In this document: positions 1 through 64,000 of the stretch, in pieces
How positions within the stretch are numbered: the first letter of the stretch is position 1
Layout of the letters: each line of letters starts with the position of its first letter
Program-made: the position numbers and the translations under genes
Notes under the pieces: generated by a model
Told to the model about the DNA's origin: nothing
Seen by the model: only the letters and a program-made list of their open reading frames with translations
Database searches by the model: none
NCBI GenBank assembly: GCA_937128795.1
Contig: CAKZMQ010000022.1
Location: forward strand, 28,511-92,510
Reading direction: 5' to 3'
Length of the DNA: 64,000 nucleotides
Source of the DNA: an uncultured Solirubrobacterales bacterium
GTDB lineage: Bacteria; Actinomycetota; Thermoleophilia; Solirubrobacterales; JACPNS01

Positions 1-1
1 T

Positions 2-544
2 GAGCAGCGCTATCGCGACCTCACCTCACGCTGCATCGAGAATGACGAACTCTTCGGCATGGTCTTTGCGAACGAGGACGGATCCCCGCGCGAATTCGGC
101 TGCGCCACGGCCATCGAGGACGTTCTGGAGCGCTATGAAGACGGAAGAATGAACGTGCTCGTGGAAGGCCGCTGGCCAGTTCGTCTGATCGACGAGACCG
201 ATGGCTTCAGCTATCCAACTGCGACCGTTGAGCGTCTCACGGATGCCCCCGGCGTTCCAGCAGACAGCGGCCAGGCGACGCTCACGCAAAAGGCGTTCGC
301 GCAGCTCGTCGAGTCGTTGGCGATGGAAAGAATTGACGAGGACCAGCTGTTGCGGATGAACGCGTTCGCGATGGCCGCGCACGTGAACCTTGACGACAAC
401 GACAAACAAGCGTTGCTCGAAACCCGCGAAGAGGGAGATCGATTGTCGCTGCTCGAGCGGGTGTTTGCCGAGGCGGCCGAGCAGGCTGCGATCGCACGGC
501 GGTTGTCTGGCCTTGCGCAGACGAACGGCCACGCGCCGCGCTGA
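2..544 (+). CDS. LON N-terminal (substrate-binding) domain protein, 5' end cut by window edge
   Basis: The frame is open from base 2 to the stop at 542-544. The translation (EQRYRDLTSRCIENDELFGMVFANEDG...NVLVEGRWPVRLID) resembles stand-alone LON substrate-binding domain proteins. Confidence 0.6.
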   Translation, partial: EQRYRDLTSRCIENDELFGMVFANEDGSPREFGCATAIEDVLERYEDGRMNVLVEGRWPVRLIDETDGFSYPTATVERLTDAPGVPADSGQATLTQKAFAQLVESLAMERIDEDQLLRMNAFAMAAHVNLDDNDKQALLETREEGDRLSLLERVFAEAAEQAAIARRLSGLAQTNGHAPR

Positions 545-612
545 TCGAGCACTGCGTTGATCGAGCGTGGCGCGCAACGTTCGCAGTGATGGATCCGATC
601 GCTGAAGTTGAT

Positions 613-1377
613 TCAGCGCGATCCGACGCGCTTGAACACGAATGCCGACAGCGGCAGGGCGACGATCAGAATCCCGACGCACCAGGCGATCGACGCCGTG
701 ATCGAATTTCCGACTGGCTGCTCGAGCGTCAGAGCGCGGACTGCGTTGACGACCTGCGTGACCGGCTGGTGATCGGCGAAGGCCTGCAGGCCGGCCGGCA
801 TCGAGCTGGTCTGCACGAACGCCGAGCTGGCGAACGTCAGCGGCAGGATGATGATGAACGAGATCTGTTGCAACGCCTCGACGTTGGGAATACCGAGCGC
901 CATCAGGGCGCCGACCCAGGAGATTGCGAAGCTGAAGAACAACAGCAGACCCAATGCGAGCGCCCAGTCTGCGAGTGAGCCATCGGGCCGGTATCCGACG
1001 AGTACGCCGACGACAATCATCACGAAGATCGTGAACAGGTTTCGCAACAGGTCGGCGATCGTGCGGCCCGTGAGGATCGCCGACCGCGACATCGGCAGCG
1101 TGAAGAACCGTTCGACGATGCCTTTCTCCATGTCGCTCGCCAGCGAAATCGCTGTGGTCAACGCGCCAAACGCGATCGTCTGGACGAAGATTCCCGCCAT
1201 CAGGAAGTTCACGTATGTAGTACCGCCCACGTCGATCGCGCCACCGAACACGTAGCGGAACAGCAGAACGAACATCACCGGCGAGATGGTGATTCCGACG
1301 AGAATTTCCGGACTGCGAAATGTATGCGTAATAGAACGCTTGAACAACAGCCAAGTGTCTGCGAATGTGTTTTTCAT
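613..1377 (-). CDS. ABC-2 type exporter permease (DrrB-like)
   Basis: 254-aa polytopic membrane protein (about 6 hydrophobic segments). It overlaps the upstream ATPase gene by 4 nt, the typical drrAB-like arrangement. Confidence 0.8.
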   Translation of the reverse strand: MKNTFADTWLLFKRSITHTFRSPEILVGITISPVMFVLLFRYVFGGAIDVGGTTYVNFLMAGIFVQTIAFGALTTAISLASDMEKGIVERFFTLPMSRSAILTGRTIADLLRNLFTIFVMIVVGVLVGYRPDGSLADWALALGLLLFFSFAISWVGALMALGIPNVEALQQISFIIILPLTFASSAFVQTSSMPAGLQAFADHQPVTQVVNAVRALTLEQPVGNSITASIAWCVGILIVALPLSAFVFKRVGSR

Positions 1378-2366
1378 CGGGTCTCCTCAAGACTGTCTTC
1401 GTCAGCGTGCTCAACGTGCTCGCCGGTCAAGGTCAGGAATACGTCGTCGAGCGTCGGGCGGTGCACGAAGACTTCGTCGATCTCGATGTCGTGCTCTTCG
1501 AGAAGGTCGATCAGGCGGGCGATCTGCTTCGGACCGTCCGTCAGAGCGGCGGTAATTGTTCGCTCGTCGACGTCGCGTTCGACGACTTCGCAGTTCTTGC
1601 CTTCGATCAGCGACTGCGCGCGTTCGACTGCGCTGGCGTCCGTGAGCTTCAATTCCAGACGCTCGCCGCCGACTTGGTCCTTCAGTTCGTCGGAAGTCCC
1701 GCGGGCGATCACACGCCCGTGGTCGATCACGACGACCTCGTCGGCCAGTTGATCGGCCTCGTCGAGGTATTGAGTCGTGAGCAGTACGGTCGTGCCGCGA
1801 CCGACCAGTTCCTCGATCAGTTCCCACATGCCGAGCCGGCTGCGCGGGTCCAGCCCGGTTGTGGGCTCGTCGAGAAAGAGAATGTCTGGCTCAGCGATCA
1901 TGCTGGCCGCGAGGTCGAGCCGTCGACGCATACCGCCGGAGTACGTACCGGCAGGGCGATCCGCAGCGTCGGCGAGGTCAAAGCGCGCGAGCAGGTCGTT
2001 CGCTCGCGGCTTGACTGCAGCCTTTTCCATCCGTGCAAGTCGGCCGATCATTTCGAGGTTCTCGCGGCCCGTCAGCAGTTCGTCCACCGCCGTGTCCTGG
2101 CCGGTGAGCCCGATTTTCGTGCGGACGTCGTTCGGCTGTTTTGCGAGGTCGAAGCCGGCAACGGAGGCGTGGCCGCCGTCGGGACGCAATAGCGTTGTCA
2201 ACATGCGAACGGTCGTCGTCTTGCCGGCACCGTTGGGGCCGAGCAGCGCGGTGACGGTTCCGGTGTTGACGGTCAGATCGACGCCGTCGACGGCCTTGGT
2301 TTCGCCGAAGTGTTTCGTCAACCCTTCGGCGTGAATCGCAATATCGGGCATATCAATGTCTCTCAA
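1374..2366 (-). CDS. ABC transporter ATP-binding protein (DrrA/daunorubicin-resistance-like)
   Basis: Walker A GPNGAGKTT, ABC signature YSGGMRRRL, Walker B ILFLDEPTTGLD. A C-terminal extension typical of the DrrA subfamily is present. Confidence 0.9.
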   Translation of the reverse strand: MRDIDMPDIAIHAEGLTKHFGETKAVDGVDLTVNTGTVTALLGPNGAGKTTTVRMLTTLLRPDGGHASVAGFDLAKQPNDVRTKIGLTGQDTAVDELLTGRENLEMIGRLARMEKAAVKPRANDLLARFDLADAADRPAGTYSGGMRRRLDLAASMIAEPDILFLDEPTTGLDPRSRLGMWELIEELVGRGTTVLLTTQYLDEADQLADEVVVIDHGRVIARGTSDELKDQVGGERLELKLTDASAVERAQSLIEGKNCEVVERDVDERTITAALTDGPKQIARLIDLLEEHDIEIDEVFVHRPTLDDVFLTLTGEHVEHADEDSLEETR

Positions 2367-2454
2367 TTTTTGATGTGGTTTCGCGCGGGGCAGGGGCTAC
2401 TCATTGATCAGACGACGGATACTAGATACGCGAACGGATGTTCGTATTGGGGAG

Positions 2455-3993
2455 TTACGCGACGATAGCGGCGCCGCCCCGGCGGGGATCGCCCGCACCG
2501 GCCAACTCGCCCTGGGAATCGAGCCCTACGGCTTGGCAGCCACCAAAGAAGAGATTCTTCCGGTCCCACTGCGCGGCCGGAATGCCGGACTTCTGCAATT
2601 CCTCGATCGCCAATTCGTCGATCCCGGGCTCTGCCTGGACCATGCCGTCTTCGAAGTGCAGCCGCGGCGCCTGCACCGCCTCTTCGATCGACATCCCGCG
2701 GTCAATCACGTTGACGACCGTTTGCAGCACGGCAGAACGGATGCGGTTCGACCCGGCCGAGCCGACCACCACGGTCGGCTTCCCGTCCTCGATCACGATC
2801 GTCGGCGACATCATCGACGTCACCCGCTCACCCGCGCGGTTGTTCTCGGCGCCGAGCGGATTCAGATCCATCTCGCCAAGCATGTTGTTGAGCGAGATTC
2901 CCGTACCGGGGACGATGACGCCGGAGCAGGATCCGTTCGAGCAGGTGCACGACACCGCCATCCCCTCTGCGTCGAGCACCGAGATGTGCGTGGTCGACCC
3001 GACCGTGTCACCGCCACTGGCCGGACCGCCGCGCTGGACGGATTCGTGCTCGCCAGTCAGCCAACTCGCGCCGGACTGCAGGAATTCGTCCCAGAATCCC
3101 GGCCGCGAGAGGCCTTCAACGAACTCGCGGTCACGACCGCGGTTGGCAAAATCCATCGCGGCGACCAACTCCTGTACCCCGACCCGATCGGAGGCCGAAA
3201 GGTGAACGAAGCTGTCGGCAATCAGCAGCCCACCGGAGGACGGCGGCGGATTCGTGATCACTCGCCGCCCGCGATACTGCGTCTCTCCTGGGGTTCGATC
3301 CTGTACGGCGTACGCGGCAAGGTCATCGCGGGTCAGAGTTCCGCCGTGTTCGCAGACGTAGTCGGCGATCGCGTGTGCGATTTCCCCGGTATAGAACGGA
3401 TCCGGACCCTCCTCGGCAAGGCGCTCGATCGCCTCGCCAAACTCCGGCAGGAACAAGCGCTCGCCGACCTGCGGCATGTTGCCGTCGGGGGCATAGACGG
3501 CGCGGCCTTCGGGCCAATTGGTGAGGATCGGCGCGAGGATCCTGTATAGGAACGCGTGCAGCTCAGATGTGACGACACCCTCACGCGAGAGTTGGACAGC
3601 CGGTGCCGCAAGATCCGGCATGCGCGCAGTACCGAAGCGATCGAGTGCCTGCCAAATCCCAGCGGCCGTTCCATACACGCCACAGGTCGCGGGGCCGCCG
3701 TTGAACTGCTGGACGGCACCCTCAAAATCGACCATGAACTCGACGTGGCTCGCCGCAGGAGCGACTTCGCTCGGCGAAGCGACGAAGAAGTCGAGCAGAT
3801 GGCTCTCGCCGCCCGGCGTGTGGATCAGCATGAATCCGCCGGCGCCGATCCCGGTGAGCGGCGATTCAGCAATGAACGAGGTGAGCATTGCCGCGACGGC
3901 GGCGTCAACCGCGTTGCCGCCTTCGCGCAGTACGTCAGCCCCGGCCTCTGCGGTCAGCTCGTGACCGGCGGCGATAACCCCGCGGCTACTCAT
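2455..3993 (-). CDS. ggt: gamma-glutamyltransferase
   Basis: 512 aa. The autoprocessing/catalytic Thr region is GSTTHISVLDAEG, and the downstream block is GISLNNMLGE...GERVTSMMSPT. Confidence 0.85.
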   Translation of the reverse strand: MSSRGVIAAGHELTAEAGADVLREGGNAVDAAVAAMLTSFIAESPLTGIGAGGFMLIHTPGGESHLLDFFVASPSEVAPAASHVEFMVDFEGAVQQFNGGPATCGVYGTAAGIWQALDRFGTARMPDLAAPAVQLSREGVVTSELHAFLYRILAPILTNWPEGRAVYAPDGNMPQVGERLFLPEFGEAIERLAEEGPDPFYTGEIAHAIADYVCEHGGTLTRDDLAAYAVQDRTPGETQYRGRRVITNPPPSSGGLLIADSFVHLSASDRVGVQELVAAMDFANRGRDREFVEGLSRPGFWDEFLQSGASWLTGEHESVQRGGPASGGDTVGSTTHISVLDAEGMAVSCTCSNGSCSGVIVPGTGISLNNMLGEMDLNPLGAENNRAGERVTSMMSPTIVIEDGKPTVVVGSAGSNRIRSAVLQTVVNVIDRGMSIEEAVQAPRLHFEDGMVQAEPGIDELAIEELQKSGIPAAQWDRKNLFFGGCQAVGLDSQGELAGAGDPRRGGAAIVA

Positions 3994-4071
3994 GCGGCAG
4001 CGCCCACAGATTCCGTCGAGTCGGCGAACCCCATCGATGGACGGTACCGAGCCGGCACCACGGACCAGACG

Positions 4072-5715
4072 TCAGCCGCGCGGAACGAACTCGGGCACGT
4101 CGATGTCGTTGAGCTCCATCGATCCACCGCCAGAGCCACCTCGACGAACGCGCGGTTCGCGATCCACCCGCGTTGCCTCGATCAGGGCCGAACCGCGCGC
4201 GTTACCGCCGCGGGCACCTTCTGATTCGATGCGCCCATGGCGCGGGCGATGGTCGTTGTAACGGGTTGCGATGACCGTCACCCAGACCTGATCGGTCAGG
4301 TTCGGATCGACCATTGCCCCGAAGATGATGTTGGCCTCCGGATGGGCAGCTTCCTGAACGATCTGCGCCGCCTCGTTGACCTCCCAGAGTGAGAGGTCGG
4401 GGCCACCGGTGATTGACAGCAGGATCGAACGCGCGCCCTCGATGCTCGTCTCGAGCAACGGCGAGCTGACGGCCTGATTGGCGGCGTCGGTCGAGCGTGT
4501 GTCGGTGCCACCGGCACCCATACCGATACCAAGCAGAGCTTGCCCCGCGTCGGACATGATCGTGCGCACGTCAGCGAAGTCGATGTTGATCAGCCCCGCG
4601 AGCGTGACGAGATCGCTGATTCCCTGCACGCCCTGGCGCAGAACGTCATCGGCCACGCCGAAGGCTTCGACCATTGAAGTGTTTTTGTCGAGGATTGCCA
4701 GCAGCCGGTCGTTAGGCACGACGATCAGCGTGTCGACCTCTTCCGCAAGTGATTCCACACCGAGCGTGGCGGCGCCCTTGCGGCGTGTTCCCTCGAAACC
4801 GAACGGTGTGGTGACGATGCCGACCGTCAATGCGTCGACCTCGCGTGCGATGCGCGCAACTATTGGCGCAGCGCCGGTACCAGTACCGCCACCCGCGCCG
4901 GCTGTGATGAAGATCATGTCGCTGCCCTTGAGCACGCGCTTGATCGCGTCGTAGTCGGCGATCGCTGCGCGAGCGCCCTGCTCCGGGTCCGCTCCTGCGC
5001 CGAGGCCACGCGTGATGTCGCCGCCGATGTGCAGCTTGACGTCGGCACTGCTGCCCTGCAACGACTGCATGTCGGTGTTGATCGCTACGAACTCGACGCC
5101 GGTCACTCCGGCTTCGATCATGCGATCGACGGCGTTGACTCCTGCACCGCCGACACCGACGACGCGAAGCGCCGGCGAGACGACCTGCGACGAACTCGAT
5201 TTGTACGGCGCTGCGTTTGGGTCGGGAAGTTCGCGCCCGTAGCGGGGCGCAGAGTCCTCGTCGGCGGTGTCGAGAATGTCCGACGGTACGTGCATGTCGA
5301 AGACCTTTTTCAGACGCTCTTTGGCGGGAACATCGCTGGCCATCGTGTTGGCCTCGCGCTGAGTCTCGCCGGCCGAGGATTCAGAAACGGCGAAAGCCGC
5401 CTGATCGGCGGCTGGCATCTGATCGTCTGGTGCTGGTTCGGCGCGCTCCTGCTCGGCTGCTTCTTGCTGCTGGGGAGGGGCCTGTCCAGCTGCGGTCCGC
5501 GGCTCCGAAGTCGGCTGCGCCGGGGGCGACGGGTCAGCCGCCGCAGCTTTGTCGTTGGCGGCGGACTCTTCGGCAGTCTCGGATGCGGCCTCTGGCCCGT
5601 CCGTGCGGCGGAAGAGCGAGGCGAGTGGACCCTCGCGCATGCTGGCGCGCTTGTTCACGGCCGGCTTCTTGGCAGCATCACCGGAAGCGTTGTCGGGCCC
5701 GTTATCTGTTGCCAT
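4072..5715 (-). CDS. ftsZ: cell division protein FtsZ with ~190-aa low-complexity N-terminal extension
   Basis: Motifs: [15 protein letters not shown], tubulin signature [13 protein letters not shown]7 loop NIDFADV, C-terminal peptide [10 protein letters not shown]. The ATG at 5715 is preceded by AAGGAGG (5725-5731) with 9-nt spacing. It overlaps the parA stop by 14 nt. An alternative internal ATG at 5343 has GAGG upstream. Confidence 0.85.
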
Positions 5716-6490
5716 GCGCGATGACCTCCTTGGCCAAGTCTCTGTAGGACTGGGCTGCCATGCCGTCGGGGTCGTACTTGAGGACGGACATTCCCTTCAC
5801 GGGAGCCTCCGCGAAGCGAATCGTCTTCTTGATGCGTGATGCAAACACTCGGTCCCCAAAGTTCTCTTCCAACAACTCGATTGCTTCCTTGGCGTGAAGC
5901 GTGCGTGAATCAACCAACGTCGGCAAAATGCCTTCGATGTCGACATCCGGGTTGAGGTTCTCGCGGATCATCGCCAAGGTGTTCTGCAACTGGATGAGCC
6001 CCCTCATTGAGAGGTACTCACACTGTACGGGAACAATAACTTTGTCAGCGGCGGTGAGAGCGTTGATTGTCAGGAGTCCGAGCGATGGCGGCGTGTCAAT
6101 GCAGATGAAGTCGTACTGATCGCGGATCTCATCGAGCGCCTTGTCGAGCGCGCGCTCGCGACCGATCTGGGTGGAAAGCGCCATTTCGGCGCCGGCAAGG
6201 TCGATCGAGGCGACGGCGACGTCCACCTCGCGCTTGACGATGATCTCGCTGATCGGCACTTTGTGGACGAGCACGTCATAGATCGACGTCTCGACCGTGT
6301 CCGGGTCAACGCCCTGTGACATCGTCAGGTTGCCCTGCGGGTCCATGTCGATGCAGAGCACCTTGTGGCCCTCTTCGACGAACGCGGCAGACAGGTTGAG
6401 CGTGGTCGTGGTCTTGGCGACGCCGCCCTTTTGATTGGCGAAGGCGATGACCTTGGCCTTCTTCTTGCTGCTCTTGTTGTTGTCAGTCAT
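5702..6490 (-). CDS. ParA/Soj-family ATPase (orphan, no parB nearby)
   Basis: Deviant Walker [13 protein letters not shown], followed by [10 protein letters not shown] and [10 protein letters not shown]. The start is set at the ATG at 6490 ([17 protein letters not shown]) with GGAG 9 nt upstream. The longer ORF reaching 6820 has no family-like sequence. Confidence 0.85.
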
Positions 6491-6690
6491 TTCGGGCGGC
6501 TCCAGATGAGTCGGTGCGGGGCCGCGCGGCGAGCGACGCCGAACGGCGGAAGTTTGCTTTTGATCAGCCCCGGGAGAGGGCCTACTGCATGGCGTATTCG
6601 TAGAAGGGTGGGGTATTCCTGCCCAGGGGTGATGTTGGATTTTCAGGCTGGATGCGGGATTGCGGCAACTTGCCTTCGTTTTGATGCTTC

Positions 6691-6918
6691 GGGTGGGTTG
6701 ACTTTCGTTTTGGCAGGCGAGAAGGAAGGCGATTGGGCGTGGGGCGCGGTCCTTTGCGGGGCGGGTCGCATTCCAATGGGGGACGTTGGTCCAGGACTCC
6801 CCCTGAGGGGGACTCCTCAATCAAAAACCTGCATCGGAAGGCCATCCACCCAAACAGCCCCGCCGCCCGCGCCGATCCTGCTTCCTTTTCGCCTGCCAGT
6901 ACGAAAGTCAATCCGCCC
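6691..6918. repeat. 38-bp imperfect inverted repeat (arms 6691-6728 and 6881-6918) enclosing 152 bp
   Basis: Arm gggtgggttgactttcgttttggcaggcgagaaggaag versus the reverse complement of cttccttttcgcctgccagtacgaaagtcaatccgccc gives 33/38 Watson-Crick pairs. Four of the five differences are G-U compatible on the + strand. Confidence 0.8.
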
Positions 6919-6958
6919 CTGGCTCCAACCCGAGCCAACACGACTAGCCTCCCGTGCC

Positions 6959-7927
6959 ATGCCAAGCAAGGCGTTCGGCACACCTCCCAAGGACCTCTTC
7001 AAGCACCGGCTGCTGTTCGTCACCGGCAAGGGTGGCGTCGGCAAGACGACCGTTGCAGCGGCACTGGGTCTCGCCGCCGCCAACGCCGGCTTGAAGACGA
7101 TGGTCTGCGAGCTCGATGCACGAGAGCGACTGCACAGCCTTTTCAACGTCCCGACGCGTGGTTTCGAAGAGGTGGAACTCGTCCCAGATCTTCACGCAAT
7201 CGCGATCGACCCACAACACGCGATCGAGGAGTACCTGCTGCTGCAGATCAAGGTGCGACCGGTCTACGACATGTTGTTCAAGAACCGGATCTTCGACTAC
7301 TTCGCCGCCGCAACTCCAGGCCTCGCCGAGCTGGTGACGATCGGCAAGGTCTGGGAGCTCGCGCAGCCGGATCGGCTGACCAAAAAGGCGCAGCGCTACG
7401 ACCTCGTGATCGTCGACGCGCCCGCCACCGGACATGCGCTGGCGATGCTTGAAGCGCCGGAGACGTTCCGCAAGATCGCCAGGATGGGGCCGATCCATCG
7501 CCAGGCCGGCTACATCCAGCAGTTCTTGCACGACCCGGAGCAGACGGCGGTGATCGCGGTTGCCACCGCCGAGGAGATGCCGGTTAACGAAACCGTCGAC
7601 CTGCGAAACGAGTTGATCGAGCGTGTCGGGCTCGATGTGTCGCTCAGCATTCTCAACGCACTCGAACCTGAATTCTTCAGCTCGGCCGAAGTGAAGAAAC
7701 TCCGCGCCGTTGACGCGATCGCCCCGATCGAGGCTGCGATTCTCCAGTCCGAGCGCGCAGCGCGCCAGCGAGAGCAACTCGATCGATTGGGCAACGACCT
7801 TGACCGACCGATCATCACGCTGCCGTTTCTCTATGAAAAGGCGATCGGCCGGGCCGAGCTCTCCGAACTGGCCGAGGCGCTGGCCGAGGATCTTGCAGAA
7901 CCGCTCGACGAGGTGCGCCGCTCGTGA
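6959..7927 (+). CDS. ArsA/Get3-like ATPase, first of a pair (Rv3679-like)
   Basis: P-loop GKGGVGKTT, then DLVIVDAPATGHAL. The start is set at the ATG at 6959 (MPSKAFG); upstream ORF sequence overlaps the inverted-repeat region. Confidence 0.8.
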   Translation: MPSKAFGTPPKDLFKHRLLFVTGKGGVGKTTVAAALGLAAANAGLKTMVCELDARERLHSLFNVPTRGFEEVELVPDLHAIAIDPQHAIEEYLLLQIKVRPVYDMLFKNRIFDYFAAATPGLAELVTIGKVWELAQPDRLTKKAQRYDLVIVDAPATGHALAMLEAPETFRKIARMGPIHRQAGYIQQFLHDPEQTAVIAVATAEEMPVNETVDLRNELIERVGLDVSLSILNALEPEFFSSAEVKKLRAVDAIAPIEAAILQSERAARQREQLDRLGNDLDRPIITLPFLYEKAIGRAELSELAEALAEDLAEPLDEVRRS

Positions 7928-9009
7928 ACCTCGAACAACTCCTCGACGGCAAGAAGGTCGCGGTCTGTGCCGGCTCGGGCGGAGTCGGCAAGACAACGAC
8001 GAGCGCGTCGATCGCGATCGGCATGGCTGCCCGCGGCAAGCGCGTGGCGGTTCTGACCATCGATCCGGCGAAGAGATTGGCGGATTCGCTCGGGCTCAGC
8101 GAACTCGGCACCGAGTTGCGCGAGGTTGACCCGAAACTCTTCACGCCCTTCGGCGTCGAGTTGACCGGTGAGCTGCATGCCGCGATGCTGGATCCCAAGC
8201 GCACATTCGATGAGCTGATCGAGCGCTACGCGCCGGATCACGAGACCTACGAGCGAATCCTCGAAAATCGCATCTACCAGGAGCTCTCGAATGCGATCGC
8301 CGGTTCGCAGGAGTACATGGCGATGGAGAAACTGCTCGAACTTCACGAGGAGGGCGACTTCGACCTGCTCGTGCTCGACACTCCCCCATCCCGCAACGCA
8401 CTCGATTTTCTCGACGCGCCCAAGCGGCTTGCACGCTTTATCGACGGGCGTTCGCTGCGTGTGTTCCTGGCGCCCGGTCGCTTCGGGTTGCGCATCGCGG
8501 GCCGCGGCGGAAGCATGATCTTCTCGGCGCTGAAACGCATCACCGGGATCGATCTGCTCAACGACCTCTCCGAGTTCTTCAGCAACTTCGCCGACATGGC
8601 GAGCGGGTTCAGCGAACGCGCTCAGCGCGTCGACGCTTTGCTGCGCGGGCGGCAATCCACTTTTCTACTGATCTGCTCGCCAGAAAACGAACCGGTCGAC
8701 GAGGCGATCTTTTTTCGCCGCATGCTCAAAGAACAGAAGCTGCCGTTCGGCGGCGCGATCGTCAACAAGGTGCGTCCGGACTACTACCGCGCGCGCAAGC
8801 AGCTACCCGATGAGATCGAAGAGGATCTCGCGACACGGGTGATGGAGAACTACGAACGCCAGCGACTGCTCGGCAAACGCGACGGCGAGAACATCGCCCG
8901 GCTCGAAAAATCGCTCTCGGCCGACAAGGTCATTCAGATCCCGTTGTTTTCCGACGACATCCATGGCGTCGAGGGTTTGGTCCACATGGTGGACCAGCTC
9001 TTCGAGTAG
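7924..9009 (+). CDS. ArsA/Get3-like ATPase, second of a pair (Rv3680-like)
   Basis: P-loop GSGGVGKTT, then TIDPAKRLADSLGL and LVLDTPPSRNALDFL. The GTG start overlaps the upstream stop (GTGA), indicating coupling. Confidence 0.8.
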   Translation: MNLEQLLDGKKVAVCAGSGGVGKTTTSASIAIGMAARGKRVAVLTIDPAKRLADSLGLSELGTELREVDPKLFTPFGVELTGELHAAMLDPKRTFDELIERYAPDHETYERILENRIYQELSNAIAGSQEYMAMEKLLELHEEGDFDLLVLDTPPSRNALDFLDAPKRLARFIDGRSLRVFLAPGRFGLRIAGRGGSMIFSALKRITGIDLLNDLSEFFSNFADMASGFSERAQRVDALLRGRQSTFLLICSPENEPVDEAIFFRRMLKEQKLPFGGAIVNKVRPDYYRARKQLPDEIEEDLATRVMENYERQRLLGKRDGENIARLEKSLSADKVIQIPLFSDDIHGVEGLVHMVDQLFE

Positions 9010-9025
9010 CTAAAACGCCCGCAGG

Positions 9026-11599
9026 TCAGCAGGCGCCGGAGAAGTCGTCCGGATCGTCGAGGTCTGGCGGCACTACCGGTCGAAACTCGATCGTCGCCGG
9101 ACCGATCGACTGCGACCGAGCGGTTTCACTCGAACCGGGCTTGACCGTCGGCTCTTCATCGACCTGCTCGGGCGTGACGAGCCGCAACTGCGGTTCGACT
9201 TGTTCCGCCGGTGGGCGCTGCTCGGCGACCGCGTCGTCGTCGTCGGTCGAGGCGTCGCGATCCGGCTCGGCGGCGGCTTCCGGAAGCTCGCCGCGGCGCA
9301 GGAACTGCTCGCTCCAAGCCAGTTGCGCTGCCTCTTCGGCGCTGTTGCTCTCCGAAAGCGCGTCGTATTCGATCGTCGCCTGCGGGTCGACGGGGGCGGA
9401 CGGATTGGAACCGAAAATTTCCGGGTGAACGATGCGCGGCTGCGACGGCGTCGGGGCGGCGTTTTCGATCGATTTCAGGTGGGCGCGCTCGTTGCGAGCG
9501 AACGGCGTTGACGCGTTTTCGTCAACCGGAGGAGCTGGCGGAGTGAAGTTCTCATCCATGATCTCGCGAAAACTCTCGCGCTGAGACGGACCGCCGACGG
9601 AACGGTCGGTGTGCTCGGCCGCGGGACCGAGGCCAACGGGTAGGCCGAACTCGGGGATCGGGAAGGCCTGAACACCGTCTGCATTTTCGCCGATGGGCTC
9701 GACGCTCCTCGGCTGGACGCTCCGATCACTCGACCGCTCCGTCCGACCGGTCGATGGCTCTGGCCCAGACGTCATCGGGCCGTCTGGGACGTCGATCTTC
9801 TTGAAGTCGAAAGTGAACCCGGTACCCACCTCGGCGCCGATCGGGGCGTGCAGATCCCCACGCGGCGCCGGCGGACGAGCCGCAACCGGGCGACGTTCCG
9901 GACTCGCGTCCCAGGCTGGAACATCTGCCGCGAGCTGCGAAGCGCTCGGCTCGTCGGAGTCGGCGACGGCATCTGAGTCAGCGTTTGCGCTGGCGTCCGG
10001 CAACTGGTCGTCGAGCGTCGCGTCAAACGCTTCGCCGAACCGGTTGACGACCTCTTCGGCCCGCTCGCGCATCTCCTCGTCCGGTTCGACCGCTGCCGGA
10101 CGAAGCATCCAGACGTTGTCGTCCGCGTTGACGACGTCGGGCGCTCGCGACTCTTCCGACTCTTCGTCGCGCGTGTCGACCGCTGTTATCTCGGCAGTGT
10201 CGTCGAAGACCGACTCGAACTCAACGGTTGCGGTCGGATCGGGCGCCGGGGGTTCTCCCGGTGCCGGAACGGGTTCGAGATAGACGGGTTCGGGGACGAG
10301 GTCTTCGTCGCCGACGGGCTCCCCGTCTGCCGTGAGGATCTCGTCGGCAAGCGCCTTCAGGTCGGTCGAGAGATAGCCACAAACCAAGTCGTGAAGCAGT
10401 GCGCGCAGGTGGCGTTCGGTCTCGGCGATCACCTCGAGCGGTGGGCGCTTGGCGAGACGCTTGCGGTCTGCCCTGCCGACAGCTCCGTCAACCGCCAACC
10501 GCTCCAACGCGAAGGCAGCCTCGACCGAGGCGCGAACCGAGCGTCGCTCGTCTTCGCGCGCGCAGAGCGCAGAGACGCGCGCCGGCATTGCAGCCTTGCC
10601 CGTCTCGTCGCGAACCTCGAGCAAGGCACCGAGCGCGATCAGAAAATCGGTCAGTCCTTCGGCCGGGACGCCGCGCTCGAGGCCCATTTCGAATCGCTTC
10701 AATGCCCACGCCACGCGAGTTCGTTTTTCGGTGCGGCGAACGGCGCTGAGAAACTGCCGCAACTCCTCGTCCTCGCCCCGCAGCAGGTGCCAGGCATCGT
10801 GACGCGCGCGTCCACTGAACGGCAGTGACACTTGATGCCACGCGCCGCCTGTGTCGGCCTGGGCGGTCATCGCCATCGCAACTGAGCCGGGCTTGAACAG
10901 GCGTAGTGCCGTCAGCACCGAGCGCGCAAGCACTCGCACTTCTGCCATCGGCGTCGGAGCATCGCTGGGCGCGTCGACCGAAATCGAGCAAAAACTGTCG
11001 GCACCGGCCGCGGAATCGCTGAAGCGTTCCGCGCATTCGGGATCGATTTCCTCGGGTGCCATCAATTCGACCCCGGCACCGAGGTTGACGTTCTCGCCGT
11101 CGACGACAATCCCGTGAACGGGGATGAATACGGTGGTTACCAGGCGCTCGGCCAGCGCGACTGACTCGAGCTCGGAATAGGCGCGCTCGAATCGATCCTG
11201 CCAGTCGGCGAAGTGTTCGGCGTCGTTCCAGACAGCAGCAAGGAACGCGAGCGCACCGAGGCGGGCGTGCGTCAATTCGCCCACGTCGAGCACGGGCTCG
11301 TCGCGAACGCGCAGGTAGGCGATCATCCCACGCGTACGGGCGAGGTTTTGCGCGGCGCTCTCGAAGGTCGGCAACGTGCGAAGTTGGTCCGCGTGCGAAG
11401 CGACGAACTCGGCGGTCAAGGGGCGATAGGCAAACATCGTCGCGCCCCCACGGTCGCGTGGGTCCTGCTCGGCGGGTCGTACACCGGCATCACCCACCTC
11501 GAAGGGGATTTCCTCCCCGGTCGATAGTTGGTGTTCGAGAAGTTGCGCCGCGTCGTCGGTCAACGCGCGCAGGGAGTCGTGAAGCATTCGATCGCGCAT
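9026..11599 (-). CDS. hypothetical protein: ~480-aa globular N-terminal part plus ~380-aa acidic, Pro-rich, low-complexity C-terminal part
   Basis: Long ORF with no recognisable motifs. The start is placed at the ATG at 11599 (MRDRMLHDSL) because the ORF extension to 11779 would overlap the hxlR-like gene. Confidence 0.55.
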   Translation of the reverse strand: MRDRMLHDSLRALTDDAAQLLEHQLSTGEEIPFEVGDAGVRPAEQDPRDRGGATMFAYRPLTAEFVASHADQLRTLPTFESAAQNLARTRGMIAYLRVRDEPVLDVGELTHARLGALAFLAAVWNDAEHFADWQDRFERAYSELESVALAERLVTTVFIPVHGIVVDGENVNLGAGVELMAPEEIDPECAERFSDSAAGADSFCSISVDAPSDAPTPMAEVRVLARSVLTALRLFKPGSVAMAMTAQADTGGAWHQVSLPFSGRARHDAWHLLRGEDEELRQFLSAVRRTEKRTRVAWALKRFEMGLERGVPAEGLTDFLIALGALLEVRDETGKAAMPARVSALCAREDERRSVRASVEAAFALERLAVDGAVGRADRKRLAKRPPLEVIAETERHLRALLHDLVCGYLSTDLKALADEILTADGEPVGDEDLVPEPVYLEPVPAPGEPPAPDPTATVEFESVFDDTAEITAVDTRDEESEESRAPDVVNADDNVWMLRPAAVEPDEEMRERAEEVVNRFGEAFDATLDDQLPDASANADSDAVADSDEPSASQLAADVPAWDASPERRPVAARPPAPRGDLHAPIGAEVGTGFTFDFKKIDVPDGPMTSGPEPSTGRTERSSDRSVQPRSVEPIGENADGVQAFPIPEFGLPVGLGPAAEHTDRSVGGPSQRESFREIMDENFTPPAPPVDENASTPFARNERAHLKSIENAAPTPSQPRIVHPEIFGSNPSAPVDPQATIEYDALSESNSAEEAAQLAWSEQFLRRGELPEAAAEPDRDASTDDDDAVAEQRPPAEQVEPQLRLVTPEQVDEEPTVKPGSSETARSQSIGPATIEFRPVVPPDLDDPDDFSGAC

Positions 11600-11702
11600 G
11601 AAGGACGAATTCTTCGTCGGCGAACGGCATCCTGCCGCCAGCGCGACCCGCGCCGAGGAAAGTTGGGTAACTATCGCCGAGACCGACGACAGGGAGAGTT
11701 GG

Positions 11703-12122
11703 TCAGGCCGCGGTCTTGACCTTTGCGCGGGCGGCGGCGCGGGCGGCTTCGCGACCCTCGCGACCGCAGAGCTCGCCAAGCCAGTTCTCGCCGTAGCTGC
11801 GCATCGCGGCCACGATCGGGATCAATGCCTCGCCCTTCTTCGTCAGCGCGTACTCAACCCTCGGAGGCACTTCGGCAAACGTCCGACGCTCGACGATGCC
11901 GTTCTCCTCAAGTTCACGTAGGCGGAGCGAAAGCGTTCGCGGGCTGATACCAGCGAGCGAGCGCTCGAGTTCACAAAACCGAGCGTTGTCCTCTGCAAGG
12001 TCACGAATGATGATCGCCGTCCACTTGCTACAGAGGATTTCGGCGGTTGCGCAGACTCCGCAATCGGCGTTGGACCGAACTGCCGCCTTGCTGCTTCGAA
12101 CTGAATCGCTCGACTTGGCCAT
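11703..12122 (-). CDS. HxlR-family transcriptional regulator
   Basis: ILCSKWTAIIIRDL...RFCELERSLAGISPRTLSLRLRELEENGIVERR...PPRVEYALTKKG is the winged-helix HxlR signature. Confidence 0.85.
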   Translation of the reverse strand: MAKSSDSVRSSKAAVRSNADCGVCATAEILCSKWTAIIIRDLAEDNARFCELERSLAGISPRTLSLRLRELEENGIVERRTFAEVPPRVEYALTKKGEALIPIVAAMRSYGENWLGELCGREGREAARAAARAKVKTAA

Positions 12123-12199
12123 ACAGAAAGAATAGCGGTGTTACTTCAAAAAGTGAAGCGACATGAAGAGTCGCCGTCTCGACGCCGCGCGTGCGAGAT

Positions 12200-13540
12200 C
12201 TACTGCGACGGGCCGCCCGGTGCCACCGGCTGCTCGCTGGCCTGCTGCTCCATGCGCCGCGCAAGATCCTCGGGGTCGAACGCCGGCACGGCATCACCTT
12301 CGCCCTGCCCGTTCGTCTGCGGTGACGGTGCGGGCGTGCCTGACGCGCCCGTCTGCAGCGCGGCAGCCTTCTGCGCCGCTGCCTCCTTGGCGGCCTCTTC
12401 GGCCTCCTTGGTGGCCGCGAAATCCGCCTGCGCGGCCTCCATCACCTTGTCCATCGAGCCGTCTGAGCCGCCGGCGGCGACCATCAACTTGAAGTCGTTC
12501 GGCGAGGTCGCGGCCTTCATCGCCTCTTCCATCGAGATGTTTCCGGCCTTCAGGTGGGTGAGCAGGGCTTGGTCGAAAGTCTGCATGCCGTAGTACGCGC
12601 CCTCGCCAATCGCTTCCTCGATCTTCGAGGTTTGATCCGGGTCGACGATCATGTCTTTGATTCGGCTGGTCGCGACCATCACTTCGACGATCGGTACGCG
12701 GCCTTTGCCGTCGACCGTCCGAACGAGCCGCTGCGAGATGATGCCCTTCAGCGTTCCGGCAAGCATCGCACGCACCTGCGGGTTCTGGTGCAAGGGGAAA
12801 AAGTCGATGATTCGGTTGATCGTCTCCGTCGCGTTCAGGGTGTGAAGCGTCGAGAAAACCAGGTGGCCGGTTTCTGCTGCGGACAATCCGGTTTCGACCG
12901 TCTCTTCGTCACGCATTTCTCCGATCAGGATGACGTCCGGGTCCTGGCGCAGGATCCGGCGCAGCGCGCGGACGAAAGACTCCGTGTCGGCGCCGACTTC
13001 ACGCTGCTGGATGATCGCCTTACTGTCGCGGTGGAGAAATTCGATCGGGTCTTCAAGCGTGATCACGTGCTTGGGCATCGTGTCGTTGATGTGCTTGATC
13101 ATCGCCGCGAGCGTCGTCGACTTACCCGAACCAGTCGTACCGGTGACGAGCACGATTCCGCGCTCTTCCTCAGACAGTTTCTTGATCGCCGGCGGAAGCA
13201 TTAGTTCGTCGATCGACTTGATGTCCATGCCGATTGCGCGCATCACGATCGAGCACGAACCACGCTGGCGGAAAGCATTCACACGAAAGCGCGCAACCCC
13301 GGGCAGCGGGTAGGCGAAGTCGACTTCACCGACGTCCATGAACTCGTCGTACTTCTCCGGCTTTTCGCGGGTGATGTGCTTGAGCACACCGAGCGCATCG
13401 TCCGGCATCACCTTGTCGGTATTCGGGATCGGCTGTAGAACGCCGTTGAGGCGTTGCATCGGCTGAGCGGGGACCTTTATGTGAAGGTCCGATCCACCCG
13501 ACTCGAACAGGTACTTCAGAGCTGCGTCGACGTCAACCAT
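12200..13540 (-). CDS. pilT: PilT-family type IV pilus retraction ATPase with ~95-aa Ala/Glu-rich C-terminal extension
   Basis: Walker A GTTGSGKSTT, Asp box, GHLVFSTLHTLNA and GTLKGIISQRL. The C-terminal ~95 aa are low complexity. Confidence 0.8.
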   Translation of the reverse strand: MVDVDAALKYLFESGGSDLHIKVPAQPMQRLNGVLQPIPNTDKVMPDDALGVLKHITREKPEKYDEFMDVGEVDFAYPLPGVARFRVNAFRQRGSCSIVMRAIGMDIKSIDELMLPPAIKKLSEEERGIVLVTGTTGSGKSTTLAAMIKHINDTMPKHVITLEDPIEFLHRDSKAIIQQREVGADTESFVRALRRILRQDPDVILIGEMRDEETVETGLSAAETGHLVFSTLHTLNATETINRIIDFFPLHQNPQVRAMLAGTLKGIISQRLVRTVDGKGRVPIVEVMVATSRIKDMIVDPDQTSKIEEAIGEGAYYGMQTFDQALLTHLKAGNISMEEAMKAATSPNDFKLMVAAGGSDGSMDKVMEAAQADFAATKEAEEAAKEAAAQKAAALQTGASGTPAPSPQTNGQGEGDAVPAFDPEDLARRMEQQASEQPVAPGGPSQ

Positions 13541-13598
13541 CTATTGGCCTATCGGCAGTGCCGAAAAGCCCTTTAGCCGATGAATTCGCGAAAACTGA

Positions 13599-14753
13599 CT
13601 ACGCGACTTCGCGCAATCCTTGGGACCAGCTCAGTTTGCGGAGTTTGCGTAGCGAATGCGTCTCGATGTGGCGTACTCGTTCACGCGTGATGTTGAATAC
13701 TTTGCCGACCTCGTCGAGCGTCTTGGGTTGCTCGCCGCCGATTCCGAAGCGAAGTTCGAGCACACGGCGTTCGCGGTATGAAAGGTTGGCCAATGCGCTG
13801 TGCAGATTCTGCGATCGCAGCGAATCTGCGGCGGCGTCGAACGGGTCGGGGGCGTTCTCGTCGGCCACGAACTGGCCGAACTCGCTCTCCTCTTCGTCGC
13901 CGACAGGCTTTTCCAGCGAAATCGGCGTCTGCGCAAGCCGGCGTATTTGCTCCACCTCGTCCTTGCTGATTTCGGTGATCGCGGCGATCTCGTCGACCGT
14001 CGGCTCTCGACCCAGTTCGCCGAGCAGCTGGCGCTCTGCGCGCGTGATCTTGTTCAGCCGCTCGACGACATGGACCGGGATGCGCACAGTGCGGCCCTTG
14101 TCGGCCAGTGCGCGCGCGATTGCTTGGCGGATCCACCAGGTTGCGTAGGTGGAAAACTTGAAGCCCTTGCGATAGTCGAACTTTTCAGCCGCGCGGACAA
14201 GGCCGAGCGTTCCCTCTTGGATCAGGTCGAGGAACGAAAGACCTTGGTTGCGGTAATTCTTGGCGATTGAGACGACGAGGCGCAGGTTGGCCTCGACCAT
14301 CTTGTCCTTGGCGTCCATGTCGCCGCGCTCGATGCGTCGGGCGAGTTGGACCTCTTCGGCGGCGGTCAGCAGGTTCACGCGGCCGATTTCTTTTAGGAAC
14401 AGCTGGAGTGAGTCGGTCGTGCTCTCGAGCGCGGGGCTTTCGGCGAGCTTTGAGGTCTTCGTCTTCTTGGCGATTGCGGCGGTCCAGGACGCCTCGCCCG
14501 AGTGGTCCTCGTCCATCTCGTCGAGCACGTCGATATCGGCCTGCTCGAGCCAGCCGCGGAGAGTTTCCGGTTCGACTCCCTCGATCCCGGAGTCGTTGGC
14601 CAGAGCCATCGCTTCGCCGAGCGTCGCGATGTTCGCCTGTCGACAACGCTCGACCAAGAGCCGCAACTCATCGGACGATTCGAGCAGTGCGAGGTCGGGA
14701 ATGACTACGTCAGCGGCGACGCCTGCCTGTGTCTGGAGATCTCCTGCTGACAT
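13599..14753 (-). CDS. sigA: primary-like RNA polymerase sigma factor (SigA/RpoD group)
   Basis: Region 2 LIQEGTLGLVRAAEKFDYRKGFKFSTYATWWIRQAI; region 4.2 TLDEVGKVFNITRERVRHIETHSLRKLR. The start is uncertain (ATGs at 14768, 14759, 14753). 14753 has GAGGAG 7 nt upstream. Confidence 0.9.
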   Translation of the reverse strand: MSAGDLQTQAGVAADVVIPDLALLESSDELRLLVERCRQANIATLGEAMALANDSGIEGVEPETLRGWLEQADIDVLDEMDEDHSGEASWTAAIAKKTKTSKLAESPALESTTDSLQLFLKEIGRVNLLTAAEEVQLARRIERGDMDAKDKMVEANLRLVVSIAKNYRNQGLSFLDLIQEGTLGLVRAAEKFDYRKGFKFSTYATWWIRQAIARALADKGRTVRIPVHVVERLNKITRAERQLLGELGREPTVDEIAAITEISKDEVEQIRRLAQTPISLEKPVGDEEESEFGQFVADENAPDPFDAAADSLRSQNLHSALANLSYRERRVLELRFGIGGEQPKTLDEVGKVFNITRERVRHIETHSLRKLRKLSWSQGLREVA

Positions 14754-15236
14754 TCCCATTCTCCTCATTAACCGCGATTATTGGCAACCAAACAACCGGT
14801 ACCCGATCCTGCACCGTGGCAATCGATCTCGACAGAAAGTGGACGGTGAGTCGCGTTTTCTCTCGCGGCCCTCGGTCCTGCGTCGCGAATACCGATAATG
14901 CGGGACGAGCTGGCTGGCTGGCCGACCCAAGTTTTCGCCGCGAATGTCCGTGATTTCGCCCCGTAAACCGCTTGTTAATGCGATTCAGGTGCTTGCAAGT
15001 AATTACGGACAATCTGCGAAGGCTTGAAATTCGACCTGCACCCCCATTCTAAGCGTTTCCCGACTATCCGTGGGGTGAATTATGAAAATTTGGACGTGCG
15101 TACAGGGGGCGATGGACCCAGGTCCAATGGACGGTGTCCACCCACGCACGGCCGCCGTCCATATCTCCGATTGCGGCGGCGGCGGAATCCGAGTAGTCTC
15201 GGCGCGACCAAGACGGCTACTTCAGGAGTTGAATCG

Positions 15237-16901
15237 ATGACCGGTGCGGCCACAGAGACCGACGCGCATGCAACCAAGGATCACGGCGGCAAGCTCGTCG
15301 CACACAGACTGAAGGCGGCTGGCGTGCGCAAGCTCTTCACGCTGTCTGGCGGGCACATATTTTCGGTGTACGACGGTTGCCGCGATCTTGGGATCGACAT
15401 CGTCGACGTCCGCCACGAACAGACCGCAGCGTTTGCAGCTGAGGGTTGGGCGAAAGTCACGCGTGAGGTCGGCGTCTGTGCGTTGACTGCCGGACCCGGT
15501 GTGACGAACGGAATGAGTGCGATCACCGGTGCCTACGAAAATGAATCGCCGATGCTGGTGCTCGGCGGCCGGGCGCCGACTTTTCGTTGGGGCCAGGGAT
15601 CGCTGCAGGAGATCGACCACGTGCCGTTCATGTCACCGGTCACGCGATTGGCGGAGACCGCGCAGTCAACCGCCGGCATCCCCGAAACGATCGATCGCGC
15701 GTTCGCGGCAGCCGCGGGCCCGCCCGGTGGGCCGACCTTCGTAGACCTGCCGATGGACGTTGTCTTCATGGAAGCAGAAGGCGGCGACGCGCCATTCGCG
15801 ATCTCCGACCCGGTGGTTGCCGACGCCGCCGACGGCAACTTGGTCGACCAAGCCGCAGCTCTGCTGGCCGGAGCCGAGCGCCCCGTGATCATGGCCGGAA
15901 CCGGTCTTTACTGGGGTCACGGCGAGGACGAACTCCGCGCGATCAGTGAGGAGCTGGCAATACCGGTGTTCCTCAACGGTCTAGGTCGTGGGTGCCTGCC
16001 GGCCGATCATCCGAATTTCTTTGCCCGCGCGCGAAGCGCGGCGCTGAAGGGTGCCGATGTCGCCCTTGTGATTGGCGCGCAGCTCGACTTCCGTCTCGGC
16101 TTCGGGGGTTCATTCGGTGAGCAGACTGAGTTGATCCTGCTCAACTCGTCGCCGCCGAGCAAGCGGACGGAGCGTTCAATTGCCGTTGAGTTGATTGGCG
16201 GGATCGCCAGGTCATTGGCCGGGCTGCGATCCGCTGGTGCGAACCAGGCTGACGCAAGGGCCAAGTGGATCGCCGAATTGCGCGCGGTCGAATCAGAGAA
16301 GCGCGCTGGCGAGGCGGCGGAGTTGTCCGATTCGCGTGCGCCGCTACACCCCGTTCGCGTCTACGGCGAGTTGGCACCGATGCTCGATCGCGACGCCACG
16401 ATCGTCTGCGACGGCGGCGATTTCGTCAGTTACGCGGGCAAGTACATCGACACCTACGAGCCGGGTTGCTGGATGGACCCGGGTCCGTATGGCTGCCTCG
16501 GTACCGGCCCCGGATACGCGCTCGCCGCGAAACTGGCCAAACCGGACAAACAGGTCGTGATGATGATGGGAGACGGCGCGTTCGGCTTCGCGGGAATGGA
16601 TTTTGACTCGCTCGTGAGACACAATGTGCCAGCCGTCGCCGTGATTGGGAACAACGGCATTTGGGCGCTTGAGAAGCACCCGATGGAGTTTCTCTACGGC
16701 TACTCCGTTGCCGCCGAGCTCACGCCCGGCATGCGATACGACCAAATCGCTGAGACGCTCGGCGGGCACGGCGAGTTCGTTCAGACGCCGGACGAGCTGC
16801 GACCGGCGCTGGAGCGCGCTTTCGAGAGCGGCAAGCCGGCGGTCGTGAACGTCTTGACTGACCCCGACGTCGTTTACCCCCGCAGCGCCAATCTGGCGTA
16901 A
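15237..16901 (+). CDS. thiamine-pyrophosphate-dependent enzyme (acetolactate synthase large subunit / oxalyl-CoA decarboxylase family)
   Basis: N-terminal TPP-pyrimidine domain (VRHEQTAAFAAEGWAK, LTAGPGVTNG). C-terminal TPP motif GDGAFGF...VIGNNG. The start is set at the ATG at 15237. Confidence 0.8.
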   Translation: MTGAATETDAHATKDHGGKLVAHRLKAAGVRKLFTLSGGHIFSVYDGCRDLGIDIVDVRHEQTAAFAAEGWAKVTREVGVCALTAGPGVTNGMSAITGAYENESPMLVLGGRAPTFRWGQGSLQEIDHVPFMSPVTRLAETAQSTAGIPETIDRAFAAAAGPPGGPTFVDLPMDVVFMEAEGGDAPFAISDPVVADAADGNLVDQAAALLAGAERPVIMAGTGLYWGHGEDELRAISEELAIPVFLNGLGRGCLPADHPNFFARARSAALKGADVALVIGAQLDFRLGFGGSFGEQTELILLNSSPPSKRTERSIAVELIGGIARSLAGLRSAGANQADARAKWIAELRAVESEKRAGEAAELSDSRAPLHPVRVYGELAPMLDRDATIVCDGGDFVSYAGKYIDTYEPGCWMDPGPYGCLGTGPGYALAAKLAKPDKQVVMMMGDGAFGFAGMDFDSLVRHNVPAVAVIGNNGIWALEKHPMEFLYGYSVAAELTPGMRYDQIAETLGGHGEFVQTPDELRPALERAFESGKPAVVNVLTDPDVVYPRSANLA

Positions 16902-16930
16902 TCAGCGGTCGTCCAGGGGTATCGCTGAGT

Positions 16931-18565
16931 ATGGGCCGCTGGAAAGTCATCGCGATCCTGGGTGCCGCCCAGTTCATCATGGTGCTCGACACGACGGTGA
17001 TGAACGTTTCCGTTTCGAGCGTCGTCGAAGACCTCGACACCTCGATCACTCAGGTGCAGTTGGCGATCACCCTGTACACGTTGGTGATGGGATCGCTGAT
17101 GCTGCTCGGTGGCAAGTTCGGCGACATTTTCGGACGCAAAAAGGTCTTCGGAATCGGCCTCGTGATTTACGGAACCGGCTCGATGATCACGGCGATCAGC
17201 CCGAACATCAACGTGCTCCTGTTCGGCTGGTCGTTCGTCGAGGGCTTTGGCGCGGTGCTGGTGATTCCGGCCATCGTGGCGCTGGCGGCGGCCAACTACG
17301 AGGGCCGAGACCGTGCGACCGCGTACGGAGTTCTCGGCGGGGTGACTGCCGCCGGCGCGGCAGCTGGACCACTGATCGGCGGTTGGGTGACCGAGGCCTG
17401 GACCTGGCGCGTCGTATTCGCCTCCGAGACCTTCGTCTGCCTCGGGATCATGTTGACGATGCGGACGATCGCCGACTCTGCTCGCGCCGAAATTGATCGA
17501 CGAATCGACTGGCTCGGTGCGTTCTTGTCGGCCCTCGGTCTCGCGCTGATCGTGCTCGCAATTCTGAAGGCGAGCGAGTGGGGCTTCCTGCTGCCCAAGG
17601 AAGCTCTGACCATCGGGGGCACCGAGATCACGCCATTCGGGCTTTCCGCGGTCCCGTTCATGATCGGCGCAGGAGTCGCGGTGATGTTCGGGTTCGCTGC
17701 TTGGGAACGGCGACTCGGGGCGCGCGGAGGCGCTCCGCTGATGCACCCGGAGATTCTGCGCAACGTCCACCTGCGGGCCGGTCTGGCGATGCTCGGTGCG
17801 CAGCAGGTAGTGATCGCCGGTGTGTTCTTCGTGCTGCCGATCTACCTGCAGTACGTACTGCTGCAAAGCGCGTTCGAGACCGGCGTGAAGATCATGCCGA
17901 TGTCGATCGCGATGCTGATCGGCGCGGGGATGGGACCACGACTGGCCGTCACAAAATCGCCGAAGTGGATCGTCTCAATTGGCCTGTATCTGGTTGCCGC
18001 AGGCGCGGCGGTGTTGATGGCATCGATTTCGCCGGAGCTCAATTCGCCGGTGTTCGCCGGCGGACTGGCATTGTTCGGTGCGGGTGCCGGCTTGATCGCG
18101 TCGCAGCTCGGCAACGTGATCATGTCGTCTGTCTCGGATTCCGAGCGTGGAGAGGCCGGAGGCCTTCAGGGCACCTCGCAGAACCTCGGATCGTCGCTCG
18201 GTGTTGCGCTGATCGGAGCAATACTGCTGTCGAGTCTCGGCTCTGGACTGAACACGCGCGTTGCCGAAGACCCGGCGATCAGCGTGGAGACGAAGCAGCT
18301 GGTGAGCCAAGGCACCGAGGGTGGCGTCGACATCTACACGCGGGCACAGGTCGAAGAGATCGCCGACGCGGCGCCGGTCAGTGATGCCGACGCCGAAAAG
18401 GTCGTCGACTACTACGTCGAAGCCCAGCTTGACTCGCTGAAAATCGCGCTTCTGTTCGCTGGATTCCTGGCGCTGCTGGGGCTGGCCGCGACGCGCAATC
18501 TGCCGACAGTGCCAGGCGTGGAGCTTGGCGCGGACGCGGACGATTCCGCACCGACGAGTGGCTGA
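16931..18565 (+). CDS. MFS transporter, DHA2 (14-TMS, EmrB/QacA-like) family
   Basis: 544 aa with about 14 hydrophobic segments, an N-terminal LDTTVMNV motif and GGKFGDIFGRKK (the MFS motif A region). Confidence 0.85.
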   Translation: MGRWKVIAILGAAQFIMVLDTTVMNVSVSSVVEDLDTSITQVQLAITLYTLVMGSLMLLGGKFGDIFGRKKVFGIGLVIYGTGSMITAISPNINVLLFGWSFVEGFGAVLVIPAIVALAAANYEGRDRATAYGVLGGVTAAGAAAGPLIGGWVTEAWTWRVVFASETFVCLGIMLTMRTIADSARAEIDRRIDWLGAFLSALGLALIVLAILKASEWGFLLPKEALTIGGTEITPFGLSAVPFMIGAGVAVMFGFAAWERRLGARGGAPLMHPEILRNVHLRAGLAMLGAQQVVIAGVFFVLPIYLQYVLLQSAFETGVKIMPMSIAMLIGAGMGPRLAVTKSPKWIVSIGLYLVAAGAAVLMASISPELNSPVFAGGLALFGAGAGLIASQLGNVIMSSVSDSERGEAGGLQGTSQNLGSSLGVALIGAILLSSLGSGLNTRVAEDPAISVETKQLVSQGTEGGVDIYTRAQVEEIADAAPVSDADAEKVVDYYVEAQLDSLKIALLFAGFLALLGLAATRNLPTVPGVELGADADDSAPTSG

Positions 18566-19489
18566 TCAGGATTTCGCGCTGAGCGCGAGCGCGATGCCGT
18601 AGAGAAGGTCGCGCTCGGAGACGACAACCTGGTCGAGGGCAAAGACTTCCATCGCCACCTGCAGGATCGCTGCTCCGGCGACGATCGTTGGCGCGCGATC
18701 GGGGTGCAGACCGACGACCTCGCGGCGCTCTGCGAGCGGAAGCGCCGCCAACCGATCGAGCAGTGCGTCGCAGGCGCTTCTGGTGATCGCGTAGTCGTGG
18801 ACCTTCCACGGATCGAAGGGTTCAAGCGCCTGATCGACTGCAGCGAGCACGGTTGGCGTACCGGCGACGGCCACTGCCCGAACGACGCCGCCGCGCCACT
18901 GCGCGGGTATCGCTTGTTCAAGCAGTGCTGTCGATTCCTCGGTCAGGCTTTGCAGTTCGCTTTTTGTCGGAGGATCGCGGTGCAGGAAGCGTTCGCTGTG
19001 ACGCACGGCGCCAAGGTTGGTCGACGTGTTGAAGCGCAGCTCGCCCTGCTCGCCGACGATGAACTCGGTGCTGCCGCCGCCGATGTCCACGACTAGGGTG
19101 CGAGCACCATCGGCAAACGCCGAACCGGTCGCGACGCCTGCGAACGTGAGCTCGGCTTCGCGAGTTCCGTCGATCACGTCGATTGCGATCCCATGCCTGC
19201 GCAGTATTTGAGCGGCAAACTCGGCGCCGTTCGCCGCGTCACGCACCGCGCTCGTCGCGATGCCACCGACGCGCTCGCACCCCGCCGCCTTCAACTCCCG
19301 CGAGTATCCGGCCAGCGCCTCGTGGACTCGTTCACAGGAATCTGCGGCGAGGCGACCGCTGCTATCCACCCCATCGCCGAGCCGCGTGACGGTCGAACGG
19401 CGGAATAGCTCTTCGACTCGGCCGTCGCGGACGTCCGCCACCAGCAGGCGGGTTGAATTACTGCCGATATCGACTGCTGCGATGCGCAT
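18566..19489 (-). CDS. Ppx/GppA-family phosphatase (exopolyphosphatase)
   Basis: N-terminal MRIAAVDIGSNSTRLLVADV and a later VVDIGGGSTEF; both are ASKHA-fold phosphate-binding motifs. Confidence 0.85.
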   Translation of the reverse strand: MRIAAVDIGSNSTRLLVADVRDGRVEELFRRSTVTRLGDGVDSSGRLAADSCERVHEALAGYSRELKAAGCERVGGIATSAVRDAANGAEFAAQILRRHGIAIDVIDGTREAELTFAGVATGSAFADGARTLVVDIGGGSTEFIVGEQGELRFNTSTNLGAVRHSERFLHRDPPTKSELQSLTEESTALLEQAIPAQWRGGVVRAVAVAGTPTVLAAVDQALEPFDPWKVHDYAITRSACDALLDRLAALPLAERREVVGLHPDRAPTIVAGAAILQVAMEVFALDQVVVSERDLLYGIALALSAKS

Positions 19490-19530
19490 GGTGCAAAACC
19501 TCGGTCAATTCCGGGGTCGGCCGATCGTAG

Positions 19531-19941
19531 ATGCAAGTTCGGAGTAACATCCGCGCCGTGAACACCACCAAAGACACCGCGGTCAACAAATGGATCACTT
19601 TCGCCGGCGTGATGCTGCTGATCGGCGGCACGCTCAACGTGATCGAATCGATCGCCATGCTCGCCAACGACAATCGATTCGACTCGGCCGAGCTGCTGTT
19701 CGCGAACCTGACCGCGTGGGGAGTCATTCATCTGATCGTCGGCGGCCTTCAATTCCTCGCCGCGGGTCTGCTCTTTCAACGTCGCGCCGGTGGCGTTGTA
19801 CTGGCGATCACGATCGCCTCGATCAGTGGCATCGCGCACTTCATGACGATTGGTGTGTACCCGCTCTGGTCAGTCACCGTGATGGCGATCAACTTCGCGA
19901 TCATCTTTGGACTGCTCAGCAACGACGACGCGTTCGGCTAA
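19531..19941 (+). CDS. small integral membrane protein (4 predicted TM helices)
   Basis: 136-aa ORF with four hydrophobic stretches filling an otherwise empty gap. The start is uncertain (an in-frame GTG at 19558 is also possible). Confidence 0.55.
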   Translation: MQVRSNIRAVNTTKDTAVNKWITFAGVMLLIGGTLNVIESIAMLANDNRFDSAELLFANLTAWGVIHLIVGGLQFLAAGLLFQRRAGGVVLAITIASISGIAHFMTIGVYPLWSVTVMAINFAIIFGLLSNDDAFG

Positions 19942-19956
19942 GTCGACCAAGCAGAG

Positions 19957-21096
19957 TCAGACGGCACCGGTCGGCGGTGCTGCGCCTATGCCGACGTCCG
20001 TCGTCGGCGCGAAACCGTCTGTCCGCCACGCGCGGATTCGTGAGAGCGTGCCCGAAACCGTCGCAACCAGCGGCACGGCGAGTATCCCGCCGGCAACTCC
20101 GCCGAGCACCGTGCCGACCATCACCGAACTGAGCGTGACGATCGGCGGCAGATTGACGCGCGTGCCGATCACGAACGGTGAGATGAAATAGCTCTTGAAC
20201 TGCGAGACGAAGAGGTAGATCAGACCCATGCCGATCGCCGCCCCCACCCCCTGCGAGGCCAGCGCAATCGCGACGATAGTGAAGGCGGCTATCCAGGCTC
20301 CGACTATCGGCAGAAACGCAGCGACGAAGATGATGATCGCGATCGGCATCAACAACGGCAGATCCAGCAACCACGCGCCAAATGTGATCGCGAGCGAGTT
20401 GAAGACCGCCACGATCGACGTTCCCTGTAGGTATGCAGCGAGCGTGCTGTAAGCGCTGCGGCCAAGGTCATCGATCGCTGGTCTGCGTGGCTCCTCCACA
20501 AAACCCAGCGCCCAGCTCCAGTACCGATCGCCGTCGCGCAGGATGTAACCGGTCATCACGATCGCAAGCGCCAAAGTCACGATCGCCTGCCCGACGATCG
20601 GAACGATCGTGCCTAGCCCCGAGACCAACGCTTCCTTGATCTCCGGACCCGCGGCTTGAAGCTTGTCGGTGACCGCCTGGGCCTGCGAAGGATCAATGTT
20701 GAACGGTGAGCCTTCGAGCACGCGCTTGAGATCTTCGGTCGAATCGTAAAGCGTGGAGGCGAAGTTGTTCGCGTTTGAGATCAGCGGTGGGATCGTGACC
20801 AGCGCGATTCCAAGCAGGACGAGCAGCGCGACACCGACCGTCGCGGTGGCAGCGAGGCCGCTGGACCAGCCCTTTTCGCGCAGCCATTGTGCAAGCGGCG
20901 AAAGGATCGAGCTGACGAGAATCGCAACCAGCAGCGGAATCACGATGAAGCTCAATTGGATCAGCACGAAGACGACGACGGCGAGAGCGATGAAGCAAAC
21001 CAGGAAACGCCAGGAAAGCCCGGCGAGAAGATCAAGCAGCGTCCAGGGCTGCTGAGGTTCGGGCGGATTGATCGAGCTGGCCTGAGAATCACTCAT
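19957..21096 (-). CDS. AI-2E family (PerM/UPF0118) transporter
   Basis: 379 aa with about 8 TM segments. The C-terminal block FLPIVGAWIAAF...ALIYLFVSQF...ISPFVIG is typical of the family. Confidence 0.75.
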   Translation of the reverse strand: MSDSQASSINPPEPQQPWTLLDLLAGLSWRFLVCFIALAVVVFVLIQLSFIVIPLLVAILVSSILSPLAQWLREKGWSSGLAATATVGVALLVLLGIALVTIPPLISNANNFASTLYDSTEDLKRVLEGSPFNIDPSQAQAVTDKLQAAGPEIKEALVSGLGTIVPIVGQAIVTLALAIVMTGYILRDGDRYWSWALGFVEEPRRPAIDDLGRSAYSTLAAYLQGTSIVAVFNSLAITFGAWLLDLPLLMPIAIIIFVAAFLPIVGAWIAAFTIVAIALASQGVGAAIGMGLIYLFVSQFKSYFISPFVIGTRVNLPPIVTLSSVMVGTVLGGVAGGILAVPLVATVSGTLSRIRAWRTDGFAPTTDVGIGAAPPTGAV

Positions 21097-21118
21097 CCGC
21101 GCTCAGGCTACCGGTGGA

Positions 21119-23197
21119 CTAAGCGGCAGCGTTGTCGGCGGTGGGGCGTAGACCGGCTTCTGCGAGCCACTTGACCAATACGTCATGCATCGCACCTGCC
21201 CCGATGATTTCTCCGGGTGCTTCGCTCCACCGACTGGGAACAAAGGCGAAGGGCATCGCTTGATACCCGCCGAGTCCGCCGTGAGATCCGACCAGTTCTT
21301 CGAACGCGGCGACCTCTCCCGAGGCCGGGTCGTACATGCTCACGACGTATACGTCTGGCGCGTTGCTGAAGCGTGCGTTGCGGGCGAGATGACGGGCTGC
21401 GTGCTTTCCGTAGTGCTCGATCGGATCGCGGCCTTCGACGCGGCCGTCGTCGAGGTAGTGAACACCGTCCGGCCCGATCGCGACCGGTCCTTCGCCGTCC
21501 GTCATTACACAGACAAAGCCGACGCCGGGGTGCGTTGCGAGCGTCGTGATCAGCCCCGGGTGCTTGGCGTCGAGACCTTCGCGGGTAAGGCGCTGCTGCT
21601 CACGTGGCATGTAGATCAAACCGAGATTGCCAGAAGCGAGAACGATCGTGTCGGGCTTCTCATCTTCGGACTCGATCTGCAGCTCTTCAGCTTTGGACCT
21701 TTGCTCGTCGCCGAACTGGATGTCGTCATCCACGGTGTGAGATTTGACCGCGCTGCGCACGGCGGTTGCCGTCGCACCCTGCGCGTTGGCAACCTGCGTC
21801 ACTGCGCCGCCGATATTGCCCCATGCCTCGTCTGCCGCGGCCACCGCGGCAACGGTGGCGTCCTCCGATACCGCGCGCTTGACGACGTCCTCGAGAGTTT
21901 CGTCGAAGCGTGTCAGGAACGTTGCCCCCTGACTCTGGCCGTGGTCAGAAAGCACGACGAACTGATAGGGACGCGGCGCAAACTCTGCGATCCGTTCAAG
22001 CTTGGCGAACTGCTGGTCGAGGCGGCGAAGCACATCCAGCGCATCACGGCGTTCGATGCCGCTGTGGTGGGCAACTTCGTCGTAGCCGACGAACGTCGCG
22101 TAACTCACCGGTACCCCTTCGAACATGTCGCCGACCAGAGAAAAGATGTTGAAGTCGCGCATGATCACGGTCATGCCGCAGCGGAGCAGCGGGTAGATAC
22201 CACCGCGGTCGACGCGTGGTTGGACGTCGAGCCGCTTCTGGCGCTTGGCCTCGACCTTCTCGGTCAAAACGTCCCATACGGAGAGCGAAATCGTGCGCGG
22301 CGGGTTGTACGGATCAGCGAAGTAGGCGTAGAAGTCGCGCGAGTAAAGCTTGTCGCGCACGCGACTGAGCGTGAGCAACGAGCGCGGTGCATCGCCCGAG
22401 ACGAGGTTGCCGCGACTCGTGCCGTCGTATGCCAGCAGGCCTTTGCCGTTGCTCAAGCGCTTCTCGACCTCGGCGATGTCCTTGGCGCTCGACGAAGTGA
22501 CGATCTGGCCGGTCTTGCGTTCATACCACCGAAACGCCGGGATGTCTTCGTTGCTTCCAAGCAGTAGCCCGGCCTGGCTGGCACTGGTTTGTGACGAGAG
22601 GTCGCACTCCCAGGGGACGATTCGATGCGAGCCTTCCTGCATCCAGCGGGCGAGCGTTGGCATGTGGCCGTTGGTGATCGCTCGCCGCAGGATCGGCTCG
22701 GCCAGACCGTCGATCTCAAGGAAGAACACTCCGGGAACTTCCGTGTAGTTGACCGTGCGTCCCTGCTTGCGCGCCGCTCTTTTGATCGATCGCAGCACTA
22801 CGCGTTCGTAGTACCAGTCACGGTCGCCGATCGCGAACACGGTGTTGGCAACGATGTTGGCGACCGTCAGGATCACACCCGCCACCGCGGCTGGAAGTAG
22901 TTCAACTGTGCCGCCTGCAACTGCCTCGGTGGCGACCGCGATCATCAGGCCGGTAAGCAGGATCGAGCCGATTCCCATCGTGAACACCGCGAAGCGAAGC
23001 GCTGCCGAGATCACCAGCGGCCAGAGCAGCGCGTTTGCGACCATCACGAAGAACGCGATCAGCACGGCGTCGCCGAATGATGGGATGACGAAATCCGGAA
23101 GCACCTTCGCTGCCCAAACGAGTACCAATCCGTTGAAGAGAATCAACGCGAACGCGCGAAGCAGCGAGCCGAGGATCGATTTGGCGCGACCGGTCAA
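21119..23197 (-). CDS. membrane-anchored alkaline-phosphatase-superfamily phosphodiesterase (N-terminal 4-TM holin-like domain)
   Basis: An N-terminal TM block (VLIAFFVMVANALLWPLVISAAL...) is followed by a type I phosphodiesterase-like domain (FFLEIDGLAEP..., DEVAHHSG, VLSDHGQSQG). The proposed TTG start at 23197 forms a TTGA overlap with the upstream MBL gene stop. The ORF extension to 23455 overlaps that gene. Confidence 0.65.
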   Translation of the reverse strand: MTGRAKSILGSLLRAFALILFNGLVLVWAAKVLPDFVIPSFGDAVLIAFFVMVANALLWPLVISAALRFAVFTMGIGSILLTGLMIAVATEAVAGGTVELLPAAVAGVILTVANIVANTVFAIGDRDWYYERVVLRSIKRAARKQGRTVNYTEVPGVFFLEIDGLAEPILRRAITNGHMPTLARWMQEGSHRIVPWECDLSSQTSASQAGLLLGSNEDIPAFRWYERKTGQIVTSSSAKDIAEVEKRLSNGKGLLAYDGTSRGNLVSGDAPRSLLTLSRVRDKLYSRDFYAYFADPYNPPRTISLSVWDVLTEKVEAKRQKRLDVQPRVDRGGIYPLLRCGMTVIMRDFNIFSLVGDMFEGVPVSYATFVGYDEVAHHSGIERRDALDVLRRLDQQFAKLERIAEFAPRPYQFVVLSDHGQSQGATFLTRFDETLEDVVKRAVSEDATVAAVAAADEAWGNIGGAVTQVANAQGATATAVRSAVKSHTVDDDIQFGDEQRSKAEELQIESEDEKPDTIVLASGNLGLIYMPREQQRLTREGLDAKHPGLITTLATHPGVGFVCVMTDGEGPVAIGPDGVHYLDDGRVEGRDPIEHYGKHAARHLARNARFSNAPDVYVVSMYDPASGEVAAFEELVGSHGGLGGYQAMPFAFVPSRWSEAPGEIIGAGAMHDVLVKWLAEAGLRPTADNAAA

Positions 23198-23997
23198 GAC
23201 GCGGCTCCGTACCGCTTGAGATCGGCAGACGACCCCGGCTCGATCAGTTCGACGCGGGTCGTCACGCCGAGCTTTTCGACCAGCCGTTTGAACTCGCGCG
23301 GAGGATTCGTCAAAAGGTCTGGGCGACGCTTTGCCATCGTCGCCGGAAGGTACCCACCCCAGTGGATGGGCACGGCAATCTTCGGGCGAATCAGTTCTAC
23401 GGCTTCGGCCGCCCGGCCGGGGTCGAGATGCCCCTCGCCGAGCTTCGGACCCCAACCCCAGACCGGCAGCAGCGCAAGGTCCAGGTCGGGCCCGAAGTGC
23501 TCCATCTCGGCAAACAAGTCTGTGTCGCCGGCGAAGTAGAACGATTGCGAGCCGCGCGCGAGAAATCCCAGCGTTTCGGCGTGGCGATGCCAGGGCATAC
23601 GCTTGCCGCGGTGAACCGCGTCAGTCGCATGCACGGTCAGGCCATGGGCTTCGACCTCCTGCCCTGCCGAGACACCGATGACGTCTTTGAATCCGAGGCC
23701 GCGCATCAGATTCACGGTGTCGTTGGGGACGATCACCTTGATGTCTTTCGGCAGCAACTTCAGTGAGCGCCGATCGAGATGGTCGAGGTGCGAATGAGAG
23801 ATCAGCAACAGATCTGCACGCGTGTACTCCTCGAGTTCGATCGGTGGAGCGTGACGTTGCAGGTGCAGCAGGTAGCTGCGAAAGAGCGGATCGGTCAGGA
23901 CCCGAACGCCATCGATGTCGATCAGCACGGTCGAGTGGCCGCCGAAGGCCACCCGAAACGGATCACTCCCCTGCACTTGCGCATCGGCATTGCTCAT
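23194..23997 (-). CDS. MBL-fold metallo-hydrolase
   Basis: HxHxDH motif (LISHSHLDHLD) and a later His (VPIHWG). Confidence 0.8.
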   Translation of the reverse strand: MSNADAQVQGSDPFRVAFGGHSTVLIDIDGVRVLTDPLFRSYLLHLQRHAPPIELEEYTRADLLLISHSHLDHLDRRSLKLLPKDIKVIVPNDTVNLMRGLGFKDVIGVSAGQEVEAHGLTVHATDAVHRGKRMPWHRHAETLGFLARGSQSFYFAGDTDLFAEMEHFGPDLDLALLPVWGWGPKLGEGHLDPGRAAEAVELIRPKIAVPIHWGGYLPATMAKRRPDLLTNPPREFKRLVEKLGVTTRVELIEPGSSADLKRYGAAS

Positions 23998-24015
23998 GCA
24001 GGGGATTGTGACGGA

Positions 24016-24627
24016 CTAGGTGAGTTCTTTGTTTGCGTGGCGTAGCTGGAACGCGATCACGATCTGCGTTATTCCGCGGGCCATCGAAGCGGCAGCGACA
24101 AACACGATCAGCAGCACCGCCTTGCGACCGAAGTATCCGGCCGCCCAGAATGCCAAGCCGATTTCAACGATACCGAGCACCAGCGTGAGCCACCAGAGCT
24201 CTGCATCGCGGTCGGACAGCGCGAGGACGATGTCGAACGTTCCTTTGAAAAGCAGGAACCAGCCGATCACAGCGGCCAATGCGACAAAAGTGTTCTGCGG
24301 CGTCATCAGTGCGACGATTCCGACGATGATCAGGATCACGCCAAGGATCGCGTAGGCGACGCGCCATTTGTCGACGAGCATCGACATCATCAGGTCAGTG
24401 GCTCCGGCGGCGATGAACACGATTCCCGCGAGAATGCCGACGGTCGTCACCGAGCTGGCGTCGAAACGCAGGACTATCAGTGAGACGATCAGCCAGGCGA
24501 TGCCGACGATCAGCGGTATCCACCAGAGTCTGGTGACTGCTTTCATAGGGTCGAGTTGCCCGGGAGCGGCGGTTTCCATTTGCGATCTCCTTCTTTCGGA
24601 TGAGGGCGTGGTATCGACCGCGAGCAC
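24016..24627 (-). CDS. HdeD/DUF308-family membrane protein
   Basis: 203 aa with six hydrophobic helices and the repeated DUF308 pattern (WWIPLIVGIAWLIVSLIVL...). Confidence 0.65.
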   Translation of the reverse strand: MLAVDTTPSSERRRSQMETAAPGQLDPMKAVTRLWWIPLIVGIAWLIVSLIVLRFDASSVTTVGILAGIVFIAAGATDLMMSMLVDKWRVAYAILGVILIIVGIVALMTPQNTFVALAAVIGWFLLFKGTFDIVLALSDRDAELWWLTLVLGIVEIGLAFWAAGYFGRKAVLLIVFVAAASMARGITQIVIAFQLRHANKELT

Positions 24628-24714
24628 GTGAAGACACCAAACGAGGGGTTCGACCCGTGCCGGTGCAATACCTGCTGCGCGAACCCCCGCGCGATCCCGT
24701 AGGATGCGGCGCTA

Positions 24715-26145
24715 ATGCCCGACGAACCAAACAAAGCCGCAGATGAACCGACGGCGAAGTCGACGACCGCGGAGGACACCACGGTCGTCAGTGACGTCGC
24801 AGAGTCCGGCCCACCCACCTCCCCCAAGCTTGGGGTCGGCATCGCGATCATGCTCGTTCTTGCCACGCTGGCAACGCTGCTTGCGTTCATCGCCCTGTGG
24901 GCAAATCGTCAGATCCTCTCGACCGACCAATGGACCAAGACAAGCACTGAACTGCTCGAAGAACCCGCCGTGCGCGACGCACTTGCCGAGTACCTGGTCA
25001 CTGAGCTCTTCGACAACGTCGACGTCCAGGGAGAGCTTGAAACCAATTTGCCCGACTCGCTGCAAGGCCTCGCGGGCCCGGCAACCGGTGGACTTCGGCA
25101 GTTGGCACTGCGAGGCGCAAACGCGGCGTTGGAGACGCCGGCGTTTCAGACGGCGTGGAGGAACGCCAACGAACTCGCCCACAAGCAATTGATCAGCGCG
25201 CTCGAAGGCGGCAACGAGCGAATCTCCACCGAGGGTGGCGTGGTGAAGATCGATACTCGCCTGCTGCTTTCCGATTTGGCCAAGCAGATCGGACTGCCAA
25301 CGAGCCTGATCGACAAACTTCCGGCGGCCGTGGGTGAATTCACGGTGTTGCAGTCGGACGAGTTGGAGAAGGCGCAGAAGGCAGAATCCGCGCTCAGGGG
25401 CATGACCTGGGTATTTGGCTTGTTGGCGCTCGGTCTCTATGTGCTGTCGATCTGGCTCGCGGCCGGTCGACGGCGTCGCGCGGTGTTTTTCAGCGGCCTG
25501 TCGTTCATGTCGGTCGGCCTGCTGATCCTGCTGATCCACTCGTTCGCCAAGGCGCCGCTTGTCGACGGACTCGCTTCGACCAGTTCGCTGGTGCCCGCAG
25601 TGGGCGACGTTTACGACGTCTCAACCGAGCTGCTTTCGCAGATGGCCTTCTCTTTCTTCATCTCCGGACTGCTCGTGATGGCAGCCTCCTGGCTTGCCGG
25701 GCCATACCGCTACGCAGTCGGATTCCGTCGCGCCGTCGCTCCATACCTGCGTGACTATCTGCCGCTGTCGATCGCCTTCGTCGCGATTCTGTTCTTGCTC
25801 GTGGTCTGGTGGGCACCAACGCAGGGCTTCCGGACAACCGCCGGGCTATCGCTGAACCTGTTGCTGGCGATCGCTGGATTCGCCGCGTTGACAGTCATTA
25901 CGCGCCGCGAGTTTCCAGATGCCGAGGCTGCGGATCTGTCAGCCGTCGGCGATTGGTTCGGCAGGCACTGGTCGAACGCTCGTGACTGGACCAGCGAACG
26001 CGCCCGGTCAATCGATGTGCCGAAGATCGGTTCAAGCGAGCCCGACCGGATCGACGAGCTCGAGCGGCTGCAGAAGTTGCACGAATCTGGCGCGCTGACC
26101 GACGAGGAGTTTTCCTCCGCCAAGCGCAAACTGCTCGACGACTAA
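24715..26145 (+). CDS. membrane protein with C-terminal SHOCT domain
   Basis: There are several TM segments. The C-terminus ELERLQKLHESGALTDEEFSSAKRKLL matches the SHOCT short C-terminal domain. Confidence 0.65.
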   Translation: MPDEPNKAADEPTAKSTTAEDTTVVSDVAESGPPTSPKLGVGIAIMLVLATLATLLAFIALWANRQILSTDQWTKTSTELLEEPAVRDALAEYLVTELFDNVDVQGELETNLPDSLQGLAGPATGGLRQLALRGANAALETPAFQTAWRNANELAHKQLISALEGGNERISTEGGVVKIDTRLLLSDLAKQIGLPTSLIDKLPAAVGEFTVLQSDELEKAQKAESALRGMTWVFGLLALGLYVLSIWLAAGRRRRAVFFSGLSFMSVGLLILLIHSFAKAPLVDGLASTSSLVPAVGDVYDVSTELLSQMAFSFFISGLLVMAASWLAGPYRYAVGFRRAVAPYLRDYLPLSIAFVAILFLLVVWWAPTQGFRTTAGLSLNLLLAIAGFAALTVITRREFPDAEAADLSAVGDWFGRHWSNARDWTSERARSIDVPKIGSSEPDRIDELERLQKLHESGALTDEEFSSAKRKLLDD

Positions 26146-26157
26146 ACGCTTAGATCG

Positions 26158-29100
26158 TCACCGGAATCGGCCGGCCGCAGACGCGCGCGAGCCGGCGTCC
26201 GTGCGAACCGTGGCCTTGAAGAGAACGCGTACTTTGTTGCGACGTGCCCTTCGAACCGACCTGTAGAGACGTCGGTTCATGCGGAACTTGACTTTGCGCG
26301 TCTTCGGCGTCGCTCCGATCCGTCTGAGTTTCAGAGTGGAGCGGCGTTTTCTGCCAGATACGACCATCCGCACCCAACAGCCCTGGCTGCAGCGCACTCG
26401 CGCGTATATGGTCCGCGTCACCTTCTTGCGTCGCGGGACAGAAAGCGCGAACCTCTCGGTCGGCAATTGACCGGCACCGCCGTTGGGATTGTTCGGTGGC
26501 GGCGGGACAACGGGCGGAGGCGGAACGGGATTCGCCCGTACGACCGCGATCGCACTTGAGCCGCTGCCGTAGTCGTTCGAACAGTTTACGACGATCGTGT
26601 TCGCCCCGAGTGCCAGGCCGATCATCGACGGGCTGGTTGCGGCCACGCCGTTGACCGTGCAGGCGACGGGTGCTGTGCCGGTTGAACTGAATCCGACGAT
26701 GGCCGATCCTGCTGATGTTTGCGATCCGTGGGTCGGCGCAGTGATCTGCACTGCCGGCGCGAGGCCGCGATTGACAGTGATCGCGTCGCTGTCGCTGCCG
26801 AAATCGTTTGCACAGACGACCTCGATCGAATTTGCGCCGATCGGCAATTCACCGGTTGCCGGGCTGGTCGCGGCGATGCCATTGACGGTGCAGTCAACAG
26901 TTTCGGAGCCGGTGGTCGCGAACTCGACGGTGGTTGATGGCGCAGTTGTGAATGCGCCATCTTCAGGTGACGTGATATCGACCGTTGGCGCGTCGCCGCG
27001 ATTGACAGTGATCGTGTCGCTGCCCGGTTCGAAATCGTTCGAGCAGTTGACCACGATCGTGTTTGCACCCGGTTGGAGTGCGACTGTTGCCGGGCTGGTG
27101 ACCGTGTCGCCGTCGATCTCACAGGTGATTGGCGACGCGCCGCCCGTGGTGAATTCGACATCCACGGCTGCGGCAGTCGTATTCGTTCCGTCGATCGGCG
27201 AGGTGATCGAGACGGTTGCCGCGTTTCCATTCGAAACGGTGATCGAGTCGTTGCCCGTGCCGTAGTCGTTGGTGCAGCTCACTGTAATGACGTTGGCACC
27301 CGGCTCGAGGGTGACCGTTGCCGGACTCGTGACGGGGTTTCCGTCGATCTCGCAGCTCACCGGCGTCGTGCCTGCGGCGCTGAACGAAACGCTGACTTCG
27401 GCATCGGCCGTGCTCAGGCCATCGGACGGCGACGTGATGTCAACGGTGGGAGCATCGCCGCGATTGACCGATATCGCACTACTGGAGCTGCCGTACTCAT
27501 TCGAACAACTGACGACTATCGAGTTCGCGCCTGGAGCCAGCGCCACTGGTGCCGGACTCGTGGCGGCGTCGCCGTTGACGGCGCAGGCGACCGGTGCGGT
27601 TCCGGTCGAGTTGAATTCAACGTTGACTGAACTTTGTGTAGTGAGCAGACCGTCGGCCGGCGATGTGATCGAAACCGTCGGCGTTGTACCGCGATGGACG
27701 GTGATCGAGTCGCTGTCTGACCCGAAACTGTTTGCACAAACGACCTCGATTGAATTCGCTCCGACGATCAGATCAACCGTTGCCGGGCTTGTGGCGGCGT
27801 CGCCGTTGATGGTGCAGAGGACCGGCACAGTACCGTTCGAGGTGAATTCGACCGGTGCGTTGGAACCGGCGGTTTGGAAACCGTCAGCGGGCGTCGTGAT
27901 TTCGACCGTCGCCGGATCGTCAATCGGCCCGACGTAGACCGTGAACACATGGTTTACGCCGTTCCCGGCGTCGTCGATGCAGCCGATCGTGATCGTGTTG
28001 GGCCCGGGATCCAACGCAACCTCATCGCCGTTGTCCGCGTCGCACACGGGCGTCTCGTCGGAGTCGTCCGTGACCGTGAAATTGAGTGTTGCCGTAGTTT
28101 CCACCTGCGTCGAATCGGGCACTGGGTTGTGCAGCGTGACCACGGGCGGCGTTGTATCGGCGGACGTATCGAGGAACTCGGCATCGGTTTCGGTGACTTC
28201 GCCGGTTTCGACCTTGAGCGAGCTGATGCGCCCGCTGAAGCGCGTGCCGATTTCGTCGTAGTCGCCGGACTTGACCGTTGCGCAATCGGTGAACTCCTCG
28301 TCGCGGCAGACCTCGGCGTGGTATCCAGCGGCGATCGACAGCGATTCGATCGCGTTGTCCCCCACCGGAGTTAAATGCGCGCGCGCTGCGGAGAACTCAC
28401 CGAGGCCAAAGTCTTGCGACGCACCGTCGAGCTCTTTTTCGGCGAACGCTACGGCCGCCTCCGTTCTGTTGGCCAGTGGAAGCTCAGCACCGACCTGAAT
28501 CATCTTCGCGATCGACGGCACGCCATTCGAATCGATCAGAAACAACATGTAGAAACCCGGCGAAGCGTCGAAGGCGTTCTCTGGTGCGGTGATCGCGAGA
28601 GTGCCCGGCGTCGAATTGTCGAACTCCAGTGGCACGCGCCGCTGACCCTGGTCGGTTGCGTGGGTCGGCGCCGGGAGCTTGATCAACGTGACCTGGTCGA
28701 TCGTCGTCCCAGGATCTCCGAGTGAGTAGTCGACGTCGAACTCGTCGGTGTACTCGACCGGAGAAAGTACCTCTGCGCTGCCATCGAGAACCGTCGGCTC
28801 GGTGATCGCCGGTCGCTGCGACGCGTCGCGCGGGGAGCCGTCGCTGTTGAACAGATACGGCGGCGAGAAGAACTCAAAATTGGCCTCGCTGTACGAGTTG
28901 TGATAGCAAGGGCCGCACACCCCGCCGCCACCCGAAATGACACGGCCATCCGGCAACAGCATGGCCATTGAGTGGTACTGGCGAAGCTTCGAGGCCTCGT
29001 CCAGCAGCGTCCATGTATCGGTCTCTGGGTCCCAGATCTCGGCGGCGTAGACCGCGGCTTCGGGGTTCACGAGATCGTTGGCGAGATCGCCGCCATTGGC

Positions 29101-30912
29101 GTTCCAGGTGGGGTTCGGTGCCGGGTCGGTATCGGAGAGACCGCCGGTGGCCAGGACCTTGCCATCGGGCAGCACGGTCAATTGGTGCAAGCGGCGGCGG
29201 AACTGCATGTCCGCGGCCTCGGTGCTGGTCGGCAGGCCCTGTTCGTCGTTCGTACGCTCGCCCCCGGTCGTCTCGATCAGCGCAGCCGTGTCGACCGCTC
29301 CGTGCTCACGCTCCTGGCCAACTATCGGGGTGTTGGTGCCGACGCATTCGTGGCGTCGGTTTGCGGGCGCAATCGTGCCGTCGGCGAGCAGACAATCGTC
29401 GGGGTCACCGGTGTAATCGGGGTGGTCCGGCGCTGGCTGGCTCGGCTCAAACGAGAAGTTTGCCGGTTTGCCGCCGCCGCTGACGAGGGTGCGCCCGCGA
29501 TCGAAGTTGACGGCCGACCCGTACTCACGGCCGATCGTCCAGTCGCCGTCGTCGCGCAGTCCAAACGATTGATAGCCGCCGCTGCCACGCGGATCGATCA
29601 GCATCATCCGCGGCTCTTCGCCGGCATACAAGACGCGGCCGTCGAGTGAGGGAAACACAAACGGGTAAAGGCGCCATGACGGCGGCGTCGGGTCGCCGGG
29701 AGCGAACGCGAGGTTGGTCAGGCTTCGAAGATGATCCGCCGGTGAATTCGGGTCCCAGTTCTGCGTACCGGGCTGGTAGTTCGACGTGAAGACCTCTGGG
29801 TAAGCCTTCCCAGGCAGGTGGTACGGGCTGTCCGGATCCGTGTCCTGCGGGTCACCAGCGATGATGAACGACTCGCCGTTGGCGAGTGACGCCACCGACG
29901 GGTACCAACGCGGTCGCTCCATGTCCTGAGTGCGCTCCCAGGTCTTGGTGCGCCAGTGGTAGACCCAGGTGTGTTCCAGACCAGCCAGCTGCTGTCCCAT
30001 ATTTCCGCCCGCAAGAAAGAGGTCGCCGTTCGGCAGATGAGAGAATCCGGCGCAGAAGAGGTTTGCGCCGACGACGTCGAGACGTTCGCCGGGCTCGGTT
30101 GGATTCTGGGGATCCCAGAGCAGGATTCGCGTGCTCGGGAAATCGGTGTGCTCGTCCCGGTTGTCCATCACGCCACTGACCAGCCAGTCCCAGTAGAGAA
30201 TCTTGCCGTCTGGCATCAGAGCATTGAACACCGGCACGATCCGCGGATTCGGCGACCAGTATCGGGCGTTGTCGGTCTCCGGATTGATCGAGTCGTACGT
30301 GTAGTCGGCGTCGACGTCGATTATCGGGTCGCCGATCTGCGTACAGGTTTGAAAGTCGTCCTCGACGCAATTCTCGGGAACCGATTCGAACGTCTCGTAG
30401 CTCGGCTGAACCGGCGCGCTCCACGCGCCGATTTCGGCAGGATTGCTTGGACTCGGGCCGTCGCGAAACGCACCGACCGCACGCAGCGAACGCTGGGTCT
30501 CGACCGGCGTGGAAACAGGCATGCCATCGGCGACGCTGATGTCGGACGAACGCGTTGCAAAGCCGTTCGCAGCCGACCCGACCGGCATGTCGAGAGTTTG
30601 CATCAGTACGCGCTCGCGCACCTGCTGGTCGCTCAGCATCACCCTGCCGAGTCGCTTGGCCTGCTCGCCACGACGACGCTCAGCGGCTCGATGCTCGCGG
30701 TCGCCTGCGCGCTGTTGTTTGCGCAGGAGCTCACCCGGTACGGCCAGTCCATCGGCAAACTTGTGAAGCGGCGTTGCGCCAGCGCCGTCGCGATTCAGAC
30801 CGCCCGCGTCGTAACCGTGGCTGCCGCCGTGGGCGTACGCACCCGTCGCGGCAATCAACGCCGCGCAGGAGACCACCGCTGCTGTGACGATCACTCGTAT
30901 TGCGTTACTCAT
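26158..30912 (-). CDS. secreted galactose/glyoxal-oxidase-like (kelch propeller + DUF1929) protein with Ig-like tandem repeats and a basic C-terminal domain
   Basis: Signal peptide MSNAIRVIVTAAVVSCAALIAATGAYA. The propeller/DUF1929 region is RQYHSMAMLLPDGRVISGGGG...ATDQGQRRVPL...PGFYMLFLIDSNGVPS. Then come one divergent plus six 77-aa repeats, a PPPP linker and a 100-aa Arg/Lys-rich tail. Confidence 0.8.
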   Translation of the reverse strand: MSNAIRVIVTAAVVSCAALIAATGAYAHGGSHGYDAGGLNRDGAGATPLHKFADGLAVPGELLRKQQRAGDREHRAAERRRGEQAKRLGRVMLSDQQVRERVLMQTLDMPVGSAANGFATRSSDISVADGMPVSTPVETQRSLRAVGAFRDGPSPSNPAEIGAWSAPVQPSYETFESVPENCVEDDFQTCTQIGDPIIDVDADYTYDSINPETDNARYWSPNPRIVPVFNALMPDGKILYWDWLVSGVMDNRDEHTDFPSTRILLWDPQNPTEPGERLDVVGANLFCAGFSHLPNGDLFLAGGNMGQQLAGLEHTWVYHWRTKTWERTQDMERPRWYPSVASLANGESFIIAGDPQDTDPDSPYHLPGKAYPEVFTSNYQPGTQNWDPNSPADHLRSLTNLAFAPGDPTPPSWRLYPFVFPSLDGRVLYAGEEPRMMLIDPRGSGGYQSFGLRDDGDWTIGREYGSAVNFDRGRTLVSGGGKPANFSFEPSQPAPDHPDYTGDPDDCLLADGTIAPANRRHECVGTNTPIVGQEREHGAVDTAALIETTGGERTNDEQGLPTSTEAADMQFRRRLHQLTVLPDGKVLATGGLSDTDPAPNPTWNANGGDLANDLVNPEAAVYAAEIWDPETDTWTLLDEASKLRQYHSMAMLLPDGRVISGGGGVCGPCYHNSYSEANFEFFSPPYLFNSDGSPRDASQRPAITEPTVLDGSAEVLSPVEYTDEFDVDYSLGDPGTTIDQVTLIKLPAPTHATDQGQRRVPLEFDNSTPGTLAITAPENAFDASPGFYMLFLIDSNGVPSIAKMIQVGAELPLANRTEAAVAFAEKELDGASQDFGLGEFSAARAHLTPVGDNAIESLSIAAGYHAEVCRDEEFTDCATVKSGDYDEIGTRFSGRISSLKVETGEVTETDAEFLDTSADTTPPVVTLHNPVPDSTQVETTATLNFTVTDDSDETPVCDADNGDEVALDPGPNTITIGCIDDAGNGVNHVFTVYVGPIDDPATVEITTPADGFQTAGSNAPVEFTSNGTVPVLCTINGDAATSPATVDLIVGANSIEVVCANSFGSDSDSITVHRGTTPTVSITSPADGLLTTQSSVNVEFNSTGTAPVACAVNGDAATSPAPVALAPGANSIVVSCSNEYGSSSSAISVNRGDAPTVDITSPSDGLSTADAEVSVSFSAAGTTPVSCEIDGNPVTSPATVTLEPGANVITVSCTNDYGTGNDSITVSNGNAATVSITSPIDGTNTTAAAVDVEFTTGGASPITCEIDGDTVTSPATVALQPGANTIVVNCSNDFEPGSDTITVNRGDAPTVDITSPEDGAFTTAPSTTVEFATTGSETVDCTVNGIAATSPATGELPIGANSIEVVCANDFGSDSDAITVNRGLAPAVQITAPTHGSQTSAGSAIVGFSSTGTAPVACTVNGVAATSPSMIGLALGANTIVVNCSNDYGSGSSAIAVVRANPVPPPPVVPPPPNNPNGGAGQLPTERFALSVPRRKKVTRTIYARVRCSQGCWVRMVVSGRKRRSTLKLRRIGATPKTRKVKFRMNRRLYRSVRRARRNKVRVLFKATVRTDAGSRASAAGRFR
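26530..27915. repeat. six tandem 231-bp (77-codon) coding repeats inside the 1584-aa gene
   Basis: The repeat consensus is xPTVxITSPxDG...VEF...G..PV.C.(I/V)(N/D)G...TSPA.V.L..GAN.I.V.C.N.(Y/F)G...(D/S).I.V.RG. Repeats 1 and 5 and repeats 2 and 6 are most alike, suggesting a higher-order duplication. Confidence 0.85.
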
Positions 30913-31060
30913 GGGATGATTCGATTGATGGGCCGATGACGGGAACCACTGGCCGAGAGTTCGCGCTGGGGCTGCGCGAACGGAATTTGGCTCTACATAG
31001 AACTTAGTGCCTAATCATCGGCACCGCAAGTGTTGCCGTGCCCGAAGAGGCTGGGGGCGA

Positions 31061-32437
31061 CTAGGAGCCGGCGACCGACGAGACGTACTCGGAGACCGCT
31101 TGGATCTCCTCGGGCGAGAGCGTGCCGTCAAACGACGGCATAGCGCCACGCCCAGCCGTGACGATCGCCTCGACTTGGGCCTCGCTTGGCTTCAAGTCAT
31201 CGAGATTGGGGCCGACGGTGCCGCTGGTTCCGGCGTCGGCGAGTGTGTGGCAGCCGGCACAGTTCGCCGTGAAGATGGTCTTGCCGTCGGCACCTGCCGC
31301 GGCCTCCTCGCCGCCGCCGGCCTCGGTCTCTTCGGCGCGCTCAGCCTCTTCGGCCTGTTGAAGTTTCGGGGCTTCGGCCCCGCCGATCTGTCCCAACCCG
31401 CCGATGCGGAAGGCCACAACCTGGGCCTTCTGGCCTTTTTCGGTGACGACCGATGCCGGCACGATCACCGTGTCGTCGGAAGCGGCGATCGGCGAGGCGG
31501 AGCCGGCTGGCAGCTTCGACGTCCAGACCTGGTCGCCGCCGTCACGGTCGAATCCATAGATGTTGCCGTCAACCGTCGTGACAAAAACGATGTTGTTGGC
31601 GACCGTGGCGCCGCCAAGCGGTGCGGACGTCAACGTCTTTGTCCAGTTGACGTCGCCATTCTCGGCGTTGATCGAGACCAGCGAGCCGCTGGATGACTTG
31701 GCCTTGATCGTCGACTCGAAGACCTCGTTGAGCGAGGAATCCTTGTCGTCTTCCGGCACGTTTACGACTGGAGCAAAGATGCTGTTGTTGGCCGCAGCCA
31801 TGCTGCTGACCACGCGCGGCGAAGACTCGCTCGGTGCTTCCAGCTGGCGCGACCAGACTTTGTCACCGCTCTCCTCGTTGAGCGCGACGACTTCGCCCTT
31901 CTCGCTGCTGTTGACAACGATCGAGGTGCCGTCATCGGGATCATTGACATTGGTGTTCGTGAGAATCGGGAAATCTTCGAGCGCCAGTTCATCACCCGCC
32001 TCGACGAGCTTGTCGACGAGCCATTCCGGACTGTCGGGTTGATTCGCGTCGATCGTCTCGCCCGAAGCCTCCTCACCTGTGAAGCGATCGAATGCTGTGA
32101 TCTGGCCATTCTCGCCCTCTACGAAGACGAAGTTCTTGTCGATCAACGGCCCGGGGGCACCAGCACCGAAGCCGTGCTTGGCCTTGAAGTCTGCAGTCCA
32201 GCCGACGGCGACGTTGCTGATCGTGCTGGTCGTGATGCGACCGCCGACGTAGCGAGTGTTCTCCGGGTTCTGATTCTGCACGACCCAGGTGTCGGCTGGC
32301 GTGTTGTTGACGCAACCAGTGGCGACCAGAGCAATAGCGATCGCGAGCGCGGCGAGGCTGGCGCTGACAAAGGCGCGGCTGCGAGCTGGGCGAATGTTCT
32401 GCGTTGCGGGGGTCATCAAATACTTTGCGCGGCGCAA
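31061..32437 (-). CDS. lipoprotein: PQQ-like beta-propeller repeat domain fused to a C-terminal c-type cytochrome domain
   Basis: Lipobox LVATGC. Propeller-type repeats are present (G.I.AFDR.TGE, G.V.ALN..SGDKVW, DG.IYGFDRDGGDQVW). The C-terminal haem site is CAGCH followed by GPNLD and a Met ligand region. Confidence 0.7.
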   Translation of the reverse strand: MRRAKYLMTPATQNIRPARSRAFVSASLAALAIAIALVATGCVNNTPADTWVVQNQNPENTRYVGGRITTSTISNVAVGWTADFKAKHGFGAGAPGPLIDKNFVFVEGENGQITAFDRFTGEEASGETIDANQPDSPEWLVDKLVEAGDELALEDFPILTNTNVNDPDDGTSIVVNSSEKGEVVALNEESGDKVWSRQLEAPSESSPRVVSSMAAANNSIFAPVVNVPEDDKDSSLNEVFESTIKAKSSSGSLVSINAENGDVNWTKTLTSAPLGGATVANNIVFVTTVDGNIYGFDRDGGDQVWTSKLPAGSASPIAASDDTVIVPASVVTEKGQKAQVVAFRIGGLGQIGGAEAPKLQQAEEAERAEETEAGGGEEAAAGADGKTIFTANCAGCHTLADAGTSGTVGPNLDDLKPSEAQVEAIVTAGRGAMPSFDGTLSPEEIQAVSEYVSSVAGS

Positions 32438-32506
32438 TCCTAGTCGGCCGAGGGCGCGACGCGCGGGTAAATCTATACGACGGGGTCGGCGGCGAGCCGA
32501 CCGGGC

Positions 32507-33868
32507 TCAATCGACCATCGCGGGAAGGTAAACGCTGAACCTCGATCCTCCACCCAACTCACTCTCGGCGTGGATCAATCCACCGTGCTGTTCGACGATC
32601 CCGCGAGAGACGGCGAGACCCAATCCCGTGCCCCCGGTGCTGGCCTTGGTGGTGAAGAACGGTTCAAAAATGCGCTCGATCGTTTCGGGCATCATCCCCT
32701 GACCGGTATCGGTCACGTCGATCAGAACATATTCACCGAGCTTTGCCCAGGGGTGTGCGACGACGAAATCCCGATTGACGCGGTCGCGACGGCCGGAGAT
32801 CGAGATCGTGCCGCCGTCGGGCATCGAATCGCGGGCGTTGAGCCCGAGGTTGACGAGCACTTGGTCGATCTGTGTCGAATCGGCCATCACCATCGGCAAC
32901 TCGCCGGCGATTTCGGTCTTCACATCAACCGACCTGCCAACCGCACGATCGAGCATTTCCGCGGCGGCGGCGATGCGTTCTCCGATGTCAACTGGCGCGA
33001 CGGAAAGGTCCTGCTGCTTGCCCAACGCGAGCAACTGATGCGCGAGCTCACCGGCGCCAGCAGCCGCATGCTCGATCATGCGAACGTTGTTCAAAGCAGT
33101 TTCGTCGCTGACTTGGTCCCGAAGCAGCTGAGCCCTGGCCTGGATGACCGAAAACTGATTGGCAAAGTCGTGTGCGACTCCTGCGGCCAGTTCACCCATG
33201 CTCTCGAGCCGCTGGCGGCGCGCGAGGATGCGCTCGGTCTCGGCCGCCTGGCGCAGTGCCTCCTCTCGCTCGTCAGCCAGGAGGATGCGCGCCGACGCCA
33301 GCACAGTCTGATTCGCGAGCAGTTGCAGATACTCGAGCTCTGCCTCAGTCGGAAGACGCGGCCCTTCGTCGCCGAACGTACCGAGCCCGATCGAGCCGAA
33401 CGTGCTGTCGATCAGTTTCATCGGCACGTTTATCACCGTGCGATTACCGAGTCGCTCGACAATCTCGCGGTTTACGTCGGGGTCGGTCTGGGCATCCTCG
33501 ACGATCTGAATTTCGCCGGTTTCGATCAATCGCGCGATGTACGGATCGCCGTCGATCGGCACCTCTTGAGCGGCGTCCCACGCAGACTCAACACCCGGAC
33601 CCTGATGTGAATAGATCTTGAACGCGTTGCGCTCGGGGACCGCAATGCCAATCCACGCGGTGTTGTAGCCGACCGAACCTCGAATCTCGCTGACAACCGC
33701 ATCCAGCAGTTCGTCGTGTGTGCTGACCGACTGCAAACGTTCTGCAAATCCGAGTAGACGGCTGTCTGTCAGTTGCTGTTTGAGCACAAACCGAAAACTA
33801 CTTGATCGCGAGACCGACCGCGTAGCCACCGCTGCTGGACGGCGTCGAACGACCTCTGGACGACGCAT
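32507..33868 (-). CDS. cytoplasmic GAF-domain sensor histidine kinase (orphan)
   Basis: N-terminal GAF-like region, H-box AAGVAHDFANQ, N box LNARDSM, and G boxes DTGQGM and GTGLGLAVS. No response regulator gene lies adjacent. Confidence 0.8.
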   Translation of the reverse strand: MRRPEVVRRRPAAVATRSVSRSSSFRFVLKQQLTDSRLLGFAERLQSVSTHDELLDAVVSEIRGSVGYNTAWIGIAVPERNAFKIYSHQGPGVESAWDAAQEVPIDGDPYIARLIETGEIQIVEDAQTDPDVNREIVERLGNRTVINVPMKLIDSTFGSIGLGTFGDEGPRLPTEAELEYLQLLANQTVLASARILLADEREEALRQAAETERILARRQRLESMGELAAGVAHDFANQFSVIQARAQLLRDQVSDETALNNVRMIEHAAAGAGELAHQLLALGKQQDLSVAPVDIGERIAAAAEMLDRAVGRSVDVKTEIAGELPMVMADSTQIDQVLVNLGLNARDSMPDGGTISISGRRDRVNRDFVVAHPWAKLGEYVLIDVTDTGQGMMPETIERIFEPFFTTKASTGGTGLGLAVSRGIVEQHGGLIHAESELGGGSRFSVYLPAMVD

Positions 33869-33950
33869 CGCTCACCGGGTTCGCCGCGGCGGACACACGG
33901 TTTTCAGCAGTGGCCAAGCCGCCATCCCTTTGCTAAGTTGAGTGTTACGG

Positions 33951-34027
<77 letters not shown>

Positions 34028-34057
34028 AAAACTCCCCGGAAATCTGGGGAGTTTTTT
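34028..34057. terminator. intrinsic terminator (bidirectional) after the tRNA and after the rep-like gene
   Basis: Perfect 10-bp stem aaaactcccc/ggggagtttt, loop ggaaatct, then a T-run. On the other strand it is followed by ttttgtat. Confidence 0.7.
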
Positions 34058-34883
34058 ATTGCGTATTTTCGCGACGTCGACAATCTAACGAGCGATCTAA
34101 CAATCGGTCGTCTCCCCTGTCGGCCGGAAGCGGGTCAAAGACCCACCACGGGATTTCAGTCCCGGAGTAGATGCGGCAGTACTTACCCGCTCCCAAGAGC
34201 GGCTCCCACTCGCATTCACCCGCACCCTCCTGAGCAGGGCCACCAAAGATGGAACCCTCGGCCGGATCGAATGCTGGGGCCGCCGGAAAGTCTCTTGAAA
34301 AGCCGTAGGCGCGTTGCCCTTCCTCAAGGTCGGCCAGCCTGTGCGAGATGTACTTCGAGCAATACCGCGCATGTTCTGGCTTCGCACGTTCGATGAATTG
34401 TTGCGACCCGAAACCGCTCTCTTCAACCAGCTTGCGCCAAAGCTCCAGGTCATCACGAAACCACTTCATGAAGAAGATGCCGTGGTAATGCAACGTGCCG
34501 TTTTCTTGACGCTGAAGCACCCAGCCGTATCCGGCGAGGAGCTTGCGATAGCGCAGCTTTGAGATCAGACGGCGCAAGCATTCGTGGGCCTCCGCCGCCG
34601 TTGGCGCGCGATCCTCCGGGAAGGTCAGCGTTACGAACGCCGGAAACATTCCCTTCGGCGGCTTCTGAATCGCTACTCGAAATCGACCCGCCAACTCCCA
34701 CTGCTTGCGCATCGCGCAGCCCGGACACCTGCGCCATCGCTTGCACGCGACCTCGATCCGTTCGCCGTGATTGGCGCACTCCAACATCAGCGGCGAACTA
34801 CAGACCCATTTCGATGAACTTTTCGCACTTGTTCGTAATAGCTCGCCCTTCGGGCTCGCTTTCAAGGAAACAGTCCTAAACAT
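34056..34883 (-). CDS. rolling-circle (HUH-type) replication initiator-like protein
   Basis: N-terminal zinc-ribbon-like CANHGERIEVACKRWRRCPGCAMRK, an HUH-like motif GTLHYHGIFF and a Tyr motif RYCSKYISH. The assignment rests on motifs only. Confidence 0.5.
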   Translation of the reverse strand: MFRTVSLKASPKGELLRTSAKSSSKWVCSSPLMLECANHGERIEVACKRWRRCPGCAMRKQWELAGRFRVAIQKPPKGMFPAFVTLTFPEDRAPTAAEAHECLRRLISKLRYRKLLAGYGWVLQRQENGTLHYHGIFFMKWFRDDLELWRKLVEESGFGSQQFIERAKPEHARYCSKYISHRLADLEEGQRAYGFSRDFPAAPAFDPAEGSIFGGPAQEGAGECEWEPLLGAGKYCRIYSGTEIPWWVFDPLPADRGDDRLLDRSLDCRRRENTQ

Positions 34884-35250
34884 CGCTTTCGCTTGACCCT
34901 CCGATGTCCGTAGCCGGTGTGGTCCCGGCCGCTGGGACGGGCTGAGGCCCTTCCCAACGCCCTACAACCGAAACGGCCAGACCGAGCTGAAAATGGACGT
35001 AGAGGAGCGTCGAGACTTCCGACACCTTCTGAGAGTCATTGGCGAGCTTCTTGATCTCATCCGACAGGTGCCCTCTGAGTCCGTTCGCGATTCGATCCCA
35101 GTGCCCCCGAGTTTCAGGCCCGAATTCCGGAAACACGCGGATTAGCGAATCCAGATCTTGAAAACGTGCGCGAACCCCGTCGCGTTGCAAATCCCCTAGC
35201 GCCTTGTGTGCGGCCCAGAGATGTACCTGGGCTTGGTCAAGTCCGTCCAT
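34876..35250 (-). CDS. hypothetical protein (124 aa) of the integrative element
   Basis: The ORF overlaps the rep-like start by 8 nt (coupled). No motif is recognised. Confidence 0.45.
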   Translation of the reverse strand: MDGLDQAQVHLWAAHKALGDLQRDGVRARFQDLDSLIRVFPEFGPETRGHWDRIANGLRGHLSDEIKKLANDSQKVSEVSTLLYVHFQLGLAVSVVGRWEGPQPVPAAGTTPATDIGGSSESDV

Positions 35251-35321
35251 GACTAGGACTGTGCCTGAGGTTCGCGAGCCGTGCAGGGTTTTCCACTAAG
35301 TGCCGGAAGATCCGCTTTGCC

Positions 35322-36053
35322 GTGGATCTCACAGAGAGTTACAAGAAAGTGTTTCCGGAAGATGTCCTTGAGCGCTACACGTTCGAGGAGACGCGCTCGG
35401 CTGCTGCCGTTCTCGCGCATACGAACGCGGAGGAGTTCGATCACCTCGTGACGGCATTGAGAGAGTTCGAGCTGATTCCCCGCGATGTCATCGAACCCGG
35501 CAAGAACGAATCGAAGATCGCCGCTCGACTCAATGAATCGTTCCGAAGCCGAGGTTGGCGAGAAGGCCAGTACAACCTCAAGATTTCCTCCCTGCTTCGC
35601 CTAATGCCATACAAACCTGCGGGCGAAAAGAAGGCCATCGAGATTGAATCTGAAGTTGAATCAGCGGGCTACAAGGTGGACAACATCCGCTCCACAGTTG
35701 CGCTTGACGTTGAGTGGAACGCGAAGGACGGGAACCTAGATCGGGACGTAGCTGCGTATCGCTCCCTGTACGACGCGGGATTCATTTCGGTAGGTGTGAT
35801 CGTGACCCGCACGACAGACGATCTCCGAGCGTTAGGCGCGCTCTACGACCGTCCCAAGTTTCTCGGGACCACGACCACTACAAACCTTCCGAAGCTCAAG
35901 CAACGAATGACCCGGGGCGATGGCGGCGGTTGTCCGATGCTGGCAATCGCGATCTCAGCGAAGTGCTTCGACCCAGACGGCGACGGCCACGACGAGCCGG
36001 AAGCGCTCGCCGCCGACAGGGATCAGGTTCAGGCGCTAACCGACGGCGACTAG
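35322..36053 (+). CDS. putative type II restriction endonuclease (BamHI/BglII-like PD-(D/E)XK fold)
   Basis: The core YKVDNIRSTVALDVEWNAKDGNLDRDVAAYRSLYDAGFISVGVIVTR resembles the (V/I)E(V/I)(E/Q)(F/W)GN...RD...(I/V)GV(I/V)I core of BamHI/BglII-type enzymes. It is convergent with, and overlaps, an MT-A70 methyltransferase. GTG start. Confidence 0.45.
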   Translation: MDLTESYKKVFPEDVLERYTFEETRSAAAVLAHTNAEEFDHLVTALREFELIPRDVIEPGKNESKIAARLNESFRSRGWREGQYNLKISSLLRLMPYKPAGEKKAIEIESEVESAGYKVDNIRSTVALDVEWNAKDGNLDRDVAAYRSLYDAGFISVGVIVTRTTDDLRALGALYDRPKFLGTTTTTNLPKLKQRMTRGDGGGCPMLAIAISAKCFDPDGDGHDEPEALAADRDQVQALTDGD

Positions 36054-36689
36054 CGGAGGCCGACCGTCAGGCACACCGTACGCAGCGTTCGAGAAGCGCT
36101 CCGGTTCATATGCGCCCAGCTCGTTGCCCCATTGAGTCCAGCCCGGACGCTCGTTGCGAGCGAAAAGTTCTAGCCACGGACCCGGCGAGCACGACTCCAC
36201 TACGTCGTACATCTGATCGGGCTTACGCGAGTGCTCGCGCTTGCGCTCCGAGACGAGATTGACTTGCGTCCGACCGGGGTCGAGTGTGCGGTTCTGCTTT
36301 CCGCGAATGCCAAACAACACCATCTCGGTCACATTGCGGAAGTAGAAGCCGACGCCGCGACCGTCTGGGCCGCCGTCCTTCCTCGTCTTGTACCAAACCA
36401 AGTTTGTCTTGTACTCAAAGCCCCAGGCTTCCATTACGGCAAGTCCGTCGGCGAGCAGCGCGTTAGGCACCCAGAGGTATAGGTGGGACTTGTCAGCGAC
36501 GACGCTTGACACCGGCAAATCGCAAATCTCCGCCGTCGTCATCGTCTCGTATCGGGCGAGCCTTTGATGCTCAGGGGCCATTTTCCCGGTGCGATTCTGG
36601 AAACGCCACGGGGGATCTGCGAGCACCGTCCGAAACGGGTCGTGCTTCTTCGTAAGTGCCTTCATTGACTGATGCGTCAAGTTCTCCAT
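36036..36689 (-). CDS. MT-A70-family DNA (N6-adenine/N4-cytosine) methyltransferase
   Basis: Catalytic DPPW motif (VLADPPWRFQNR), then LYLWVPNALL and a C-terminal HSRKPD. The start is set at the ATG at 36689 (MENLTHQ). Confidence 0.8.
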   Translation of the reverse strand: MENLTHQSMKALTKKHDPFRTVLADPPWRFQNRTGKMAPEHQRLARYETMTTAEICDLPVSSVVADKSHLYLWVPNALLADGLAVMEAWGFEYKTNLVWYKTRKDGGPDGRGVGFYFRNVTEMVLFGIRGKQNRTLDPGRTQVNLVSERKREHSRKPDQMYDVVESCSPGPWLELFARNERPGWTQWGNELGAYEPERFSNAAYGVPDGRPPLVAVG

Positions 36690-36807
36690 GATTACCCCTC
36701 TGTTCAACGGCCGCGTCCGCTTGCCTCTAGCCGAGATGGCAAACGTAGTGGTTCCAGCGGCCGGATCCGTATGTACGAACATACGTTCGTGTCACCGCCG
36801 GACGGAA

Positions 36808-38016
36808 TTAAACCCGCACCATCGAGCCGAGTTCCACTCCAAACACATGGGTGTAGATGTCGGTGGTCACCGCAAACGTCGAATGCCCCATCGTCGCCTG
36901 AATGGCCTTAAGAGACGTTTCGCCGCGATTCTTGAGCATCAGCACCGAGCAGAATGAGTGGCGCAGGTCATGGATTCTCAGCCGGTCAGGTAGGTCGGCC
37001 TTCTCCACGGCAGCACGAAAGATGCGGCTTCGGTAGTTGTCTGGGCAAACGAGCTTTCCGCTTTCAGAAGTGAAGATGAAATCCTTGCTCCCAGTCTTCT
37101 CGGCCGAGGTTTTTAGCTCGGCCAGCAGGTCGATCAATTCCCGTCGGACAGGGACGCGCCGAAAGGACATTTCTGATTTCGGATCGCCGGGTTCGCCACC
37201 GCGAGAAGAGGATCGCGAAACGTGAATCTCGGCGCGGTCAAAGTCGATGTCCCTCCATTGAAGTGCTCGCGCTTCCCCAAGCCTCAGTCCCGAAAAGCAC
37301 AGCACAGCAGTCAGCCCCTTCCAGCGCGGATCCACGACATCTACGAGCAGCTCAAGCTCTCGCTGATCAATGAACAGCGGCCGACGCATCTTGAGCTTTG
37401 GCAGCTCGGCACCCTTCACCGGATTGATCGCTATGACCTCGTCGGCAATCGCGAGATCGAGGATCGCGTGTAGAACTGCGATGTGATTGCGGATTGTCTT
37501 GGCCGACAGCGCGCGCGGTTTGCGGAGCGCTCCAAGGCCATCAACTGCCGGATCGAACTCGCGCTTGACCGACCGCACCGGCATCGACGCGATTCCCTTT
37601 TTCTTCGCCGCAATGTACTTACGGACGTCCTCCGGCTCTACATCAATGACCCGACAGGAACCGTCGTCGAACGATGGGAGCAGGTGGCCGTAGATGATCG
37701 TCAGGTAGTCCTGCGTCGTCGTTTTCCTAATGGCTCCCGTGTCTTCATTCTGCCTGAGAAATCGATCGGCGTAGTAACGCATCGATCGCTCGCTCGCGAT
37801 CTCAGGCTGTCCCTCGGTCTTGGCGTCCTGGACTTCTGTGAGAAGCTGGTTCAGGAGTTCCTGAGCGTGCCGCGCAGTCGGACCTGCGGCCTTCCAGCGT
37901 TGAACATTCGCGGCGTCCCAATACACCGCGTAGTAGGTGGCTGAACCGTCCGCCTTGGTTCGCATCTGAATCGAGCCAGAGCCGCGCGGGCGGCGAGTGC
38001 GTGATTTCTTAGACAT
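36808..38016 (-). CDS. int: tyrosine-type site-specific integrase
   Basis: Catalytic region GLRLGEARALQWRDID...HDLRHSF...GHSTFAVTTDIYTHV (the R..HxxR..Y pattern). The start at the ATG at 38016 (MSKKSRTRRPRGSGSI) overlaps the xis stop by 8 nt. Confidence 0.9.
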   Translation of the reverse strand: MSKKSRTRRPRGSGSIQMRTKADGSATYYAVYWDAANVQRWKAAGPTARHAQELLNQLLTEVQDAKTEGQPEIASERSMRYYADRFLRQNEDTGAIRKTTTQDYLTIIYGHLLPSFDDGSCRVIDVEPEDVRKYIAAKKKGIASMPVRSVKREFDPAVDGLGALRKPRALSAKTIRNHIAVLHAILDLAIADEVIAINPVKGAELPKLKMRRPLFIDQRELELLVDVVDPRWKGLTAVLCFSGLRLGEARALQWRDIDFDRAEIHVSRSSSRGGEPGDPKSEMSFRRVPVRRELIDLLAELKTSAEKTGSKDFIFTSESGKLVCPDNYRSRIFRAAVEKADLPDRLRIHDLRHSFCSVLMLKNRGETSLKAIQATMGHSTFAVTTDIYTHVFGVELGSMVRV

Positions 38017-38239
38017 CGTCTCTCCAATCCATTTTCTTATTTGGGCGAGCGTTACCGCTGCGCCGTGAGGTGTGTTTTGTGCCGCCGGTTGCCATCCACG
38101 ACTCAATATCTGAGCGGTTGAATCGGGTCAGGCTGCCAACGAGGAAGTGCGGGATACCGTCCTCAGCATGCGGGGACGTCAGGCGATCAATCGTTGAGCG
38201 TGAGACACGCAAAAGGTCAGCTACTTCACTGACGGTCAT
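38009..38239 (-). CDS. xis: excisionase-family helix-turn-helix protein
   Basis: MTVSEVADLLRVSRSTIDRL...RFNRSDIESW is a MerR-like excisionase HTH. It lies directly upstream of int. A start at 38263 is an alternative. Confidence 0.7.
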   Translation of the reverse strand: MTVSEVADLLRVSRSTIDRLTSPHAEDGIPHFLVGSLTRFNRSDIESWMATGGTKHTSRRSGNARPNKKMDWRDDV

Positions 38240-38472
38240 GACGGTTTGAATTGCCTGTTCCACTTAAGGAACATAGGTCGTCTGGAGCGAGGAACCGGAC
38301 GAGAATGCAAATTTTCCGCAAGTCTCGTCTTCCGCGAATCTAGGGCAGTTTTTCCACGGCAAAACAGGCCCGCGAGATCTAACGAAATCTCACTATGCCT
38401 GACGAATCGTGACTGTTTGTGCGTCAAATACCCCATACGTATGCGGTATCGCGACACTACGCCTAGAGCTGA

Positions 38473-38523
38473 GTCGGGCTCATAACCCGAAGGTCGCAGG
38501 TTCGAATCCTGCCCCCGCTATAC
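38473..38523. repeat. att core copy 2 (attR of element 1 and attL of the older remnant)
   Basis: Identical 51-nt copy of the tRNA 3' part, lacking the tRNA 5' half. Confidence 0.85.
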
Positions 38524-38526
38524 GTG

Positions 38527-38558
38527 GAAACGCCCTCGCGAGAGGGCGTTTCTTGTTT
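38527..38558. terminator. intrinsic terminator following att copy 2
   Basis: 11-bp stem gaaacgccctc/gagggcgtttc, loop gcga, then ttgtttcc. It may also terminate the convergent ADH gene. Confidence 0.6.
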
Positions 38559-38646
38559 CCACGTGTTGTCGTGATTTACACGCATCAGCCATTGTTGCCG
38601 TCAAACCGATGCCATTCGGGCGCAACGGAGCTACGTGCTCACGCCG

Positions 38647-39657
38647 TCATCGCTCCAGCACGACCCGGTAGCGCGGAGTGCCCGAACGGAGGCGCTCGAT
38701 GGCTTCGTTGATCTGATCGAAGCCGAACGTTTCGCAGACAGGCGCGATGTCGTGGCGCGCCGCGAAGTCGAGCATCGTGAGTGCCGTGGTCGGGCTTCCC
38801 GAGGGCGAGCTCGAGACCGACCGATTCGCCATCATCAGCTGTGTGTTGACGATCTCTAGGGGTGCGGGCACCGCTCCGAGTACGTGCATGCGGCCCTGGC
38901 GGCTCACCGTACCGAGATAGGCGTTCCAGTCGAGCGGGGCGTTCACCGTCGACAGCAAGAGGTCGAATGACTCGCTGAGCGCGGCGAGCGCCTCGCTGTC
39001 ACGTGAATCGCGCACATGGTGGGCACCCATGCCCCGGGCGTCGTCGCCCTTCGACTCTGTTGAGGTGAAGACCGTGACCTCGCAACCCCACGCGCGCGCG
39101 AGCTTGACCGCCATGTGTCCCAGTCCTCCCAGGCCGATAACTCCGACGCGGTCAGTCGGCGAGACGCCGTACTGCAAGAACGGGGTGAACACCGTGACTC
39201 CGCCGCACATCAGCGGGCCCGCGGTCCGCAGGTCTACGCCGTCGGGGATCGGGAGCACTGCGGCCGCGTCGGCGCGCACGACGTCCGCGTACCCACCGGG
39301 GCGGCCGATGAACGTGCTCTTCGCATCGGGGCAGAGGTTCTGGTTGCCGCCGACGCACTGGCGGCACGCCCCGCAGTAGGCGGCGTTCCAGCCCAGCCCG
39401 ACCGCGTCGCCCACCGCGACGCTCGTCACGCCCGGTCCAACGGCGCGGATGCGGCCGATGATCTCGTGTCCGGGGGTAATCGGGTACGGCGTGAACCCCC
39501 AGTCGTTATCGATCATGCTGACGTCGCTGTAACAAATTCCGCACGACTCGACGTCGATGTCGACCTCGCCGTGGTCCAGCTGAGGCAGTTCGAACTGGTA
39601 GGGCTGGAGCTGTCCGCCGGGGGCATCTGCTCGGTAGGCGTTGACGGTCACGGGCAT
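38647..39657 (-). CDS. zinc-dependent NAD(P) alcohol dehydrogenase (cinnamyl-alcohol/YahK-like)
   Basis: Catalytic zinc motif CGICYSD...GHEIIGRI, structural zinc CGACRQCVGGNQNLC, Rossmann VIGLGGLGHMAV. Confidence 0.85.
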   Translation of the reverse strand: MPVTVNAYRADAPGGQLQPYQFELPQLDHGEVDIDVESCGICYSDVSMIDNDWGFTPYPITPGHEIIGRIRAVGPGVTSVAVGDAVGLGWNAAYCGACRQCVGGNQNLCPDAKSTFIGRPGGYADVVRADAAAVLPIPDGVDLRTAGPLMCGGVTVFTPFLQYGVSPTDRVGVIGLGGLGHMAVKLARAWGCEVTVFTSTESKGDDARGMGAHHVRDSRDSEALAALSESFDLLLSTVNAPLDWNAYLGTVSRQGRMHVLGAVPAPLEIVNTQLMMANRSVSSSPSGSPTTALTMLDFAARHDIAPVCETFGFDQINEAIERLRSGTPRYRVVLER

Positions 39658-39840
39658 GGCTGTTCCTCCTGAGTGGTTCCTGAGGTCAAGAGCCTGTCAA
39701 GTGGTTCGAGCGGCGTCGTGCACGATCGTCCGAAGTGGTTGCCTGATCCTCCACGATTGCCGTAGTGGCGCCCCAAGAAGGCCTCATTAGGTAGGGGTCA
39801 CGGCGACTCGTGCTGCCTGATCCTGCATACTTACGGTCTC

Positions 39841-40773
39841 ATGTCGGTCCAGTCCATATCCGCACACCCCACCCGCGAGTCGGCGTTGCTGGACCTCGCG
39901 GACCTTGTCGGCGAAAGGCTGGGCGGCGAGGTCGGAGAGCCCCTCCTGAGGCGGCCCTATGACGGACTCCTGCTCCTTTCGCATCGCCAGAGATCCGCTC
40001 GCGTCCCGCAGGTCTACGACCCCGTCGTGTGTTTGGTGGTGCAAGGCGCGAAAGAAGTCGTCGCCGCAGATCGGGTGCACCCGATCACCGCCGGGCAGTT
40101 CCTCGTGGTCACCCACGAAATGCCGGTCGCCTCGCGGATAACCGCAGCCTCCCACGGGGAGCCGTACCTCGCGGTGGTGCTGTCGATCGACACCCAGACC
40201 TTGGTGGAGTTGCAGATGCGGATCGGCGCCACCGGAGCGATGGCGCCGGCGGGCGGTGACGGCTACGCGATGAGCGTCGGTGATGCCGACATCGATCTGG
40301 TCGACGCCTTCACTCGCTGCCTGCGAGCGACCGGCGAGCGCGACGACACCGATGTGTTGCTCCCGCTGGTCTTCCGCGAGATTCACTACCGGCTTCTGAC
40401 GTCGCCCCATGCTGACACGCTCCGGCGTCTCAGCCTTGGAGATACGGCTGCGCAGAGCGTGTCAAAGGCGATTGCACTGATCCGGCGTGATCTCACGGCG
40501 CAGATTCGCATCGGCCTGCTCGCAAAACACGTCGGTCTCAGCACTTCCGCGCTGCACCATCACTTCAAGACCGTGACCGGAACCACGCCGATCCAGTGCC
40601 AGAAGCAGCTCCGACTCCTCGAAGCGCGACGTCGCCTGCAATCGACCGGCCAGTCGGTCTCCGAGGCCTCCTACGCCGTCGGCTACGCGAGCCCCTCGCA
40701 GTTCAGCCGCGAGTACCGTCGTGCATTCGGCTGGCCGCCCTCCCAGGACGTGGGCACCCTCCTCGATAGCTAG
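39841..40773 (+). CDS. AraC-family transcriptional regulator (N-terminal AraC_N/cupin-like domain)
   Basis: C-terminal double HTH: LAKHVGLSTSALHHHFKTVTGTTPIQCQKQLRLLEARRRL...VSEASYAVGYASPSQFSREYRRAFG. Confidence 0.85.
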   Translation: MSVQSISAHPTRESALLDLADLVGERLGGEVGEPLLRRPYDGLLLLSHRQRSARVPQVYDPVVCLVVQGAKEVVAADRVHPITAGQFLVVTHEMPVASRITAASHGEPYLAVVLSIDTQTLVELQMRIGATGAMAPAGGDGYAMSVGDADIDLVDAFTRCLRATGERDDTDVLLPLVFREIHYRLLTSPHADTLRRLSLGDTAAQSVSKAIALIRRDLTAQIRIGLLAKHVGLSTSALHHHFKTVTGTTPIQCQKQLRLLEARRRLQSTGQSVSEASYAVGYASPSQFSREYRRAFGWPPSQDVGTLLDS

Positions 40774-40832
40774 AGCATTCACAGGTGTCGGGGCGTGCGG
40801 CGATCTCATCGCAGACCACTCAGGCCGCCATG

Positions 40833-40870
40833 AACCCGAAGGTCGCAGGTTCGAATCCTGCCCCCGCTAT
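40833..40870. repeat. att core copy 3 (displaced ancestral tRNA 3' end)
   Basis: aacccgaaggtcgcaggttcgaatcctgcccccgctat is identical to tRNA positions 37-74. It is followed by its own hairpin. Confidence 0.8.
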
Positions 40871-40878
40871 TTCGAGAG

Positions 40879-40908
40879 GCCCGGCGATCGCTGGGCTTGT
40901 TCATTCTC
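40879..40908 (+). terminator. probable ancestral tRNA terminator
   Basis: Stem gcccggc/gctgggc (one G-U pair), loop gatc, then the T-rich ttgttcattctc. Confidence 0.4.
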
Positions 40909-40975
40909 AAAGAGCGAATTCCAAACACTCGACGGATCAAGCGCTGCGCCGCCCTGCAGTGCAATCGTCAGCGCG

Positions 40976-41539
40976 CTAGCTGAACGACAGCGAGTTCAAC
41001 ACCTGTTCGCAGCCCGCGTCCAGTGCGGCACGGTTTGCGGGAGACGACTGGCAGTTGACCAGAAACTCGTTCTTGCCTTGGAACAAGAACGTCAATGTCG
41101 TCAGAAGCTCGACGCCGTTTCCGCCCGGGTACTCAACGACGTATTGGTAACCCGGAATTCCGCCAAAGCTCACTTCTATTGAATCGCTTGAGCTGCCATT
41201 TGACTGGCGCGTGAGACGACGGACAATCCTGTCGATCTCTTCCTGATTGGCGTTGAACCCGTCGGGCAGCTCTTTGTCGAGTTCGTACTGCGCAACTGTG
41301 ATCTCATCGTCGGGCTCCTTCAACGTCACGCCCACCGACCGCACCGCGTCGTCCGAGCCGAATACAAAGGCAGGATTCCTCGTCACCTTCCAGCCGTCGG
41401 GATAGTCGAAACTGAACGGATACGTTGGTGTGTCGAACTTGGCCGTAGAGGTTTTATCCCCTCCGCAACCAGAGACCGTCAGGACCACTAGAAGCAGAAC
41501 TGAAACGACGGCGGAGATGTAGAAACGATTTCGGATCAC
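40976..41539 (-). CDS. lipoprotein of unknown function
   Basis: Signal peptide with lipobox LTVSGC. The mature part is about 160 aa and beta-rich. Confidence 0.65.
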   Translation of the reverse strand: MIRNRFYISAVVSVLLLVVLTVSGCGGDKTSTAKFDTPTYPFSFDYPDGWKVTRNPAFVFGSDDAVRSVGVTLKEPDDEITVAQYELDKELPDGFNANQEEIDRIVRRLTRQSNGSSSDSIEVSFGGIPGYQYVVEYPGGNGVELLTTLTFLFQGKNEFLVNCQSSPANRAALDAGCEQVLNSLSFS

Positions 41540-41824
41540 GGGTATCGGGCGGTCTTGATTTATTCAATATCGATTGGCCGACGAACAGACGGCGGCTGAT
41601 TCGGGCCCTGAAGCAATTGAATGCACTGCCGGAGCCCTTACCTATTTCGGTAGATCAAAAACGTTTCCTGCGTGACTGGCACGGCTCCCACCGGCAAGGA
41701 TTGCGCTCGGCGACCTAAAACGACTAGAGCGGCGAAAAACCTTCTTAATGGTAACCCTAATGAGGTATACAAAGATGCCCATTAGTGTGGATTGTCCAGA
41801 ATACGGCTTTCTTCTAGGTTTAAC

Positions 41825-41853
41825 TTGACACCTGAGGGCAGATGCCGATTATA
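41825..41853 (+). promoter_or_regulatory. sigma-70/SigA-type promoter upstream of the collagen-like gene
   Basis: TTGACA (41825-41830), a 17-nt spacer, then ATTATA (41848-41853), in an AT-richer tract 60 nt upstream of the GTG start. Confidence 0.5.
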
Positions 41854-41912
41854 AGTGTGCGCCTGCACGTTCGCGGTCAGGTTGCTCGATCCGTTTTACG
41901 GAGCCTTAGTTC

Positions 41913-43682
41913 GTGCTGATTTCTCGACGAAACGACAACCACGCCGGATGGAACGTCACGGCAATCATGGGAGTAGCGATAACGCTGCTCTCGGCGATCG
42001 CGCTGCTATTTGCGAACGCGCAACCTGCGAAAGCGTGGTACGTGGGTGTCCCGAGCAAGTCTTGTGCCTACTACAGCATGATGATTGGTCGACAGACTCT
42101 CTATCTAAATCGAAATCAGTACCGGCTCAACCGCACGCGCTCTGCCTCGAAACGACGCGCGCTGCAACGCAAACAGAAGCGAATGGAAGATCGTCGGCAC
42201 GAGTTTTTGAAGTCGTACAACTCGAAATGCGCGCCGTCGACCGCTGATGCGCTGCTTACGCAGCTTCGCACGAACCCGTCATCGGCAGCTACCTGGAATG
42301 AGATTTTTGTCGAAGTAGGCGCGCAAGGCGCGATGGGTCCCGCTGGTGCGGCCGGTGCTGACGGCGCAACGGGCGCGACAGGCGCGACTGGTGCAACCGG
42401 CGCTGCTGGAGCTGATGGTGCCGACGGCGCGACAGGTGCAACCGGCGCTGCTGGCGCAGATGGTGCCGACGGTGCGACGGGAGCAACTGGTGCGACGGGC
42501 GCGACCGGGGCAACCGGCGCCGTAGGCGCGCAGGGCGCGATGGGCCCGACTGGTGCGACTGGTGCCGATGGCGCGACTGGGGCAACCGGCGCTGCAGGCG
42601 CAGATGGTTCTGACGGAGCGACGGGTGCAACCGGTGCGACAGGTGCCAATGGAACTGACGGCGCCGATGGGGCGACCGGGGCAACGGGTGCGACCGGCGC
42701 CGTAGGCGCGCAAGGTGCGATGGGTCCGACCGGAGCTGCTGGAGCTGATGGTGCTGACGGAGCGACGGGGGCAACCGGCGCTGCTGGCGCAGATGGTGCC
42801 GATGGTGCGACTGGGGCAACGGGTGCGACCGGCGCCGTAGGCGCGCAGGGTGCGATGGGTCCGACCGGTGCGGCCGGTGCGGCCGGTGCCGACGGTGCGA
42901 CTGGTGCAACGGGCGCCGCGGGCGCAGATGGTGCCGACGGCGCAACTGGGGCGACGGGTGCAACGGGCGCCAATGGAACTGATGGAGCTGATGGCGCGAC
43001 TGGGGCGACTGGGGCAACGGGTGCGACTGGCGCCGTAGGCGCGCAGGGCGCGATGGGCCCGACTGGCGCAGCTGGAGCGGTAGGTGCGACTGGAGCTGTC
43101 GGCGCCGCGGGCGCGATGGGCGCTACAGGCGCGACTGGTGCGACGGGTGCGACGGGTGCTACCGGTGCGACTGGAGCTGTCGGCGCGCAAGGCTCGATGG
43201 GCTCGACCGGTGCGACTGGAGCAACGGGTGCCACCGGACCTCAAGGCCCCGCAGGCTCGCAGGGGCCGGCTGGTGCGACCGGCCCGACAGGTCCGCTCAG
43301 CACGCTTGGCTACTTCGGCAGCGAGACAGAACGGTCTACCTCCAGCGGGTCCCTGACCAACTTGACCGGGGTCTCATTTACGTACACGGTGCCAGTCGGC
43401 GCGAACCGCATCATCGTCAACTGGACGTTCGAATGCCGGACGTACCAACTGTTCGGAAACCCACAAGCGAAAGCACGTATCACCGTCGACGGAAGTGCCG
43501 CCAGCGGCGACTCCGGCGACTACGTGGCTTGCCAAAACTCAGATCCCGGAACCGGAGCACTGACCCGGGCATTCGATGTGACCAGTGGGAGCACTGTGAC
43601 GATTCGCGGTCAGGGAAGCACCTCGGGCGGCACCGCCTACTACGACGACAACTTCATGACGGTCGTGCCGGGTACGCAGTAG
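41913..43682 (+). CDS. secreted collagen-like triple-helix repeat protein with beta-rich C-terminal domain (BclA-like architecture)
   Basis: GTG start with GGAG 9 nt upstream and a signal-like N-terminus (...[11 protein letters not shown]). There are ~325 uninterrupted Gly-X-Y triplets ([18 protein letters not shown]), followed by a 130-aa non-repetitive C-terminal domain. Confidence 0.8.
42316..43296. repeat. Gly-X-Y triplet array with higher-order repeats
   Basis: The landmark g(t/c)(a/c)ggcgcgca(a/g)gg(c/t)(g/t)cgatggg (GA(V)GAQGAMGP) recurs at 42315, 42522, 42702, 42837, 43035 and 43179. The spacings are 207, 180, 135, 198 and 144 bp. Confidence 0.85.
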
Positions 43683-43924
43683 GCGACGAGCTGGATCTCC
43701 GAGGCCCGCTAGTGCAGGCTCGGTCATGATCGCGAGAGCGGTCGCTACGCCGTCGCGAAACGCCCGCACCGGAGATAGCCGCGAACGTGTGACTTTGCGC
43801 TCGCATGCAGGCATTGTTCGCCCTGCAACCGAGACTTGATTGGGCTAGTCGTCTAAAAATCCGACCCCTGCGACTGGACCGATGGCGCCGCGTTTCGGCG
43901 TGGTCGACTTCGACTCACGCCGAT

Positions 43925-44920
43925 TCAGTTGCCGACCTCTCCGATGGTCTTTCGCTGGTCGGTGAACTGGACGAGTTCGATGACGGTTCCGTTCGGCACG
44001 GCCCCTTGCAGGGCTTCGAGCAGGCCGCTCGTATCGGCTGGCTCTTCACCGGCGACATGCACCTCGAGGTTCGAGCCGCTGTACTTGGCGTCCGCAACCT
44101 TCAAGCCCTGCGGTTCGGCCCACGCGCGCGCGGCAGACTCGGCGTTGGCGCTTCGCGTAAGCAGAAGTGTCGTGCGCACGGTCACCACCGAGAGCATGAT
44201 CAAGACCAGCACCAAGCCCGTTCCGATCGCGATGCGGGCCCTTCGAATCGACTTCGTGTCCGCGGTTTCTTTCTCCGGGCGCATGCCCATCCAAATGAAA
44301 ACCAGCGCAGTGGTCAAGATGATCGCGAGAACGTTCGCCGCGAAGAGCATCAGCGCGCCGAACGAGTCTCCCCAATGCCCAGCGACCGCCGTAACCCCGA
44401 CGACGGCCAGCGGTGGCACCAGCGAAATCGCGATCGCCACGCCAGGAAGAATGTCGGAGATATCGCGTCGCGCGATGCCCAGGGCTCCGGCGAAACCGGT
44501 CGCGATGGCCGCAAGAAGGTCGACGAGATTCGGTGAGACTCGGCTGTTGATCTGGGAATTCGTCGCGAACGGTACGACCTCGGGCATCACCACGTACGTC
44601 AGGGCGGCAACGCCGACCACCGCCGCCGCGCCTCCCAGAAGCAGTGCCGTCGCCTTTTGCAGTGCGACCGCCTGTGCGGAAACCGTGGCGTAGCCAATCG
44701 CCTGGATCGGAGTCGCCAACGGCGCGATGATCATCGCGCCAATCACTGTGGCGGTGGAATCGGTCAGTACGCCGGCGCTCGCAATCACCCCGGAGAGCAG
44801 CAACAGCAGCCAGAATCGCGAATGCTTGGCCGTGACATCGCCGACCGTGAAGTCGAGGTCGCCGCGGATTTCGTCTGGATCCTTCATCGGTCCGCGGAGG
44901 ACCGTCTGAGCAATACCCAT
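43925..44920 (-). CDS. DUF389-family membrane protein
   Basis: The repeated TM pattern with VIGAMIIAPLATPI and ISLVPPLAVVG is typical of DUF389/TIGR00341 proteins. Confidence 0.6.
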   Translation of the reverse strand: MGIAQTVLRGPMKDPDEIRGDLDFTVGDVTAKHSRFWLLLLLSGVIASAGVLTDSTATVIGAMIIAPLATPIQAIGYATVSAQAVALQKATALLLGGAAAVVGVAALTYVVMPEVVPFATNSQINSRVSPNLVDLLAAIATGFAGALGIARRDISDILPGVAIAISLVPPLAVVGVTAVAGHWGDSFGALMLFAANVLAIILTTALVFIWMGMRPEKETADTKSIRRARIAIGTGLVLVLIMLSVVTVRTTLLLTRSANAESAARAWAEPQGLKVADAKYSGSNLEVHVAGEEPADTSGLLEALQGAVPNGTVIELVQFTDQRKTIGEVGN

Positions 44921-44988
44921 GCGTAGTGTCTACCAACCCTCTCGGCGGCCGCTCCAGATCGGCCGCCGGCGCGTCTAGCCTTCGGGTC

Positions 44989-46233
44989 ATGCTTCTTTCA
45001 CCCAGACTTCGATCCGTTTCGGTACTGACGTTCCTCCTCGTCCTGCTCGTATTCTCCGGCTGCGGATCTTCTGAGAAATCAAACGCAACGGGCAACGAGA
45101 GTCCGATCTCCGGTGCCCCGCGAACGGTCAGTGAGAGCACATCGCTTGCACCGCTGATCGTCACTCCGCGCGAACCTGCCGTTCCATTCAAGGGATCCAA
45201 CGGTAAATACATCGCCTCGTACGAACTGCAGTTGCTCAATCCGACTCCGCTGACGATCACGCCGACGCGCGTGGTGATCTCCGCCCCCGATGGGAAAACG
45301 GTTGAGACGCTCAGCGGTAAGCAGGTCGCAGCGGCGATGGCCCTTCCCGGCAAACGCACGGGCGTCAGCGAGCTAACCGAGAGCCAGGTCGTGACGCTGT
45401 ACCTGTCGCCGGAGTTCGACGATATCGATGCCGTTCCCGACAAGCTTGAGCACGTCGTGACGGTCACCGCACCGCCACTCCCCGAGCAGGGCGTACCGAG
45501 CGAGCCAGTCGCAGTCGACGTCGAGAAGGACGTTTCGCCGCCGGTGCTCGGGCCGCCACTGGAAGCCGGGTCGGGATACCTGGCAGCAGACAGCTGCTGC
45601 GATTCGGACCGTCATCGCCGTGCGCTGCTGCCGATCGACAACAATCAATGGTTGGCTCAGCGATTCGCGGTCGACTGGGAGCAGCTCGACGCGAGCGGGC
45701 GAACGGTGCGCAAGGGCGCCGACGCGAGCAAGTCGGCCAACTACACGATCTATGGAAAGCAGGCGATCGCCGCGTCCGACGGCACAGTCGAATCCGTGGT
45801 CGACGGCCTTCCAGATCAGGAACCCGGTGCCCTGCCAGAGAGTTCTACGCTTCCCGAGGCCGACGGCAACAACGTCGTGATCGACCTCGGCGACGGTCTT
45901 TTCATGCTCTACGCCCACCTAAAGTCAGGCTCGCTGAAGGTCAAACAGGGCGACAAGGTCGAGCGCGGCGACCCGATCGGTCTGGTCGGCAACTCCGGGA
46001 ACACGTCGGCTCCGCATCTGCATTTTCACGTCATGGACGGTCCGTCCGCGCTTACTTCTGAGGGCGTGCCGTACGTGATCGACTCGTTCGAGATCGGCGG
46101 CGTGATTCCGTCCAACGAGATCTTCGAAAAGCTCGAGAACACGTCAAAGGTGATTCCGGTGGAGGCCTCCCCCTTTGACGGCGCACACACGGACGAGATG
46201 CCACTCAATCTCGACGTCGTCACGTTTGGATAA
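44989..46233 (+). CDS. M23-family metallopeptidase lipoprotein
   Basis: Lipobox LVFSGC. M23 motifs: ADGNNVVIDLGDG...YAHL and GNSGNTSAPHLHFHV. The start is set at the ATG at 44989. Confidence 0.8.
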   Translation: MLLSPRLRSVSVLTFLLVLLVFSGCGSSEKSNATGNESPISGAPRTVSESTSLAPLIVTPREPAVPFKGSNGKYIASYELQLLNPTPLTITPTRVVISAPDGKTVETLSGKQVAAAMALPGKRTGVSELTESQVVTLYLSPEFDDIDAVPDKLEHVVTVTAPPLPEQGVPSEPVAVDVEKDVSPPVLGPPLEAGSGYLAADSCCDSDRHRRALLPIDNNQWLAQRFAVDWEQLDASGRTVRKGADASKSANYTIYGKQAIAASDGTVESVVDGLPDQEPGALPESSTLPEADGNNVVIDLGDGLFMLYAHLKSGSLKVKQGDKVERGDPIGLVGNSGNTSAPHLHFHVMDGPSALTSEGVPYVIDSFEIGGVIPSNEIFEKLENTSKVIPVEASPFDGAHTDEMPLNLDVVTFG

Positions 46234-46254
46234 ATCGCGCAGGCGAACGAGAAC

Positions 46255-47643
46255 TCAGCGGATTTCTGAACTGAAATTCGGTCCAGCAAGCCTGTGCACG
46301 ATCCCGCTGTTGGCATCGCGCAGTGCGATATCTGTGAAGCCGTCGTCGTTGAAGTCACCGGTGAACGGCTGGAAGTGCGCCCCGAACACCCAGGTCAAGT
46401 TGGTCTCGGTCGAAAAGGCAAAGGTCGGCCCGCGCCTAATGACGATTCCGCCAGTTGCAGGGTTGCGATTGCCGACGTCGTCGACCCCGTCGCCGTCAAA
46501 ATCACCGCTGAACGTCTGCAGCACCGCAGCGCGAACACAAGCCCCGGGGTCATCGGATCGTGCGGCACCGCACCAGACAGACCAGCTGGGCCTCGGGCTG
46601 CCGTCGTGTCGGATCAGCGCCGAATCCCAAGTGGACGTGTCGTCCCAAAGGTTGTAGAAGTAGGCTCGACTGACCCGCGGAGTGACCTTCAGATATTCGA
46701 CGAGCTTCCGAACTCGGCTCGTCTGAGTCGCCTCGTCTTTCGTCCCGGTAGCTGTGAAGTCTGGCTTGGCTCCGATCTCGGTGAACCAGACGTCGACCTC
46801 GGGCGGGACCGCGTCCAAGAAGTCTTCTATCGATGAGGTGTTCTCGGATCGGACAGCTCCGTACGGGTGGAAGGCGGCGTGCTGGCCCCATCCGCCACCC
46901 GCGTCTAGGTAGTGCTCGATGAAGTGGCTCACAGACGAGCGTGAGTCGCCGGCGTGCTGACCGTCTTTCGTCGGTGTGCCCTCGGCGTCGACACGGTCGT
47001 GAAATTCGGGTGAGACGAGCTCGTCGCCCTCTGGAACGGCCAGCCGTAGCTTGTTGAAGTACGCCGCCAGCAGTGCCGGCCCCTTCGTCGGGTGGTGGGC
47101 ATCGCCAAACCATCGCCAACCTGCGTTCGGTTCATTCGCCGGGCTCCAGGCATCCACCAGCGGGTCGAACTCCGCAATCACGCGTCGAATCTCGGCGTCG
47201 TATTCATCGGCGGTCGGAGTCTCTGCGATTGGAAACCGGTTGGCTGCCTGGTAGTCGGCGTATCCCATCGAAAAGGTCAGCAGCACATGCCGTACACCAT
47301 GCTGCCTGGCGCGCGCGATCTGAGCCTTGATGTCTGCGACTCGCCCCCGCGCGGTTGGATCGGTGCTGCTGATGATGTCGTAGGGAACCTGAACTCGGTA
47401 GATCTTTGGACTCATCTGCTTGAAATGAGTCTCGACGGCGGGGAGTCCGAAGTTCGGATGCACGTTGTCGGCAATGCCGAATCCCCAGCCGTTTTCGGCC
47501 GCCGCGTTTGAGTTTGACGGTGCAAACGCGAGGCAGAACGCGAGCGCGGCAAGCACGAACGGCACGCGAGCTGCTGCGCGCCGACGCTTGAATCGGGGAT
47601 CGGCAGAAATGAAACGACCGACGGTCTGGCGGGTATTACTCAT
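46255..47643 (-). CDS. secreted clan GH-A-like glycoside hydrolase with C-terminal FG-GAP/VCBS-type repeats
   Basis: Signal peptide (...AFAPSNSNAAA). There is an acid/base-like WSPANEPN and a nucleophile-like VWFTEIG. The C-terminal repeats are FSGDFDGDGVDDV and FTGDFNDDGFTDI. The start is set at the ATG at 47643. Confidence 0.5.
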   Translation of the reverse strand: MSNTRQTVGRFISADPRFKRRRAAARVPFVLAALAFCLAFAPSNSNAAAENGWGFGIADNVHPNFGLPAVETHFKQMSPKIYRVQVPYDIISSTDPTARGRVADIKAQIARARQHGVRHVLLTFSMGYADYQAANRFPIAETPTADEYDAEIRRVIAEFDPLVDAWSPANEPNAGWRWFGDAHHPTKGPALLAAYFNKLRLAVPEGDELVSPEFHDRVDAEGTPTKDGQHAGDSRSSVSHFIEHYLDAGGGWGQHAAFHPYGAVRSENTSSIEDFLDAVPPEVDVWFTEIGAKPDFTATGTKDEATQTSRVRKLVEYLKVTPRVSRAYFYNLWDDTSTWDSALIRHDGSPRPSWSVWCGAARSDDPGACVRAAVLQTFSGDFDGDGVDDVGNRNPATGGIVIRRGPTFAFSTETNLTWVFGAHFQPFTGDFNDDGFTDIALRDANSGIVHRLAGPNFSSEIR

Positions 47644-47671
47644 CCCAAGATAATGTGGCAAGATCTCCCGC

Positions 47672-50053
47672 GTGAATAGCCGATCAGCCGCGACGCAGGG
47701 CACAAAGGACGCCGACAGCCACGATCTGATCCGCGTACAAGGCGCGCGCGTCAACAATCTCAAAGACATCAGCGTCGAGATCCCGAAGCGTCGACTGACG
47801 GCATTCACAGGCGTCTCGGGGTCGGGCAAGAGTTCGCTGGTCTTCAGCACGATTGCGGCCGAGTCGCAGCGGTTGATCAACGAAACCTACAGCTCATTCG
47901 TGCAGGGCTTCATGCCGTCAATGGCCCGTCCGGAAGTCGACGTTCTCGATGGCCTTACGACCGCGATCATCGTCGATCAAGAACGCATGGGCGGCGATGC
48001 GCGCTCGACCGTCGGCACCGCGACCGACGCCAACGCGATGCTGCGCATACTTTTCAGTCGGCTCGGCAAGCCGCAGATCGGTCCGCCGAACGCGTTTTCC
48101 TTCAATGTCCCTTCTGTCAGCGCCAGCGGCGGCATCACGGTCGAGCGCGGAAACAAGACGATCACCAAAGCGGCCACCTTCAACCGTCTCGGGGGGATGT
48201 GCCCAAACTGCGAAGGTCGCGGGTCGGTCAGCGACTTCGACCTGGCCGCCCTCTACGACGACGAGAAGACGCTCAACGAAGGTGCGATAACGATCCCCGG
48301 CTACAGCATGGAAGGCTGGTACGGGCGCATCTTTCGCGGCTGCGGCTACTTCGACCCCGACAAGCCGATCAAGAAATTCAACAAGCGCGAGCTCAACGAC
48401 CTGCTTTACCGGGAAGCGACCAAGATCAAGGTCGACGGGATCAATCTGACGTACGCCGGTTTGATCCCATCGATCGAGAAGTCGTTCCTCTCGAAGGACC
48501 TCGATGCGATGCAGCCGCACGTGCGCCGATTCGTCGAAAAGGCTGTTGTGTTTGCGACCTGTCCCGAGTGCGCAGGCACCAGGCTGGCCAAGGAGGCACG
48601 TTCATCGAAGATAAGGGGAATCAACATCGCCGACGCCTGCGCCATGCAGGTCACCGATCTCGCCGATTGGTTGGGCGGTGTGAAAAACAAATCCGTCGAA
48701 CCGCTCGTAGAGGCGCTGCGCCACACGCTCGATTCGTTCGTCGAGATCGGTCTCGGCTATCTCAGTCTCGACCGCCCTTCGGGAACGCTCTCCGGCGGCG
48801 AAGCCCAGCGAACGAAGATGATCCGTCAACTCGGCTCGTCGCTGACCGACGTTACATATGTATTTGACGAGCCAACGGTCGGCCTGCACCCACACGACAT
48901 CGAGCGGATGAACGAGCTGCTGCTGCGCCTGCGCGACAAGGGCAACACTGTGCTCGTCGTCGAGCACAAGCCAGAGGCGATCGTCAATGCAGACCACGTA
49001 ATCGACCTCGGACCGGGCGCCGGCAGCGCCGGTGGCGAGGTCGTTTTCGAGGGCACCGTCGCTGGACTGCGCAAGAGCAAGACGCTGACGGGCAAGCATC
49101 TCGATGACCGGGCGTCCTTGAAAGCGTCGGTGCGCGAACGCACCGGTGCCCTCGAAGTGCGTGGCGCCGACACCAACAACCTTCAAAACGTCGATGTAGA
49201 CATCCCGCTCGGAAATCTCGTGGTGATCACCGGCGTCGCCGGGTCGGGCAAGAGCTCGTTGATCGACGGCTCGGTGGCCGGGCATGACGGCGTGGTGTCG
49301 ATAGACCAAAGTGCGATTCGCGGCTCGCGTCGTAGCAATCCGGCGACGTACTCGGGATTGCTAGATCCAATCCGAAAAGCGTTCGCGAAAGCCAACGACG
49401 TGAAGCCCGGGTTGTTCAGCGCTAACTCCGACGGCGCCTGTCCGAACTGCAATGGCGCGGGCGTTATCTACACGGATCTCGGAATGATGGCGGGGGTGTC
49501 CTCGACGTGTGAGGTGTGCGATGGCAAGCGATTCGACGCGACAGTGTTGGAGTACAAATTCGGCGGACGCGACATCAGCGAGGTGCTGGCGATGTCGGTG
49601 GCCGAGGCCGAGAAGTTCTTCGGTGGCGGAAAGGCGGCGCTGCCCGCTGCGCACAAGATCCTCGAGCGACTCGACGACGTCGGACTCGGCTACCTAACGG
49701 TCGGCCAGCCGCTCACCACCCTCTCGGGCGGCGAGCGCCAGCGGTTGAAGCTGGCAACTCAGATGGCAGACAAGGGCGACGTCTTCGTGCTCGACGAGCC
49801 GACCACCGGGCTGCACCTGGCTGACGTCGAACAATTGCTGGGTCTGCTCGACCGGCTGGTCGATTCCGGTAAGTCCGTGCTCGTCATCGAGCATCACCAA
49901 GCAGTGATGGCGCACGCCGACTGGATCATCGATCTCGGTCCGGGCGCGGGGCACGACGGCGGCAAGGTCGCCTTCGAAGGCTCGCCCGCTGAACTGATTG
50001 CGACGAAGTCGACGCTCACCGGTAAGCACCTCGCCGATTACGTAGTCCGTTGA
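47672..50053 (+). CDS. UvrA paralog (short, class II/III-type, lacking the UvrB-binding region)
   Basis: Two ABC modules (GVSGSGKSS / LSGGEAQR and GVAGSGKSS / LSGGERQR) and zinc fingers CPNCEGRG, CPECAGTR, CPNCNGAG and CEVCDGKR. It is 793 aa, against ~940-1000 aa for canonical UvrA. Confidence 0.8.
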   Translation: MNSRSAATQGTKDADSHDLIRVQGARVNNLKDISVEIPKRRLTAFTGVSGSGKSSLVFSTIAAESQRLINETYSSFVQGFMPSMARPEVDVLDGLTTAIIVDQERMGGDARSTVGTATDANAMLRILFSRLGKPQIGPPNAFSFNVPSVSASGGITVERGNKTITKAATFNRLGGMCPNCEGRGSVSDFDLAALYDDEKTLNEGAITIPGYSMEGWYGRIFRGCGYFDPDKPIKKFNKRELNDLLYREATKIKVDGINLTYAGLIPSIEKSFLSKDLDAMQPHVRRFVEKAVVFATCPECAGTRLAKEARSSKIRGINIADACAMQVTDLADWLGGVKNKSVEPLVEALRHTLDSFVEIGLGYLSLDRPSGTLSGGEAQRTKMIRQLGSSLTDVTYVFDEPTVGLHPHDIERMNELLLRLRDKGNTVLVVEHKPEAIVNADHVIDLGPGAGSAGGEVVFEGTVAGLRKSKTLTGKHLDDRASLKASVRERTGALEVRGADTNNLQNVDVDIPLGNLVVITGVAGSGKSSLIDGSVAGHDGVVSIDQSAIRGSRRSNPATYSGLLDPIRKAFAKANDVKPGLFSANSDGACPNCNGAGVIYTDLGMMAGVSSTCEVCDGKRFDATVLEYKFGGRDISEVLAMSVAEAEKFFGGGKAALPAAHKILERLDDVGLGYLTVGQPLTTLSGGERQRLKLATQMADKGDVFVLDEPTTGLHLADVEQLLGLLDRLVDSGKSVLVIEHHQAVMAHADWIIDLGPGAGHDGGKVAFEGSPAELIATKSTLTGKHLADYVVR

Positions 50054-50230
50054 AGCCTTTTCCAAAAAGCTCGATTTGGCGTACTGCTTTTTGACTCTCG
50101 GTTCGCGGACTTTCGTTGGAAGCCTCAAAATCGCGGTTTAGCGCTGCCGCTCGGATGACGATCCACTAGTTGCCGGTTGGGGTGCCGCGCGCTGCCGGAA
50201 TCTCAACATGGAAATCGGAATCACACCCAG

Positions 50231-52549
50231 ATGAACGACGGCGCATTGGTGCCTGGCGGCTACCTGCTTCATTCGCCCGACGCTCGGTCGCTCGCGGCGA
50301 GACTTGCGACAGCTCACACACTTGTGATCGGTGCCGTAATCGCGCTGGTCGCGATCGACACCAACCAGTGGGATTTGGTGACGACCGTCTACTTGGTCGG
50401 GTTGTGCCTTTGGGCACCGGTGATTCCGATGATTCCGTGGCGACGGTTCTCGCACAACTACATCGCGAAGCTGTACTTCCTCGGCGCCGGATCGTTCGTG
50501 TTCTTCGCGTTTCACTTCGACAATCCGTATCTCTTGCTCGGCATCTACCCCGAGATGTTCGCGTTCGCCGACATCTATTGGTACCGCCGATCGATGGCTG
50601 CGCTCCACATCGGCACGCTGCTCGTCGCCTTTCTCGCCGGAGTGCTGATTATCGGCGGGCCGGCAGCCGCCGCCCTGATTCTGGTGGCCGCACCGTTGAT
50701 GGCCGCCAGTGCGCTGCTCGTGGGCGCGATGAGTCATCGATTCATTCAGTCCGCACTCGAGCACTCGCAGTTCAAGTCGGCAGTGAGTTCCCTGCTCGAA
50801 GCGCTTCAAGCACGTGACGGATACACCGGTGAGCACTCCAAGGAAACCCTTGCGATGGCTACGGCCGTCGCCCATGAGCTCGGCCTGGACGGGGCGGCAC
50901 GCAAAGAACTCGCGGACGTCGCGTTGTTGCACGACATCGGCAAGATCGGAATCCCGAATTCAATCCTGCAAAAGCCGGGCGCATTGACAGCCGAGGAGTG
51001 GGAGATCATGCGCCAGCACCCGGTGATCGGCGAACAAATTCTTGTTGGCGTACCGGGATTCGAGGCCGTTGCAAAAGCAGTGCGTCACGAACACGAGCGC
51101 TGGGACGGCGGCGGCTATCCCGACGGAATTTCCGGACAGGAAATCCCTCTCAGCAGTCGCATCGTCTTCACGTGCGACGCATTCCACGCGATGACCAGTG
51201 ACCGCCCATACCGGGACGCAATGCCGATCGCTGACGCCCGAGCCGAACTCAACAAGCATTCCGCGAGCCAGTTCGATCCCGACGTGGTCGCGGCGTTCGA
51301 TCGAATCATCGAGAACGGTGCCCTCGACCACGCTCTCGAATCAGTCGAACAGCGTGCGCTGGAGCCGATCCCCGTTGCCGAGATCCGCGAAGTCCCTGCC
51401 CTGACGAGCTTGCCGAGCGAGATACCGAGCTCCGTCATCGAGCCGGCCTCCGAGTCCTTCTCGATCGACGATCCGCGGGCGATGATCGCGATCTCCTATG
51501 GCAATGCCGCGCTCGTTGCTGCAGTGATGGCGACATATTTGGCAGTGGAGCGATCGTTCGATTTGCTTGGCACCGCGTTTGTCGTTTCGGCGATAGCCGT
51601 CGCAGCCATCGGCTTCTTACTTCGCAAGCGGACGCCGAGATCGTGGTGCCTCTACACATCGCTGGCACCGTATGTCGTGGTGCCAATCGTCGCGCTGCAT
51701 TACGAACAGCCCGCAATGCTGACGATGATGCTCGGCAGCGCCGTCCTCCTCTCCGCGTTCTATTGGGACCGCAGCGTGCTGAAAGCGGCACACGCTTTGC
51801 TCCTGATCTTCGTGTTCGTTGCGCTGCCGGTGATTCTCTTCGGCGGCATGGCGTTCGCTTTCGCTGCGGTCAGCGCCCGCGCCTTCCCGGGGGCGCTACT
51901 GATCGTTGGCTATTTCTCGACACGATTGACGGAGATGCGCTTCGTACGTGACCGCTTCACCGGAACCATGAATTCCTTGCTGCGCGCGTTGCAGGCTCGC
52001 GATGGCTACACGGCTGACCACTCGCGCGAAACGGTGTCGATGGCGCTCCTTGTTGCCGAGGAGCTCGAGCTCGAGGAGATCGCACGTGCGGAGCTGAAGG
52101 ACGTAGCCCTGCTTCACGACATCGGCAAACTCGGGGTACCCGATGAAATTCTCAACAAACCGGGTGACCTCGATCACGGTGAGTGGGAAATCATGCGACA
52201 GCATCCGGTCTTTGGTCAGCAGATCGTCTCCCGCGTGCCTGGATTCGAATCCGTCGCCACCGCGATTCGCCACGAGCACGAGCGCTGGGACGGTGGTGGT
52301 TATCCCGACGGTCTGCGCGGCGAAGCCATCCCGCTCTCCAGTCGAATCGTCTTCGCCTGCGATGCCTTTCACGCGATGACCAGCGACCGGCCCTATCGCA
52401 AGTCACTCGGGGAGGCAGCTGCTCGCGAAGAGATCGTCAAGCACGCTGGATCGCAGTTCGACCCTGCCGTCGTGATCGCGCTGCTGCACGTTTTGGATCG
52501 CCGTTGCGAAATAGCGAGCGCACCTGAAGAAGCGCAGCTCGCTGCATGA
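50231..52549 (+). CDS. membrane protein with two tandem [multi-TM + HD-GYP] modules (c-di-GMP phosphodiesterase-like)
   Basis: Two copies of ...ALQARDGYT..HS.ET...LLHDIGK.G.P..IL.KPG.L...EWEIMRQHPV.G.QI...VPGFE.VA.A.RHEHERWDGGGYPDG...IPLSSRIVF.CDAFHAMTSDRPYR. Each follows ~170-190 aa of TM helices. The start is set at the ATG at 50231. Confidence 0.8.
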   Translation: MNDGALVPGGYLLHSPDARSLAARLATAHTLVIGAVIALVAIDTNQWDLVTTVYLVGLCLWAPVIPMIPWRRFSHNYIAKLYFLGAGSFVFFAFHFDNPYLLLGIYPEMFAFADIYWYRRSMAALHIGTLLVAFLAGVLIIGGPAAAALILVAAPLMAASALLVGAMSHRFIQSALEHSQFKSAVSSLLEALQARDGYTGEHSKETLAMATAVAHELGLDGAARKELADVALLHDIGKIGIPNSILQKPGALTAEEWEIMRQHPVIGEQILVGVPGFEAVAKAVRHEHERWDGGGYPDGISGQEIPLSSRIVFTCDAFHAMTSDRPYRDAMPIADARAELNKHSASQFDPDVVAAFDRIIENGALDHALESVEQRALEPIPVAEIREVPALTSLPSEIPSSVIEPASESFSIDDPRAMIAISYGNAALVAAVMATYLAVERSFDLLGTAFVVSAIAVAAIGFLLRKRTPRSWCLYTSLAPYVVVPIVALHYEQPAMLTMMLGSAVLLSAFYWDRSVLKAAHALLLIFVFVALPVILFGGMAFAFAAVSARAFPGALLIVGYFSTRLTEMRFVRDRFTGTMNSLLRALQARDGYTADHSRETVSMALLVAEELELEEIARAELKDVALLHDIGKLGVPDEILNKPGDLDHGEWEIMRQHPVFGQQIVSRVPGFESVATAIRHEHERWDGGGYPDGLRGEAIPLSSRIVFACDAFHAMTSDRPYRKSLGEAAAREEIVKHAGSQFDPAVVIALLHVLDRRCEIASAPEEAQLAA

Positions 52550-54114
52550 GTGGTCGATCGATGAACACACATGCGCACGATGTCGCGGCGCCCGAGCTCC
52601 TGGACGTGAATCCCATGGACCGCCGACGGTCGCACGCTGAACTGCGACTCGCGGCGGGTTCGTCCGGCAATCAACTGCCTTCATCGGCTCGCGATCGATT
52701 ACTCAAATATGCAGTGTTCGCATCCGCCGCCCTGCTGCTCGCATTTGCTTGTCAACTGATGCTCAATCCCTTTGGCGGCGCACTCGACAGCCTCTTCGAC
52801 GAGGTGGTCGCAACTGTCGTCATCGCAATTGCGTCGTTCGCGACCGCTATTCGAGCCGTCACCTCGACGAGCCACCGAGTGGCGTGGTGGACGGTGACCG
52901 CCGCGCTCGCAAGCTGGGCCATTGCGGACCTCTACTGGAACTCTTACATCGCGCAGATGGACAGTCCGCCCTACCCGTCGGTCGCCGACTACCTGTACCT
53001 GGTCTTCTATCCGCTGATGTTCGTCGGCCTGGCGATGCTTGCTCGCGCCTCGATCCCCAAGCCGCGGGCAAGCGTCTGGTTGCATGGTTTGATCGCGGTA
53101 CTGGCCGCCGCAGCGATCGACGCAGCACTCGTATTCGACACGATTCAACCGACTGCGACCGGTTCTCCCGCTGAGATCGCCACAAACCTCGCATATCCGA
53201 TCGGCGACTTGTTGCTGTTGGGCTTCGTTCTCGGTGTTTGGGCACTCTCCGGTTGGCGACCGACGGCAATGTGGCGTTGGATCGGCGTGGGACTGCTGTT
53301 GATCACCCTGGGCGACTCGGTGTTTCTTTACGAGTCGGCGACCAGCGGTTTTGAGGTCGGTACCTGGGTCGACTTGACTTGGCCGGCCAGCGCGTTGTGT
53401 CTGACGGTTGCCGCATGGCGCAGTTCGGATCGTTCTGTCGATTTCAAGCGATCCGGCGATCATTGGCTTTTCGTACCGACCGCCGTGTTCTCACTGATCG
53501 CGATCGGAATTCTTCTGTGGGACCATTTTTATCCAGTCGGCATCTTGGCGTTGGCGCTGGCAACTGCTGCGGCAGTTGCCACGATTATTCAGATGGCATT
53601 GGCGTTCGCCGAAAACTCTCGATTGCTTGAACAGAGCAATCGTCAGGCGCTGACCGACCAAGTGACCGGCATTCCCAACCGCAGACGCTTGATGGTCGAC
53701 TTGAAAGCAGCCTGCGACGACGTGTCGGTGAGGCAACCTGCGGTGCTGTTGATGTTCGACCTCGACGGCTTCAAGAGTGTGAACGACCGACTAGGTCACG
53801 TCGAAGGTGATCATATTCTGCGCCACTTCGCGCAACGACTGACCGAGCTCGCAAATCCGCATGGGATGGCGTACCGACTTGGTGGCGACGAGTTCTGCAT
53901 CCTGCTTCGCGCCCACCCTGACGACGTGACCGAACTGTCGCACATTGCCAGCGAGTCGCTCGAGGTGCAAGGCGACGGATACTCGGTGACGAGCTCGTTC
54001 GGAGCGGTCGCGATGCCGCAAGACACATCTGAACCCGAACAAGCGCTGCGCATCGTCGATCGGCGCATGTACGAAAACAAGGCCGGTGGCCGCGCGCAAC
54101 GCAATTCGGTTTAG
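52546..54114 (+). CDS. membrane-bound diguanylate cyclase (multi-TM sensor + GGDEF)
   Basis: About 9 TM segments, then ALTDQVTGIPNRR...FDLDGFKSVNDRLGHVEGD...YRLGGDEFCILL. The ATGA overlap with the upstream HD-GYP gene indicates an operon. Confidence 0.85.
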   Translation: MSGRSMNTHAHDVAAPELLDVNPMDRRRSHAELRLAAGSSGNQLPSSARDRLLKYAVFASAALLLAFACQLMLNPFGGALDSLFDEVVATVVIAIASFATAIRAVTSTSHRVAWWTVTAALASWAIADLYWNSYIAQMDSPPYPSVADYLYLVFYPLMFVGLAMLARASIPKPRASVWLHGLIAVLAAAAIDAALVFDTIQPTATGSPAEIATNLAYPIGDLLLLGFVLGVWALSGWRPTAMWRWIGVGLLLITLGDSVFLYESATSGFEVGTWVDLTWPASALCLTVAAWRSSDRSVDFKRSGDHWLFVPTAVFSLIAIGILLWDHFYPVGILALALATAAAVATIIQMALAFAENSRLLEQSNRQALTDQVTGIPNRRRLMVDLKAACDDVSVRQPAVLLMFDLDGFKSVNDRLGHVEGDHILRHFAQRLTELANPHGMAYRLGGDEFCILLRAHPDDVTELSHIASESLEVQGDGYSVTSSFGAVAMPQDTSEPEQALRIVDRRMYENKAGGRAQRNSV

Positions 54115-54131
54115 TCCGACGAACTCGTTGT

Positions 54132-55280
54132 TCAGGGCCGCAGCGTCGTCAGCACTCCCGCGTGGTCGGAGGGCCAAAGGCCTCCGCTCGTTCGATTGAA
54201 TGGGTTCAAACCGATCGTTCGCGAACGCTTCGTGGCGACGGCGCCACGAGTGAGTACGTGGTCGATGCGTTGGTCGAAGACCCCAGCGGCTGACGGGTCG
54301 TCGAGCAACTCGCCGAAACAACAGGTGTAGCCGGGGTCGCCCGGGTTGACACCTGTCCAAGTGTCGCTGAATCCCGCGCCGAGCAGAACCGCGAAGGCGG
54401 CGTTACCGGGCGGTGCCTCGAACGGATCGGAGTTGATGTCGCCGACCAGTACGACCTTGCCGGGGGCCGATCCGGCCGGACCGCCCGGGGCTACGAGCTC
54501 GCCAGCCTGCGCCGCCCGCACGAGTGGATGGAATGATTCGAGATGTGTATTGATGAAGCGGAACTTGCTCTTCTTGGTCTTGACGTCCACTGACGTCCAG
54601 CCCCGCTTCACCTCGATCGTCTCACCGGTAACCGTCGGGATCGGCAGGAAGGTTGCGAAGTTGGCGCCGGCGGCATTGGAGAGCTTCAACTTGTGCTTGC
54701 TGTGTTTACGCACCAGAATCACATCGCGGTCAACCAGCCGGAAGTCGCGAAAGTGGGGCGCGCCAGCCGGAGCCTCAATCGAGATCTGCTCCTGCGACTT
54801 GACGACTTCATACGGCGAGCCGTATGCCGCGAGCCAGAACAGCAGCGAGTTGAGCTGGTCATATTCGACGGTCGTCGCCGGCGCCGGGTCTGCGAATGGA
54901 CCGCTGAGCCACTGCGCCGCCTCTTGAAGGCCTACGAGGTCCGGCCGACTGATCGCGATCTCACGAGCAACCGCTCGCTCTCGCCCCGGGATGTCGGACG
55001 CGACAACGTTGGTCCAAATCTGCGCGTTGGCGGCGATGAAATCGGGAACAGTCGTCGCGGTGATGGCACGCGTCAGATCCGCACCGAAGTAGAGATTGCG
55101 GCTCAGCACCTTGACCTTTGGCGCATTGGCGATCGGATGGTGGCCTTTCTTGCCGAAAGCGTTGGCGGCAGGGACCAGTAGAAGCGCCATAGCCGCGACC
55201 ATGGCCAGAACGATCATTTTGCGCGCCGAGCGCGCAGCGATTGCCGAGTGCATCTTTGAACTCCCCAGTATTTGATTCAT
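54132..55280 (-). CDS. secreted endonuclease/exonuclease/phosphatase (EEP) family protein
   Basis: Signal peptide (...LLLVPAANAFG). EEP blocks VLSRNLYFG, GLQEA, NTHLES, GDINSD and a C-terminal PSDHAGV. Confidence 0.7.
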   Translation of the reverse strand: MNQILGSSKMHSAIAARSARKMIVLAMVAAMALLLVPAANAFGKKGHHPIANAPKVKVLSRNLYFGADLTRAITATTVPDFIAANAQIWTNVVASDIPGRERAVAREIAISRPDLVGLQEAAQWLSGPFADPAPATTVEYDQLNSLLFWLAAYGSPYEVVKSQEQISIEAPAGAPHFRDFRLVDRDVILVRKHSKHKLKLSNAAGANFATFLPIPTVTGETIEVKRGWTSVDVKTKKSKFRFINTHLESFHPLVRAAQAGELVAPGGPAGSAPGKVVLVGDINSDPFEAPPGNAAFAVLLGAGFSDTWTGVNPGDPGYTCCFGELLDDPSAAGVFDQRIDHVLTRGAVATKRSRTIGLNPFNRTSGGLWPSDHAGVLTTLRP

Positions 55281-55384
55281 CGATCAAGACGCGGCCGCGC
55301 CATGGCGCGCAGACGGACATCCAGCGGCCTTCCCGAGACCTTTGGCCCATCGTATTGATTTCGTGGTGTCGAAGCCGGGCGCTA

Positions 55385-57517
55385 TCAGCCGACCGCACGC
55401 AGCGGGCGTCGGCGATGCTCGGTTTTGATCGATCGCTCGCACTGATCGACGCGCGCAATCAGTTCGGTGACTGTGTCACCGGGGCGATTAGTTGCGTAGC
55501 CGATGCTTGCGTTGGGATTCACGTCATTACAGATTCGCAGTCTCGCGTTGATGATCGCGTTCGCAAGTCGCATCTCCAACTCATCGATGTTCAGCTCTCC
55601 GTGGTGGGGTACCAACGCCATGAATTCGTCGCCCCCGCGGCGCACCGCGAGGTCGTAAGCGCGCATCTCGAACTGGATCGCCTCCGCCACCTCGACAAGC
55701 GTGCGATCCCCGAGCGAGTGACTGTGACGATCGTTCACCTGTTTGAAGTCGTCGAGGTCGATCATGAAAACGGTCACGTTGCCGCCCAGGGTCGTCGCGC
55801 GCGCCAACTCTTCGCCGAGGCGTTCCTTCATGCGCCTGACGTTGGCGAGCCCGGTCAACGGGTCAGCGCCGGAGAGCCGCTCACTCTCGTCGCAAGCAGC
55901 TCGCGTCTGCTTCAACGCGCGCGGCAGGATAACCCCGACGAGCATCACCACTGCGGTTGTTTGGATCGTTCGAATCAACGAAAGCTCGTAGCTTGTGGTT
56001 GAGATCAGGTAGCCGTAGCTGGCCATCGCGAACATTGCATAAGTGAAAGCGGCTCTTCGCTGAACCACATAGAACGCGACCATTGCAGGAACGACGAGCA
56101 GGTCGACCGTGGCATTGAGCATTTCGCCCGACTGACTTACGAGCAGGGTCGTGAGCAGGATCGTGCCGATCAGCGCGAGGTGGATAGCCGCCGTGCTGTG
56201 CAGCTTCCGACCGGCAGTCATACATATGACCGCAGCGAGTGACGCCAGCAGACAAACTGCGAACACCGCCGATCGCGAAATCGATTCGCTGTGCCCGGAT
56301 GCTCCGAGCAGCGGCACGGTCACCGCGATCAGCGCGTAGCTTCCGGCGAGCATCTTCCAGGAGGCTTTCCTCACCATCTCGTCATAGCTCGGCAACGAGA
56401 CGACCGGTTGCACGCCGTGCAGACGACCGTCATCGGTGACGGCTTCTTCCGGCTCGAACAACTGCACCACTTGCGATTGACCGCGCACGGGATTCCCGCG
56501 ACGTCGGCGGGATTCGACCTTGGCGCTGTGAAGTGCATCGTCGGCGCGTTGCAGAATCGCTTCGGCGTGCTCGCCCGGCACGTGTTCGGCGATCCCGATG
56601 CTGCAGCCGTTCTCTATCGAGGGGCAGAGATTCATCCTCACCTCCTCCACCGCGTCGGCGATTCGATCCCGCAGTGTTTCGATCGTTCGAGTCGGGCGAT
56701 ACAGAGCGAGGATCGTGAACTCGTCGCCACCCCGTCGCACGACGAGGTCGCCCGTCTCGGTTTCGCGTTCGATCGCACGTGCGACCTCCACCAGCACTCG
56801 ATCACCGGTGGAATGACCGAGTTCGTCATTGACATCCTTGAACGCATCCAGATCCAGCGTGAGCAGTCCGAACCTGCCGATATCTGTTCGTTCTTCTCTG
56901 GCGATCTCTTCGCGCAGTCGAGTGTTCAGCGTCCGCGTATTCCACGCGCCCGTCAACGGGTCAGTTTGAGCCAGTCCGCGGTTGAGTGCGAGCACCATTC
57001 GCAGTTGCGAGTAACCGATGATCAGCAACGACGCGGCGCTGACCACGACTGCCGCGATGACGATCGCGCGCGGCAATGGCGTCGTGTCCTGGCCAAAGAT
57101 CACGAATCCGCATGAGCCCACGACGCCGGCGACTATGTATGGCCACGCGCGGTTGAGCGGAAAAATCATCAGAGCGATAACCATCGGAAGCATCGGATAG
57201 ATGACGTCGGCGCTGTGCGGGTTCGGATCGAGCATGCTCGTTCCGACGATTGCCACCCATCCGCCTCCAAGGACGAGGTGGTACCAAGGATCGACGGCCA
57301 ACTCCATGCGTCCGCAGACGTACCAGACGACGCCCAAAACTATCGCCGCAGCGCCGCCGGTCAGGAACGGCGCGAGCGGGAGCTGCACGGGTGTCAGGTG
57401 GAAGGCAAAAGAGGCGCTCTGAATCGTGCCAAGCGTGAGCCACAACAGCGCAGCCATGTTCCAGAGGAATCGCGGATCGACGCCCGCGGAATCGTGATTT
57501 ATCGAGTTGTCGTTCAA
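55385..57517 (-). CDS. membrane protein with two tandem [multi-TM + GGDEF] modules (dual diguanylate cyclase)
   Basis: Module 1 is DPLTGAWNTR...LDLDAFKDVNDELGHSTGD...VVRRGGDEFTIL. Module 2 is DPLTGLANVR...IDLDDFKQVNDRHSHSLGD...AVRRGGDEFMAL. Each follows ~6 TM helices. An RxxD (RAYD) lies five residues before GGDEF only in module 2. Confidence 0.8.
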   Translation of the reverse strand: MNDNSINHDSAGVDPRFLWNMAALLWLTLGTIQSASFAFHLTPVQLPLAPFLTGGAAAIVLGVVWYVCGRMELAVDPWYHLVLGGGWVAIVGTSMLDPNPHSADVIYPMLPMVIALMIFPLNRAWPYIVAGVVGSCGFVIFGQDTTPLPRAIVIAAVVVSAASLLIIGYSQLRMVLALNRGLAQTDPLTGAWNTRTLNTRLREEIAREERTDIGRFGLLTLDLDAFKDVNDELGHSTGDRVLVEVARAIERETETGDLVVRRGGDEFTILALYRPTRTIETLRDRIADAVEEVRMNLCPSIENGCSIGIAEHVPGEHAEAILQRADDALHSAKVESRRRRGNPVRGQSQVVQLFEPEEAVTDDGRLHGVQPVVSLPSYDEMVRKASWKMLAGSYALIAVTVPLLGASGHSESISRSAVFAVCLLASLAAVICMTAGRKLHSTAAIHLALIGTILLTTLLVSQSGEMLNATVDLLVVPAMVAFYVVQRRAAFTYAMFAMASYGYLISTTSYELSLIRTIQTTAVVMLVGVILPRALKQTRAACDESERLSGADPLTGLANVRRMKERLGEELARATTLGGNVTVFMIDLDDFKQVNDRHSHSLGDRTLVEVAEAIQFEMRAYDLAVRRGGDEFMALVPHHGELNIDELEMRLANAIINARLRICNDVNPNASIGYATNRPGDTVTELIARVDQCERSIKTEHRRRPLRAVG

Positions 57518-57674
57518 ACTGTCCGGAGTATCGACCGTTTGCCGCTCGCCCTGCGGCGAGTATCAGGTATGCGAGCGGCGTGATGGACGAACGTTGGATG
57601 CCCGTCCGAAAACTGCGAACGCGCCACCGTCACTAGTGGGGTGACGGCCACCGGATTGCTAGGTCGCGCGCAGG

Positions 57675-58916
57675 CTAGACGCCCGCGTAGCCACGCTTGC
57701 GTGTCTCCAAGAAGAAGCGCTCAAATGCCAGCTTCGCCCAATGCGCCTGCGGTCCGGCCATAACCCGCGGGTGTTCCGAGTCTCCGAGAACGTGGTCGGC
57801 CTTGAAGATGATCCCGCTATTGCCCGCGTCAAGCACGCAGATCGCCTCGAGTTCGCTCAGTGGAAGGCTTTTACGGTCACCGCCCTGGATGTCCGCGACA
57901 ATGTTCTGCGCCGCGGTGCGGCCCATGATCTCGCTCATATGGCCGGTCTTCGGCACGCCAGCGGGGACAAGTGTCTCGTGTGGCGGTTTGATCGCAATGT
58001 CAACGCCAGCGGCATAGATGGAATCGATTTCTGTGTGTCGGAACTCGTCGTCCACCGCGATGAACCCCATCGGATTTCCCAGACCCTCCGTCTTCGTCAC
58101 GACATCGACTCCGGCAAATGGCGGGACAACCATCGAGAATGCGAACTCAAGCACGCGCCCGCCATCAAGTTCCATCTCGCCGTCGCGCACCTCCTTGATC
58201 ACGTTGTTAGGAATTCCCTCAATGTCGAGCTTGCCGAAGAACTTTTCTACGCGCTGTTCGGAGTCGGCGACGCCGCCGAGGCCGAAGTGACCGAGAAACG
58301 GTTCAGCCGTGATGAACTTGACCGGAGCTACGTCCTCCAAACCGGCCTTCTTGATCCGATGCTTGGTGTTGAGTAGAAACTCGTACGACGCCCCGAAGCA
58401 GGACCCGCCCTGCGCCGTACCGATCACGACCGGCCCGGGGTTCTCAAGAAATCGGTCCCATGCGTCGCGAGTAAGCAGCGCATGCTCCATGTTGCACACG
58501 GACTGCGTGTGACCGCCCTCCGGACCGAGTCCGAGAATTTTCTCGAACGCCAGACGCGGGCCGGTGGCGAGAAGTAGCCGTTCGTAGGCAAGTTCTTCAC
58601 CACCAGAGGTAACGAGCGTACGACCGTCGAGGTCGATGCCGACTGCCGCCTCATTGATGAAGCGGATGCCTTTCTTCTCGTACATCGGGGCAAACGGGAA
58701 AGTGATGTCCTTGGGCTCGCGCAGCCCGAAGGGGAGCCAAATCAATGATGGGATGAACGTGAATTCAGCTCGCGGTTCGAGCACGACGACCTCGTGCCGC
58801 GAGTCGAGCTGCTTGCGTAGATCCAAGGCCGCGGTCATCCCCGCAAAACTCGAACCAACGACTATTACGCGTTTACCCTCGGTGGTATCGCTCACAACCA
58901 CCACCCCGCTTTCCAC
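57675..58916 (-). CDS. sulfide:quinone oxidoreductase-like FAD-dependent oxidoreductase
   Basis: N-terminal FAD fold VIVVGSSFAGMTAA. There are two conserved-position cysteines (QSVCNMEH and EAICVLDAG) as in SQR-type enzymes. Confidence 0.65.
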   Translation of the reverse strand: MESGVVVVSDTTEGKRVIVVGSSFAGMTAALDLRKQLDSRHEVVVLEPRAEFTFIPSLIWLPFGLREPKDITFPFAPMYEKKGIRFINEAAVGIDLDGRTLVTSGGEELAYERLLLATGPRLAFEKILGLGPEGGHTQSVCNMEHALLTRDAWDRFLENPGPVVIGTAQGGSCFGASYEFLLNTKHRIKKAGLEDVAPVKFITAEPFLGHFGLGGVADSEQRVEKFFGKLDIEGIPNNVIKEVRDGEMELDGGRVLEFAFSMVVPPFAGVDVVTKTEGLGNPMGFIAVDDEFRHTEIDSIYAAGVDIAIKPPHETLVPAGVPKTGHMSEIMGRTAAQNIVADIQGGDRKSLPLSELEAICVLDAGNSGIIFKADHVLGDSEHPRVMAGPQAHWAKLAFERFFLETRKRGYAGV

Positions 58917-59015
58917 TTCACTCCATTTCGATGTCCACTAGATCGTCTCACACAACTTCCGATTGCGGTACGTAGTTCTCACGCGTTTGACATAGGCACT
59001 GGGTACGCTGCGCGC

Positions 59016-59279
59016 ATGCCGATCACAGACGAACAGATGCTCGAAACACTGCACCGGCTCAATTCACTGAGCTTCGTGCACACCGAGGGTTTCACTTGCT
59101 TCACGCAAATGGCGATCGAGACCAGTGGGCTCGACCCCGAGGCGGCCGAGCAGTGGCTGCTTGCCAACGGCGGTCATTTAAAGCACGTGCGCGTACCGGA
59201 ACCGGGCAATCAGGGCCGACGTATGCAACAGCCGGATTCCGAGCCGTGTTACTTCGTGCCAGACAGTTTGCTCGCCTGA
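59016..59279 (+). CDS. small hypothetical protein (87 aa)
   Basis: It is the only ORF filling the gap. Codon third positions are G/C-biased like neighbouring genes, and a strong hairpin follows. Confidence 0.4.
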   Translation: MPITDEQMLETLHRLNSLSFVHTEGFTCFTQMAIETSGLDPEAAEQWLLANGGHLKHVRVPEPGNQGRRMQQPDSEPCYFVPDSLLA

Positions 59280-59334
59280 GCGAACTGCGCGACGCGTCGG
59301 TTCGACGTGATTCAGCCGACCGCGTAGTCGCACG

Positions 59335-59366
59335 ATGAGAGACCCAGCCGAAGCCGGGTCTCTCAT
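59335..59366. terminator. bidirectional hairpin between convergent genes
   Basis: Perfect 11-bp stem atgagagaccc/gggtctctcat with a 10-nt loop, between the 87-aa ORF and the lipase gene. There is no clear T-run. Confidence 0.5.
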
Positions 59367-59380
59367 GTCGCGAGATTTGA

Positions 59381-60715
59381 TTAGGGAGCTGCGGTGATCG
59401 GCGCCAGCGAGTTGCCGGGCGCAATCTTGGAGCAGTTCTGCGGGATCGTCCATGAACCGAAGAAGCCGAAGCGATCGTTGGTCCACTTGATCGCCTGCGG
59501 AAGCCACTGCAACGCGCTCGTGACGTGGCTGCCTCCGTACTCGTTGTATTGAACCTTCACACCCGCAGCGCAGTATTGGCGGGCCAGCGAGCGGACGTCG
59601 CCGGCGATCATCACGCCGTCGCCCTTACCGATGCCGGGCTTGTCACCGGGCGTGCCCTCGAGCTCGCCACCGGTGCCCTGACCGATCAGCATCGGGATCG
59701 TCGGTGTGCCTCCCGTGCCCATGATTACCTTGTTGGCCGCGGTCACGTACGCCGGGATCGACTCGGGCGTCGGGTACTCGGGCTTCGCCAAGTCAGTCCA
59801 CTTGAGGCCCGGGTACTGGCCGAGGGCATTGATGATCGACGCGTCCTTGAGTTCGTCGTAAATCCGTGCACCGTTTTCGCTCAGGTACGGGGTGAGGTCG
59901 ATTCCGTACGACCTTGCGATTCCGATGATCGCCATCGGCATCACGCCAGCCCAGATCGGCGTGCCCTCGACGTAGTAGAGGTTGTGCGCCGGGTGCACGA
60001 GCACTCCACCGAACGCCGCGCCGATCAGGTTGTTGTTCAGGTCCGGCGCGTAGGTCGGCGCAAGTTCGGCCGCCCACTCGGTTGCAATTGCACCGCCGGA
60101 GTACCCGATCATCGCGACCTTCGCCTTGTTCGAGAGCTTGACGGCCGGCGAGCTCTTTGCCGCGCGAATCGAGTCGAGCGTGTTGGTTCCATACTCGGGA
60201 CCGGCGGCGAAGTTCGCAGTCTGTCCCTGTGTGTCCGAGATGACGATCGTGTAGCCCTTGAGCAGGAATGGCGAAAACAGCAGCGTCTCGATTTGTGGGA
60301 TCGCACCGCCCAGCGAAAGCCCACCGGCGATCTGCACGGAAGGCTGGTCGTTGGGGTTGAGCGAGTCGTAGAACGACTGATACGAGATGACTTTTTCGCG
60401 ATTGAGGCAGAACAGGCATGCAGGCTGAACGACCGAGGTCACGTTGACCGACGGCTGACCCTGCGCGTTGGTCGCTCGATAGAGCAGCTGTGTTGCCTTC
60501 AACGGTGTCGCCAGTCCAACGATGTGGTACGGGACGGTGCGTGTTTTCAGAACCGTGCCGGGTGCGTAACTGGCCAGCGGCGTGCCGCCTGTGTACTGGT
60601 AGAACGCGTCATTGGCCGAAGCGGCGCTTGCCGAGGTCGACCCGACCATCGCTATTGCAGCGCATGCCGCGAGCAGGCTGACCCCACGGGCCAACCGCTT
60701 CCGAGTGGTATTCAA
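59381..60715 (-). CDS. secreted LIP-family (secretory lipase) alpha/beta hydrolase
   Basis: Signal peptide (...GSTSASAASA) and nucleophile elbow GYSGGA in MIGYSGGAIATEWAAELAPTYAPDLN. Confidence 0.75.
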   Translation of the reverse strand: MNTTRKRLARGVSLLAACAAIAMVGSTSASAASANDAFYQYTGGTPLASYAPGTVLKTRTVPYHIVGLATPLKATQLLYRATNAQGQPSVNVTSVVQPACLFCLNREKVISYQSFYDSLNPNDQPSVQIAGGLSLGGAIPQIETLLFSPFLLKGYTIVISDTQGQTANFAAGPEYGTNTLDSIRAAKSSPAVKLSNKAKVAMIGYSGGAIATEWAAELAPTYAPDLNNNLIGAAFGGVLVHPAHNLYYVEGTPIWAGVMPMAIIGIARSYGIDLTPYLSENGARIYDELKDASIINALGQYPGLKWTDLAKPEYPTPESIPAYVTAANKVIMGTGGTPTIPMLIGQGTGGELEGTPGDKPGIGKGDGVMIAGDVRSLARQYCAAGVKVQYNEYGGSHVTSALQWLPQAIKWTNDRFGFFGSWTIPQNCSKIAPGNSLAPITAAP

Positions 60716-60848
60716 GATATTTCCTCCCCAGGAAACTTCCGCACAGGCTTTGAACCGAATCAGTAACGCGCGGGATTGTTTACGGACCGGGCCAGCCTAC
60801 CCAAAAACCGAACAATTGTCTAGTTTCGGCTGGCGGCGACGGCCAAGC

Positions 60849-61442
60849 TCAGCCTTGTGCCAGACGCTCCGCGCGCTGCTTCATGCCGAGCAACATCTTG
60901 CGTTCCATGACCAGCGACGCTGGCTCCATCGGGAGCATTCCGATCTTGTCGACCAACCGGTTCAGGCGAAAACTGTTGCGGCTGATCAGCCGAGTCTTGC
61001 CGTCGCGCTCGTGCAGCACGAAGCTCCATACCCAGTTGCCGTCGGAGGATCGCCAGGCGATCGCCCGGTTGACGTCGACAAGTTCAACGATCATCTTGTT
61101 CTCGCCCATGCCGATCGCGTCGCCGATCATCGGATGCTGGAATTCGGGTAACACCTCGTCCACGCTGTGCATGTCCAGACCGAGCAGGTTCTCGATCCAG
61201 TCATATGTGTACACGCCGCCGCGCGGGGCAGGTCCGATCTGCACGATCCAGGGCCATATCTGGTCGGCTGCGGCATCGACCGTGATTGCGCGCGTCGCCA
61301 CACCGTTTGGGCTGGCGATCAACTCATCGCCCGGAAGCTCTGCCGCAATCTCTTCAGCAGTCGCACCCCAGTGCAGGATCGGCTGGCGCGCGAGGCGCCA
61401 GTAGACAGCGGCGAGAAAAACCATTAGTGCGAGTCGCTTCAT
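60849..61442 (-). CDS. SRPBCC-family (polyketide cyclase/dehydrase-like) protein
   Basis: 197 aa from the ATG at 61442 (MKRLALMVFL...). The pattern ...AITVDAAADQIWPWIVQIG...GGVYTYDWIENL... is typical of SRPBCC proteins with an N-terminal anchor. Confidence 0.6.
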   Translation of the reverse strand: MKRLALMVFLAAVYWRLARQPILHWGATAEEIAAELPGDELIASPNGVATRAITVDAAADQIWPWIVQIGPAPRGGVYTYDWIENLLGLDMHSVDEVLPEFQHPMIGDAIGMGENKMIVELVDVNRAIAWRSSDGNWVWSFVLHERDGKTRLISRNSFRLNRLVDKIGMLPMEPASLVMERKMLLGMKQRAERLAQG

Positions 61443-61521
61443 CCCGAAGAGTTTTGCGCGAATGACGGCCCTGCAGGTAGGTAATTGCCACGGACTACCA
61501 CGCTGAACGACACTGCGCACC

Positions 61522-61947
61522 GTGTTTAATCGTTCAATGGCTCCTGTTCCACCTGCCCGCCACCTGCTCAAAGCGAAGGACTGCGCTGACGCGATGTTTG
61601 CCGAGCGAATCGGCGTGGACGACATGGCCGCCGCGGCGGGTCTCTCCCGCGCGCATTTCTCGCGGGAGTTCAAACGAGTGTTCGGCGAATCGCCAAACGA
61701 CTATCTACTCACGCGGCGACTCGAACGTGCTGCGTCGCTGCTGCGCGACACGGACTATCCGGTCAATGAGATCTGCCTGATGATCGGGCTTCGCAGTGTC
61801 GGCACGTTCACTGCAGCATTCAAACGGACCTACGGCAAACCACCCAATGCCTATCGAGAAAGCATGCCTCCGGCCGCGCGCAACGTGCCGATGCCGCCCT
61901 GCTTGATTCGCGCGCACACGAGACAGCAGAAGGTCAGCACAAAATGA
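61522..61947 (+). CDS. AraC-family HTH transcriptional regulator (short, DNA-binding domain only)
   Basis: MAAAAGLSRAHFSREFKRVFGESPNDYLLTRRLERAASLLRDTDYPVNEICLMIGLRSVGTFTAAFKRTYGKPP. Confidence 0.85.
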   Translation: MFNRSMAPVPPARHLLKAKDCADAMFAERIGVDDMAAAAGLSRAHFSREFKRVFGESPNDYLLTRRLERAASLLRDTDYPVNEICLMIGLRSVGTFTAAFKRTYGKPPNAYRESMPPAARNVPMPPCLIRAHTRQQKVSTK

Positions 61948-62022
61948 GAATCACCCGTATCGCCTCGCTTCTAAGTTGGCACGATGTGGTATTCAAGCCA
62001 AAACGAGAACAGGGAGATATCG

Positions 62023-62439
62023 ATGATCAAGATCAACAGCACGCAACTTTGGGTCCATGACCAGGACGAAGCATTGGCGTTCTACACCGAGAAGATCGGG
62101 ATGGTCGTCAAACAGGATGTGTCGATCGAGGAACTCGATGGCTTTCGCTGGCTCACGGTCGGCATTTCCGACCAAGACGTTGACATTGTGTTGATGGCGA
62201 TCCCCGGCGCGCCGATGGTGGATGCCACGACCAAAGCCGAAGTCGAATCACTGATGGCGAAGGGTTTTGCGGGCACGATCTTTCTCGAGACGAATGACAT
62301 CCATGCCGACTACAACACACTCAAGTCACGCGGCGTCGAGTTCATTCAAGAACCGACCGAGGCTCCGTACGGCATCGACACAGGCTTTCACGATCCATCC
62401 GGCAACAGTCTGCGCCTGACTCAAGTATCGCTGCCGTGA
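62023..62439 (+). CDS. VOC/glyoxalase-family protein
   Basis: MIKINSTQLWVHDQDEALAFYTEKIGM...FHDPSGNSLRLTQ is the typical VOC beta-alpha-beta-beta-beta pattern. The start is set at the ATG at 62023. Confidence 0.8.
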   Translation: MIKINSTQLWVHDQDEALAFYTEKIGMVVKQDVSIEELDGFRWLTVGISDQDVDIVLMAIPGAPMVDATTKAEVESLMAKGFAGTIFLETNDIHADYNTLKSRGVEFIQEPTEAPYGIDTGFHDPSGNSLRLTQVSLP

Positions 62440-62454
62440 CGAGTACCGCAGACC

Positions 62455-62501
62455 GGTGCAATCGACAACGCATCGCGTACGCGTCTCACGCTGGTCGCAA
62501 A
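62455..62501. repeat. 47-bp direct repeat, copy A (44/47 identical to 63792-63838)
   Basis: ggtgcaatcgacaacgcatcgcgtacgcgtctcacgctggtcgc... copies codons 2-16 of the GST-like gene downstream. Confidence 0.8.
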
Positions 62502-62555
62502 ATCGATCGCCGGGTTTGTGGATTTACATAGCCGTTTCTGGCAGAATTGCCGTCC

Positions 62556-63737
62556 ATGCCAGGTCGAGATGCAGTGATCGTCGGCGCGCGATGCGCCGGT
62601 TCAAGTCTTGCCATCGCGCTCGCTCGCGAAGGATGGAACGTCACGATGGTCGATCGCGACGAGTTTCCGAGCGACACGATTTCGACGAATCTGATTTTTC
62701 CGAACACGGTTTCGCGGCTCGATCAGCTGGGCGTCCTCGACACGCTCCTAACCAACCACGACGTGCCGAGCTTGGGTTTCAGAATCATCGGGTTCGGCCA
62801 CGAGTGCGCGGGCGGCTTCACACCGGTGGACGGTTTCGACAAGCTGATCTCGCCACGGCGGATTGCGCTCGACAATGCGATGGTTGAAACTGCCCTCGCC
62901 GTCGGAGTCAATGGTCGCTTCGGTGAACGCGTGGTGGAATTGATCGGATCGGGCACGTCCGAAGATCCTGTCGCCGGTGTCGTGCTCGAGGGAGGCGAGG
63001 AGATCAGGGCCGACTGGGTCTTCGGTGCTGACGGGCGAGCCTCCACGGTTGCTGGAAAACTCGGGATCGAGAAATCGAATCCGATGCGGGGCGAGGTCGC
63101 CTACCTGCTTGCCTTTTGGCGCGGGATACCGAACGACGGCTACGCGACTTCGGACATTCGCGACGACGCGATTCTCAGCAGTTGGGCCGCCGAGGACGGC
63201 GTTCATCTATTGACGGCATGGGGAGATCCAGAGTTCACACGCGGCAGCAAAGACGAATTACTACCCAAGTATTTGGACTTTCTCAAACAGTTCCCGGAAA
63301 CACTCGACCAAGCCGCACTCGCAAATGCCGAAATGGTGAGCGATCTGATCGTCGCACCCGAGACTTTGATGCGGGGATACTTCCGTCAGCCGGCTGGACC
63401 GGGATGGGCGCTTGTGGGCGACTCCTGCCACTTCAAGCACCCTGGTACCGGCCAAGGCATTGGTGACGCGATCGAACAGTCGATCCACGTGGCCGAGGGA
63501 GTGTCAGGCAAAGATCCGTACTTAAGCGGCTACGGCGACTGGCTGAACGGCCGCTCACTGCAGCAGTACCCGTGGTCGTATGCGTGGGGCAGTTTTCCGA
63601 AGTCTGCACAACAGTTCGTCGGTTGGGCGACGGAAGAGGACGCTGCCCAGGACATGCGCGATTCCTTCTCTCGACAGGTGGAGCCGTCACAGGTGCTCAC
63701 CAAGGACCGAATCGAGCGTTGGTTCAGCACCGCCTAG
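62556..63737 (+). CDS. FAD-dependent oxidoreductase/monooxygenase (geranylgeranyl-reductase/halogenase-like fold)
   Basis: N-terminal dinucleotide fold DAVIVGARCAGSSLAIALAREGWNVTMVDRD, then later GADGRASTVA and the GD motif LVGDSCHFKHPGTGQGI. A TTG at 62547 is an alternative start. Confidence 0.8.
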   Translation: MPGRDAVIVGARCAGSSLAIALAREGWNVTMVDRDEFPSDTISTNLIFPNTVSRLDQLGVLDTLLTNHDVPSLGFRIIGFGHECAGGFTPVDGFDKLISPRRIALDNAMVETALAVGVNGRFGERVVELIGSGTSEDPVAGVVLEGGEEIRADWVFGADGRASTVAGKLGIEKSNPMRGEVAYLLAFWRGIPNDGYATSDIRDDAILSSWAAEDGVHLLTAWGDPEFTRGSKDELLPKYLDFLKQFPETLDQAALANAEMVSDLIVAPETLMRGYFRQPAGPGWALVGDSCHFKHPGTGQGIGDAIEQSIHVAEGVSGKDPYLSGYGDWLNGRSLQQYPWSYAWGSFPKSAQQFVGWATEEDAAQDMRDSFSRQVEPSQVLTKDRIERWFSTA

Positions 63738-63788
63738 ATCAAATGGCGAATTTCACCGTCACGTTCGGCTAGCCCGTAGGATGGCCGG

Positions 63789-64000
63789 ATGGGTGCAGTC
63801 GACAACGCTTCGCGGACGCGTCTCACGCTGGTCGCGATTCCGATCAGCCACTACTGCGAGAAGGCCCGCTGGGCACTCGAGCGCGCCGGGATCGATTACG
63901 AAGAGGAACGCCACCTTCAAGGCTTTCACCACTACTTCGCCAAGCGGCGCGGTGGCGACTTCACGACGCCGGTGCTCGTATTCCCGGATGGGCGACCCGC
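63789..64000 (+). CDS. glutathione S-transferase N-terminal-domain protein, 3' end cut by window edge
   Basis: MGAVDNASRTRLTLVAIPISHYCEKARWALERAGIDYEEERH...TTPVLVFPDG is a thioredoxin-like GST_N pattern. The frame stays open to the window end. Confidence 0.65.
   Translation, partial: MGAVDNASRTRLTLVAIPISHYCEKARWALERAGIDYEEERHLQGFHHYFAKRRGGDFTTPVLVFPDGRP
63792..63838. repeat. 47-bp direct repeat, copy B (inside the 5' end of the GST-like gene)
   Basis: ggtgcagtcgacaacgcttcgcggacgcgtctcacgctggtcgc... Confidence 0.8.

Follow-up and report, generated by a model that had tools for sequence, protein, structure and literature searches.

[quoted passage not shown] Throughout, the window denotes the whole stretch of DNA analyzed, 64 kb in length. 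An earlier note on this DNA had already placed the gene outside a dcw context, and our search agreed with it: no dcw gene was found anywhere in the window, and the surroundings of 44 long-form ftsZ loci were free of them as well out to 10 kb. The features of the locus, whose ftsZ product we designate FtsZ-L, are as follows.

2455..3993, minus strand: ggt, gamma-glutamyltranspeptidase family (Pfam G_glu_transpept, 5.5e-103)
4072..5715, minus strand: ftsZ-L, long-form ftsZ and probable paralogue, an ORF of 547 aa plus stop (Pfam and NCBIfam matches)
4075..4107, minus strand: C-terminal peptide of FtsZ-L, residues 537-547, 11 aa (alignment)
4141..4164, minus strand: C-terminal linker motif DREPRVRR of FtsZ-L, residues 518-525 (alignment of 115 sequences)
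4258..5175, minus strand: FtsZ GTPase core plus FtsZ_C domain, residues 181-486 (Pfam, TIGR00065)
5176..5715, minus strand: N-terminal extension of FtsZ-L, residues 1-180 (AF2 disorder)
5272..5328, minus strand: motif 2 of FtsZ-L, residues 130-148, 19 aa, with a short predicted helix (alignment and AF2)
5602..5652, minus strand: motif 1 of FtsZ-L, residues 22-38, 17 aa, basic/hydrophobic (alignment of 115 sequences)
5702..5715, minus strand: 14-nt overlap of the ftsZ-L start codon and the parA stop codon (read from sequence)
5702..6490, minus strand: parA, Soj/ParA-type deviant Walker A ATPase, 262 aa (translation, Pfam AAA_31)
5725..5731, minus strand: Shine-Dalgarno AAGGAGG, inside the parA coding sequence (read from sequence)
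6590..6665, minus strand: conserved noncoding element about 100-170 nt upstream of parA (alignment of 14 relatives)

FtsZ-L matched Pfam Tubulin (residues 184-342, 3.6e-45) and FtsZ_C (residues 391-484, 5.8e-30), and it scored 398 bits against the NCBIfam ftsZ equivalog TIGR00065, for which the cutoff is 295. The GVGGAG block starts at residue 187, the GGGTGTG signature at 275, the T7 loop (NIDFADV) at 377, and the C-terminal DIDVPEFV at 537, and the core is complete, as the note had described it. When 115 sequences were aligned, the G-box and T7 residues were found to be invariant, D379 and D382 among them, as were P541, E542, F543, and P545 of the C-terminal peptide. The linker motif at residues 518-525 is likewise retained, with P521 and R525 invariant and D518, E520, and V523 conserved in at least 90% of the sequences. 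The short FtsZ encoded in dcw clusters ends in DIDIP(E/S)FLKD. Judged by these motifs, FtsZ-L looks like a fully competent polymerizing GTPase with a normal C-terminal anchoring peptide.

On the downstream side, the neighbor of ftsZ-L and third gene of the conserved block is ggt, an identification made in the note and borne out by Pfam; its product carries no evident signal peptide. The gene was found near ftsZ-L in 41 of 44 genome loci, those of the Gaiellales type included, with no obvious functional link to it; therefore, synteny alone is a weak argument at this locus. On the upstream side, the conserved noncoding element is probably the promoter or operator of the parA-ftsZ-L operon. The element matched neither a sigma-70 consensus nor any Rfam family, and a scan of positions 2300-7200 for sigma-70 promoters and terminators returned nothing. 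The sole match of the Rfam scan was a tRNA located elsewhere.

The junction between parA and ftsZ-L is compact. The ATG of ftsZ-L (5715..5713) is separated by a 9-nt spacer from AAGGAGG (5731..5725), and the TAA stop of parA is positioned at 5704..5702, which gives the 14-nt overlap. From these signals the note had argued for the long form starting at 5715 and for translational coupling of the two genes, and both proposals gained support from the relatives, in which the start and stop overlap by 4, 8, 11, 14, or 29 nt at every intact junction with a constant frame relation. The long-form family comprises at least 120 clusters of 480-580 aa, which are Thermoleophilia by their source labels. Among 169 ftsZ loci, 94 combined motif 1 with a parA directly upstream, 4 had motif 1 at a contig edge, and 71 had neither; parA without motif 1 was never encountered (0 loci). 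The long-form ftsZ was thus located directly behind parA in 94 of 94 testable loci, and conservation of the extension and of the parA linkage, which the note had proposed to examine in orthologs, extends across the clade. These data indicated that parA and ftsZ-L are translationally coupled class-wide.

The extension (residues 1-180) consists of 21% Ala, 11% Pro, 10% Ser, 9% Asp, and 9% Glu, and its linker (residues 39-130) of 27% Ala, 13% Pro, 13% Glu, and 10% Gln with a net charge of -15. AF2 gave a pLDDT below 50 across most of residues 1-180, in line with the disorder that had been read from the composition, and the length up to the core ranges from 123 to 216 aa in 114 homologues. Two motifs are embedded in this variable sequence. 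In motif 1, M26, R27, E28, G29, P30, L31, A32, L34, F35, and T38 are invariant in the 115 sequences, at least 90% of them retain R23, R27, and R36, and the KRAS preceding Met26 is conserved as well; the first 38 residues of FtsZ-L contain 7 Lys/Arg. Motif 1 is encoded by 74 DNA versions, in which synonymous variation is free, with up to five codons per position, and it sits 90-190 codons upstream of the core, in frame across linkers of variable length. In motif 2, R134, L135, and F139 are invariant and V138 and P144 at least 90% conserved (115 sequences), and AF2 predicted a helix at residues 131-140 with a pLDDT of about 68. This second motif was not recognizable in two intact Gaiellales-type sequences (L039 and L040).

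Where does translation start? Upstream of Met26, the window offers just two candidates, the ATG at 5715 and a GTG at codon 20, and in relatives the matching upstream ATG always overlaps the parA stop. Because residues 22-38 are near-invariant despite the 74 DNA versions, we reasoned that translation starts before Met26 and a long way before Met125 (5343). The same pattern of substitution indicated that the tail of FtsZ-L is translated and under selection. As for relatives of the motifs outside this family, a profile of motif 1 alone yielded 1043 matches at an E value of ≤0.001 among 1.84 billion representative proteins, and the best 150 of these were all N-terminal, FtsZ-type fragments; therefore, these matches give no evidence for a docking peptide shared with other proteins. 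The motifs and the whole extension did not match MinE or ParB in Pfam at an E value of ≤10, and neither motif 2 nor the motif 1 profile found a ParB or MinE chain in the PDB at the same threshold. FXR_C3, a Toxoplasma protein, and 17-beta-HSD14, which came up as motif relatives in the Pfam and PDB searches, were rejected as noise.

While the long form, its disorder, and the coupling stood as the earlier note had interpreted them, its reading of the gene as the ftsZ by which the organism divides, moved away from the dcw cluster, was not supported. Thermoleophilia relatives hold a separate, canonical ftsZ of 362 aa that closes a complete dcw cluster (murE...murC-murB-ftsQ-ftsZ) immediately behind ftsQ, on contigs whose protein labels are Thermoleophilaceae, Solirubrobacterales, or Conexibacter. 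The short and long FtsZ are 56% identical in full-length BLASTP and 63% identical on average in the core, and they form separate clades in an NJ tree, each with 100% bootstrap support. The labels "Thermoleophilaceae bacterium" and "Solirubrobacterales bacterium" occur on both forms, and both occur in one sample-level assembly, the sole identifier that they have in common. A check for a second ftsZ, suggested in the note, thus succeeded to the extent that relatives possess a canonical dcw ftsZ; it did not turn up a single genome with both, as NCBI accession blocks and GCA accessions gave no match and a metagenome scan found no contig carrying the two. The binned contig L050, which appeared to represent a two-ftsZ genome, was rejected as a head-to-head assembly chimera of short and long ftsZ, and ENA sample identifiers were discarded as a link between the forms, for they denote sample-level assemblies and not genomes. 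Because relatives carry a separate canonical ftsZ in the dcw cluster, the window gene is probably a second, clade-specific FtsZ paralogue that is kept besides the dcw ftsZ, presumably in the same genome. In Gaiellales-type genomes, the parA-linked gene could be the only FtsZ.

Two other accounts of the gene itself were considered. It could be that the window gene is the only division FtsZ of its organism, one that moved from the dcw cluster and gained a tail and a dedicated ParA positioner. We regard this as quite improbable, although the protein passes the ftsZ equivalog model, possesses every catalytic and anchoring motif, and belongs to a family for which the accession searches revealed no genome with both forms. 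A short dcw ftsZ is present in the same families by source labels, the L050 chimera joins the two forms, one sample assembly contains both, and 100 of 100 surveyed actinobacterial genomes have ftsZ in the division/cell-wall cluster (PMC4255298). In that survey, Chandra and Chater found ftsZ near divIVA in all 100 genomes, Conexibacter included (PMC4255298). Hardly credible, in our view, is an annotation artifact in which the true start is Met125 (5343) or a codon near the core and the upstream sequence is a GC-rich accident. Long spurious ORFs do arise in high-GC DNA, and there are database entries that start at MREGPLA or further in (P0014, P0033, and P0074) or near the core (P0032 and P0034), but motif 1 is in frame and invariant at the protein level despite synonymous change, the KRAS before it is conserved, and the upstream ATG has both a Shine-Dalgarno sequence and the stop/start overlap.

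The partner gene encodes a ParA that scored 212 bits against Pfam AAA_31 and also matched CbiA and MipZ. The MipZ match is partial (residues 14-163, 49 bits, cutoff 20.7), and MipZ was rejected as the identity of this protein in view of 212 versus 49 bits and the absence of a nearby parB. Indeed, parA has no adjoining parB, as had been noted before: no ParB-type ORF (GERRxRA box) was detected in the window or in 82 related loci (L001-L082). KGGVAKT is found at residue 21 (with K21 and K26), DMDPQGN at 48, IDTPPS at 131, and IRFAEAP at 224, and the deviant Walker A, Walker A', and Walker B motifs are all intact. The Arg of IRFAEAP (R225) aligns with that of nvRlaeap in Thermus thermophilus Soj, and we take R225 to be the equivalent of Soj R189, the Arg needed for DNA binding. 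From these motifs, ParA looks active.

Its best solved relatives are the MSMEG_1927-type protein of M. smegmatis (209 bits), a ParA (197 bits), and T. thermophilus Soj (167 bits). ParA and MSMEG_1927 (PDB 4PFS) are 45% identical and have the KGGVAKTTT Walker A in common; 4PFS was assigned to the MSMEG_1927/Rv3213c type by synteny with gpm2, entC, whiB, pdtaS, and rhlE. The gene downstream of MSMEG_1927 encodes a PP2C phosphatase, whose N-terminus contains no motif-1-like sequence. In two Thermoleophilia-type contigs, scpA-scpB have no adjoining parA, and the window parA does not adjoin scpAB. ParA is 71-99.6% identical to the orthologues upstream of every long-form ftsZ, and over the same 28 loci its median identity was 84%, versus 55% for FtsZ-L. 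The conservation of ParA above that of FtsZ-L is a pattern that fits a conserved interface.

These results led us to a reading to which we assign a probability of roughly 0.5, that parA and FtsZ-L constitute a clade-specific module in which the tail peptide docks on ParA and thereby steers the placement of FtsZ-L. The dedicated Z-ring positioning module suggested in the note is still plausible in this modified form, with ParA and a probable FtsZ paralogue working alongside the canonical FtsZ. N-terminal peptides of ParB, MinE, and PomX stimulate their respective ATPases. Activators of ParA/MinD ATPases of the ParB, MinE, ParG, and PomX type contain a short conserved N-terminal stretch rich in Lys/Arg, and grafting of such a stretch onto an interaction domain can create an activator (PMC7993993). 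FtsZ-L fits this architecture with its Lys/Arg-rich extreme N-terminus, a flexible linker, and the FtsZ core as an independent, polymerizing domain. By analogy, we infer that the tail is the partner peptide of ParA, with contact between the two, activation of the ATPase, DNA binding by ParA, and a role in division-site placement, such that ParA would control where FtsZ-L assembles. ParA in its ATP-dimer form would bind the nucleoid, as other Soj-type ATPases do, and the tail would serve as a flexible acidic tether of about 100-200 residues, the basic/hydrophobic tip peptide of which would dock on ParA and probably stimulate its ATPase. FtsZ-L filaments, displaying many tails, would then be a multivalent cargo whose position relative to the nucleoid would be set by the ATP cycle of ParA, and FtsZ-L could bias the site of the canonical FtsZ ring, either because the two assemble together or because they have partners of the C-terminal peptide in common. 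More tentatively, FtsZ may act both as direct cargo and as built-in ParA activator, positioning itself by a diffusion ratchet without an adaptor and templating or restraining the canonical Z ring.

It is also conceivable, if rather unlikely, that the tail peptide serves a partner other than ParA, while parA is merely coexpressed and acts on other cargo such as ParB or the chromosome. Motif 1 might then be an amphipathic membrane helix or a dock for canonical FtsZ, SepF, or another divisome protein. PLAxLFR(K/R) places Leu, Leu, and Phe on one helical face beside Arg/Lys, and a similar hydrophobic face with basic residues characterizes the short membrane helices of MinD or FtsA. An amphipathic helix of Mycoplasma FtsZ is reported to bind the membrane directly (bioRxiv 10.1101/2023.08.29.555414). 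In favor of a different partner are also the lack of detectable similarity of the motifs to ParB or MinE (Pfam, PDB), the example of ggt, which shows that close linkage at this locus does not have to reflect physical interaction, and the mycobacterial ParA-like Rv1708, which binds ParB and ScpA (PMC10482377). However, membrane helices usually preserve their general character and not each individual residue, whereas in motif 1 E28, G29, and P30 are invariant alongside the hydrophobic residues, a pattern suggestive of binding in a specific pocket of a protein. The AF2 helix in motif 1 spans only 3 residues (32-34), which speaks against the membrane version, and the co-occurrence of motif 1 and parA in 94 of 94 loci, with overlapping codons, together with the unusual conservation of ParA, argues for ParA as the partner. 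Improbable as well is a machine for DNA segregation or cytomotive transport, with FtsZ-L as a TubZ/PhuZ-like filament or scaffold and ParA as its nucleoid adaptor, or with ParA as a chromosomal Soj that couples segregation to septation. Tubulin-family partition filaments exist, ParA is Soj-like by its best solved relatives, and it might be a relocated PldP equivalent, given that no parA stands beside scpA-scpB in the two Thermoleophilia-type contigs. FtsZ-L nevertheless retains the C-terminal peptide that is specific to FtsZ and groups with genuine FtsZ rather than with families of the TubZ kind, and no gene for a centromere-binding protein was found in the parA-ftsZ-L block.

The parA-linked, tailed FtsZ suggests that soil actinobacteria position a cytoskeletal protein in a manner not yet described. 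To our knowledge, actinobacteria lack Min, Noc, and SlmA, and the choice of their division site has been a long-standing gap; we know of no direct link between FtsZ and the orphan ParA-like proteins PldP and Rv1708. Thermoleophilia are very abundant in soil and include cultured members, and our literature search turned up nothing published on the FtsZ of Thermoleophilia, on an operon of parA and ftsZ, or on a second ftsZ in actinobacteria. With a class-wide operon of parA and a tailed FtsZ, a ParA-FtsZ link can be tested directly, for which a single peptide, ATPase, and filament would suffice. If docking of the tail on ParA holds true, FtsZ would join the list of ParA cargos, and bacteria would have a two-FtsZ division system comparable to those of archaea and plastids, in which one "pilot" FtsZ is steered by ParA. 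Ideas on the disordered regions of FtsZ are built on C-terminal linkers, and FtsZ-L would offer a natural example in which a long disordered tether is N-terminal.

Among known positioning systems, PomXYZ of Myxococcus xanthus is similar in that a nucleoid-bound ParA-type ATPase, PomZ, places a polymerizing cargo by which the site of division is marked. In PomX, an unstructured region rich in Ala and Pro carries at its N-terminus a conserved, Lys/Arg-rich peptide of about 22 residues (PMC7993993), the same architecture as the FtsZ-L tail, but the two peptides have no sequence similarity, the putative activator and cargo here is FtsZ itself instead of a separate scaffold, and there is no PomX or PomY homologue. 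In the MipZ-ParB-FtsZ system of Caulobacter crescentus, a ParA-like ATPase likewise determines where the cell divides by direct action on FtsZ. MipZ, however, is under the control of ParB and acts through the FtsZ core as an inhibitor of a single canonical FtsZ, whereas the window ParA has no nearby parB and its putative partner is probably an additional FtsZ, equipped with a dedicated tail. Motif 1 (LAxLF) and motif 2 (LxxVF) recall the activating peptides of ParB (GLGRGLxALL) and MinE (AKERLQIIV), which are N-terminal, basic, and helix forming with L-x-x-(L/V)-F; this resemblance is by eye and not homology, as the profile searches gave no match at an E value of ≤10. The orphan ParA-like proteins PldP/Rv1708/MSMEG_3743 and Rv3213c/MSMEG_1927 are Soj-like with no adjoining parB, as is the window ParA, but they do not lie beside ftsZ, the PldP type being located by scpAB and the Rv3213c type by the PP2C gene (M. 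smegmatis). Such actinobacterial ATPases have been implicated in septum placement (PMC10482377; PMC4255298; PMC3989709).

A clade-conserved N-terminal extension is also known from heterocyst-forming cyanobacteria, whose FtsZ reportedly needs its N-terminal peptide for normal polymerization and division (PMC6175996); that peptide is about 50 residues long, belongs to the sole FtsZ, is unrelated in sequence, and has no ParA link. Extra FtsZ copies outside dcw have been described as FtsZ1/FtsZ3 in Hyphomicrobiales and as a second copy in Bipolaricaulota (PMC9871819; bioRxiv 10.1101/2025.09.29.679267). Like these and the FtsZ1/FtsZ2 pairs of archaea and plastids, FtsZ-L is encoded off dcw and presumed to be subfunctionalized. 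In contrast to the known bacterial extra copies, which are mostly truncated and without C-terminal motifs (bioRxiv 10.1101/2025.09.29.679267), FtsZ-L is enlarged, retains both the linker and the C-terminal peptide, and has gained an N-terminal disordered region with two motifs and a coupling to ParA.

On the minus strand of the window, three genes follow one another in the order parA, ftsZ, ggt.

Genes of the parA-ftsZ locus
6490-5702, minus strand: parA, 262 aa
5715-4072, minus strand: ftsZ ORF coding for the long form (FtsZ-L), 547 aa
3993-2455, minus strand: ggt, gamma-glutamyltranspeptidase family; no signal peptide is evident

The sequence AAGGAGG is located at 5731-5725, the ftsZ ATG (5715) lies 9 nt further on, and the ftsZ start overlaps the parA stop codon TAA (5704-5702) by 14 nt. 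The complete FtsZ-L core matched both Pfam Tubulin and FtsZ_C and exceeded the 295-bit cutoff of the NCBIfam ftsZ equivalog model with 398 bits, and GVGGAG, GGGTGTG, NIDFADV, and DIDVPEFV were found at residues 187, 275, 377, and 537, respectively. Pfam scans of the other ORFs revealed neither dcw genes nor parB in the 64-kb window. The earlier note, a reading of the sequence alone, had described the locus accurately, and its observation of a long ftsZ coupled to an orphan parA is confirmed.

Searching 5.8 billion proteins for homologues of FtsZ-L yielded at least 120 clusters of FtsZ proteins of 480-580 aa, most of them at 95-100% query coverage, and their sources, where named, were Solirubrobacterales, Thermoleophilaceae, or Thermoleophilia. 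The N-terminal region was aligned first with 25 and then with 115 sequences, and both alignments divided it into three zones. At the extreme N-terminus is motif 1 (residues 22-38, the tip peptide), in which M26, R27, E28, G29, P30, L31, A32, L34, F35, and T38 are invariant and R23, A24, S25, and R36 are conserved in 90% or more of the sequences. It is followed by an unalignable linker of variable length (residues 39-130 in the window protein; 123-216 aa to the core) and by motif 2 (residues 130-148), which reads P-x-x-(E/D)RL-x-x-(V/A)F...P..I(L/M) with R134, L135, and F139 invariant. The window linker contains 27% Ala, 13% Pro, 13% Glu, and 10% Gln and carries a net charge of -15; the first 38 residues of the protein include 7 Lys/Arg. 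AlphaFold2, supplied with the 115-sequence alignment, modeled the core confidently and gave a pLDDT below 50 across most of the extension (residues 1-180), the exceptions being a helix at 131-140 (pLDDT of ~68) and a 3-residue helix at 32-34. A conserved D-x-E-P-R-V-x-R stretch, with P521 and R525 invariant, was also seen in the C-terminal linker (4141-4164, minus strand); counting it, FtsZ-L has four short linear motifs altogether.

Motif 1 is present in 74 different DNA versions among the fetched loci, with up to five synonymous codons per position and the amino acid fixed. This is purifying selection at the protein level, and translation therefore begins upstream of Met26. The start at Met125 (5343), raised as an alternative in the earlier note, was thus set aside, since motif 1 lies upstream of it and shows protein-level selection over the 74 versions. 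The extension is genuine, its motif 1 being conserved as protein across homologues despite synonymous change.

The linkage to parA was then scored at 169 ftsZ loci (80 fetched from species-representative genomes, 80 from metagenomes, and several via exact look-up), where a ParA orthologue was defined as at least 60% identical, immediately upstream, and on the same strand. Motif 1 occurred with a ParA orthologue directly upstream at 94 of the 169 loci and lay no more than 100 nt from a contig end at 4, and 71 had neither motif 1 nor parA; the gene was found without motif 1 at none of them (0/169). The 71 loci with neither are made up of truncated fragments together with FtsZ from groups such as Bacillota, Nitrospirota, Chloroflexota, and Acidimicrobiia. 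At every intact junction the start codon of ftsZ, ATG or (in one locus, L022) GTG, lies ahead of the parA stop, for an overlap of 4, 8, 11, 14, or 29 nt. Motif 1 is out of frame with the core in six loci, mostly from long-read MAGs, which we take to be indel error. The linkage of the long ftsZ to parA is clade-wide and exclusive, and ortholog alignment, the check proposed in the earlier note, found both it and the extension conserved in the clade. Over the same 28 loci, the median identity is 84% (range, 71-99.6%) for ParA versus 55% for full-length FtsZ-L.

The arrangement reaches Gaiellales-type genomes (L039, L040, and L042), where motif 1 is present, the extension measures ~110 aa with a shorter linker, the overlap with parA is 29 nt, and the C-terminus differs from that of the window FtsZ-L, ending in LEPPSFLAS. 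Motif 2 was not recognisable in the two intact sequences of this type (L039 and L040). As to the third gene, ggt comes after ftsZ-L in 41 of the 44 genome loci, the Gaiellales type included, and the conserved block is therefore parA-ftsZL-ggt; the gap between ftsZ-L and ggt is 78 nt in the window and 10 nt in another locus (L169). That a GGT-like enzyme might act on the Glu-rich tail of FtsZ-L is pure speculation.

Several further features were recorded around the locus and elsewhere in the window.

Other features of the window
6959-7927, plus strand: Get3/ArsA-type ATPase; best NCBIfam match mycobacterial BagA, 160 bits, below the equivalog cutoff
7924-9009, plus strand: Get3/ArsA-type ATPase; best NCBIfam match mycobacterial BagB, 316 bits, below the equivalog cutoff
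9026-11779, minus strand: 917-aa protein with no Pfam/NCBIfam match; C-terminal half long, acidic, and of low complexity
12200-13540, minus strand: PilT-like ATPase
13599-14768, minus strand: sigma-70 family gene
33951-34024, plus strand: tRNA-Met
35322-36053: BglII-like restriction endonuclease, overlapping the MT-A70 methyltransferase gene
36036-36782: MT-A70 methyltransferase

The two Get3/ArsA-type ATPase genes are divergent from parA and are kept beside it in 24/44 and 27/44 loci. The genes for the 917-aa protein, the PilT-like ATPase, and the sigma-70 factor lie upstream in a synteny that many Solirubrobacterales loci conserve (23, 18, and 15 of 44, respectively). The 468 nt between bagA and parA hold a non-coding element (~6590-6665, minus strand) that is located 100-170 nt ahead of parA and conserved among 14 relatives, with the consensus GCGATCCCGC..GCGGAAATCC..CATGA..GTGCAGGAAtAC-N10-12-cTGCGAAtAcG. 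It matched neither the sigma-70 consensus nor any Rfam family, and it may be a promoter or operator of the parA operon, possibly for an alternative sigma factor. Farther away, G+C is lower (0.58-0.60) after the tRNA-Met within 33951-42000, a likely integrated island that includes the restriction endonuclease and methyltransferase genes, and 50177-57517, which encodes a 790-aa protein with one HD_5 and one HD domain (both HD-type) as well as two GGDEF proteins (52546-54114; 55385-57517), is likely a cyclic-di-GMP signalling gene cluster.

One binned Solirubrobacterales contig (L050:2322-3618) at first resembled a locus with two ftsZ genes. This was rejected, as it is a head-to-head join of partial genes in which about two-thirds of one ftsZ (85% DNA identity to a short form) meet half a long form (82%), the foreign half then leading into gcvT-gcvH-gcvP. 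The chimera is probably an assembly artefact; P0391, a protein entry named 'ftsZ, partial, Conexibacter sp.', has a similar internal rearrangement. The foreign half, used as a query, brought up a 362-aa FtsZ, the short form, in at least 120 clusters named by NCBI as Thermoleophilaceae, Solirubrobacterales, and Conexibacter. On Mb-scale contigs the short ftsZ ends the dcw cluster murE-murF-mraY-murD-ftsW-murG-murC-murB-ftsQ-ftsZ and is followed by gcvTHP, a tRNA synthetase gene, and scpA-scpB. An actinobacterial survey that included Conexibacter likewise placed ftsZ in the division/cell-wall cluster near divIVA (Chandra and Chater, PMC4255298). None of murC, murB, ftsQ, ftsW, and murG was found within 10 kb of the long form in any of the 44 genome loci.

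The long and short forms are 56% identical by full-length BLASTP and on average 63% over the trimmed core. In a neighbour-joining tree of 34 FtsZ cores (200 bootstraps), the long forms together with the Gaiellales type formed one clade (100%) and the short forms another (100%); the two clades were sisters at a support of only 54%. The short form is 69% identical to Bacillota FtsZ versus 61.5% for the long form, and it appears to be the slower-evolving of the two. No genome with both forms was found when NCBI accession blocks and GCA assemblies were compared. Indirect evidence for their co-occurrence came from the family and order labels that both forms share, from the L050 chimera inside one bin, from the division/cell-wall location of ftsZ in the survey that included Conexibacter, and from ERZ25039588, which contains the long form on contig_4966 and the short form on contig_10976; ENA 'ERZ' identifiers denote sample-level assemblies, and ERZ25039586 contains two different long forms. 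The simplest reading is that FtsZ was duplicated long ago, at the base of Thermoleophilia or close to it, after which the dcw copy stayed canonical and the other gained the tail and ParA. The interpretation in the earlier note is supported in part: its dedicated Z-ring positioning module is plausible, but a displaced division gene is not borne out, as relatives carry a separate 362-aa ftsZ after ftsQ in dcw; a second FtsZ is the most likely identity of the window gene.

The ParA of the window has a deviant Walker A (K21GGVAK26T), a Walker A', and a Walker B motif and scores 212 bits against AAA_31. Among solved structures, the closest relative is an M. smegmatis protein (4PFS/5IHP/5IF9; 209 bits, 45% identity), and 8RAY, another ParA, ranks above the T. 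thermophilus and H. pylori Soj proteins. The M. smegmatis entries were deposited as 'cobyrinic acid a,c-diamide synthase', a misleading PDB name. A PP2C-like phosphatase gene lies 15 nt downstream of the 4PFS gene (L083:7001-8523), which by synteny is MSMEG_1927, the Rv3213c-type third mycobacterial ParA-like gene; an assignment as PldP/Rv1708 was rejected on this ground. The window ParA lacks a C-terminal amphipathic helix, and the Arg of its IRFAEAP segment aligns with the Arg region through which Soj binds DNA. All actinobacteria possess ParABS and a second parA-like gene, PldP/ParA2 (Chandra and Chater, PMC4255298), and PldP-type genes (PldP/Rv1708-type in mycobacteria) adjoin scpA-scpB in other actinobacteria (PMC10482377). 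In two Thermoleophilia-type dcw-ftsZ contigs (L084:19786-21092 and L085:17478-18844), the short ftsZ is followed at a distance of 7-9 kb by scpA-scpB, which has no parA-like neighbour. The ParA linked to ftsZ-L could be a relocated equivalent of PldP.

Motif 1 (R-x-G-P-L-A-x-L-F-R) recalls the N-terminus of ParB, GLGRGLxALL, and motif 2 (AKERLKKVF) the contact helix of MinE, AKERLQIIV. Neither resemblance is backed as homology by formal searches: Pfam at E<=10 gave no relevant match for motif 1, motif 2, or the whole extension, and PDB searches with motif 2 and with the motif 1 profile returned noise only. Against 1.84 billion representative proteins, the motif 1 profile had 1043 matches at E<=0.001; the best 150 of these all place it at or near the N-terminus (1-95) and resemble FtsZ-L fragments, and on those 150 the peptide appears private to the FtsZ-L family. 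Activation needs no more than peptides of 20-52 residues, such a stretch grafted onto an interaction domain can make an activator, and PomX-N is unstructured and Ala/Pro-rich (Schumacher et al., PMC7993993). FtsZ-L matches this PomX-type layout exactly, with polymerising FtsZ as the 'interaction domain'.

On the grounds of this activator-like layout, the overlapping codons, the perfect co-occurrence, and the extreme conservation of the tip peptide and ParA, we propose that the tip peptide of FtsZ-L would dock on the ParA ATP dimer and probably trigger hydrolysis, a plausible mechanism to which we assign a probability of about 0.5. The nucleoid would be the likely matrix, because ParA has no C-terminal amphipathic helix and carries the Soj-aligned Arg of IRFAEAP. 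A FtsZ-L filament studded with tails on 100-200-residue tethers would make a multivalent cargo, the sort that ParA systems position. The outcome could be positive, with midcell being marked as in Pom, or negative, with FtsZ-L being held on DNA as in nucleoid occlusion. FtsZ-L retains the C-terminal peptide and all longitudinal-interface motifs, and it may plausibly co-assemble with the dcw FtsZ or compete for its anchors.

A full-text literature search for Thermoleophilia FtsZ, a parA-ftsZ operon, or a second actinobacterial ftsZ found nothing. Most bacteria have a single ftsZ, and extra copies outside dcw are mostly truncated (PMC9871819; bioRxiv 10.1101/2025.09.29.679267), whereas FtsZ-L is enlarged. 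It combines two known themes, ParA/MinD positioning systems and FtsZ paralogy, and stands out in being an enlarged FtsZ with an N-terminal disordered tether that is apparently wired directly to ParA.

Follow-up and report, generated by a model that had tools for sequence, protein, structure and literature searches.

A probable 4.5-kb integrative element with a type II restriction-modification system as its only cargo in a Solirubrobacterales-type genome

We analyzed a 64,000-nt stretch of DNA from an uncultured Solirubrobacterales bacterium (contig CAKZMQ010000022.1), hereafter called the window, in which a tRNA-Met gene carries an insertion. We consider it rather probable that the insertion is an intact 4.5-kb integrative element of a Solirubrobacterales type, that a type II restriction-modification (R-M) system is its sole cargo, and that it is dependent on a helper. 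Its genes are arranged in the order Xis, tyrosine integrase, MT-A70 methyltransferase (M), convergent endonuclease (R), 124-aa orphan and HUH Rep. The parts and their layout are all of known kinds.

Boundaries and integration site

Two 100% identical copies of a 51-nt direct repeat were located at 33977-34027 and 38473-38523, spaced 4,496 bp from start to start. The 4,445 bp between the two cores correspond exactly to the interval 34028-38472 that the preliminary description had delimited. The first copy (attL core) starts within the integration target, a tRNA-Met (CAT) gene at 33951-34024 on the forward strand (ARAGORN; Rfam tRNA, 65.5 bits), and supplies the 3' part of this gene from 33977 on. 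A terminator-like hairpin borne by the element (34028-34057, forward strand; AAAACTCCCC...GGGGAGTTTTTT; inverted repeat I1) takes the place of the native tRNA terminator and overlaps the rep stop codon. The second copy (attR core), with a partial tRNA match, is the tRNA gene's own 3' end, now displaced, and is followed by the native tRNA-Met terminator hairpin (38524-38562, forward strand; GTGGAAACGCCCTCGCGAGAGGGCGTTTC...), which was pushed away by the insertion. The hairpin after attR resembles the type found directly 3' of intact tRNA-Met at unoccupied sites on many metagenome contigs. The repeats and hairpins show, at the level of sequence, that integration restored the tRNA gene, now followed by the element-borne terminator, and placed a 51-nt duplicate at the opposite end of the element. 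In this step, the integrase recombined the tRNA-Met gene of the chromosome with an attP that carried 48 nt from the 3' end of tRNA-Met and 3 additional nt.

The G+C content was 55-60% within the element versus 62-70% in its flanks. The host is a soil actinobacterium of the Solirubrobacterales type. The exact R protein was present on four contigs, all with the same neighbours; no circular junction, attP junction or second insertion site was found in our searches.

Integration, excision and replication genes

The tyrosine integrase (about 402 aa; 36808-38016, reverse strand, ORF to 38106) matched PF00589 (E 8.4e-23) and PHROG 1 (E 8.8e-58), and its R...HxxR...H...Y residues are readable in the translation (GLRLGE, HDLRHS and GHSTFAVTTDIYTH). 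The start of the integrase gene overlaps by 8 nt with the 3' end of xis, which encodes an 84-aa protein of the HTH_17 excisionase family (38009-38263, reverse strand; PF12728 and TIGR01764, each with E 1.3e-10). A non-coding attP arm of about 210 bp (38264-38472) has the lowest G+C of the element and contains the palindrome ATACCCCATACGTATGCGGTAT at 38428-38449. This arm could hold the Int/Xis arm sites and perhaps also a replication origin. Xis and Int together would excise the element as a circle.

Rep (275 aa; 34056-34883, reverse strand) was assigned to the HUH rolling-circle endonucleases (PF23343, E 6.6e-11). The name of this Pfam family refers to the replication-associated proteins ORF2 and G2P. 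The protein has an N-terminal Cys/His cluster, motif I (FVTLTF), the HUH motif (H132-Y-H134) and Y174-x3-Y178; these motif residues were invariant across 17 homologues, whose N-termini back the full-length start. In the AF2 model, the pLDDT of the core exceeded 85, and the best Foldseek matches were the HUH domains of circovirus, nanovirus and geminivirus Reps. Thus, the HUH motifs, the two catalytic tyrosines and the HUH fold were all present, in agreement with the Rep-like assignment made previously. Rep also matched PHROG 3419, annotated as rolling-circle replication initiation. Its nearest annotated relatives were Microviridae replication initiators (27-29% identity, E 2e-4 to 9e-4), and the similarity is low (29% across roughly half of the protein). 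No plasmid match was obtained by tblastn at E 1e-3 among the 72,556 plasmids of PLSDB, and no relative was detected among 2.9 million IMG/VR viral contigs.

The rep start overlaps by 8 nt (ATGTTTAG) with the 124-aa orphan ORF (34876-35250, reverse strand; from the ORF list), to which rep is predicted to be translationally coupled through this overlap. The codon-position GC of the orphan (0.71/0.44/0.62) is compatible with coding. It matched itself alone among 5.8 billion proteins and 1.84 billion cluster representatives, and had no Pfam, PHROG, NCBIfam or PADLOC match. The two-tyrosine Rep, expressed from this coupled operon, would nick an origin and start rolling-circle copying of the excised circle. 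No replication origin was identified, and no non-coding k-mer was common to the elements of the Rep family described below.

ORF analysis and searches with Pfam, NCBIfam, PHROG and PADLOC detected no FtsK/TraB, capsid or C-protein gene in the element, as the preliminary description had stated for all three, and left no further ORF with database or profile support. Since transfer and packaging genes are absent, the element would move between cells through a helper or passive routes. The same gene content, in which int and xis are present and transfer genes are missing, also fits an integrative mobilizable element (IME). In that case the HUH protein would not maintain the circle as a plasmid but would act mainly as a relaxase nicking an oriT, and a co-resident conjugative element would export the circle. 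Transfer genes were absent from all relatives too. Guedon et al. 2017 (PMC5704250) report 118 streptococcal IMEs with relaxases related to rolling-circle (RCR) initiators, and 35 of them lack a coupling protein and so have a minimal layout like the one seen here. Like streptococcal IMEs (Coluzzi 2017; Guedon 2017), the element has an integrase, an excisionase (optional in that group), one HUH/Rep-like protein and a small cargo. However, the streptococcal elements belong to another phylum, and their proteins are of the Rep_trans, PF01719, PHA00330 and PF02407 types rather than PF23343. The nearest annotated Rep relatives are replication initiators, no PLSDB plasmid carries a match at E 1e-3, and neither a helper element nor an oriT was identified for the window element. 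In addition, published mobilization by RCR-type relaxases used TcpA-type coupling proteins of Firmicutes (PMC5704250). We regard mobilization as the main role of Rep as unlikely, and favour the reading of an intact integrative element whose Rep would copy the excised circle.

The restriction-modification pair

R (243 aa; 35322-36053, forward strand) matched PF09195 (Endonuc-BglII, E 3.1e-23) and contains an invariant acidic core, D120...D129-V-E131...K135 (alignment A1). Its AF2 model (pLDDT 84.6) was most similar in Foldseek to BstYI (E 4.4e-8), then to BamHI and OkrAI, which bears out the BamHI/BglII-like nuclease proposed for this protein. R thus shares the REase fold, PF09195 and the acidic catalytic core D-x8-D-x-E with the BglII/BstYI/BamHI systems, whereas its sequence identity to the solved BstYI, BamHI and OkrAI enzymes is only 12-13%. 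The sequence profile of the R family did not find the solved enzymes in the PDB. R has at least 1,866 homologues, some of which are named 'BglII/BstYI family type II restriction endonuclease' by NCBI, and no PADLOC REase model recognises them. R probably cuts a GATC-centred palindrome, since BstYI, BamHI and OkrAI do so, and its specificity is a guess by analogy. RGATCY sites are found at 35308 and 35324; no recognition site could be inferred from the window, in which GATC-type hexamers are not avoided.

M (about 217 aa; 36036-36689, reverse strand, ORF to 36782) matched the MT-A70 family (PF05063, E 2.7e-31), PADLOC MTase_II (E 3.8e-87) and PHROG 359 (E 1.2e-60), as well as MT-A70/METTL3 structures in the PDB (down to E 4.5e-20). 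It contains the motif LADPPW within a complete MT-A70 domain and is of the beta-class permuted N6-adenine methyltransferase type. Translation of M probably starts at the ATG at 36689, which follows the ribosome-binding site AGAGGGG. The remaining gene assignments of the preliminary description were likewise upheld by profiles, motifs and folds.

M is located downstream of xis-int, with a gap of 119 bp. R is separated from orf124-rep by a divergent intergenic region of 71 bp (35251-35321), which is presumed to hold back-to-back promoters; R would be transcribed from this shared region. The 3' ends of R and M converge and overlap by 18 bp (36036-36053), as described previously. Convergent transcription may set the R:M ratio, as suggested there, but the significance implied for the overlap itself was not supported by the comparison with homologues. 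The overlap arises because R carries an extra acidic C-terminal tail of about 25 aa, which is not conserved and is modelled with low confidence; most homologues are about 218 aa long. In the one other convergent pair examined (L011/L012), R and M are separated by a gap of about 215 bp. On this comparison, the overlap is a by-product of the R tail and not a conserved control device or a family feature. The BglII and BamHI systems are regulated by a C protein, which is absent from the window element.

The pairing of an MT-A70 enzyme with a BglII-like nuclease had been regarded as unusual, but it was found in six of the seven unrelated contexts examined and is mentioned in the literature. It recurs in five further contexts (L008, L009/L010, L011/L012, L022 and L023), in tandem and convergent arrangements and in every gene order. 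L022 is an independent 5,003-bp element in a tRNA-Lys gene, with int, xis, a small HTH gene, M and R but no Rep.

The m6A methylation by M is expected to protect the site cut by R. If the pair behaves as type II R-M systems are known to do, it would restrict incoming DNA and penalise loss of the element by post-segregational killing. R-M or TA systems have been proposed as addiction modules of streptococcal IMEs (PMC5704250).

A Rep-defined family of small elements

The Int-Rep core recurs in about ten related elements, 4.0-6.4 kb in size, whose insertion sites are tRNA or tmRNA genes. In the data searched here, the Rep family was seen in Solirubrobacterales assemblies only. Att repeats of 26-54 nt delimit the relatives at a tRNA-Thr site (6,361 bp), a tRNA-Pro site (4,745 bp) and tRNA-Val sites (4,023, 5,031 and 6,260 bp), and others adjoin a tmRNA gene. 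Each consists of an integrase, small ORFs, Rep and a distinct cargo of its own, including a GHKL-ATPase pair, a TPR-HNH protein, DUF4352, an ECF sigma factor and DUF1883. No FtsK/TraB or other transfer gene was found in any relative. The window element had been called stripped-down; its small size and lack of transfer genes stand, but given these relatives it is better read as natively small.

A reduced origin would be expected if the insertion descended from a larger AICE or prophage that lost all but int, xis and rep by deletion, acquired an R-M cassette and can no longer move. A gene of about 96-110 aa upstream of Rep, kept in seven relatives, is absent from the window element, whose orphan ORF occupies the position of another gene family; the replication module may therefore be incomplete. 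The R-M genes lie between int and rep, whereas the cargo of the relatives lies between rep and the tRNA gene. In a related element at the same tRNA-Met site of a related genome (L006/L019), an integrase fragment is fused to a rep fragment, indicating that such elements decay and that the middle part can be lost. However, the att repeats of the window element are perfect across 51 nt, all six genes are full length with intact catalytic residues, and the family as a whole is of similar small size, keeps intact repeats and lacks transfer and capsid genes; no larger ancestor is in evidence. We consider a remnant quite improbable. It is very improbable that the element derives from, or is a satellite of, an ssDNA phage, with a Microviridae- or Inoviridae-type Rep making ssDNA circles for packaging by a helper virus: Microviridae initiators are the sole annotated Rep relatives among the phage and plasmid collections, and PF23343 and PHROG 3419 point the same way, but the similarity is partial, IMG/VR holds no relative, and no family member has a capsid-like gene, the large cargo proteins with a Pfam match being the GHKL ATPase and TPR-HNH proteins and the other large ones having no informative match.

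The favoured reading, an intact element with R-M cargo, has close precedents. The published unit of Xylella fastidiosa Temecula1 also consists of an integrase with a type II R-M system as sole cargo, in a tRNA gene with a perfect long direct repeat (Furuta, Abe & Kobayashi 2010, NAR, PMC2853133), and L022 is a further such unit, with an R-M system of the same family as that of the window element. Unlike the Xylella unit, the window element adds an excisionase and a rolling-circle Rep operon, and its integrase is at the tRNA-distal end. With pSAM2-type elements (PMC2440964) it shares an actinobacterial host, a tyrosine integrase and Xis at a tRNA gene and, putatively, replication of the excised form by its own initiator. 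The pSAM2 initiator is of the rolling-circle type and is said to resemble RCR phage Reps (PMC2440964). In contrast to these elements, the FtsK/TraB-type transfer protein and the Spd, Kor, Pra and Nudix genes are absent, and 4.5 kb compares with 10.9-17.3 kb for pSAM2, pMEA300 and SLP1 (PMC2440964). Because Rep matched no PLSDB plasmid, it is not established as a relative of RepSA.

Thus, tRNA-integrated units of integrase and R-M genes, and the pairing of a BglII-family R with an MT-A70 M, were already known. The new part is the Rep-defined family of 4.0-6.4 kb Int-Rep elements with varied small cargo and no transfer gene; no earlier description of such a family of very small elements seems to exist.

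Integration site and gene content of the element

The tRNA-Met(CAT) gene was located at 33951-34024 by ARAGORN and Rfam, and Rfam returned nothing besides this tRNA and its partial copy. A 51-nt direct repeat, which extends from the anticodon stem to 3 nt beyond the tRNA end, is present in two identical copies, at 33977-34027 and 38473-38523. The interval proposed in the preliminary description, 34028-38472, is precisely the DNA between both copies. The first copy is directly followed by a hairpin and T-run (34028-57), an insert-borne replacement terminator, and the second by GTGGAAACGCCCTCGCGAGAGGGCGTTTC. We scanned JGI metagenomes with the 3' end of tRNA-Met and obtained 88 stretches, 80 of which were taken as loci (L025-L104). 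An intact tRNA-Met directly followed by the same type of hairpin, GGAAxCCxCCTCTCGCCAGGxGG, was observed in many of the 80 loci, indicating that the order in the window is tRNA, insert, and displaced tRNA 3' end with the native terminator. The G+C content of the insert is 55-60%, compared with 62-70% outside.

In approximately 32 of the 80 JGI loci, the tRNA 5' half is missing from the tRNA 3' sequence. These are distal att copies of integrated elements, and thus tRNA-Met is a frequent integration site (hotspot) in this bacterial group. Only distantly related integrases were found near several of them, and relatives of the endonuclease (R), the methyltransferase (M), the HUH protein (Rep), or the 124-aa ORF (orf124) of the window element were absent from the JGI tRNA-Met loci. 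The scan yielded neither a same-species empty site nor an attP junction. The attP junction of an excised circle would read ...CTACGCCTAGAGCTGA, the 51-nt core, and AAAACTCCCCGG..., and the empty attB left after excision would consist of the core and GTGGAAACGCCCTC.

The tRNA-Met 3' end recurs a third time, in degenerate form, at 40822-40872, 2.3 kb past attR (the second repeat copy); over 51 nt, this copy shares 78% identity with the core, including an unbroken run of 38 identical nucleotides (AACCCGAAGG...CCGCTAT). Between attR and this copy (38524-40821), there are only two genes and no integrase: a zinc alcohol dehydrogenase is encoded on the minus strand (38647-39657) and an AraC-family regulator on the plus strand (39841-40773). 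This arrangement suggests tandem accretion at the tRNA, and the stretch may be an att-flanked, integrase-less islet mobilizable in cis by the integrase of the neighboring element. In the window, a region with G+C of 0.71-0.74 and GC skew of +0.18 to +0.24 (42250-43250) is preceded by one with G+C of 0.52-0.57 (41250-42250).

From the attR side, the minus strand of the element encodes an excisionase (Xis, 38263-38009; HTH_17/TIGR01764, E 1.3e-10), whose 3' end overlaps the integrase start by 8 nt, and the integrase (38016-36808; PF00589 E 8.4e-23, PHROG 1 E 8.8e-58), in whose translation R, HxxR, H, and Y are readable. After a gap of 119 bp, the M gene runs on the same strand from its likely start, the ATG at 36689 behind AGAGGGG, to the stop at 36036. 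R is encoded on the plus strand (35322-36053) and matched PF09195 (Endonuc-BglII) with an E-value of 3.1e-23 and 82.7 bits against a cut-off of 26. As described preliminarily, the two genes share 18 bp (36036-36053) at their convergent 3' ends. Divergent from R at a distance of 71 bp, orf124 (35250-34876, minus strand) is coupled to rep through an 8-nt overlap, ATGTTTAG. The rep gene (34883-34056, minus strand) matched PF23343 (ORF2/G2P-like; E 6.6e-11, 42.8 bits against a cut-off of 27.8).

No further gene supported by databases or profiles was detected in 34028-38472 when ORFs of at least 50 aa were searched against Pfam, NCBIfam, PHROG, and PADLOC; a 63-aa ORF overlapping the R start had no family match. 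FtsK/TraB-like and capsid genes are, as reported preliminarily, absent from the ORFs of this interval, and so is a small HTH controller (C) gene, the 71-bp region upstream of R being non-coding. orf124 matched only itself in word-indexed and exhaustive HMMER searches and nothing in family libraries; when it was aligned with the genes that occupy its position in relatives, hhalign gave a probability of 0.3%.

The restriction-modification pair

The AlphaFold (AF2) model of R had a pLDDT of 84.6, and Foldseek matched it with BstYI (E 4.4e-8), BamHI (E 2.5e-3), and OkrAI (E 8.4e-3), all at a probability of 1.0. In sequence searches of the PDB, neither phmmer nor a 19-sequence profile recovered BglII, BstYI, or BamHI; thus, the kinship of R to these enzymes is visible only through the Pfam model and structure comparison. 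Foldseek and Pfam both assign R the alpha/beta PD-(D/E)XK nuclease fold of BglII/BstYI/BamHI, as the preliminary description had anticipated from its core. D120, D129, E131, and K135 are invariant among 19 R homologues sharing 54-67% identity, and the whole block ALDVEWNAKDGNLDRD is invariant or nearly so in the same sequences. Judged by motif spacing, these four residues are the putative equivalents of the BstYI/BglII active-site residues.

R has at least 1,866 homologues, most of which are from Solirubrobacterales or Thermoleophilia, and some of them carry the NCBI name 'BglII/BstYI family type II restriction endonuclease'. Most are approximately 218 aa long. The window R carries an additional acidic tail of approximately 25 aa, modeled with low confidence, and it is this tail that makes the R gene overlap M by 18 bp; tails unrelated to it occur in a few other homologues. 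M contains a full-length MT-A70 domain (positions 1-172 of 172, E 2.7e-31) with the motif LADPPW. It matched PADLOC MTase_II with an E-value of 3.8e-87 and MT-A70/METTL3 catalytic domains in the PDB with E-values down to 4.5e-20.

The pairing of an MT-A70 enzyme with a BglII-like nuclease had been regarded as an uncommon combination. We found R next to an MT-A70 methyltransferase gene in six of seven contexts, which shows a recurrent pair in a large, already noted family. The order is M, a 72-aa antisense gene, and R in the contigs L008 and L009/L010; R and M are convergent with a gap of approximately 215 bp in L011/L012; M precedes R within another integrative element (L022); R precedes M in tandem in L023; and R has no MT-A70 neighbor in L024. 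Gene order is thus free in this family. The 72-aa protein in L008/L009 had a weak HARE-HTH match, and an 80-aa MarR-like HTH protein is encoded beside the pair in L022. Transcriptional interference across the R/M overlap may delay R relative to M when the window element enters a new host, and is not a conserved solution.

The L022 element (2179-7256 in GCA_040960395.1) is an independent 5,003-bp insertion in tRNA-Lys, bounded by a 48-nt att repeat with one mismatch. It encodes an integrase, an HTH_17 Xis, a 51-aa ORF, the MarR-like protein, an MT-A70 M, and a BglII-family R with 66% identity to the window R, and has no Rep.

BstYI, BamHI, and OkrAI, the solved enzymes of this fold matched by the model of R, recognize GATC-centered hexamers. 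By palindromic hexamer statistics, GATC-type sites were not under-represented in the 64-kb window, a length at which this measure is uninformative. Two RGATCY sites, AGATCC (35308-35313) and GGATCT (35324-35329), lie 16 bp apart on either side of the R start codon. If the system recognizes RGATCY, these sites could, speculatively, provide methylation-sensitive control of R. GGATCT at the R start codon is also present in L008/L009, and not in L011, L022, L023, or L024; we therefore keep this switch as a lead only. In the whole 64-kb window, AGTACT occurs once against approximately seven occurrences expected from a maximal-order Markov model, and the CTAG-containing palindromes CCTAGG and TCTAGA are absent. 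Such scarcity may stem from a further R-M system or from the host avoiding CTAG in general.

Rep and a family of small Int-Rep elements

A Cys/His cluster (C28, C36, H39, C47, C53, and C56) is invariant among 17 Rep homologues with 42-58% identity. Conservation of the N-terminus speaks for the full 275-aa reading of Rep over the gene call of 243 aa in the database. Also invariant in the 17 sequences are motif I (F83-x-T85-x-T87-F88), the HUH motif (H132-Y-H134), and Y174-x3-Y178. The core of the AF2 model (residues 30-200) had pLDDT values of 81-97, and its top Foldseek matches in the PDB were the HUH domains of circovirus, nanovirus, and geminivirus Rep, Helitron transposase, and TnpA-REP. 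The E-values were modest (2.6e-3 to 2e-2) with probabilities of 0.8-1.0, and the matches were mutually consistent. The HUH/Tyr geometry expected of the Rep-like protein is thus present in both motifs and fold. A tblastn search of 72,556 PLSDB plasmid records and a search of NCBIfam returned no match to Rep. No non-coding k-mer was common to six Rep-family members; the regions 38264-38472 and 35251-35321 are candidates for the Rep origin.

Rep homologues are few (63 protein clusters), and those in reference genomes occur only in MAGs labeled Solirubrobacterales, Solirubrobacteraceae, or simply Actinomycetota. Wherever flanks were available, Rep sits inside an element bounded by a tRNA-derived repeat. 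The att spacing is 6,361 bp at tRNA-Thr (L002) and 4,745 bp at tRNA-Pro (L013), and 4,023 bp (L014), 5,031 bp (L015), and 6,260 bp (L007/L016) at tRNA-Val; the element in L004/L005 adjoins a tmRNA gene, and its spacing was not delimited. Besides an integrase and Rep, the family core comprises a conserved protein of approximately 93-110 aa and another small protein. The integrases fall in different clusters, in step with the different targets. The 93-110-aa protein (MLxLKAKFL...PPS.L.T..D..GE.LNLV) is encoded upstream of Rep in seven members (L002, 7346-7636; L013, 7065-7394; and L014, L015, L016, L018, and L020) and had no Pfam match; from its residue pattern, we suspect an OB-fold ssDNA-binding protein. 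The window element deviates from this plan in that it lacks this gene, its cargo lies between int and rep, and its rep-coupled gene is an orphan with no detectable relative.

The cargo of the relatives lies between Rep and the tRNA and is different each time. It includes a 636-aa GHKL/HATPase_c_3-type ATPase with a 292-aa partner (L002, 8886-11773), a 450-aa TPR-HNH nuclease protein (L015, 8773-10125), a DUF4352 protein, a 400-aa uncharacterized protein with an ECF sigma factor, DUF1883, and further uncharacterized proteins. The GHKL-ATPase pair and the TPR-HNH protein matched no PADLOC model, though they look defense-like. Transfer or capsid genes were not found in any family member. We considered whether the large cargo ORFs are hidden capsids and rejected this: the 636-aa and 450-aa proteins are the GHKL ATPase and TPR-HNH protein, the rest had no informative match, and none matched a structural PHROG or Pfam family. 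The 6,373-bp contig L003 was likewise considered as a circular form of a relative: both of its termini lie within the att core and overlap by 12 nt, and its length equals the L002 att spacing plus 12. This reading was rejected because a de Bruijn assembler breaks contigs in this way at a 47-nt repeat.

Classification and possible mode of mobility

We favor, with moderate confidence, a compact and intact integrative element whose sole cargo is the R-M pair. Of this, the integration event at tRNA-Met and the identities of the proteins are established. Int and Xis would also mediate excision, Rep would copy the excised circle by a rolling-circle mechanism, and the type II R-M pair would restrict incoming DNA for the host and penalize loss of the element. 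R-M and TA systems are presumed addiction modules of integrative mobilizable elements (IMEs) (PMC5704250).

[quoted passage not shown] The window element shares Int, Xis, and the tRNA target with att sites. It lacks the translocase: none of the ORFs of at least 50 aa in 34028-38472 has an FtsK/AAA domain. AICE initiators are of the RepSA, RepAM, or Prim-Pol type; the window element has an HUH rolling-circle Rep, which matched no PLSDB plasmid and no NCBIfam family. Lacking a Tra protein, it is not an AICE. Nor does it appear to be a stripped-down one, as had been suggested. Its relatives, at 4.0-6.4 kb, are likewise devoid of transfer and capsid genes, which argues for a natively small element over the stump of a larger AICE.

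With its own Int and Xis and without conjugation machinery, the element has the makeup of an IME. Guedon et al. reviewed IMEs with an RCR-initiator-related protein as the sole mobilization protein (PMC5704250), and by analogy the HUH Rep could act as a relaxase for a helper element. No oriT, clt, or helper was recognized for the window element. We regard an IME that transfers by this route as rather unlikely.

That the element is an immobile remnant appears improbable, and a decayed element is found at the same site. In a Solirubrobacterales MAG (GCA_047605325.1; L006/L019), the same tRNA-Met, with the same GAF-kinase and PQQ/cytochrome c neighbors, carries a related element in which an integrase fragment (83% nucleotide identity to the window) is fused in frame to a rep fragment (72%), at L006 7990-8471. 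The fusion corresponds to a deletion equal to window 36953-34580, at a GAAT...TGCGCC microhomology. DUF1883 and 91-aa genes lie between rep and the tRNA, and a 322-aa uncharacterized ORF lies on the other side. The lost material possibly included an R-M pair, and this deletion indicates that the middle part of such elements is not always retained.

An ssDNA-phage satellite is scarcely credible: among phage records, Rep matched only Microviridae replication initiators, weakly (27-29% identity, E 2e-4 to 9e-4), and no Rep relative was found in IMG/VR. A Microviridae or Inoviridae prophage is excluded by the absence of structural genes (no PHROG/Pfam match and no unassigned coding space).

Precedents are known for several features of the intact compact element favored here, namely the R-M family, the pairing of its two enzymes, integrase units that carry nothing but R-M, and minimal elements with Int and an RCR Rep. 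In Xylella, Furuta et al. described a tRNA-integrated unit that consists of an integrase homologue and type II R and M alone (PMC2853133). The less ordinary point, which goes beyond the preliminary description, is the Solirubrobacterales Int-Rep family with its phage-like zinc-cluster Rep and swappable cargo. We tentatively propose that the window element belongs to a so far undescribed family of 'Int-Rep' hitcher elements of 4.0-6.4 kb, whose targets are tmRNA and five or more tRNA species (Met, Thr, Pro, Val-GAC, and Val-CAC) and which we encountered only in Solirubrobacterales assemblies. In this proposal, all would have an HUH Rep with a zinc cluster and two tyrosines, related to the initiators of ssDNA phages, never carry transfer or packaging functions, and each hold one small interchangeable cargo, several of which are defense-like (R-M, the GHKL-ATPase pair, TPR-HNH, and DUF1883). 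Among the self-replicating integrative elements that carry immunity genes in Actinomycetota, they might then be the smallest.

If active, the window element would combine excision, self-replication, and retention enforced by R-M in one near-minimal, self-contained unit, in a poorly studied soil lineage (Thermoleophilia/Solirubrobacterales). It would provide further evidence for R-M systems travelling as the sole cargo of tiny integrative elements. The family is of greater interest than the single element, as it comprises approximately ten elements of similar size with swapped integrases, targets, and cargo. It is a tractable system for asking how 'hitcher' elements with no apparent helper move, and bears on whether integrative elements in Actinomycetota have recruited ssDNA-phage-type Reps.

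Follow-up and report, generated by a model that had tools for sequence, protein, structure and literature searches.

Bacillota spores and viruses provide well-studied fibres in which a collagen stalk is joined to a C1q/TNF-type knob. On spores, BclA and the tip fibrils F-BclA and L-BclA combine an N-terminal attachment module, a variable-length Thr-rich Gly-X-Y stalk and a C-terminal jelly-roll knob of the TNF/C1q superfamily, a plan that recurs in the predicted protein described here. The BclA family is defined by an exosporium leader (TIGR03720) that docks on ExsF and by the BclA_C domain (PF18573); the Bacillus BclA-type knob trimerises and is displayed distally (PMC12357932). Streptococcal Scl1 and Scl2 and Legionella Lcl share with our protein the pairing of a surface or secreted collagen-like region with a non-collagen trimerising or adhesive domain. 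In the literature that we searched, no such fibre has been described in Solirubrobacterales, Thermoleophilia or other actinomycetes, in line with an earlier sequence-only reading of this DNA, which knew of few characterised examples in a high-GC, actinobacterium-like organism.

The gene considered here lies in a 64,000-nucleotide stretch of DNA (the window), the nearest relatives of whose source are Solirubrobacterales MAGs, class Thermoleophilia. The product of the gene is probably a homotrimeric fibre, exported and built on a collagen stalk, with its knob as a binding head. The order of parts proposed earlier (signal peptide, basic N-terminal region, collagen stalk and beta-rich cap) is the one that we find. 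From its sequence, the fibre appears to follow a known design, with end domains that are recognised by no database. Its architecture and fold are what a specialist would expect, and the gain in this respect is incremental.

The gene and its N-terminal region

The coding sequence runs from 41913 to 43682 on the forward strand as a single intact open reading frame (589 residues plus stop, GTG start), and its N-domain, collagen-like array and C-domain all share one frame. The exact protein was absent from the contig index. Antisense and alternate-frame ORFs also overlie the array (for instance 42116..43234 on the minus strand, an 'APV' repeat). These were rejected as by-products of the GC-rich repeat, since only the forward frame connects the conserved N- and C-domains.

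The 373 nt upstream of the gene (41540-41912) are intergenic and noncoding, and Rfam and repeat scans of this region found nothing. Its GC content of 0.51 marks the lowest 370-nt stretch of the whole window (0.2% quantile; window mean 0.62), and the first 400 nt of the gene are similarly poor in GC (0.555, 2.7% quantile), so that the AT-richer patch pointed out from the sequence is real. GC3 in the C-domain is normal (0.75); the atypical composition is confined to the intergenic region, the N-domain and a T-ending codon bias of the array.

Within the intergenic region, a sigma-70-like promoter candidate, TTGACA-16 nt-GATTAT, lies at 41825..41852 on the forward strand, 61 nt upstream of the start codon. 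It agrees with the consensus at 10 of 12 positions, and no other site in the 64 kb, on whichever strand, reaches 10/12; shuffling the intergenic region produces such a match in about 2% of cases. As a consensus match it is suggestive of a promoter and silent on promoter strength. The sequence-only reading had chosen the same TTGACA, which stands, paired with ATTATA at a 17-nt spacer. In that register the -10 hexamer matches TATAAT at only 2 of 6 positions and was dropped in favour of GATTAT, one base upstream. A Shine-Dalgarno-like GGAG, read from the sequence, is found at 41900..41903 (forward strand), 9 nt before the GTG.

Residues 1-41 (41913..42035, forward strand) read as a Sec-type signal peptide, with an RR-containing n-region, a hydrophobic core of 20 residues and an AKA cleavage motif followed by Trp. 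The two L002 homologues have ANA and ASA immediately before the same conserved Trp. From the sequence and this conserved AxA-Trp junction, Sec export of the precursor with cleavage after Ala41 seems likely.

The mature protein would then begin with an N-domain (residues 42-135; 42036..42317, forward strand) that is basic (pI 10.4, 18 Lys plus Arg), helical and furnished with two conserved Cys at residues 51 and 106. An AlphaFold2 model built from three sequences is of moderate confidence overall (pLDDT 69) and predicts a helical hairpin, with pLDDT 81-93 over domain residues 10-60. The domain has no match in Pfam, NCBIfam or PHROG, and a fold search of the PDB with the model returned generic helical hairpins alone, all at E > 1. 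A k-mer homologue search with the N-domain found none, and single-sequence scans of JGI metagenome contigs gave nothing for either the N-domain or the C-domain. Homology was seen only with L002, L008 and, weakly, L006.

The collagen-like stalk

Residues 136-462 (42318..43298, forward strand) form a collagen-like array of 109 uninterrupted Gly-X-Y triplets (327 residues, 981 nt); the earlier figure of about 325 triplets is a count of residues. The array matches the Pfam Collagen model PF01391 with E 2e-49 (165.6 bits against a cut-off of 27.2). Its commonest triplets are GAT (45), GAD (16) and GAA (11), in place of the GPT of BclA. Ala fills the X position in 91 of 109 triplets and Pro in 10 (9%), and Thr fills the Y position in 51. 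There are 19 Asp or Glu residues and no Lys or Arg. Lys-Glu/Asp salt bridges are reported to stabilise triple helices (PMC11923368), and a stalk that lacks Lys and Arg can form none of this kind. Its stability may depend on glycosylation of Thr; no glycosyltransferase was found near the gene.

The models for other bacterial collagen-like proteins stayed below their cut-offs. The Scl models NF038329 and NF038330 scored 181.5 bits (cut-off 325) and 130.5 bits (cut-off 400), aligned mainly in the collagen region, and the Lcl model NF046116 scored 110.6 bits (cut-off 500). Unlike Scl, the fibre protein has no LPXTG anchor, and its polarity is reversed, the globular V domain of Scl being N-terminal.

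The array has a higher-order structure. Six copies of a 39-nt landmark, encoding 13 residues, span 42309..43211 on the forward strand and start at 42309, 42516, 42696, 42831, 43029 and 43173, that is, at residues 133 (a degenerate copy), 202, 262, 307, 373 and 421. The number of copies and their spacings of 207, 180, 135, 198 and 144 bp are exactly those reported earlier, and the landmark also punctuates the stalks of L011, L007, L008 and L002. At the DNA level, the longest exact repeat is 38 nt, compared with 21 +/- 3 nt in re-encoded versions that keep the protein and follow local codon usage, and 66 exact 20-mer pairs, all in frame, compare with 3.6 expected from re-encoding. Judged by these repeats, the array appears to have been built by in-frame module duplications. 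We also considered codon scrambling as a means of suppressing recombination within the array and rejected it, the DNA being more repetitive than codon re-draws predict. The earlier suggestion that recombination should alter fibre length gains support from these past duplications and from the spread of stalk lengths in the family, where stalks of 72, 109 and at least 160 triplets occur.

The predicted C-terminal knob

The C-domain (residues 463-589; 43299..43679, forward strand) is predicted to be an all-beta, TNF/C1q-like jelly-roll knob. Earlier described as a beta-rich domain of 130 residues, it is beta-rich as claimed and measures 127. Two Cys are invariant across the family (alignment A1). 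Modelling with AlphaFold, the check that had been proposed for this domain, gave a TNF/C1q-like jelly roll of nine strands (pLDDT 91.6, pTM 0.85), and the best Foldseek matches in the PDB were all trimeric TNF-like jelly rolls: PLTL (9ib7), Pgp3 (4jdm/6gjt, TM 0.68), BC2L-C-Nt (2wq4/6tid, TM 0.65-0.67), ExsFA (7r5i), BxpB (8d02) and the fibre knobs of phi812, Sf6 and Bdellovibrio. The likeness is in fold only. The C1q (PF00386) and TNF (PF00229) profiles found no match at E <= 1, and sequence searches of Pfam, NCBIfam and PHROGs, and of the PDB with phmmer and with profiles, returned none. The modelling and fold search nonetheless support a TNF/C1q-like jelly-roll fold for the C-domain.

The collagen stalk, the TNF/C1q-like C-terminal fold and the presence of ExsFA and BxpB among the fold matches might suggest a true BclA-type protein of the spore surface (exosporium nap). 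We regard this as exceedingly improbable. TIGR03720 has no match at E <= 1 in the whole protein or its N-terminal 135 residues, and PF18573 none at E <= 1 in the whole protein, the C-domain or any of the nine A1 members. A Sec signal peptide stands in place of the exosporium leader or an ENA-docking motif, the N-domain is a basic helical hairpin of no known family, and the BclA C-terminal domain (1WCK) lies outside the top 50 fold matches. The nearest relatives, moreover, are Solirubrobacterales of the class Thermoleophilia rather than spore-forming Bacillota, and this group is not known to form endospores. Within the 64-kb window there is no ExsF-like gene. The 'BclA-like' label given earlier is therefore apt as a structural analogy of stalk and knob fold, and not as a statement of family membership.

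The solved structures closest to the C-domain invite another reading, in which the product is a soluble TNF-like lectin or effector, released from the cell, with the collagen region as a trimerising spacer only. The best solved matches (E 4e-5 to 1e-4, TM 0.60-0.67) are the N-terminal domain of BC2L-C from Burkholderia cenocepacia and PLTL from Photorhabdus laumondii, which, like the C-domain, are small all-beta jelly rolls of about 130 residues. They share 13-17% identity with it and are trimeric lectins, with carbohydrate-binding sites where the protomers meet and without a collagen stalk. The highest TM among solved structures (0.68-0.69) belongs to the C-terminal TNF-like domain of Chlamydia Pgp3, a secreted trimer with 8-12% identity, unrelated biology and, according to its PDB entries, a coiled coil rather than Gly-X-Y repeats as its middle segment. 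The top fold matches are secreted lectins and Pgp3. The fibre protein, which ends in ...VVPGTQ, also carries no LPXTG, lipobox or C-terminal anchor, so it could simply be released. Against this, a stalk of 94 nm and an N-domain that is conserved, basic and equipped with paired Cys point to a module for attachment at the proximal end, and in two distant family members (P0013 and P0014) the knob is carried, with a short stalk, on hydrophobic segments at the N-terminus that are signal or TM-like. On balance, release as a lectin or effector seems to us rather unlikely, and a lectin activity of the knob would be an analogy drawn from fold alone.

Locus, family and the proposed fibre

The surroundings of the gene are plastic, with a tRNA-Met integration site close by; the sequence-only reading had already placed an integration hotspot beside it. 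The 3' end of the tRNA-Met gene (33951-34024) is repeated exactly at 38473-38523 and 40833-40870. The last of these is the third, 38-nt copy (forward strand), which marks the distal edge of two tandem integrated elements, 1 kb upstream of the fibre gene; the gene itself is just beyond these elements, outside the last att repeat. A divergent lipoprotein gene (lipobox LTVSGC; 40976..41539, minus strand), given as context only, shares the AT-richer intergenic region. The fibre gene's neighbours are this lipoprotein gene, a DUF389 gene and an M23 peptidase gene.

Could the gene be a phage tail-fibre or receptor-binding gene, or its remnant, left by a mobile element at this hotspot? Its position just past the tandem elements, the AT-richer intergenic region and the unusual codon usage of the array would fit such an origin, as would matches of PHROG tail-fibre families to the protein. 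A fold search of BFVD with the C-domain also gave 384 viral matches, some annotated as C1q, collagen-like or tail proteins. The best of them (TM up to 0.79) are phage and giant-virus proteins, among them those of uncultured Caudovirales and cedratvirus and the C1q proteins of Synechococcus phage. These are the closest predicted folds overall, and some join collagen repeats to a knob.

No sequence-level relationship to these viral fibres was found, however. The PHROG matches cover essentially the collagen repeat only (the best, phrog_5073, extends to residue 537), and neither the N-domain nor the C-domain has a significant PHROG match when searched by itself. For the C-domain, searches of 50,697 phage genomes (tblastn), IMG/VR (alignment A1) and plasmids (tblastn) gave no sequence match. 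A Sec signal peptide is unusual for a virion protein, there are no phage structural genes nearby, and other family members occupy chromosomal, non-phage contexts among housekeeping genes, for example beside leuB, valS and tsaD. The 3' end of the gene, finally, is conserved in relatives at ordinary genomic divergence. A phage origin therefore appears very unlikely.

The relatives bear directly on the history of the locus. In the two nearest MAGs (L001 and L003, both Solirubrobacterales), the gene is deleted at the same locus except for its last 39 codons (117 nt). The part retained in these relatives corresponds to 43564..43765 on the forward strand, that is, these codons plus the 3' flank; their deletion breakpoint is at 43564, and an extra 2.4 kb sits in them at 43765/43766. 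The divergent lipoprotein gene is also absent from L003. The remnant shows 83-88% DNA identity and the flanks 84-86%, which indicates that the common ancestor already had the gene and that the lineage of these two MAGs lost it by a later deletion. By this comparison the gene appears to be ancestral and not recently acquired, and the horizontal acquisition proposed from the AT-richer patch finds no support as a recent event. Deletion in the closest known relatives also implies that the gene is dispensable.

These losses, together with a degenerate-looking copy in L006 (internal deletion and frameshift) and the patchy, very rare distribution of the family, raise the possibility that the ORF is non-functional and decaying, in a plastic region that flanks an island. 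In the window, however, a 1.77-kb ORF remains intact through a 981-nt repeat array and is preceded by a ribosome-binding site and a promoter-like site, and its C-domain is modelled with confidence and evolves under purifying selection (omega 0.09 against L007). We judge decay to be highly unlikely. Silence and degeneration in relatives had been named as an outcome that would count against the gene; loss and apparent degeneration were seen in the three genomes above, while elsewhere the gene is intact and under this same constraint.

Relatives of the C-domain number about a dozen among 1.84 billion representative proteins. A k-mer homologue search gave one match with the single sequence and eight with a profile, and alignment A1 holds nine members. 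The two tandem paralogues of L002 and the L008 protein have the same three-part architecture as the fibre protein, and L007 and L011 combine collagen with the C-domain. Two further hits (P0003 and P0011), which match over only about 50 residues, repeated, are probably not homologues. Taken together, these comparisons place the N- and C-domains in what appears to be a rare family without a database entry.

The model that we favour is an exported fibre assembled from its C-terminus. Three jelly-roll domains would form the knob, as the all-trimer fold matches suggest, and by analogy with established collagen and BclA folding the knob would set the register and nucleate C-to-N zippering of the 109-triplet stalk. 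The product would be an acidic, Pro-poor, Thr-rich rod, about 94 nm long at 0.286 nm for each of its 327 residues. Its proximal end would be the N-domain, basic, helical and stapled by Cys, which would most likely fix the fibre to the anionic envelope of the Gram-positive cell or to a partner protein; this attachment is the weakest step of the model. The distal knob would be the binding head, probably adhesin- or lectin-like if the analogy with TNF-like lectins and fibre tips holds.

A bolder version of this model, which we think unlikely, takes N-domain, stalk and C-domain together as a class of fibre not described before and confined to soil Actinomycetota that do not sporulate (Thermoleophilia). 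The N-terminal hairpin would be a new envelope-docking module, the G-x-x-G-A-[M/I]-G-P-T-G punctuation of the stalk (window, L011, L007, L008 and L002) would place hydrophobic sites for docking or kinking at regular intervals, and the knob would be a fast-turnover recognition head. Rapid turnover of such a head would explain the tandem paralogues, the changes at the locus and the repeated losses.

In a soil lineage that is abundant but little studied, the protein is a tractable candidate for an adhesin or lectin of the cell surface. Also gained would be a new type of module for N-terminal attachment and an uncharged-base Gly-Ala-Thr triple helix poor in Pro, the latter relevant to collagen stability.

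Layout of the fibre gene and its stalk

The fibre gene occupies 41913–43682 on the forward strand of the window, where a single ORF (GTG start, 589 aa) holds all three protein parts in one frame, with a Shine-Dalgarno-like GGAG (41900–41903, forward strand) 9 nt before the start. The sequence-only reading had begun the feature at 41540. A divergent lipoprotein gene (40976–41539, reverse strand; lipobox LTVSGC) ends there, so 41540–41912 is a 373-nt intergenic region between the two genes. No family could be assigned to the lipoprotein, which gave only weak matches to the T7SS-associated Rv3446c domain and PsbP models. The structural reading of the fibre protein itself was largely right and the feature is real; the earlier reading is too specific in its BclA label, and likewise in claiming horizontal acquisition and strong expression. 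A predicted Sec-type signal peptide (aa 1–41, with RR in the n-region, a 20-residue hydrophobic core and an AKA|W cleavage motif) is followed by a basic N-domain (aa 42–135; pI 10.4, 18 K+R, two Cys), an uninterrupted Gly-X-Y array (aa 136–462; 42318–43298) and a 127-residue C-domain with two Cys (aa 463–589). The array comprises 109 triplets; the figure of about 325 triplets proposed earlier counts residues, of which there are 327. GAT is the commonest triplet (45), followed by GAD (16), GAA (11), GAV (7), GAQ (6) and GAM (6).

The array has a higher-order structure. A 13-residue landmark recurs at aa 133 (in degenerate form), 202, 262, 307, 373 and 421, at exactly the spacings claimed for it (207, 180, 135, 198 and 144 bp), and TRF detects three periods (135, 144 and 81 bp; 77–86% identity). 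As a control, the same protein was re-encoded with local codon usage. The longest exact DNA repeat in the array is 38 nt, against 21 ± 3 nt in the re-encoded protein, and exact 20-mer pairs, all in frame, number 66 against 3.6. Because these repeats exceed the re-encoded expectation, the modules arose through DNA duplication. The duplications are not recent, and short substrates for in-frame recombination remain on offer.

The stalks of the window protein (copies at 42516, 42696, 42831 and 43029) and of family members on contigs L002, L007, L008 and L011 are punctuated at irregular intervals of 45–75 residues by a motif, G-x-x-G-A/E/L-[M/I]-G-P-T-G; the 13-residue L011 version is almost the same as the window landmark. 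As the motif is common to these members, the landmark is a family feature as well as an internal repeat. Stalk length varies across the family, from 72 triplets in the first L002 paralogue through 109 in the window to at least 160 in L008.

Thr fills position Y in 47% of triplets, which is typical for bacterial collagens (48% in those of Gram-positives; PMC8968730); Thr at Y is often credited with glycosylation-based stabilisation (PMC11923368). Position X is Ala in 83% of triplets and Pro in 9%, and K/R are absent. This Ala-rich, Pro-poor and K/R-free make-up is unusual.

The end domains and their relatives

Neither single-sequence nor profile searches matched the C-domain to anything in Pfam, NCBIfam, PHROG or PDB sequences. 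When 1.84 billion cluster representatives were searched exhaustively with phmmer, 11 matches came back, about nine of them apparent true homologues; a profile search added three more. Two Cys are invariant in the alignment of nine homologues, which also shows the motifs YTVP.GANR, ITVDG and TRAF.VT.GSTVT. Using this alignment as input, AlphaFold2 modelled the C-domain as an all-beta fold of nine strands (mean pLDDT 91.6, pTM 0.85). Comparison of the model with the PDB using Foldseek gave 38 matches at E ≤ 1e-3, the leading ones all trimeric TNF-like jelly rolls. The matches include the PLTL lectin (9ib7, 9ib9), the Chlamydia Pgp3 C-terminal domain (4jdm, 6gjt; TM 0.68–0.69), the BC2L-C N-terminal lectin (2wq4, 6tid; TM 0.64–0.67), the Bacillus exosporium proteins ExsFA (7r5i) and BxpB (8d02), the phi812 spike knob, the Sf6 and HS1 needle knobs, and Bdellovibrio fibre tips (8okw, 8okh). 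A search of BFVD gave 384 matches (TM up to 0.79), mainly to uncharacterised Caudovirales proteins; a few have C1q-domain, collagen-like or tail-protein annotations. The trimerising jelly-roll cap suggested earlier is thus supported at the level of the fold, and the trimeric state of these matches suggests that the C-domain itself may form a trimer.

The three-part architecture is common to the window protein, the matched protein P0006 and the members on contigs L002 and L008. L002, from the JGI 3300062794 metagenome, carries two tandem paralogues (344–1732 and 1829–2317) with near-identical signal peptides and N-domains; the signal peptides end in ANA|W and ASA|W, right before the conserved Trp that opens the N-domain. 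Homologue searches with the N-domain gave none beyond three sequences, from which AlphaFold2 predicts a helical hairpin (H10–33 and H37–64, pLDDT 81–93; overall 69) with two conserved Cys at its open end. This model has no significant fold match in the PDB. Further out in the family, P0013 and P0014 have a hydrophobic N-terminus followed by a short non-collagen stalk that bears the knob, and P0004 (1018 aa) has two knobs.

The family BclA, to which the fibre had been likened, is defined by an exosporium leader (TIGR03720) and BclA_C (PF18573) (PMC12357932). Both were looked for in the fibre protein and neither matched, which places it outside that family. Scl1/2 and Lcl were also rejected, on scores far under the cut-offs and for lack of an LPXTG anchor. 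The two end domains are uncatalogued, within an architecture of a known kind. The host belongs to the order Solirubrobacterales, class Thermoleophilia, and the literature searched describes no collagen-like fibre for Solirubrobacterales or other actinomycetes.

Locus history and composition

The fibre gene starts 1 kb past the last of several exact copies of the 3′ end of a tRNA-Met gene (33951–34024). These copies (33977–34027 and 38473–38523, 51 nt; 40833–40870, 38 nt) mark off two tandem integrated elements. Element A (34025–38523) encodes a rolling-circle Rep, a BglII-like endonuclease, an MT-A70 methylase and a tyrosine integrase. In element B (38524–40870), which lacks an integrase, the only genes are those for a Zn-ADH and an AraC regulator. 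Both elements, and the lipoprotein gene, are missing from the related MAG contig L003.

The contigs of the two nearest MAGs, L001 (GCA_049607785.1) and L003 (ME_XS_2208_bin_78), match the window at about 85% identity on either side of this locus, and both lack 34032–43563. In its place L003 has a 114-aa ORF (8896–9240) in which residues 1–75 of a DUF1428 protein run in frame into the final 39 fibre-gene codons; the window has no DUF1428 gene. The L001 contig starts inside the same fusion ORF (1–191) with the same junction, and the two agree at 296 of 300 positions across it. The retained tail and 3′ flank share 83% DNA identity with the window over 205 nt, and the 117-nt coding tail alone shares 88% (103/117), with 97% protein identity and an omega of 0.017. 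Since the tail has been kept at roughly the divergence of the flanks, the common ancestor already had the fibre gene at this position, and the L001/L003 lineage lost it by imprecise deletion. This argues against a recent horizontal acquisition, as first proposed; an older event is possible. At 43765/43766 both relatives have a further 2.4 kb, with genes for an Asn synthase and a CN hydrolase, both on the minus strand. This segment (L003: 9326–11752) lies exactly between the fibre-gene 3′ flank and the DUF389 gene, and the window lacks it.

Family members lie in chromosomal contexts, with no phage genes beside them in any, and searches of phage genomes, IMG/VR and plasmids gave no match to the C-domain. 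L004 has OTCase, tRNA methyltransferase and PDH genes nearby, and L009 has valS, tsaD and a Mur ligase. Three members from different samples, on L006 (925–1278), L010 (531–2826) and L011 (477–2394), adjoin leuB (Iso_dh), with a conserved 143-aa hypothetical protein between leuB and the fibre gene in L010 and L011. As the window has no leuB, the fibre gene sits at different loci in different lineages. The L007 knob is intact (81% identity) and under purifying selection (dN/dS 0.09). The L006 knob lacks its first ~47 aa through an internal deletion and has a frameshift ahead of the last eight codons, so this copy is a pseudogene unless the assembly is wrong.

The AT-richer patch noted upstream and early in the gene is borne out. 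GC in the 373-nt intergenic region (0.51) is the lowest among 370-nt stretches of the window (mean 0.62; 0.2% quantile), and over the opening 400 nt of the gene it is 0.555 (2.7% quantile). The N-domain has a GC3 of 0.64, the array one of 0.56 (despite an overall array GC of 0.74) and the C-domain one of 0.75, against 0.70–0.78 in core neighbouring genes, and the array favours T-ending codons relative to core genes (GGT 0.38 against 0.20, ACT 0.34 against 0.09, GAT 0.58 against 0.28). These domain-to-domain differences indicate that the atypical composition is real, but uneven. The −10 element ATTATA at 17-nt spacing, on which strong expression had been predicted, matches TATAAT at only 2/6 positions. 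TTGACA at 41825, followed after 16 nt by GATTAT, gives 10/12 consensus matches and is a plausible candidate promoter. It is the single match of at least 10/12 on both strands of the 64 kb, where ~1.3 are expected; when the intergenic region is shuffled, about 2% of the shuffled sequences hold one.

Elsewhere in the window, 26158–30912 (reverse strand) encodes a 1584-aa protein with Kelch/galactose-oxidase-like, glucodextranase-B and cadherin-like domains, and its 5′ region is internally repetitive (several off-diagonal blastn matches to L003). At 50177–54114, a double HD-GYP-type (HD_5) gene adjoins a GGDEF diguanylate cyclase gene, which suggests a c-di-GMP signalling pair.

A model for the fibre

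The best-supported model is a homotrimeric fibre, exported via Sec, with a distal knob. The TNF-like knob would nucleate the triple helix and, at the far end, may act as an adhesin or lectin-like head; the basic N-hairpin would form the proximal attachment end. The collagen triple helix rises 0.286 nm per residue, so the 327-residue stalk would be ~94 nm long. Such a fibre would work like BclA/F-BclA and the viral C1q-knobbed collagen fibres. The abundance of Ala and scarcity of Pro at X in its stalk, with no K/R, raise the question of how the triple helix is stabilised. Overall, the fibre gene emerges as functional, yet dispensable and frequently lost.
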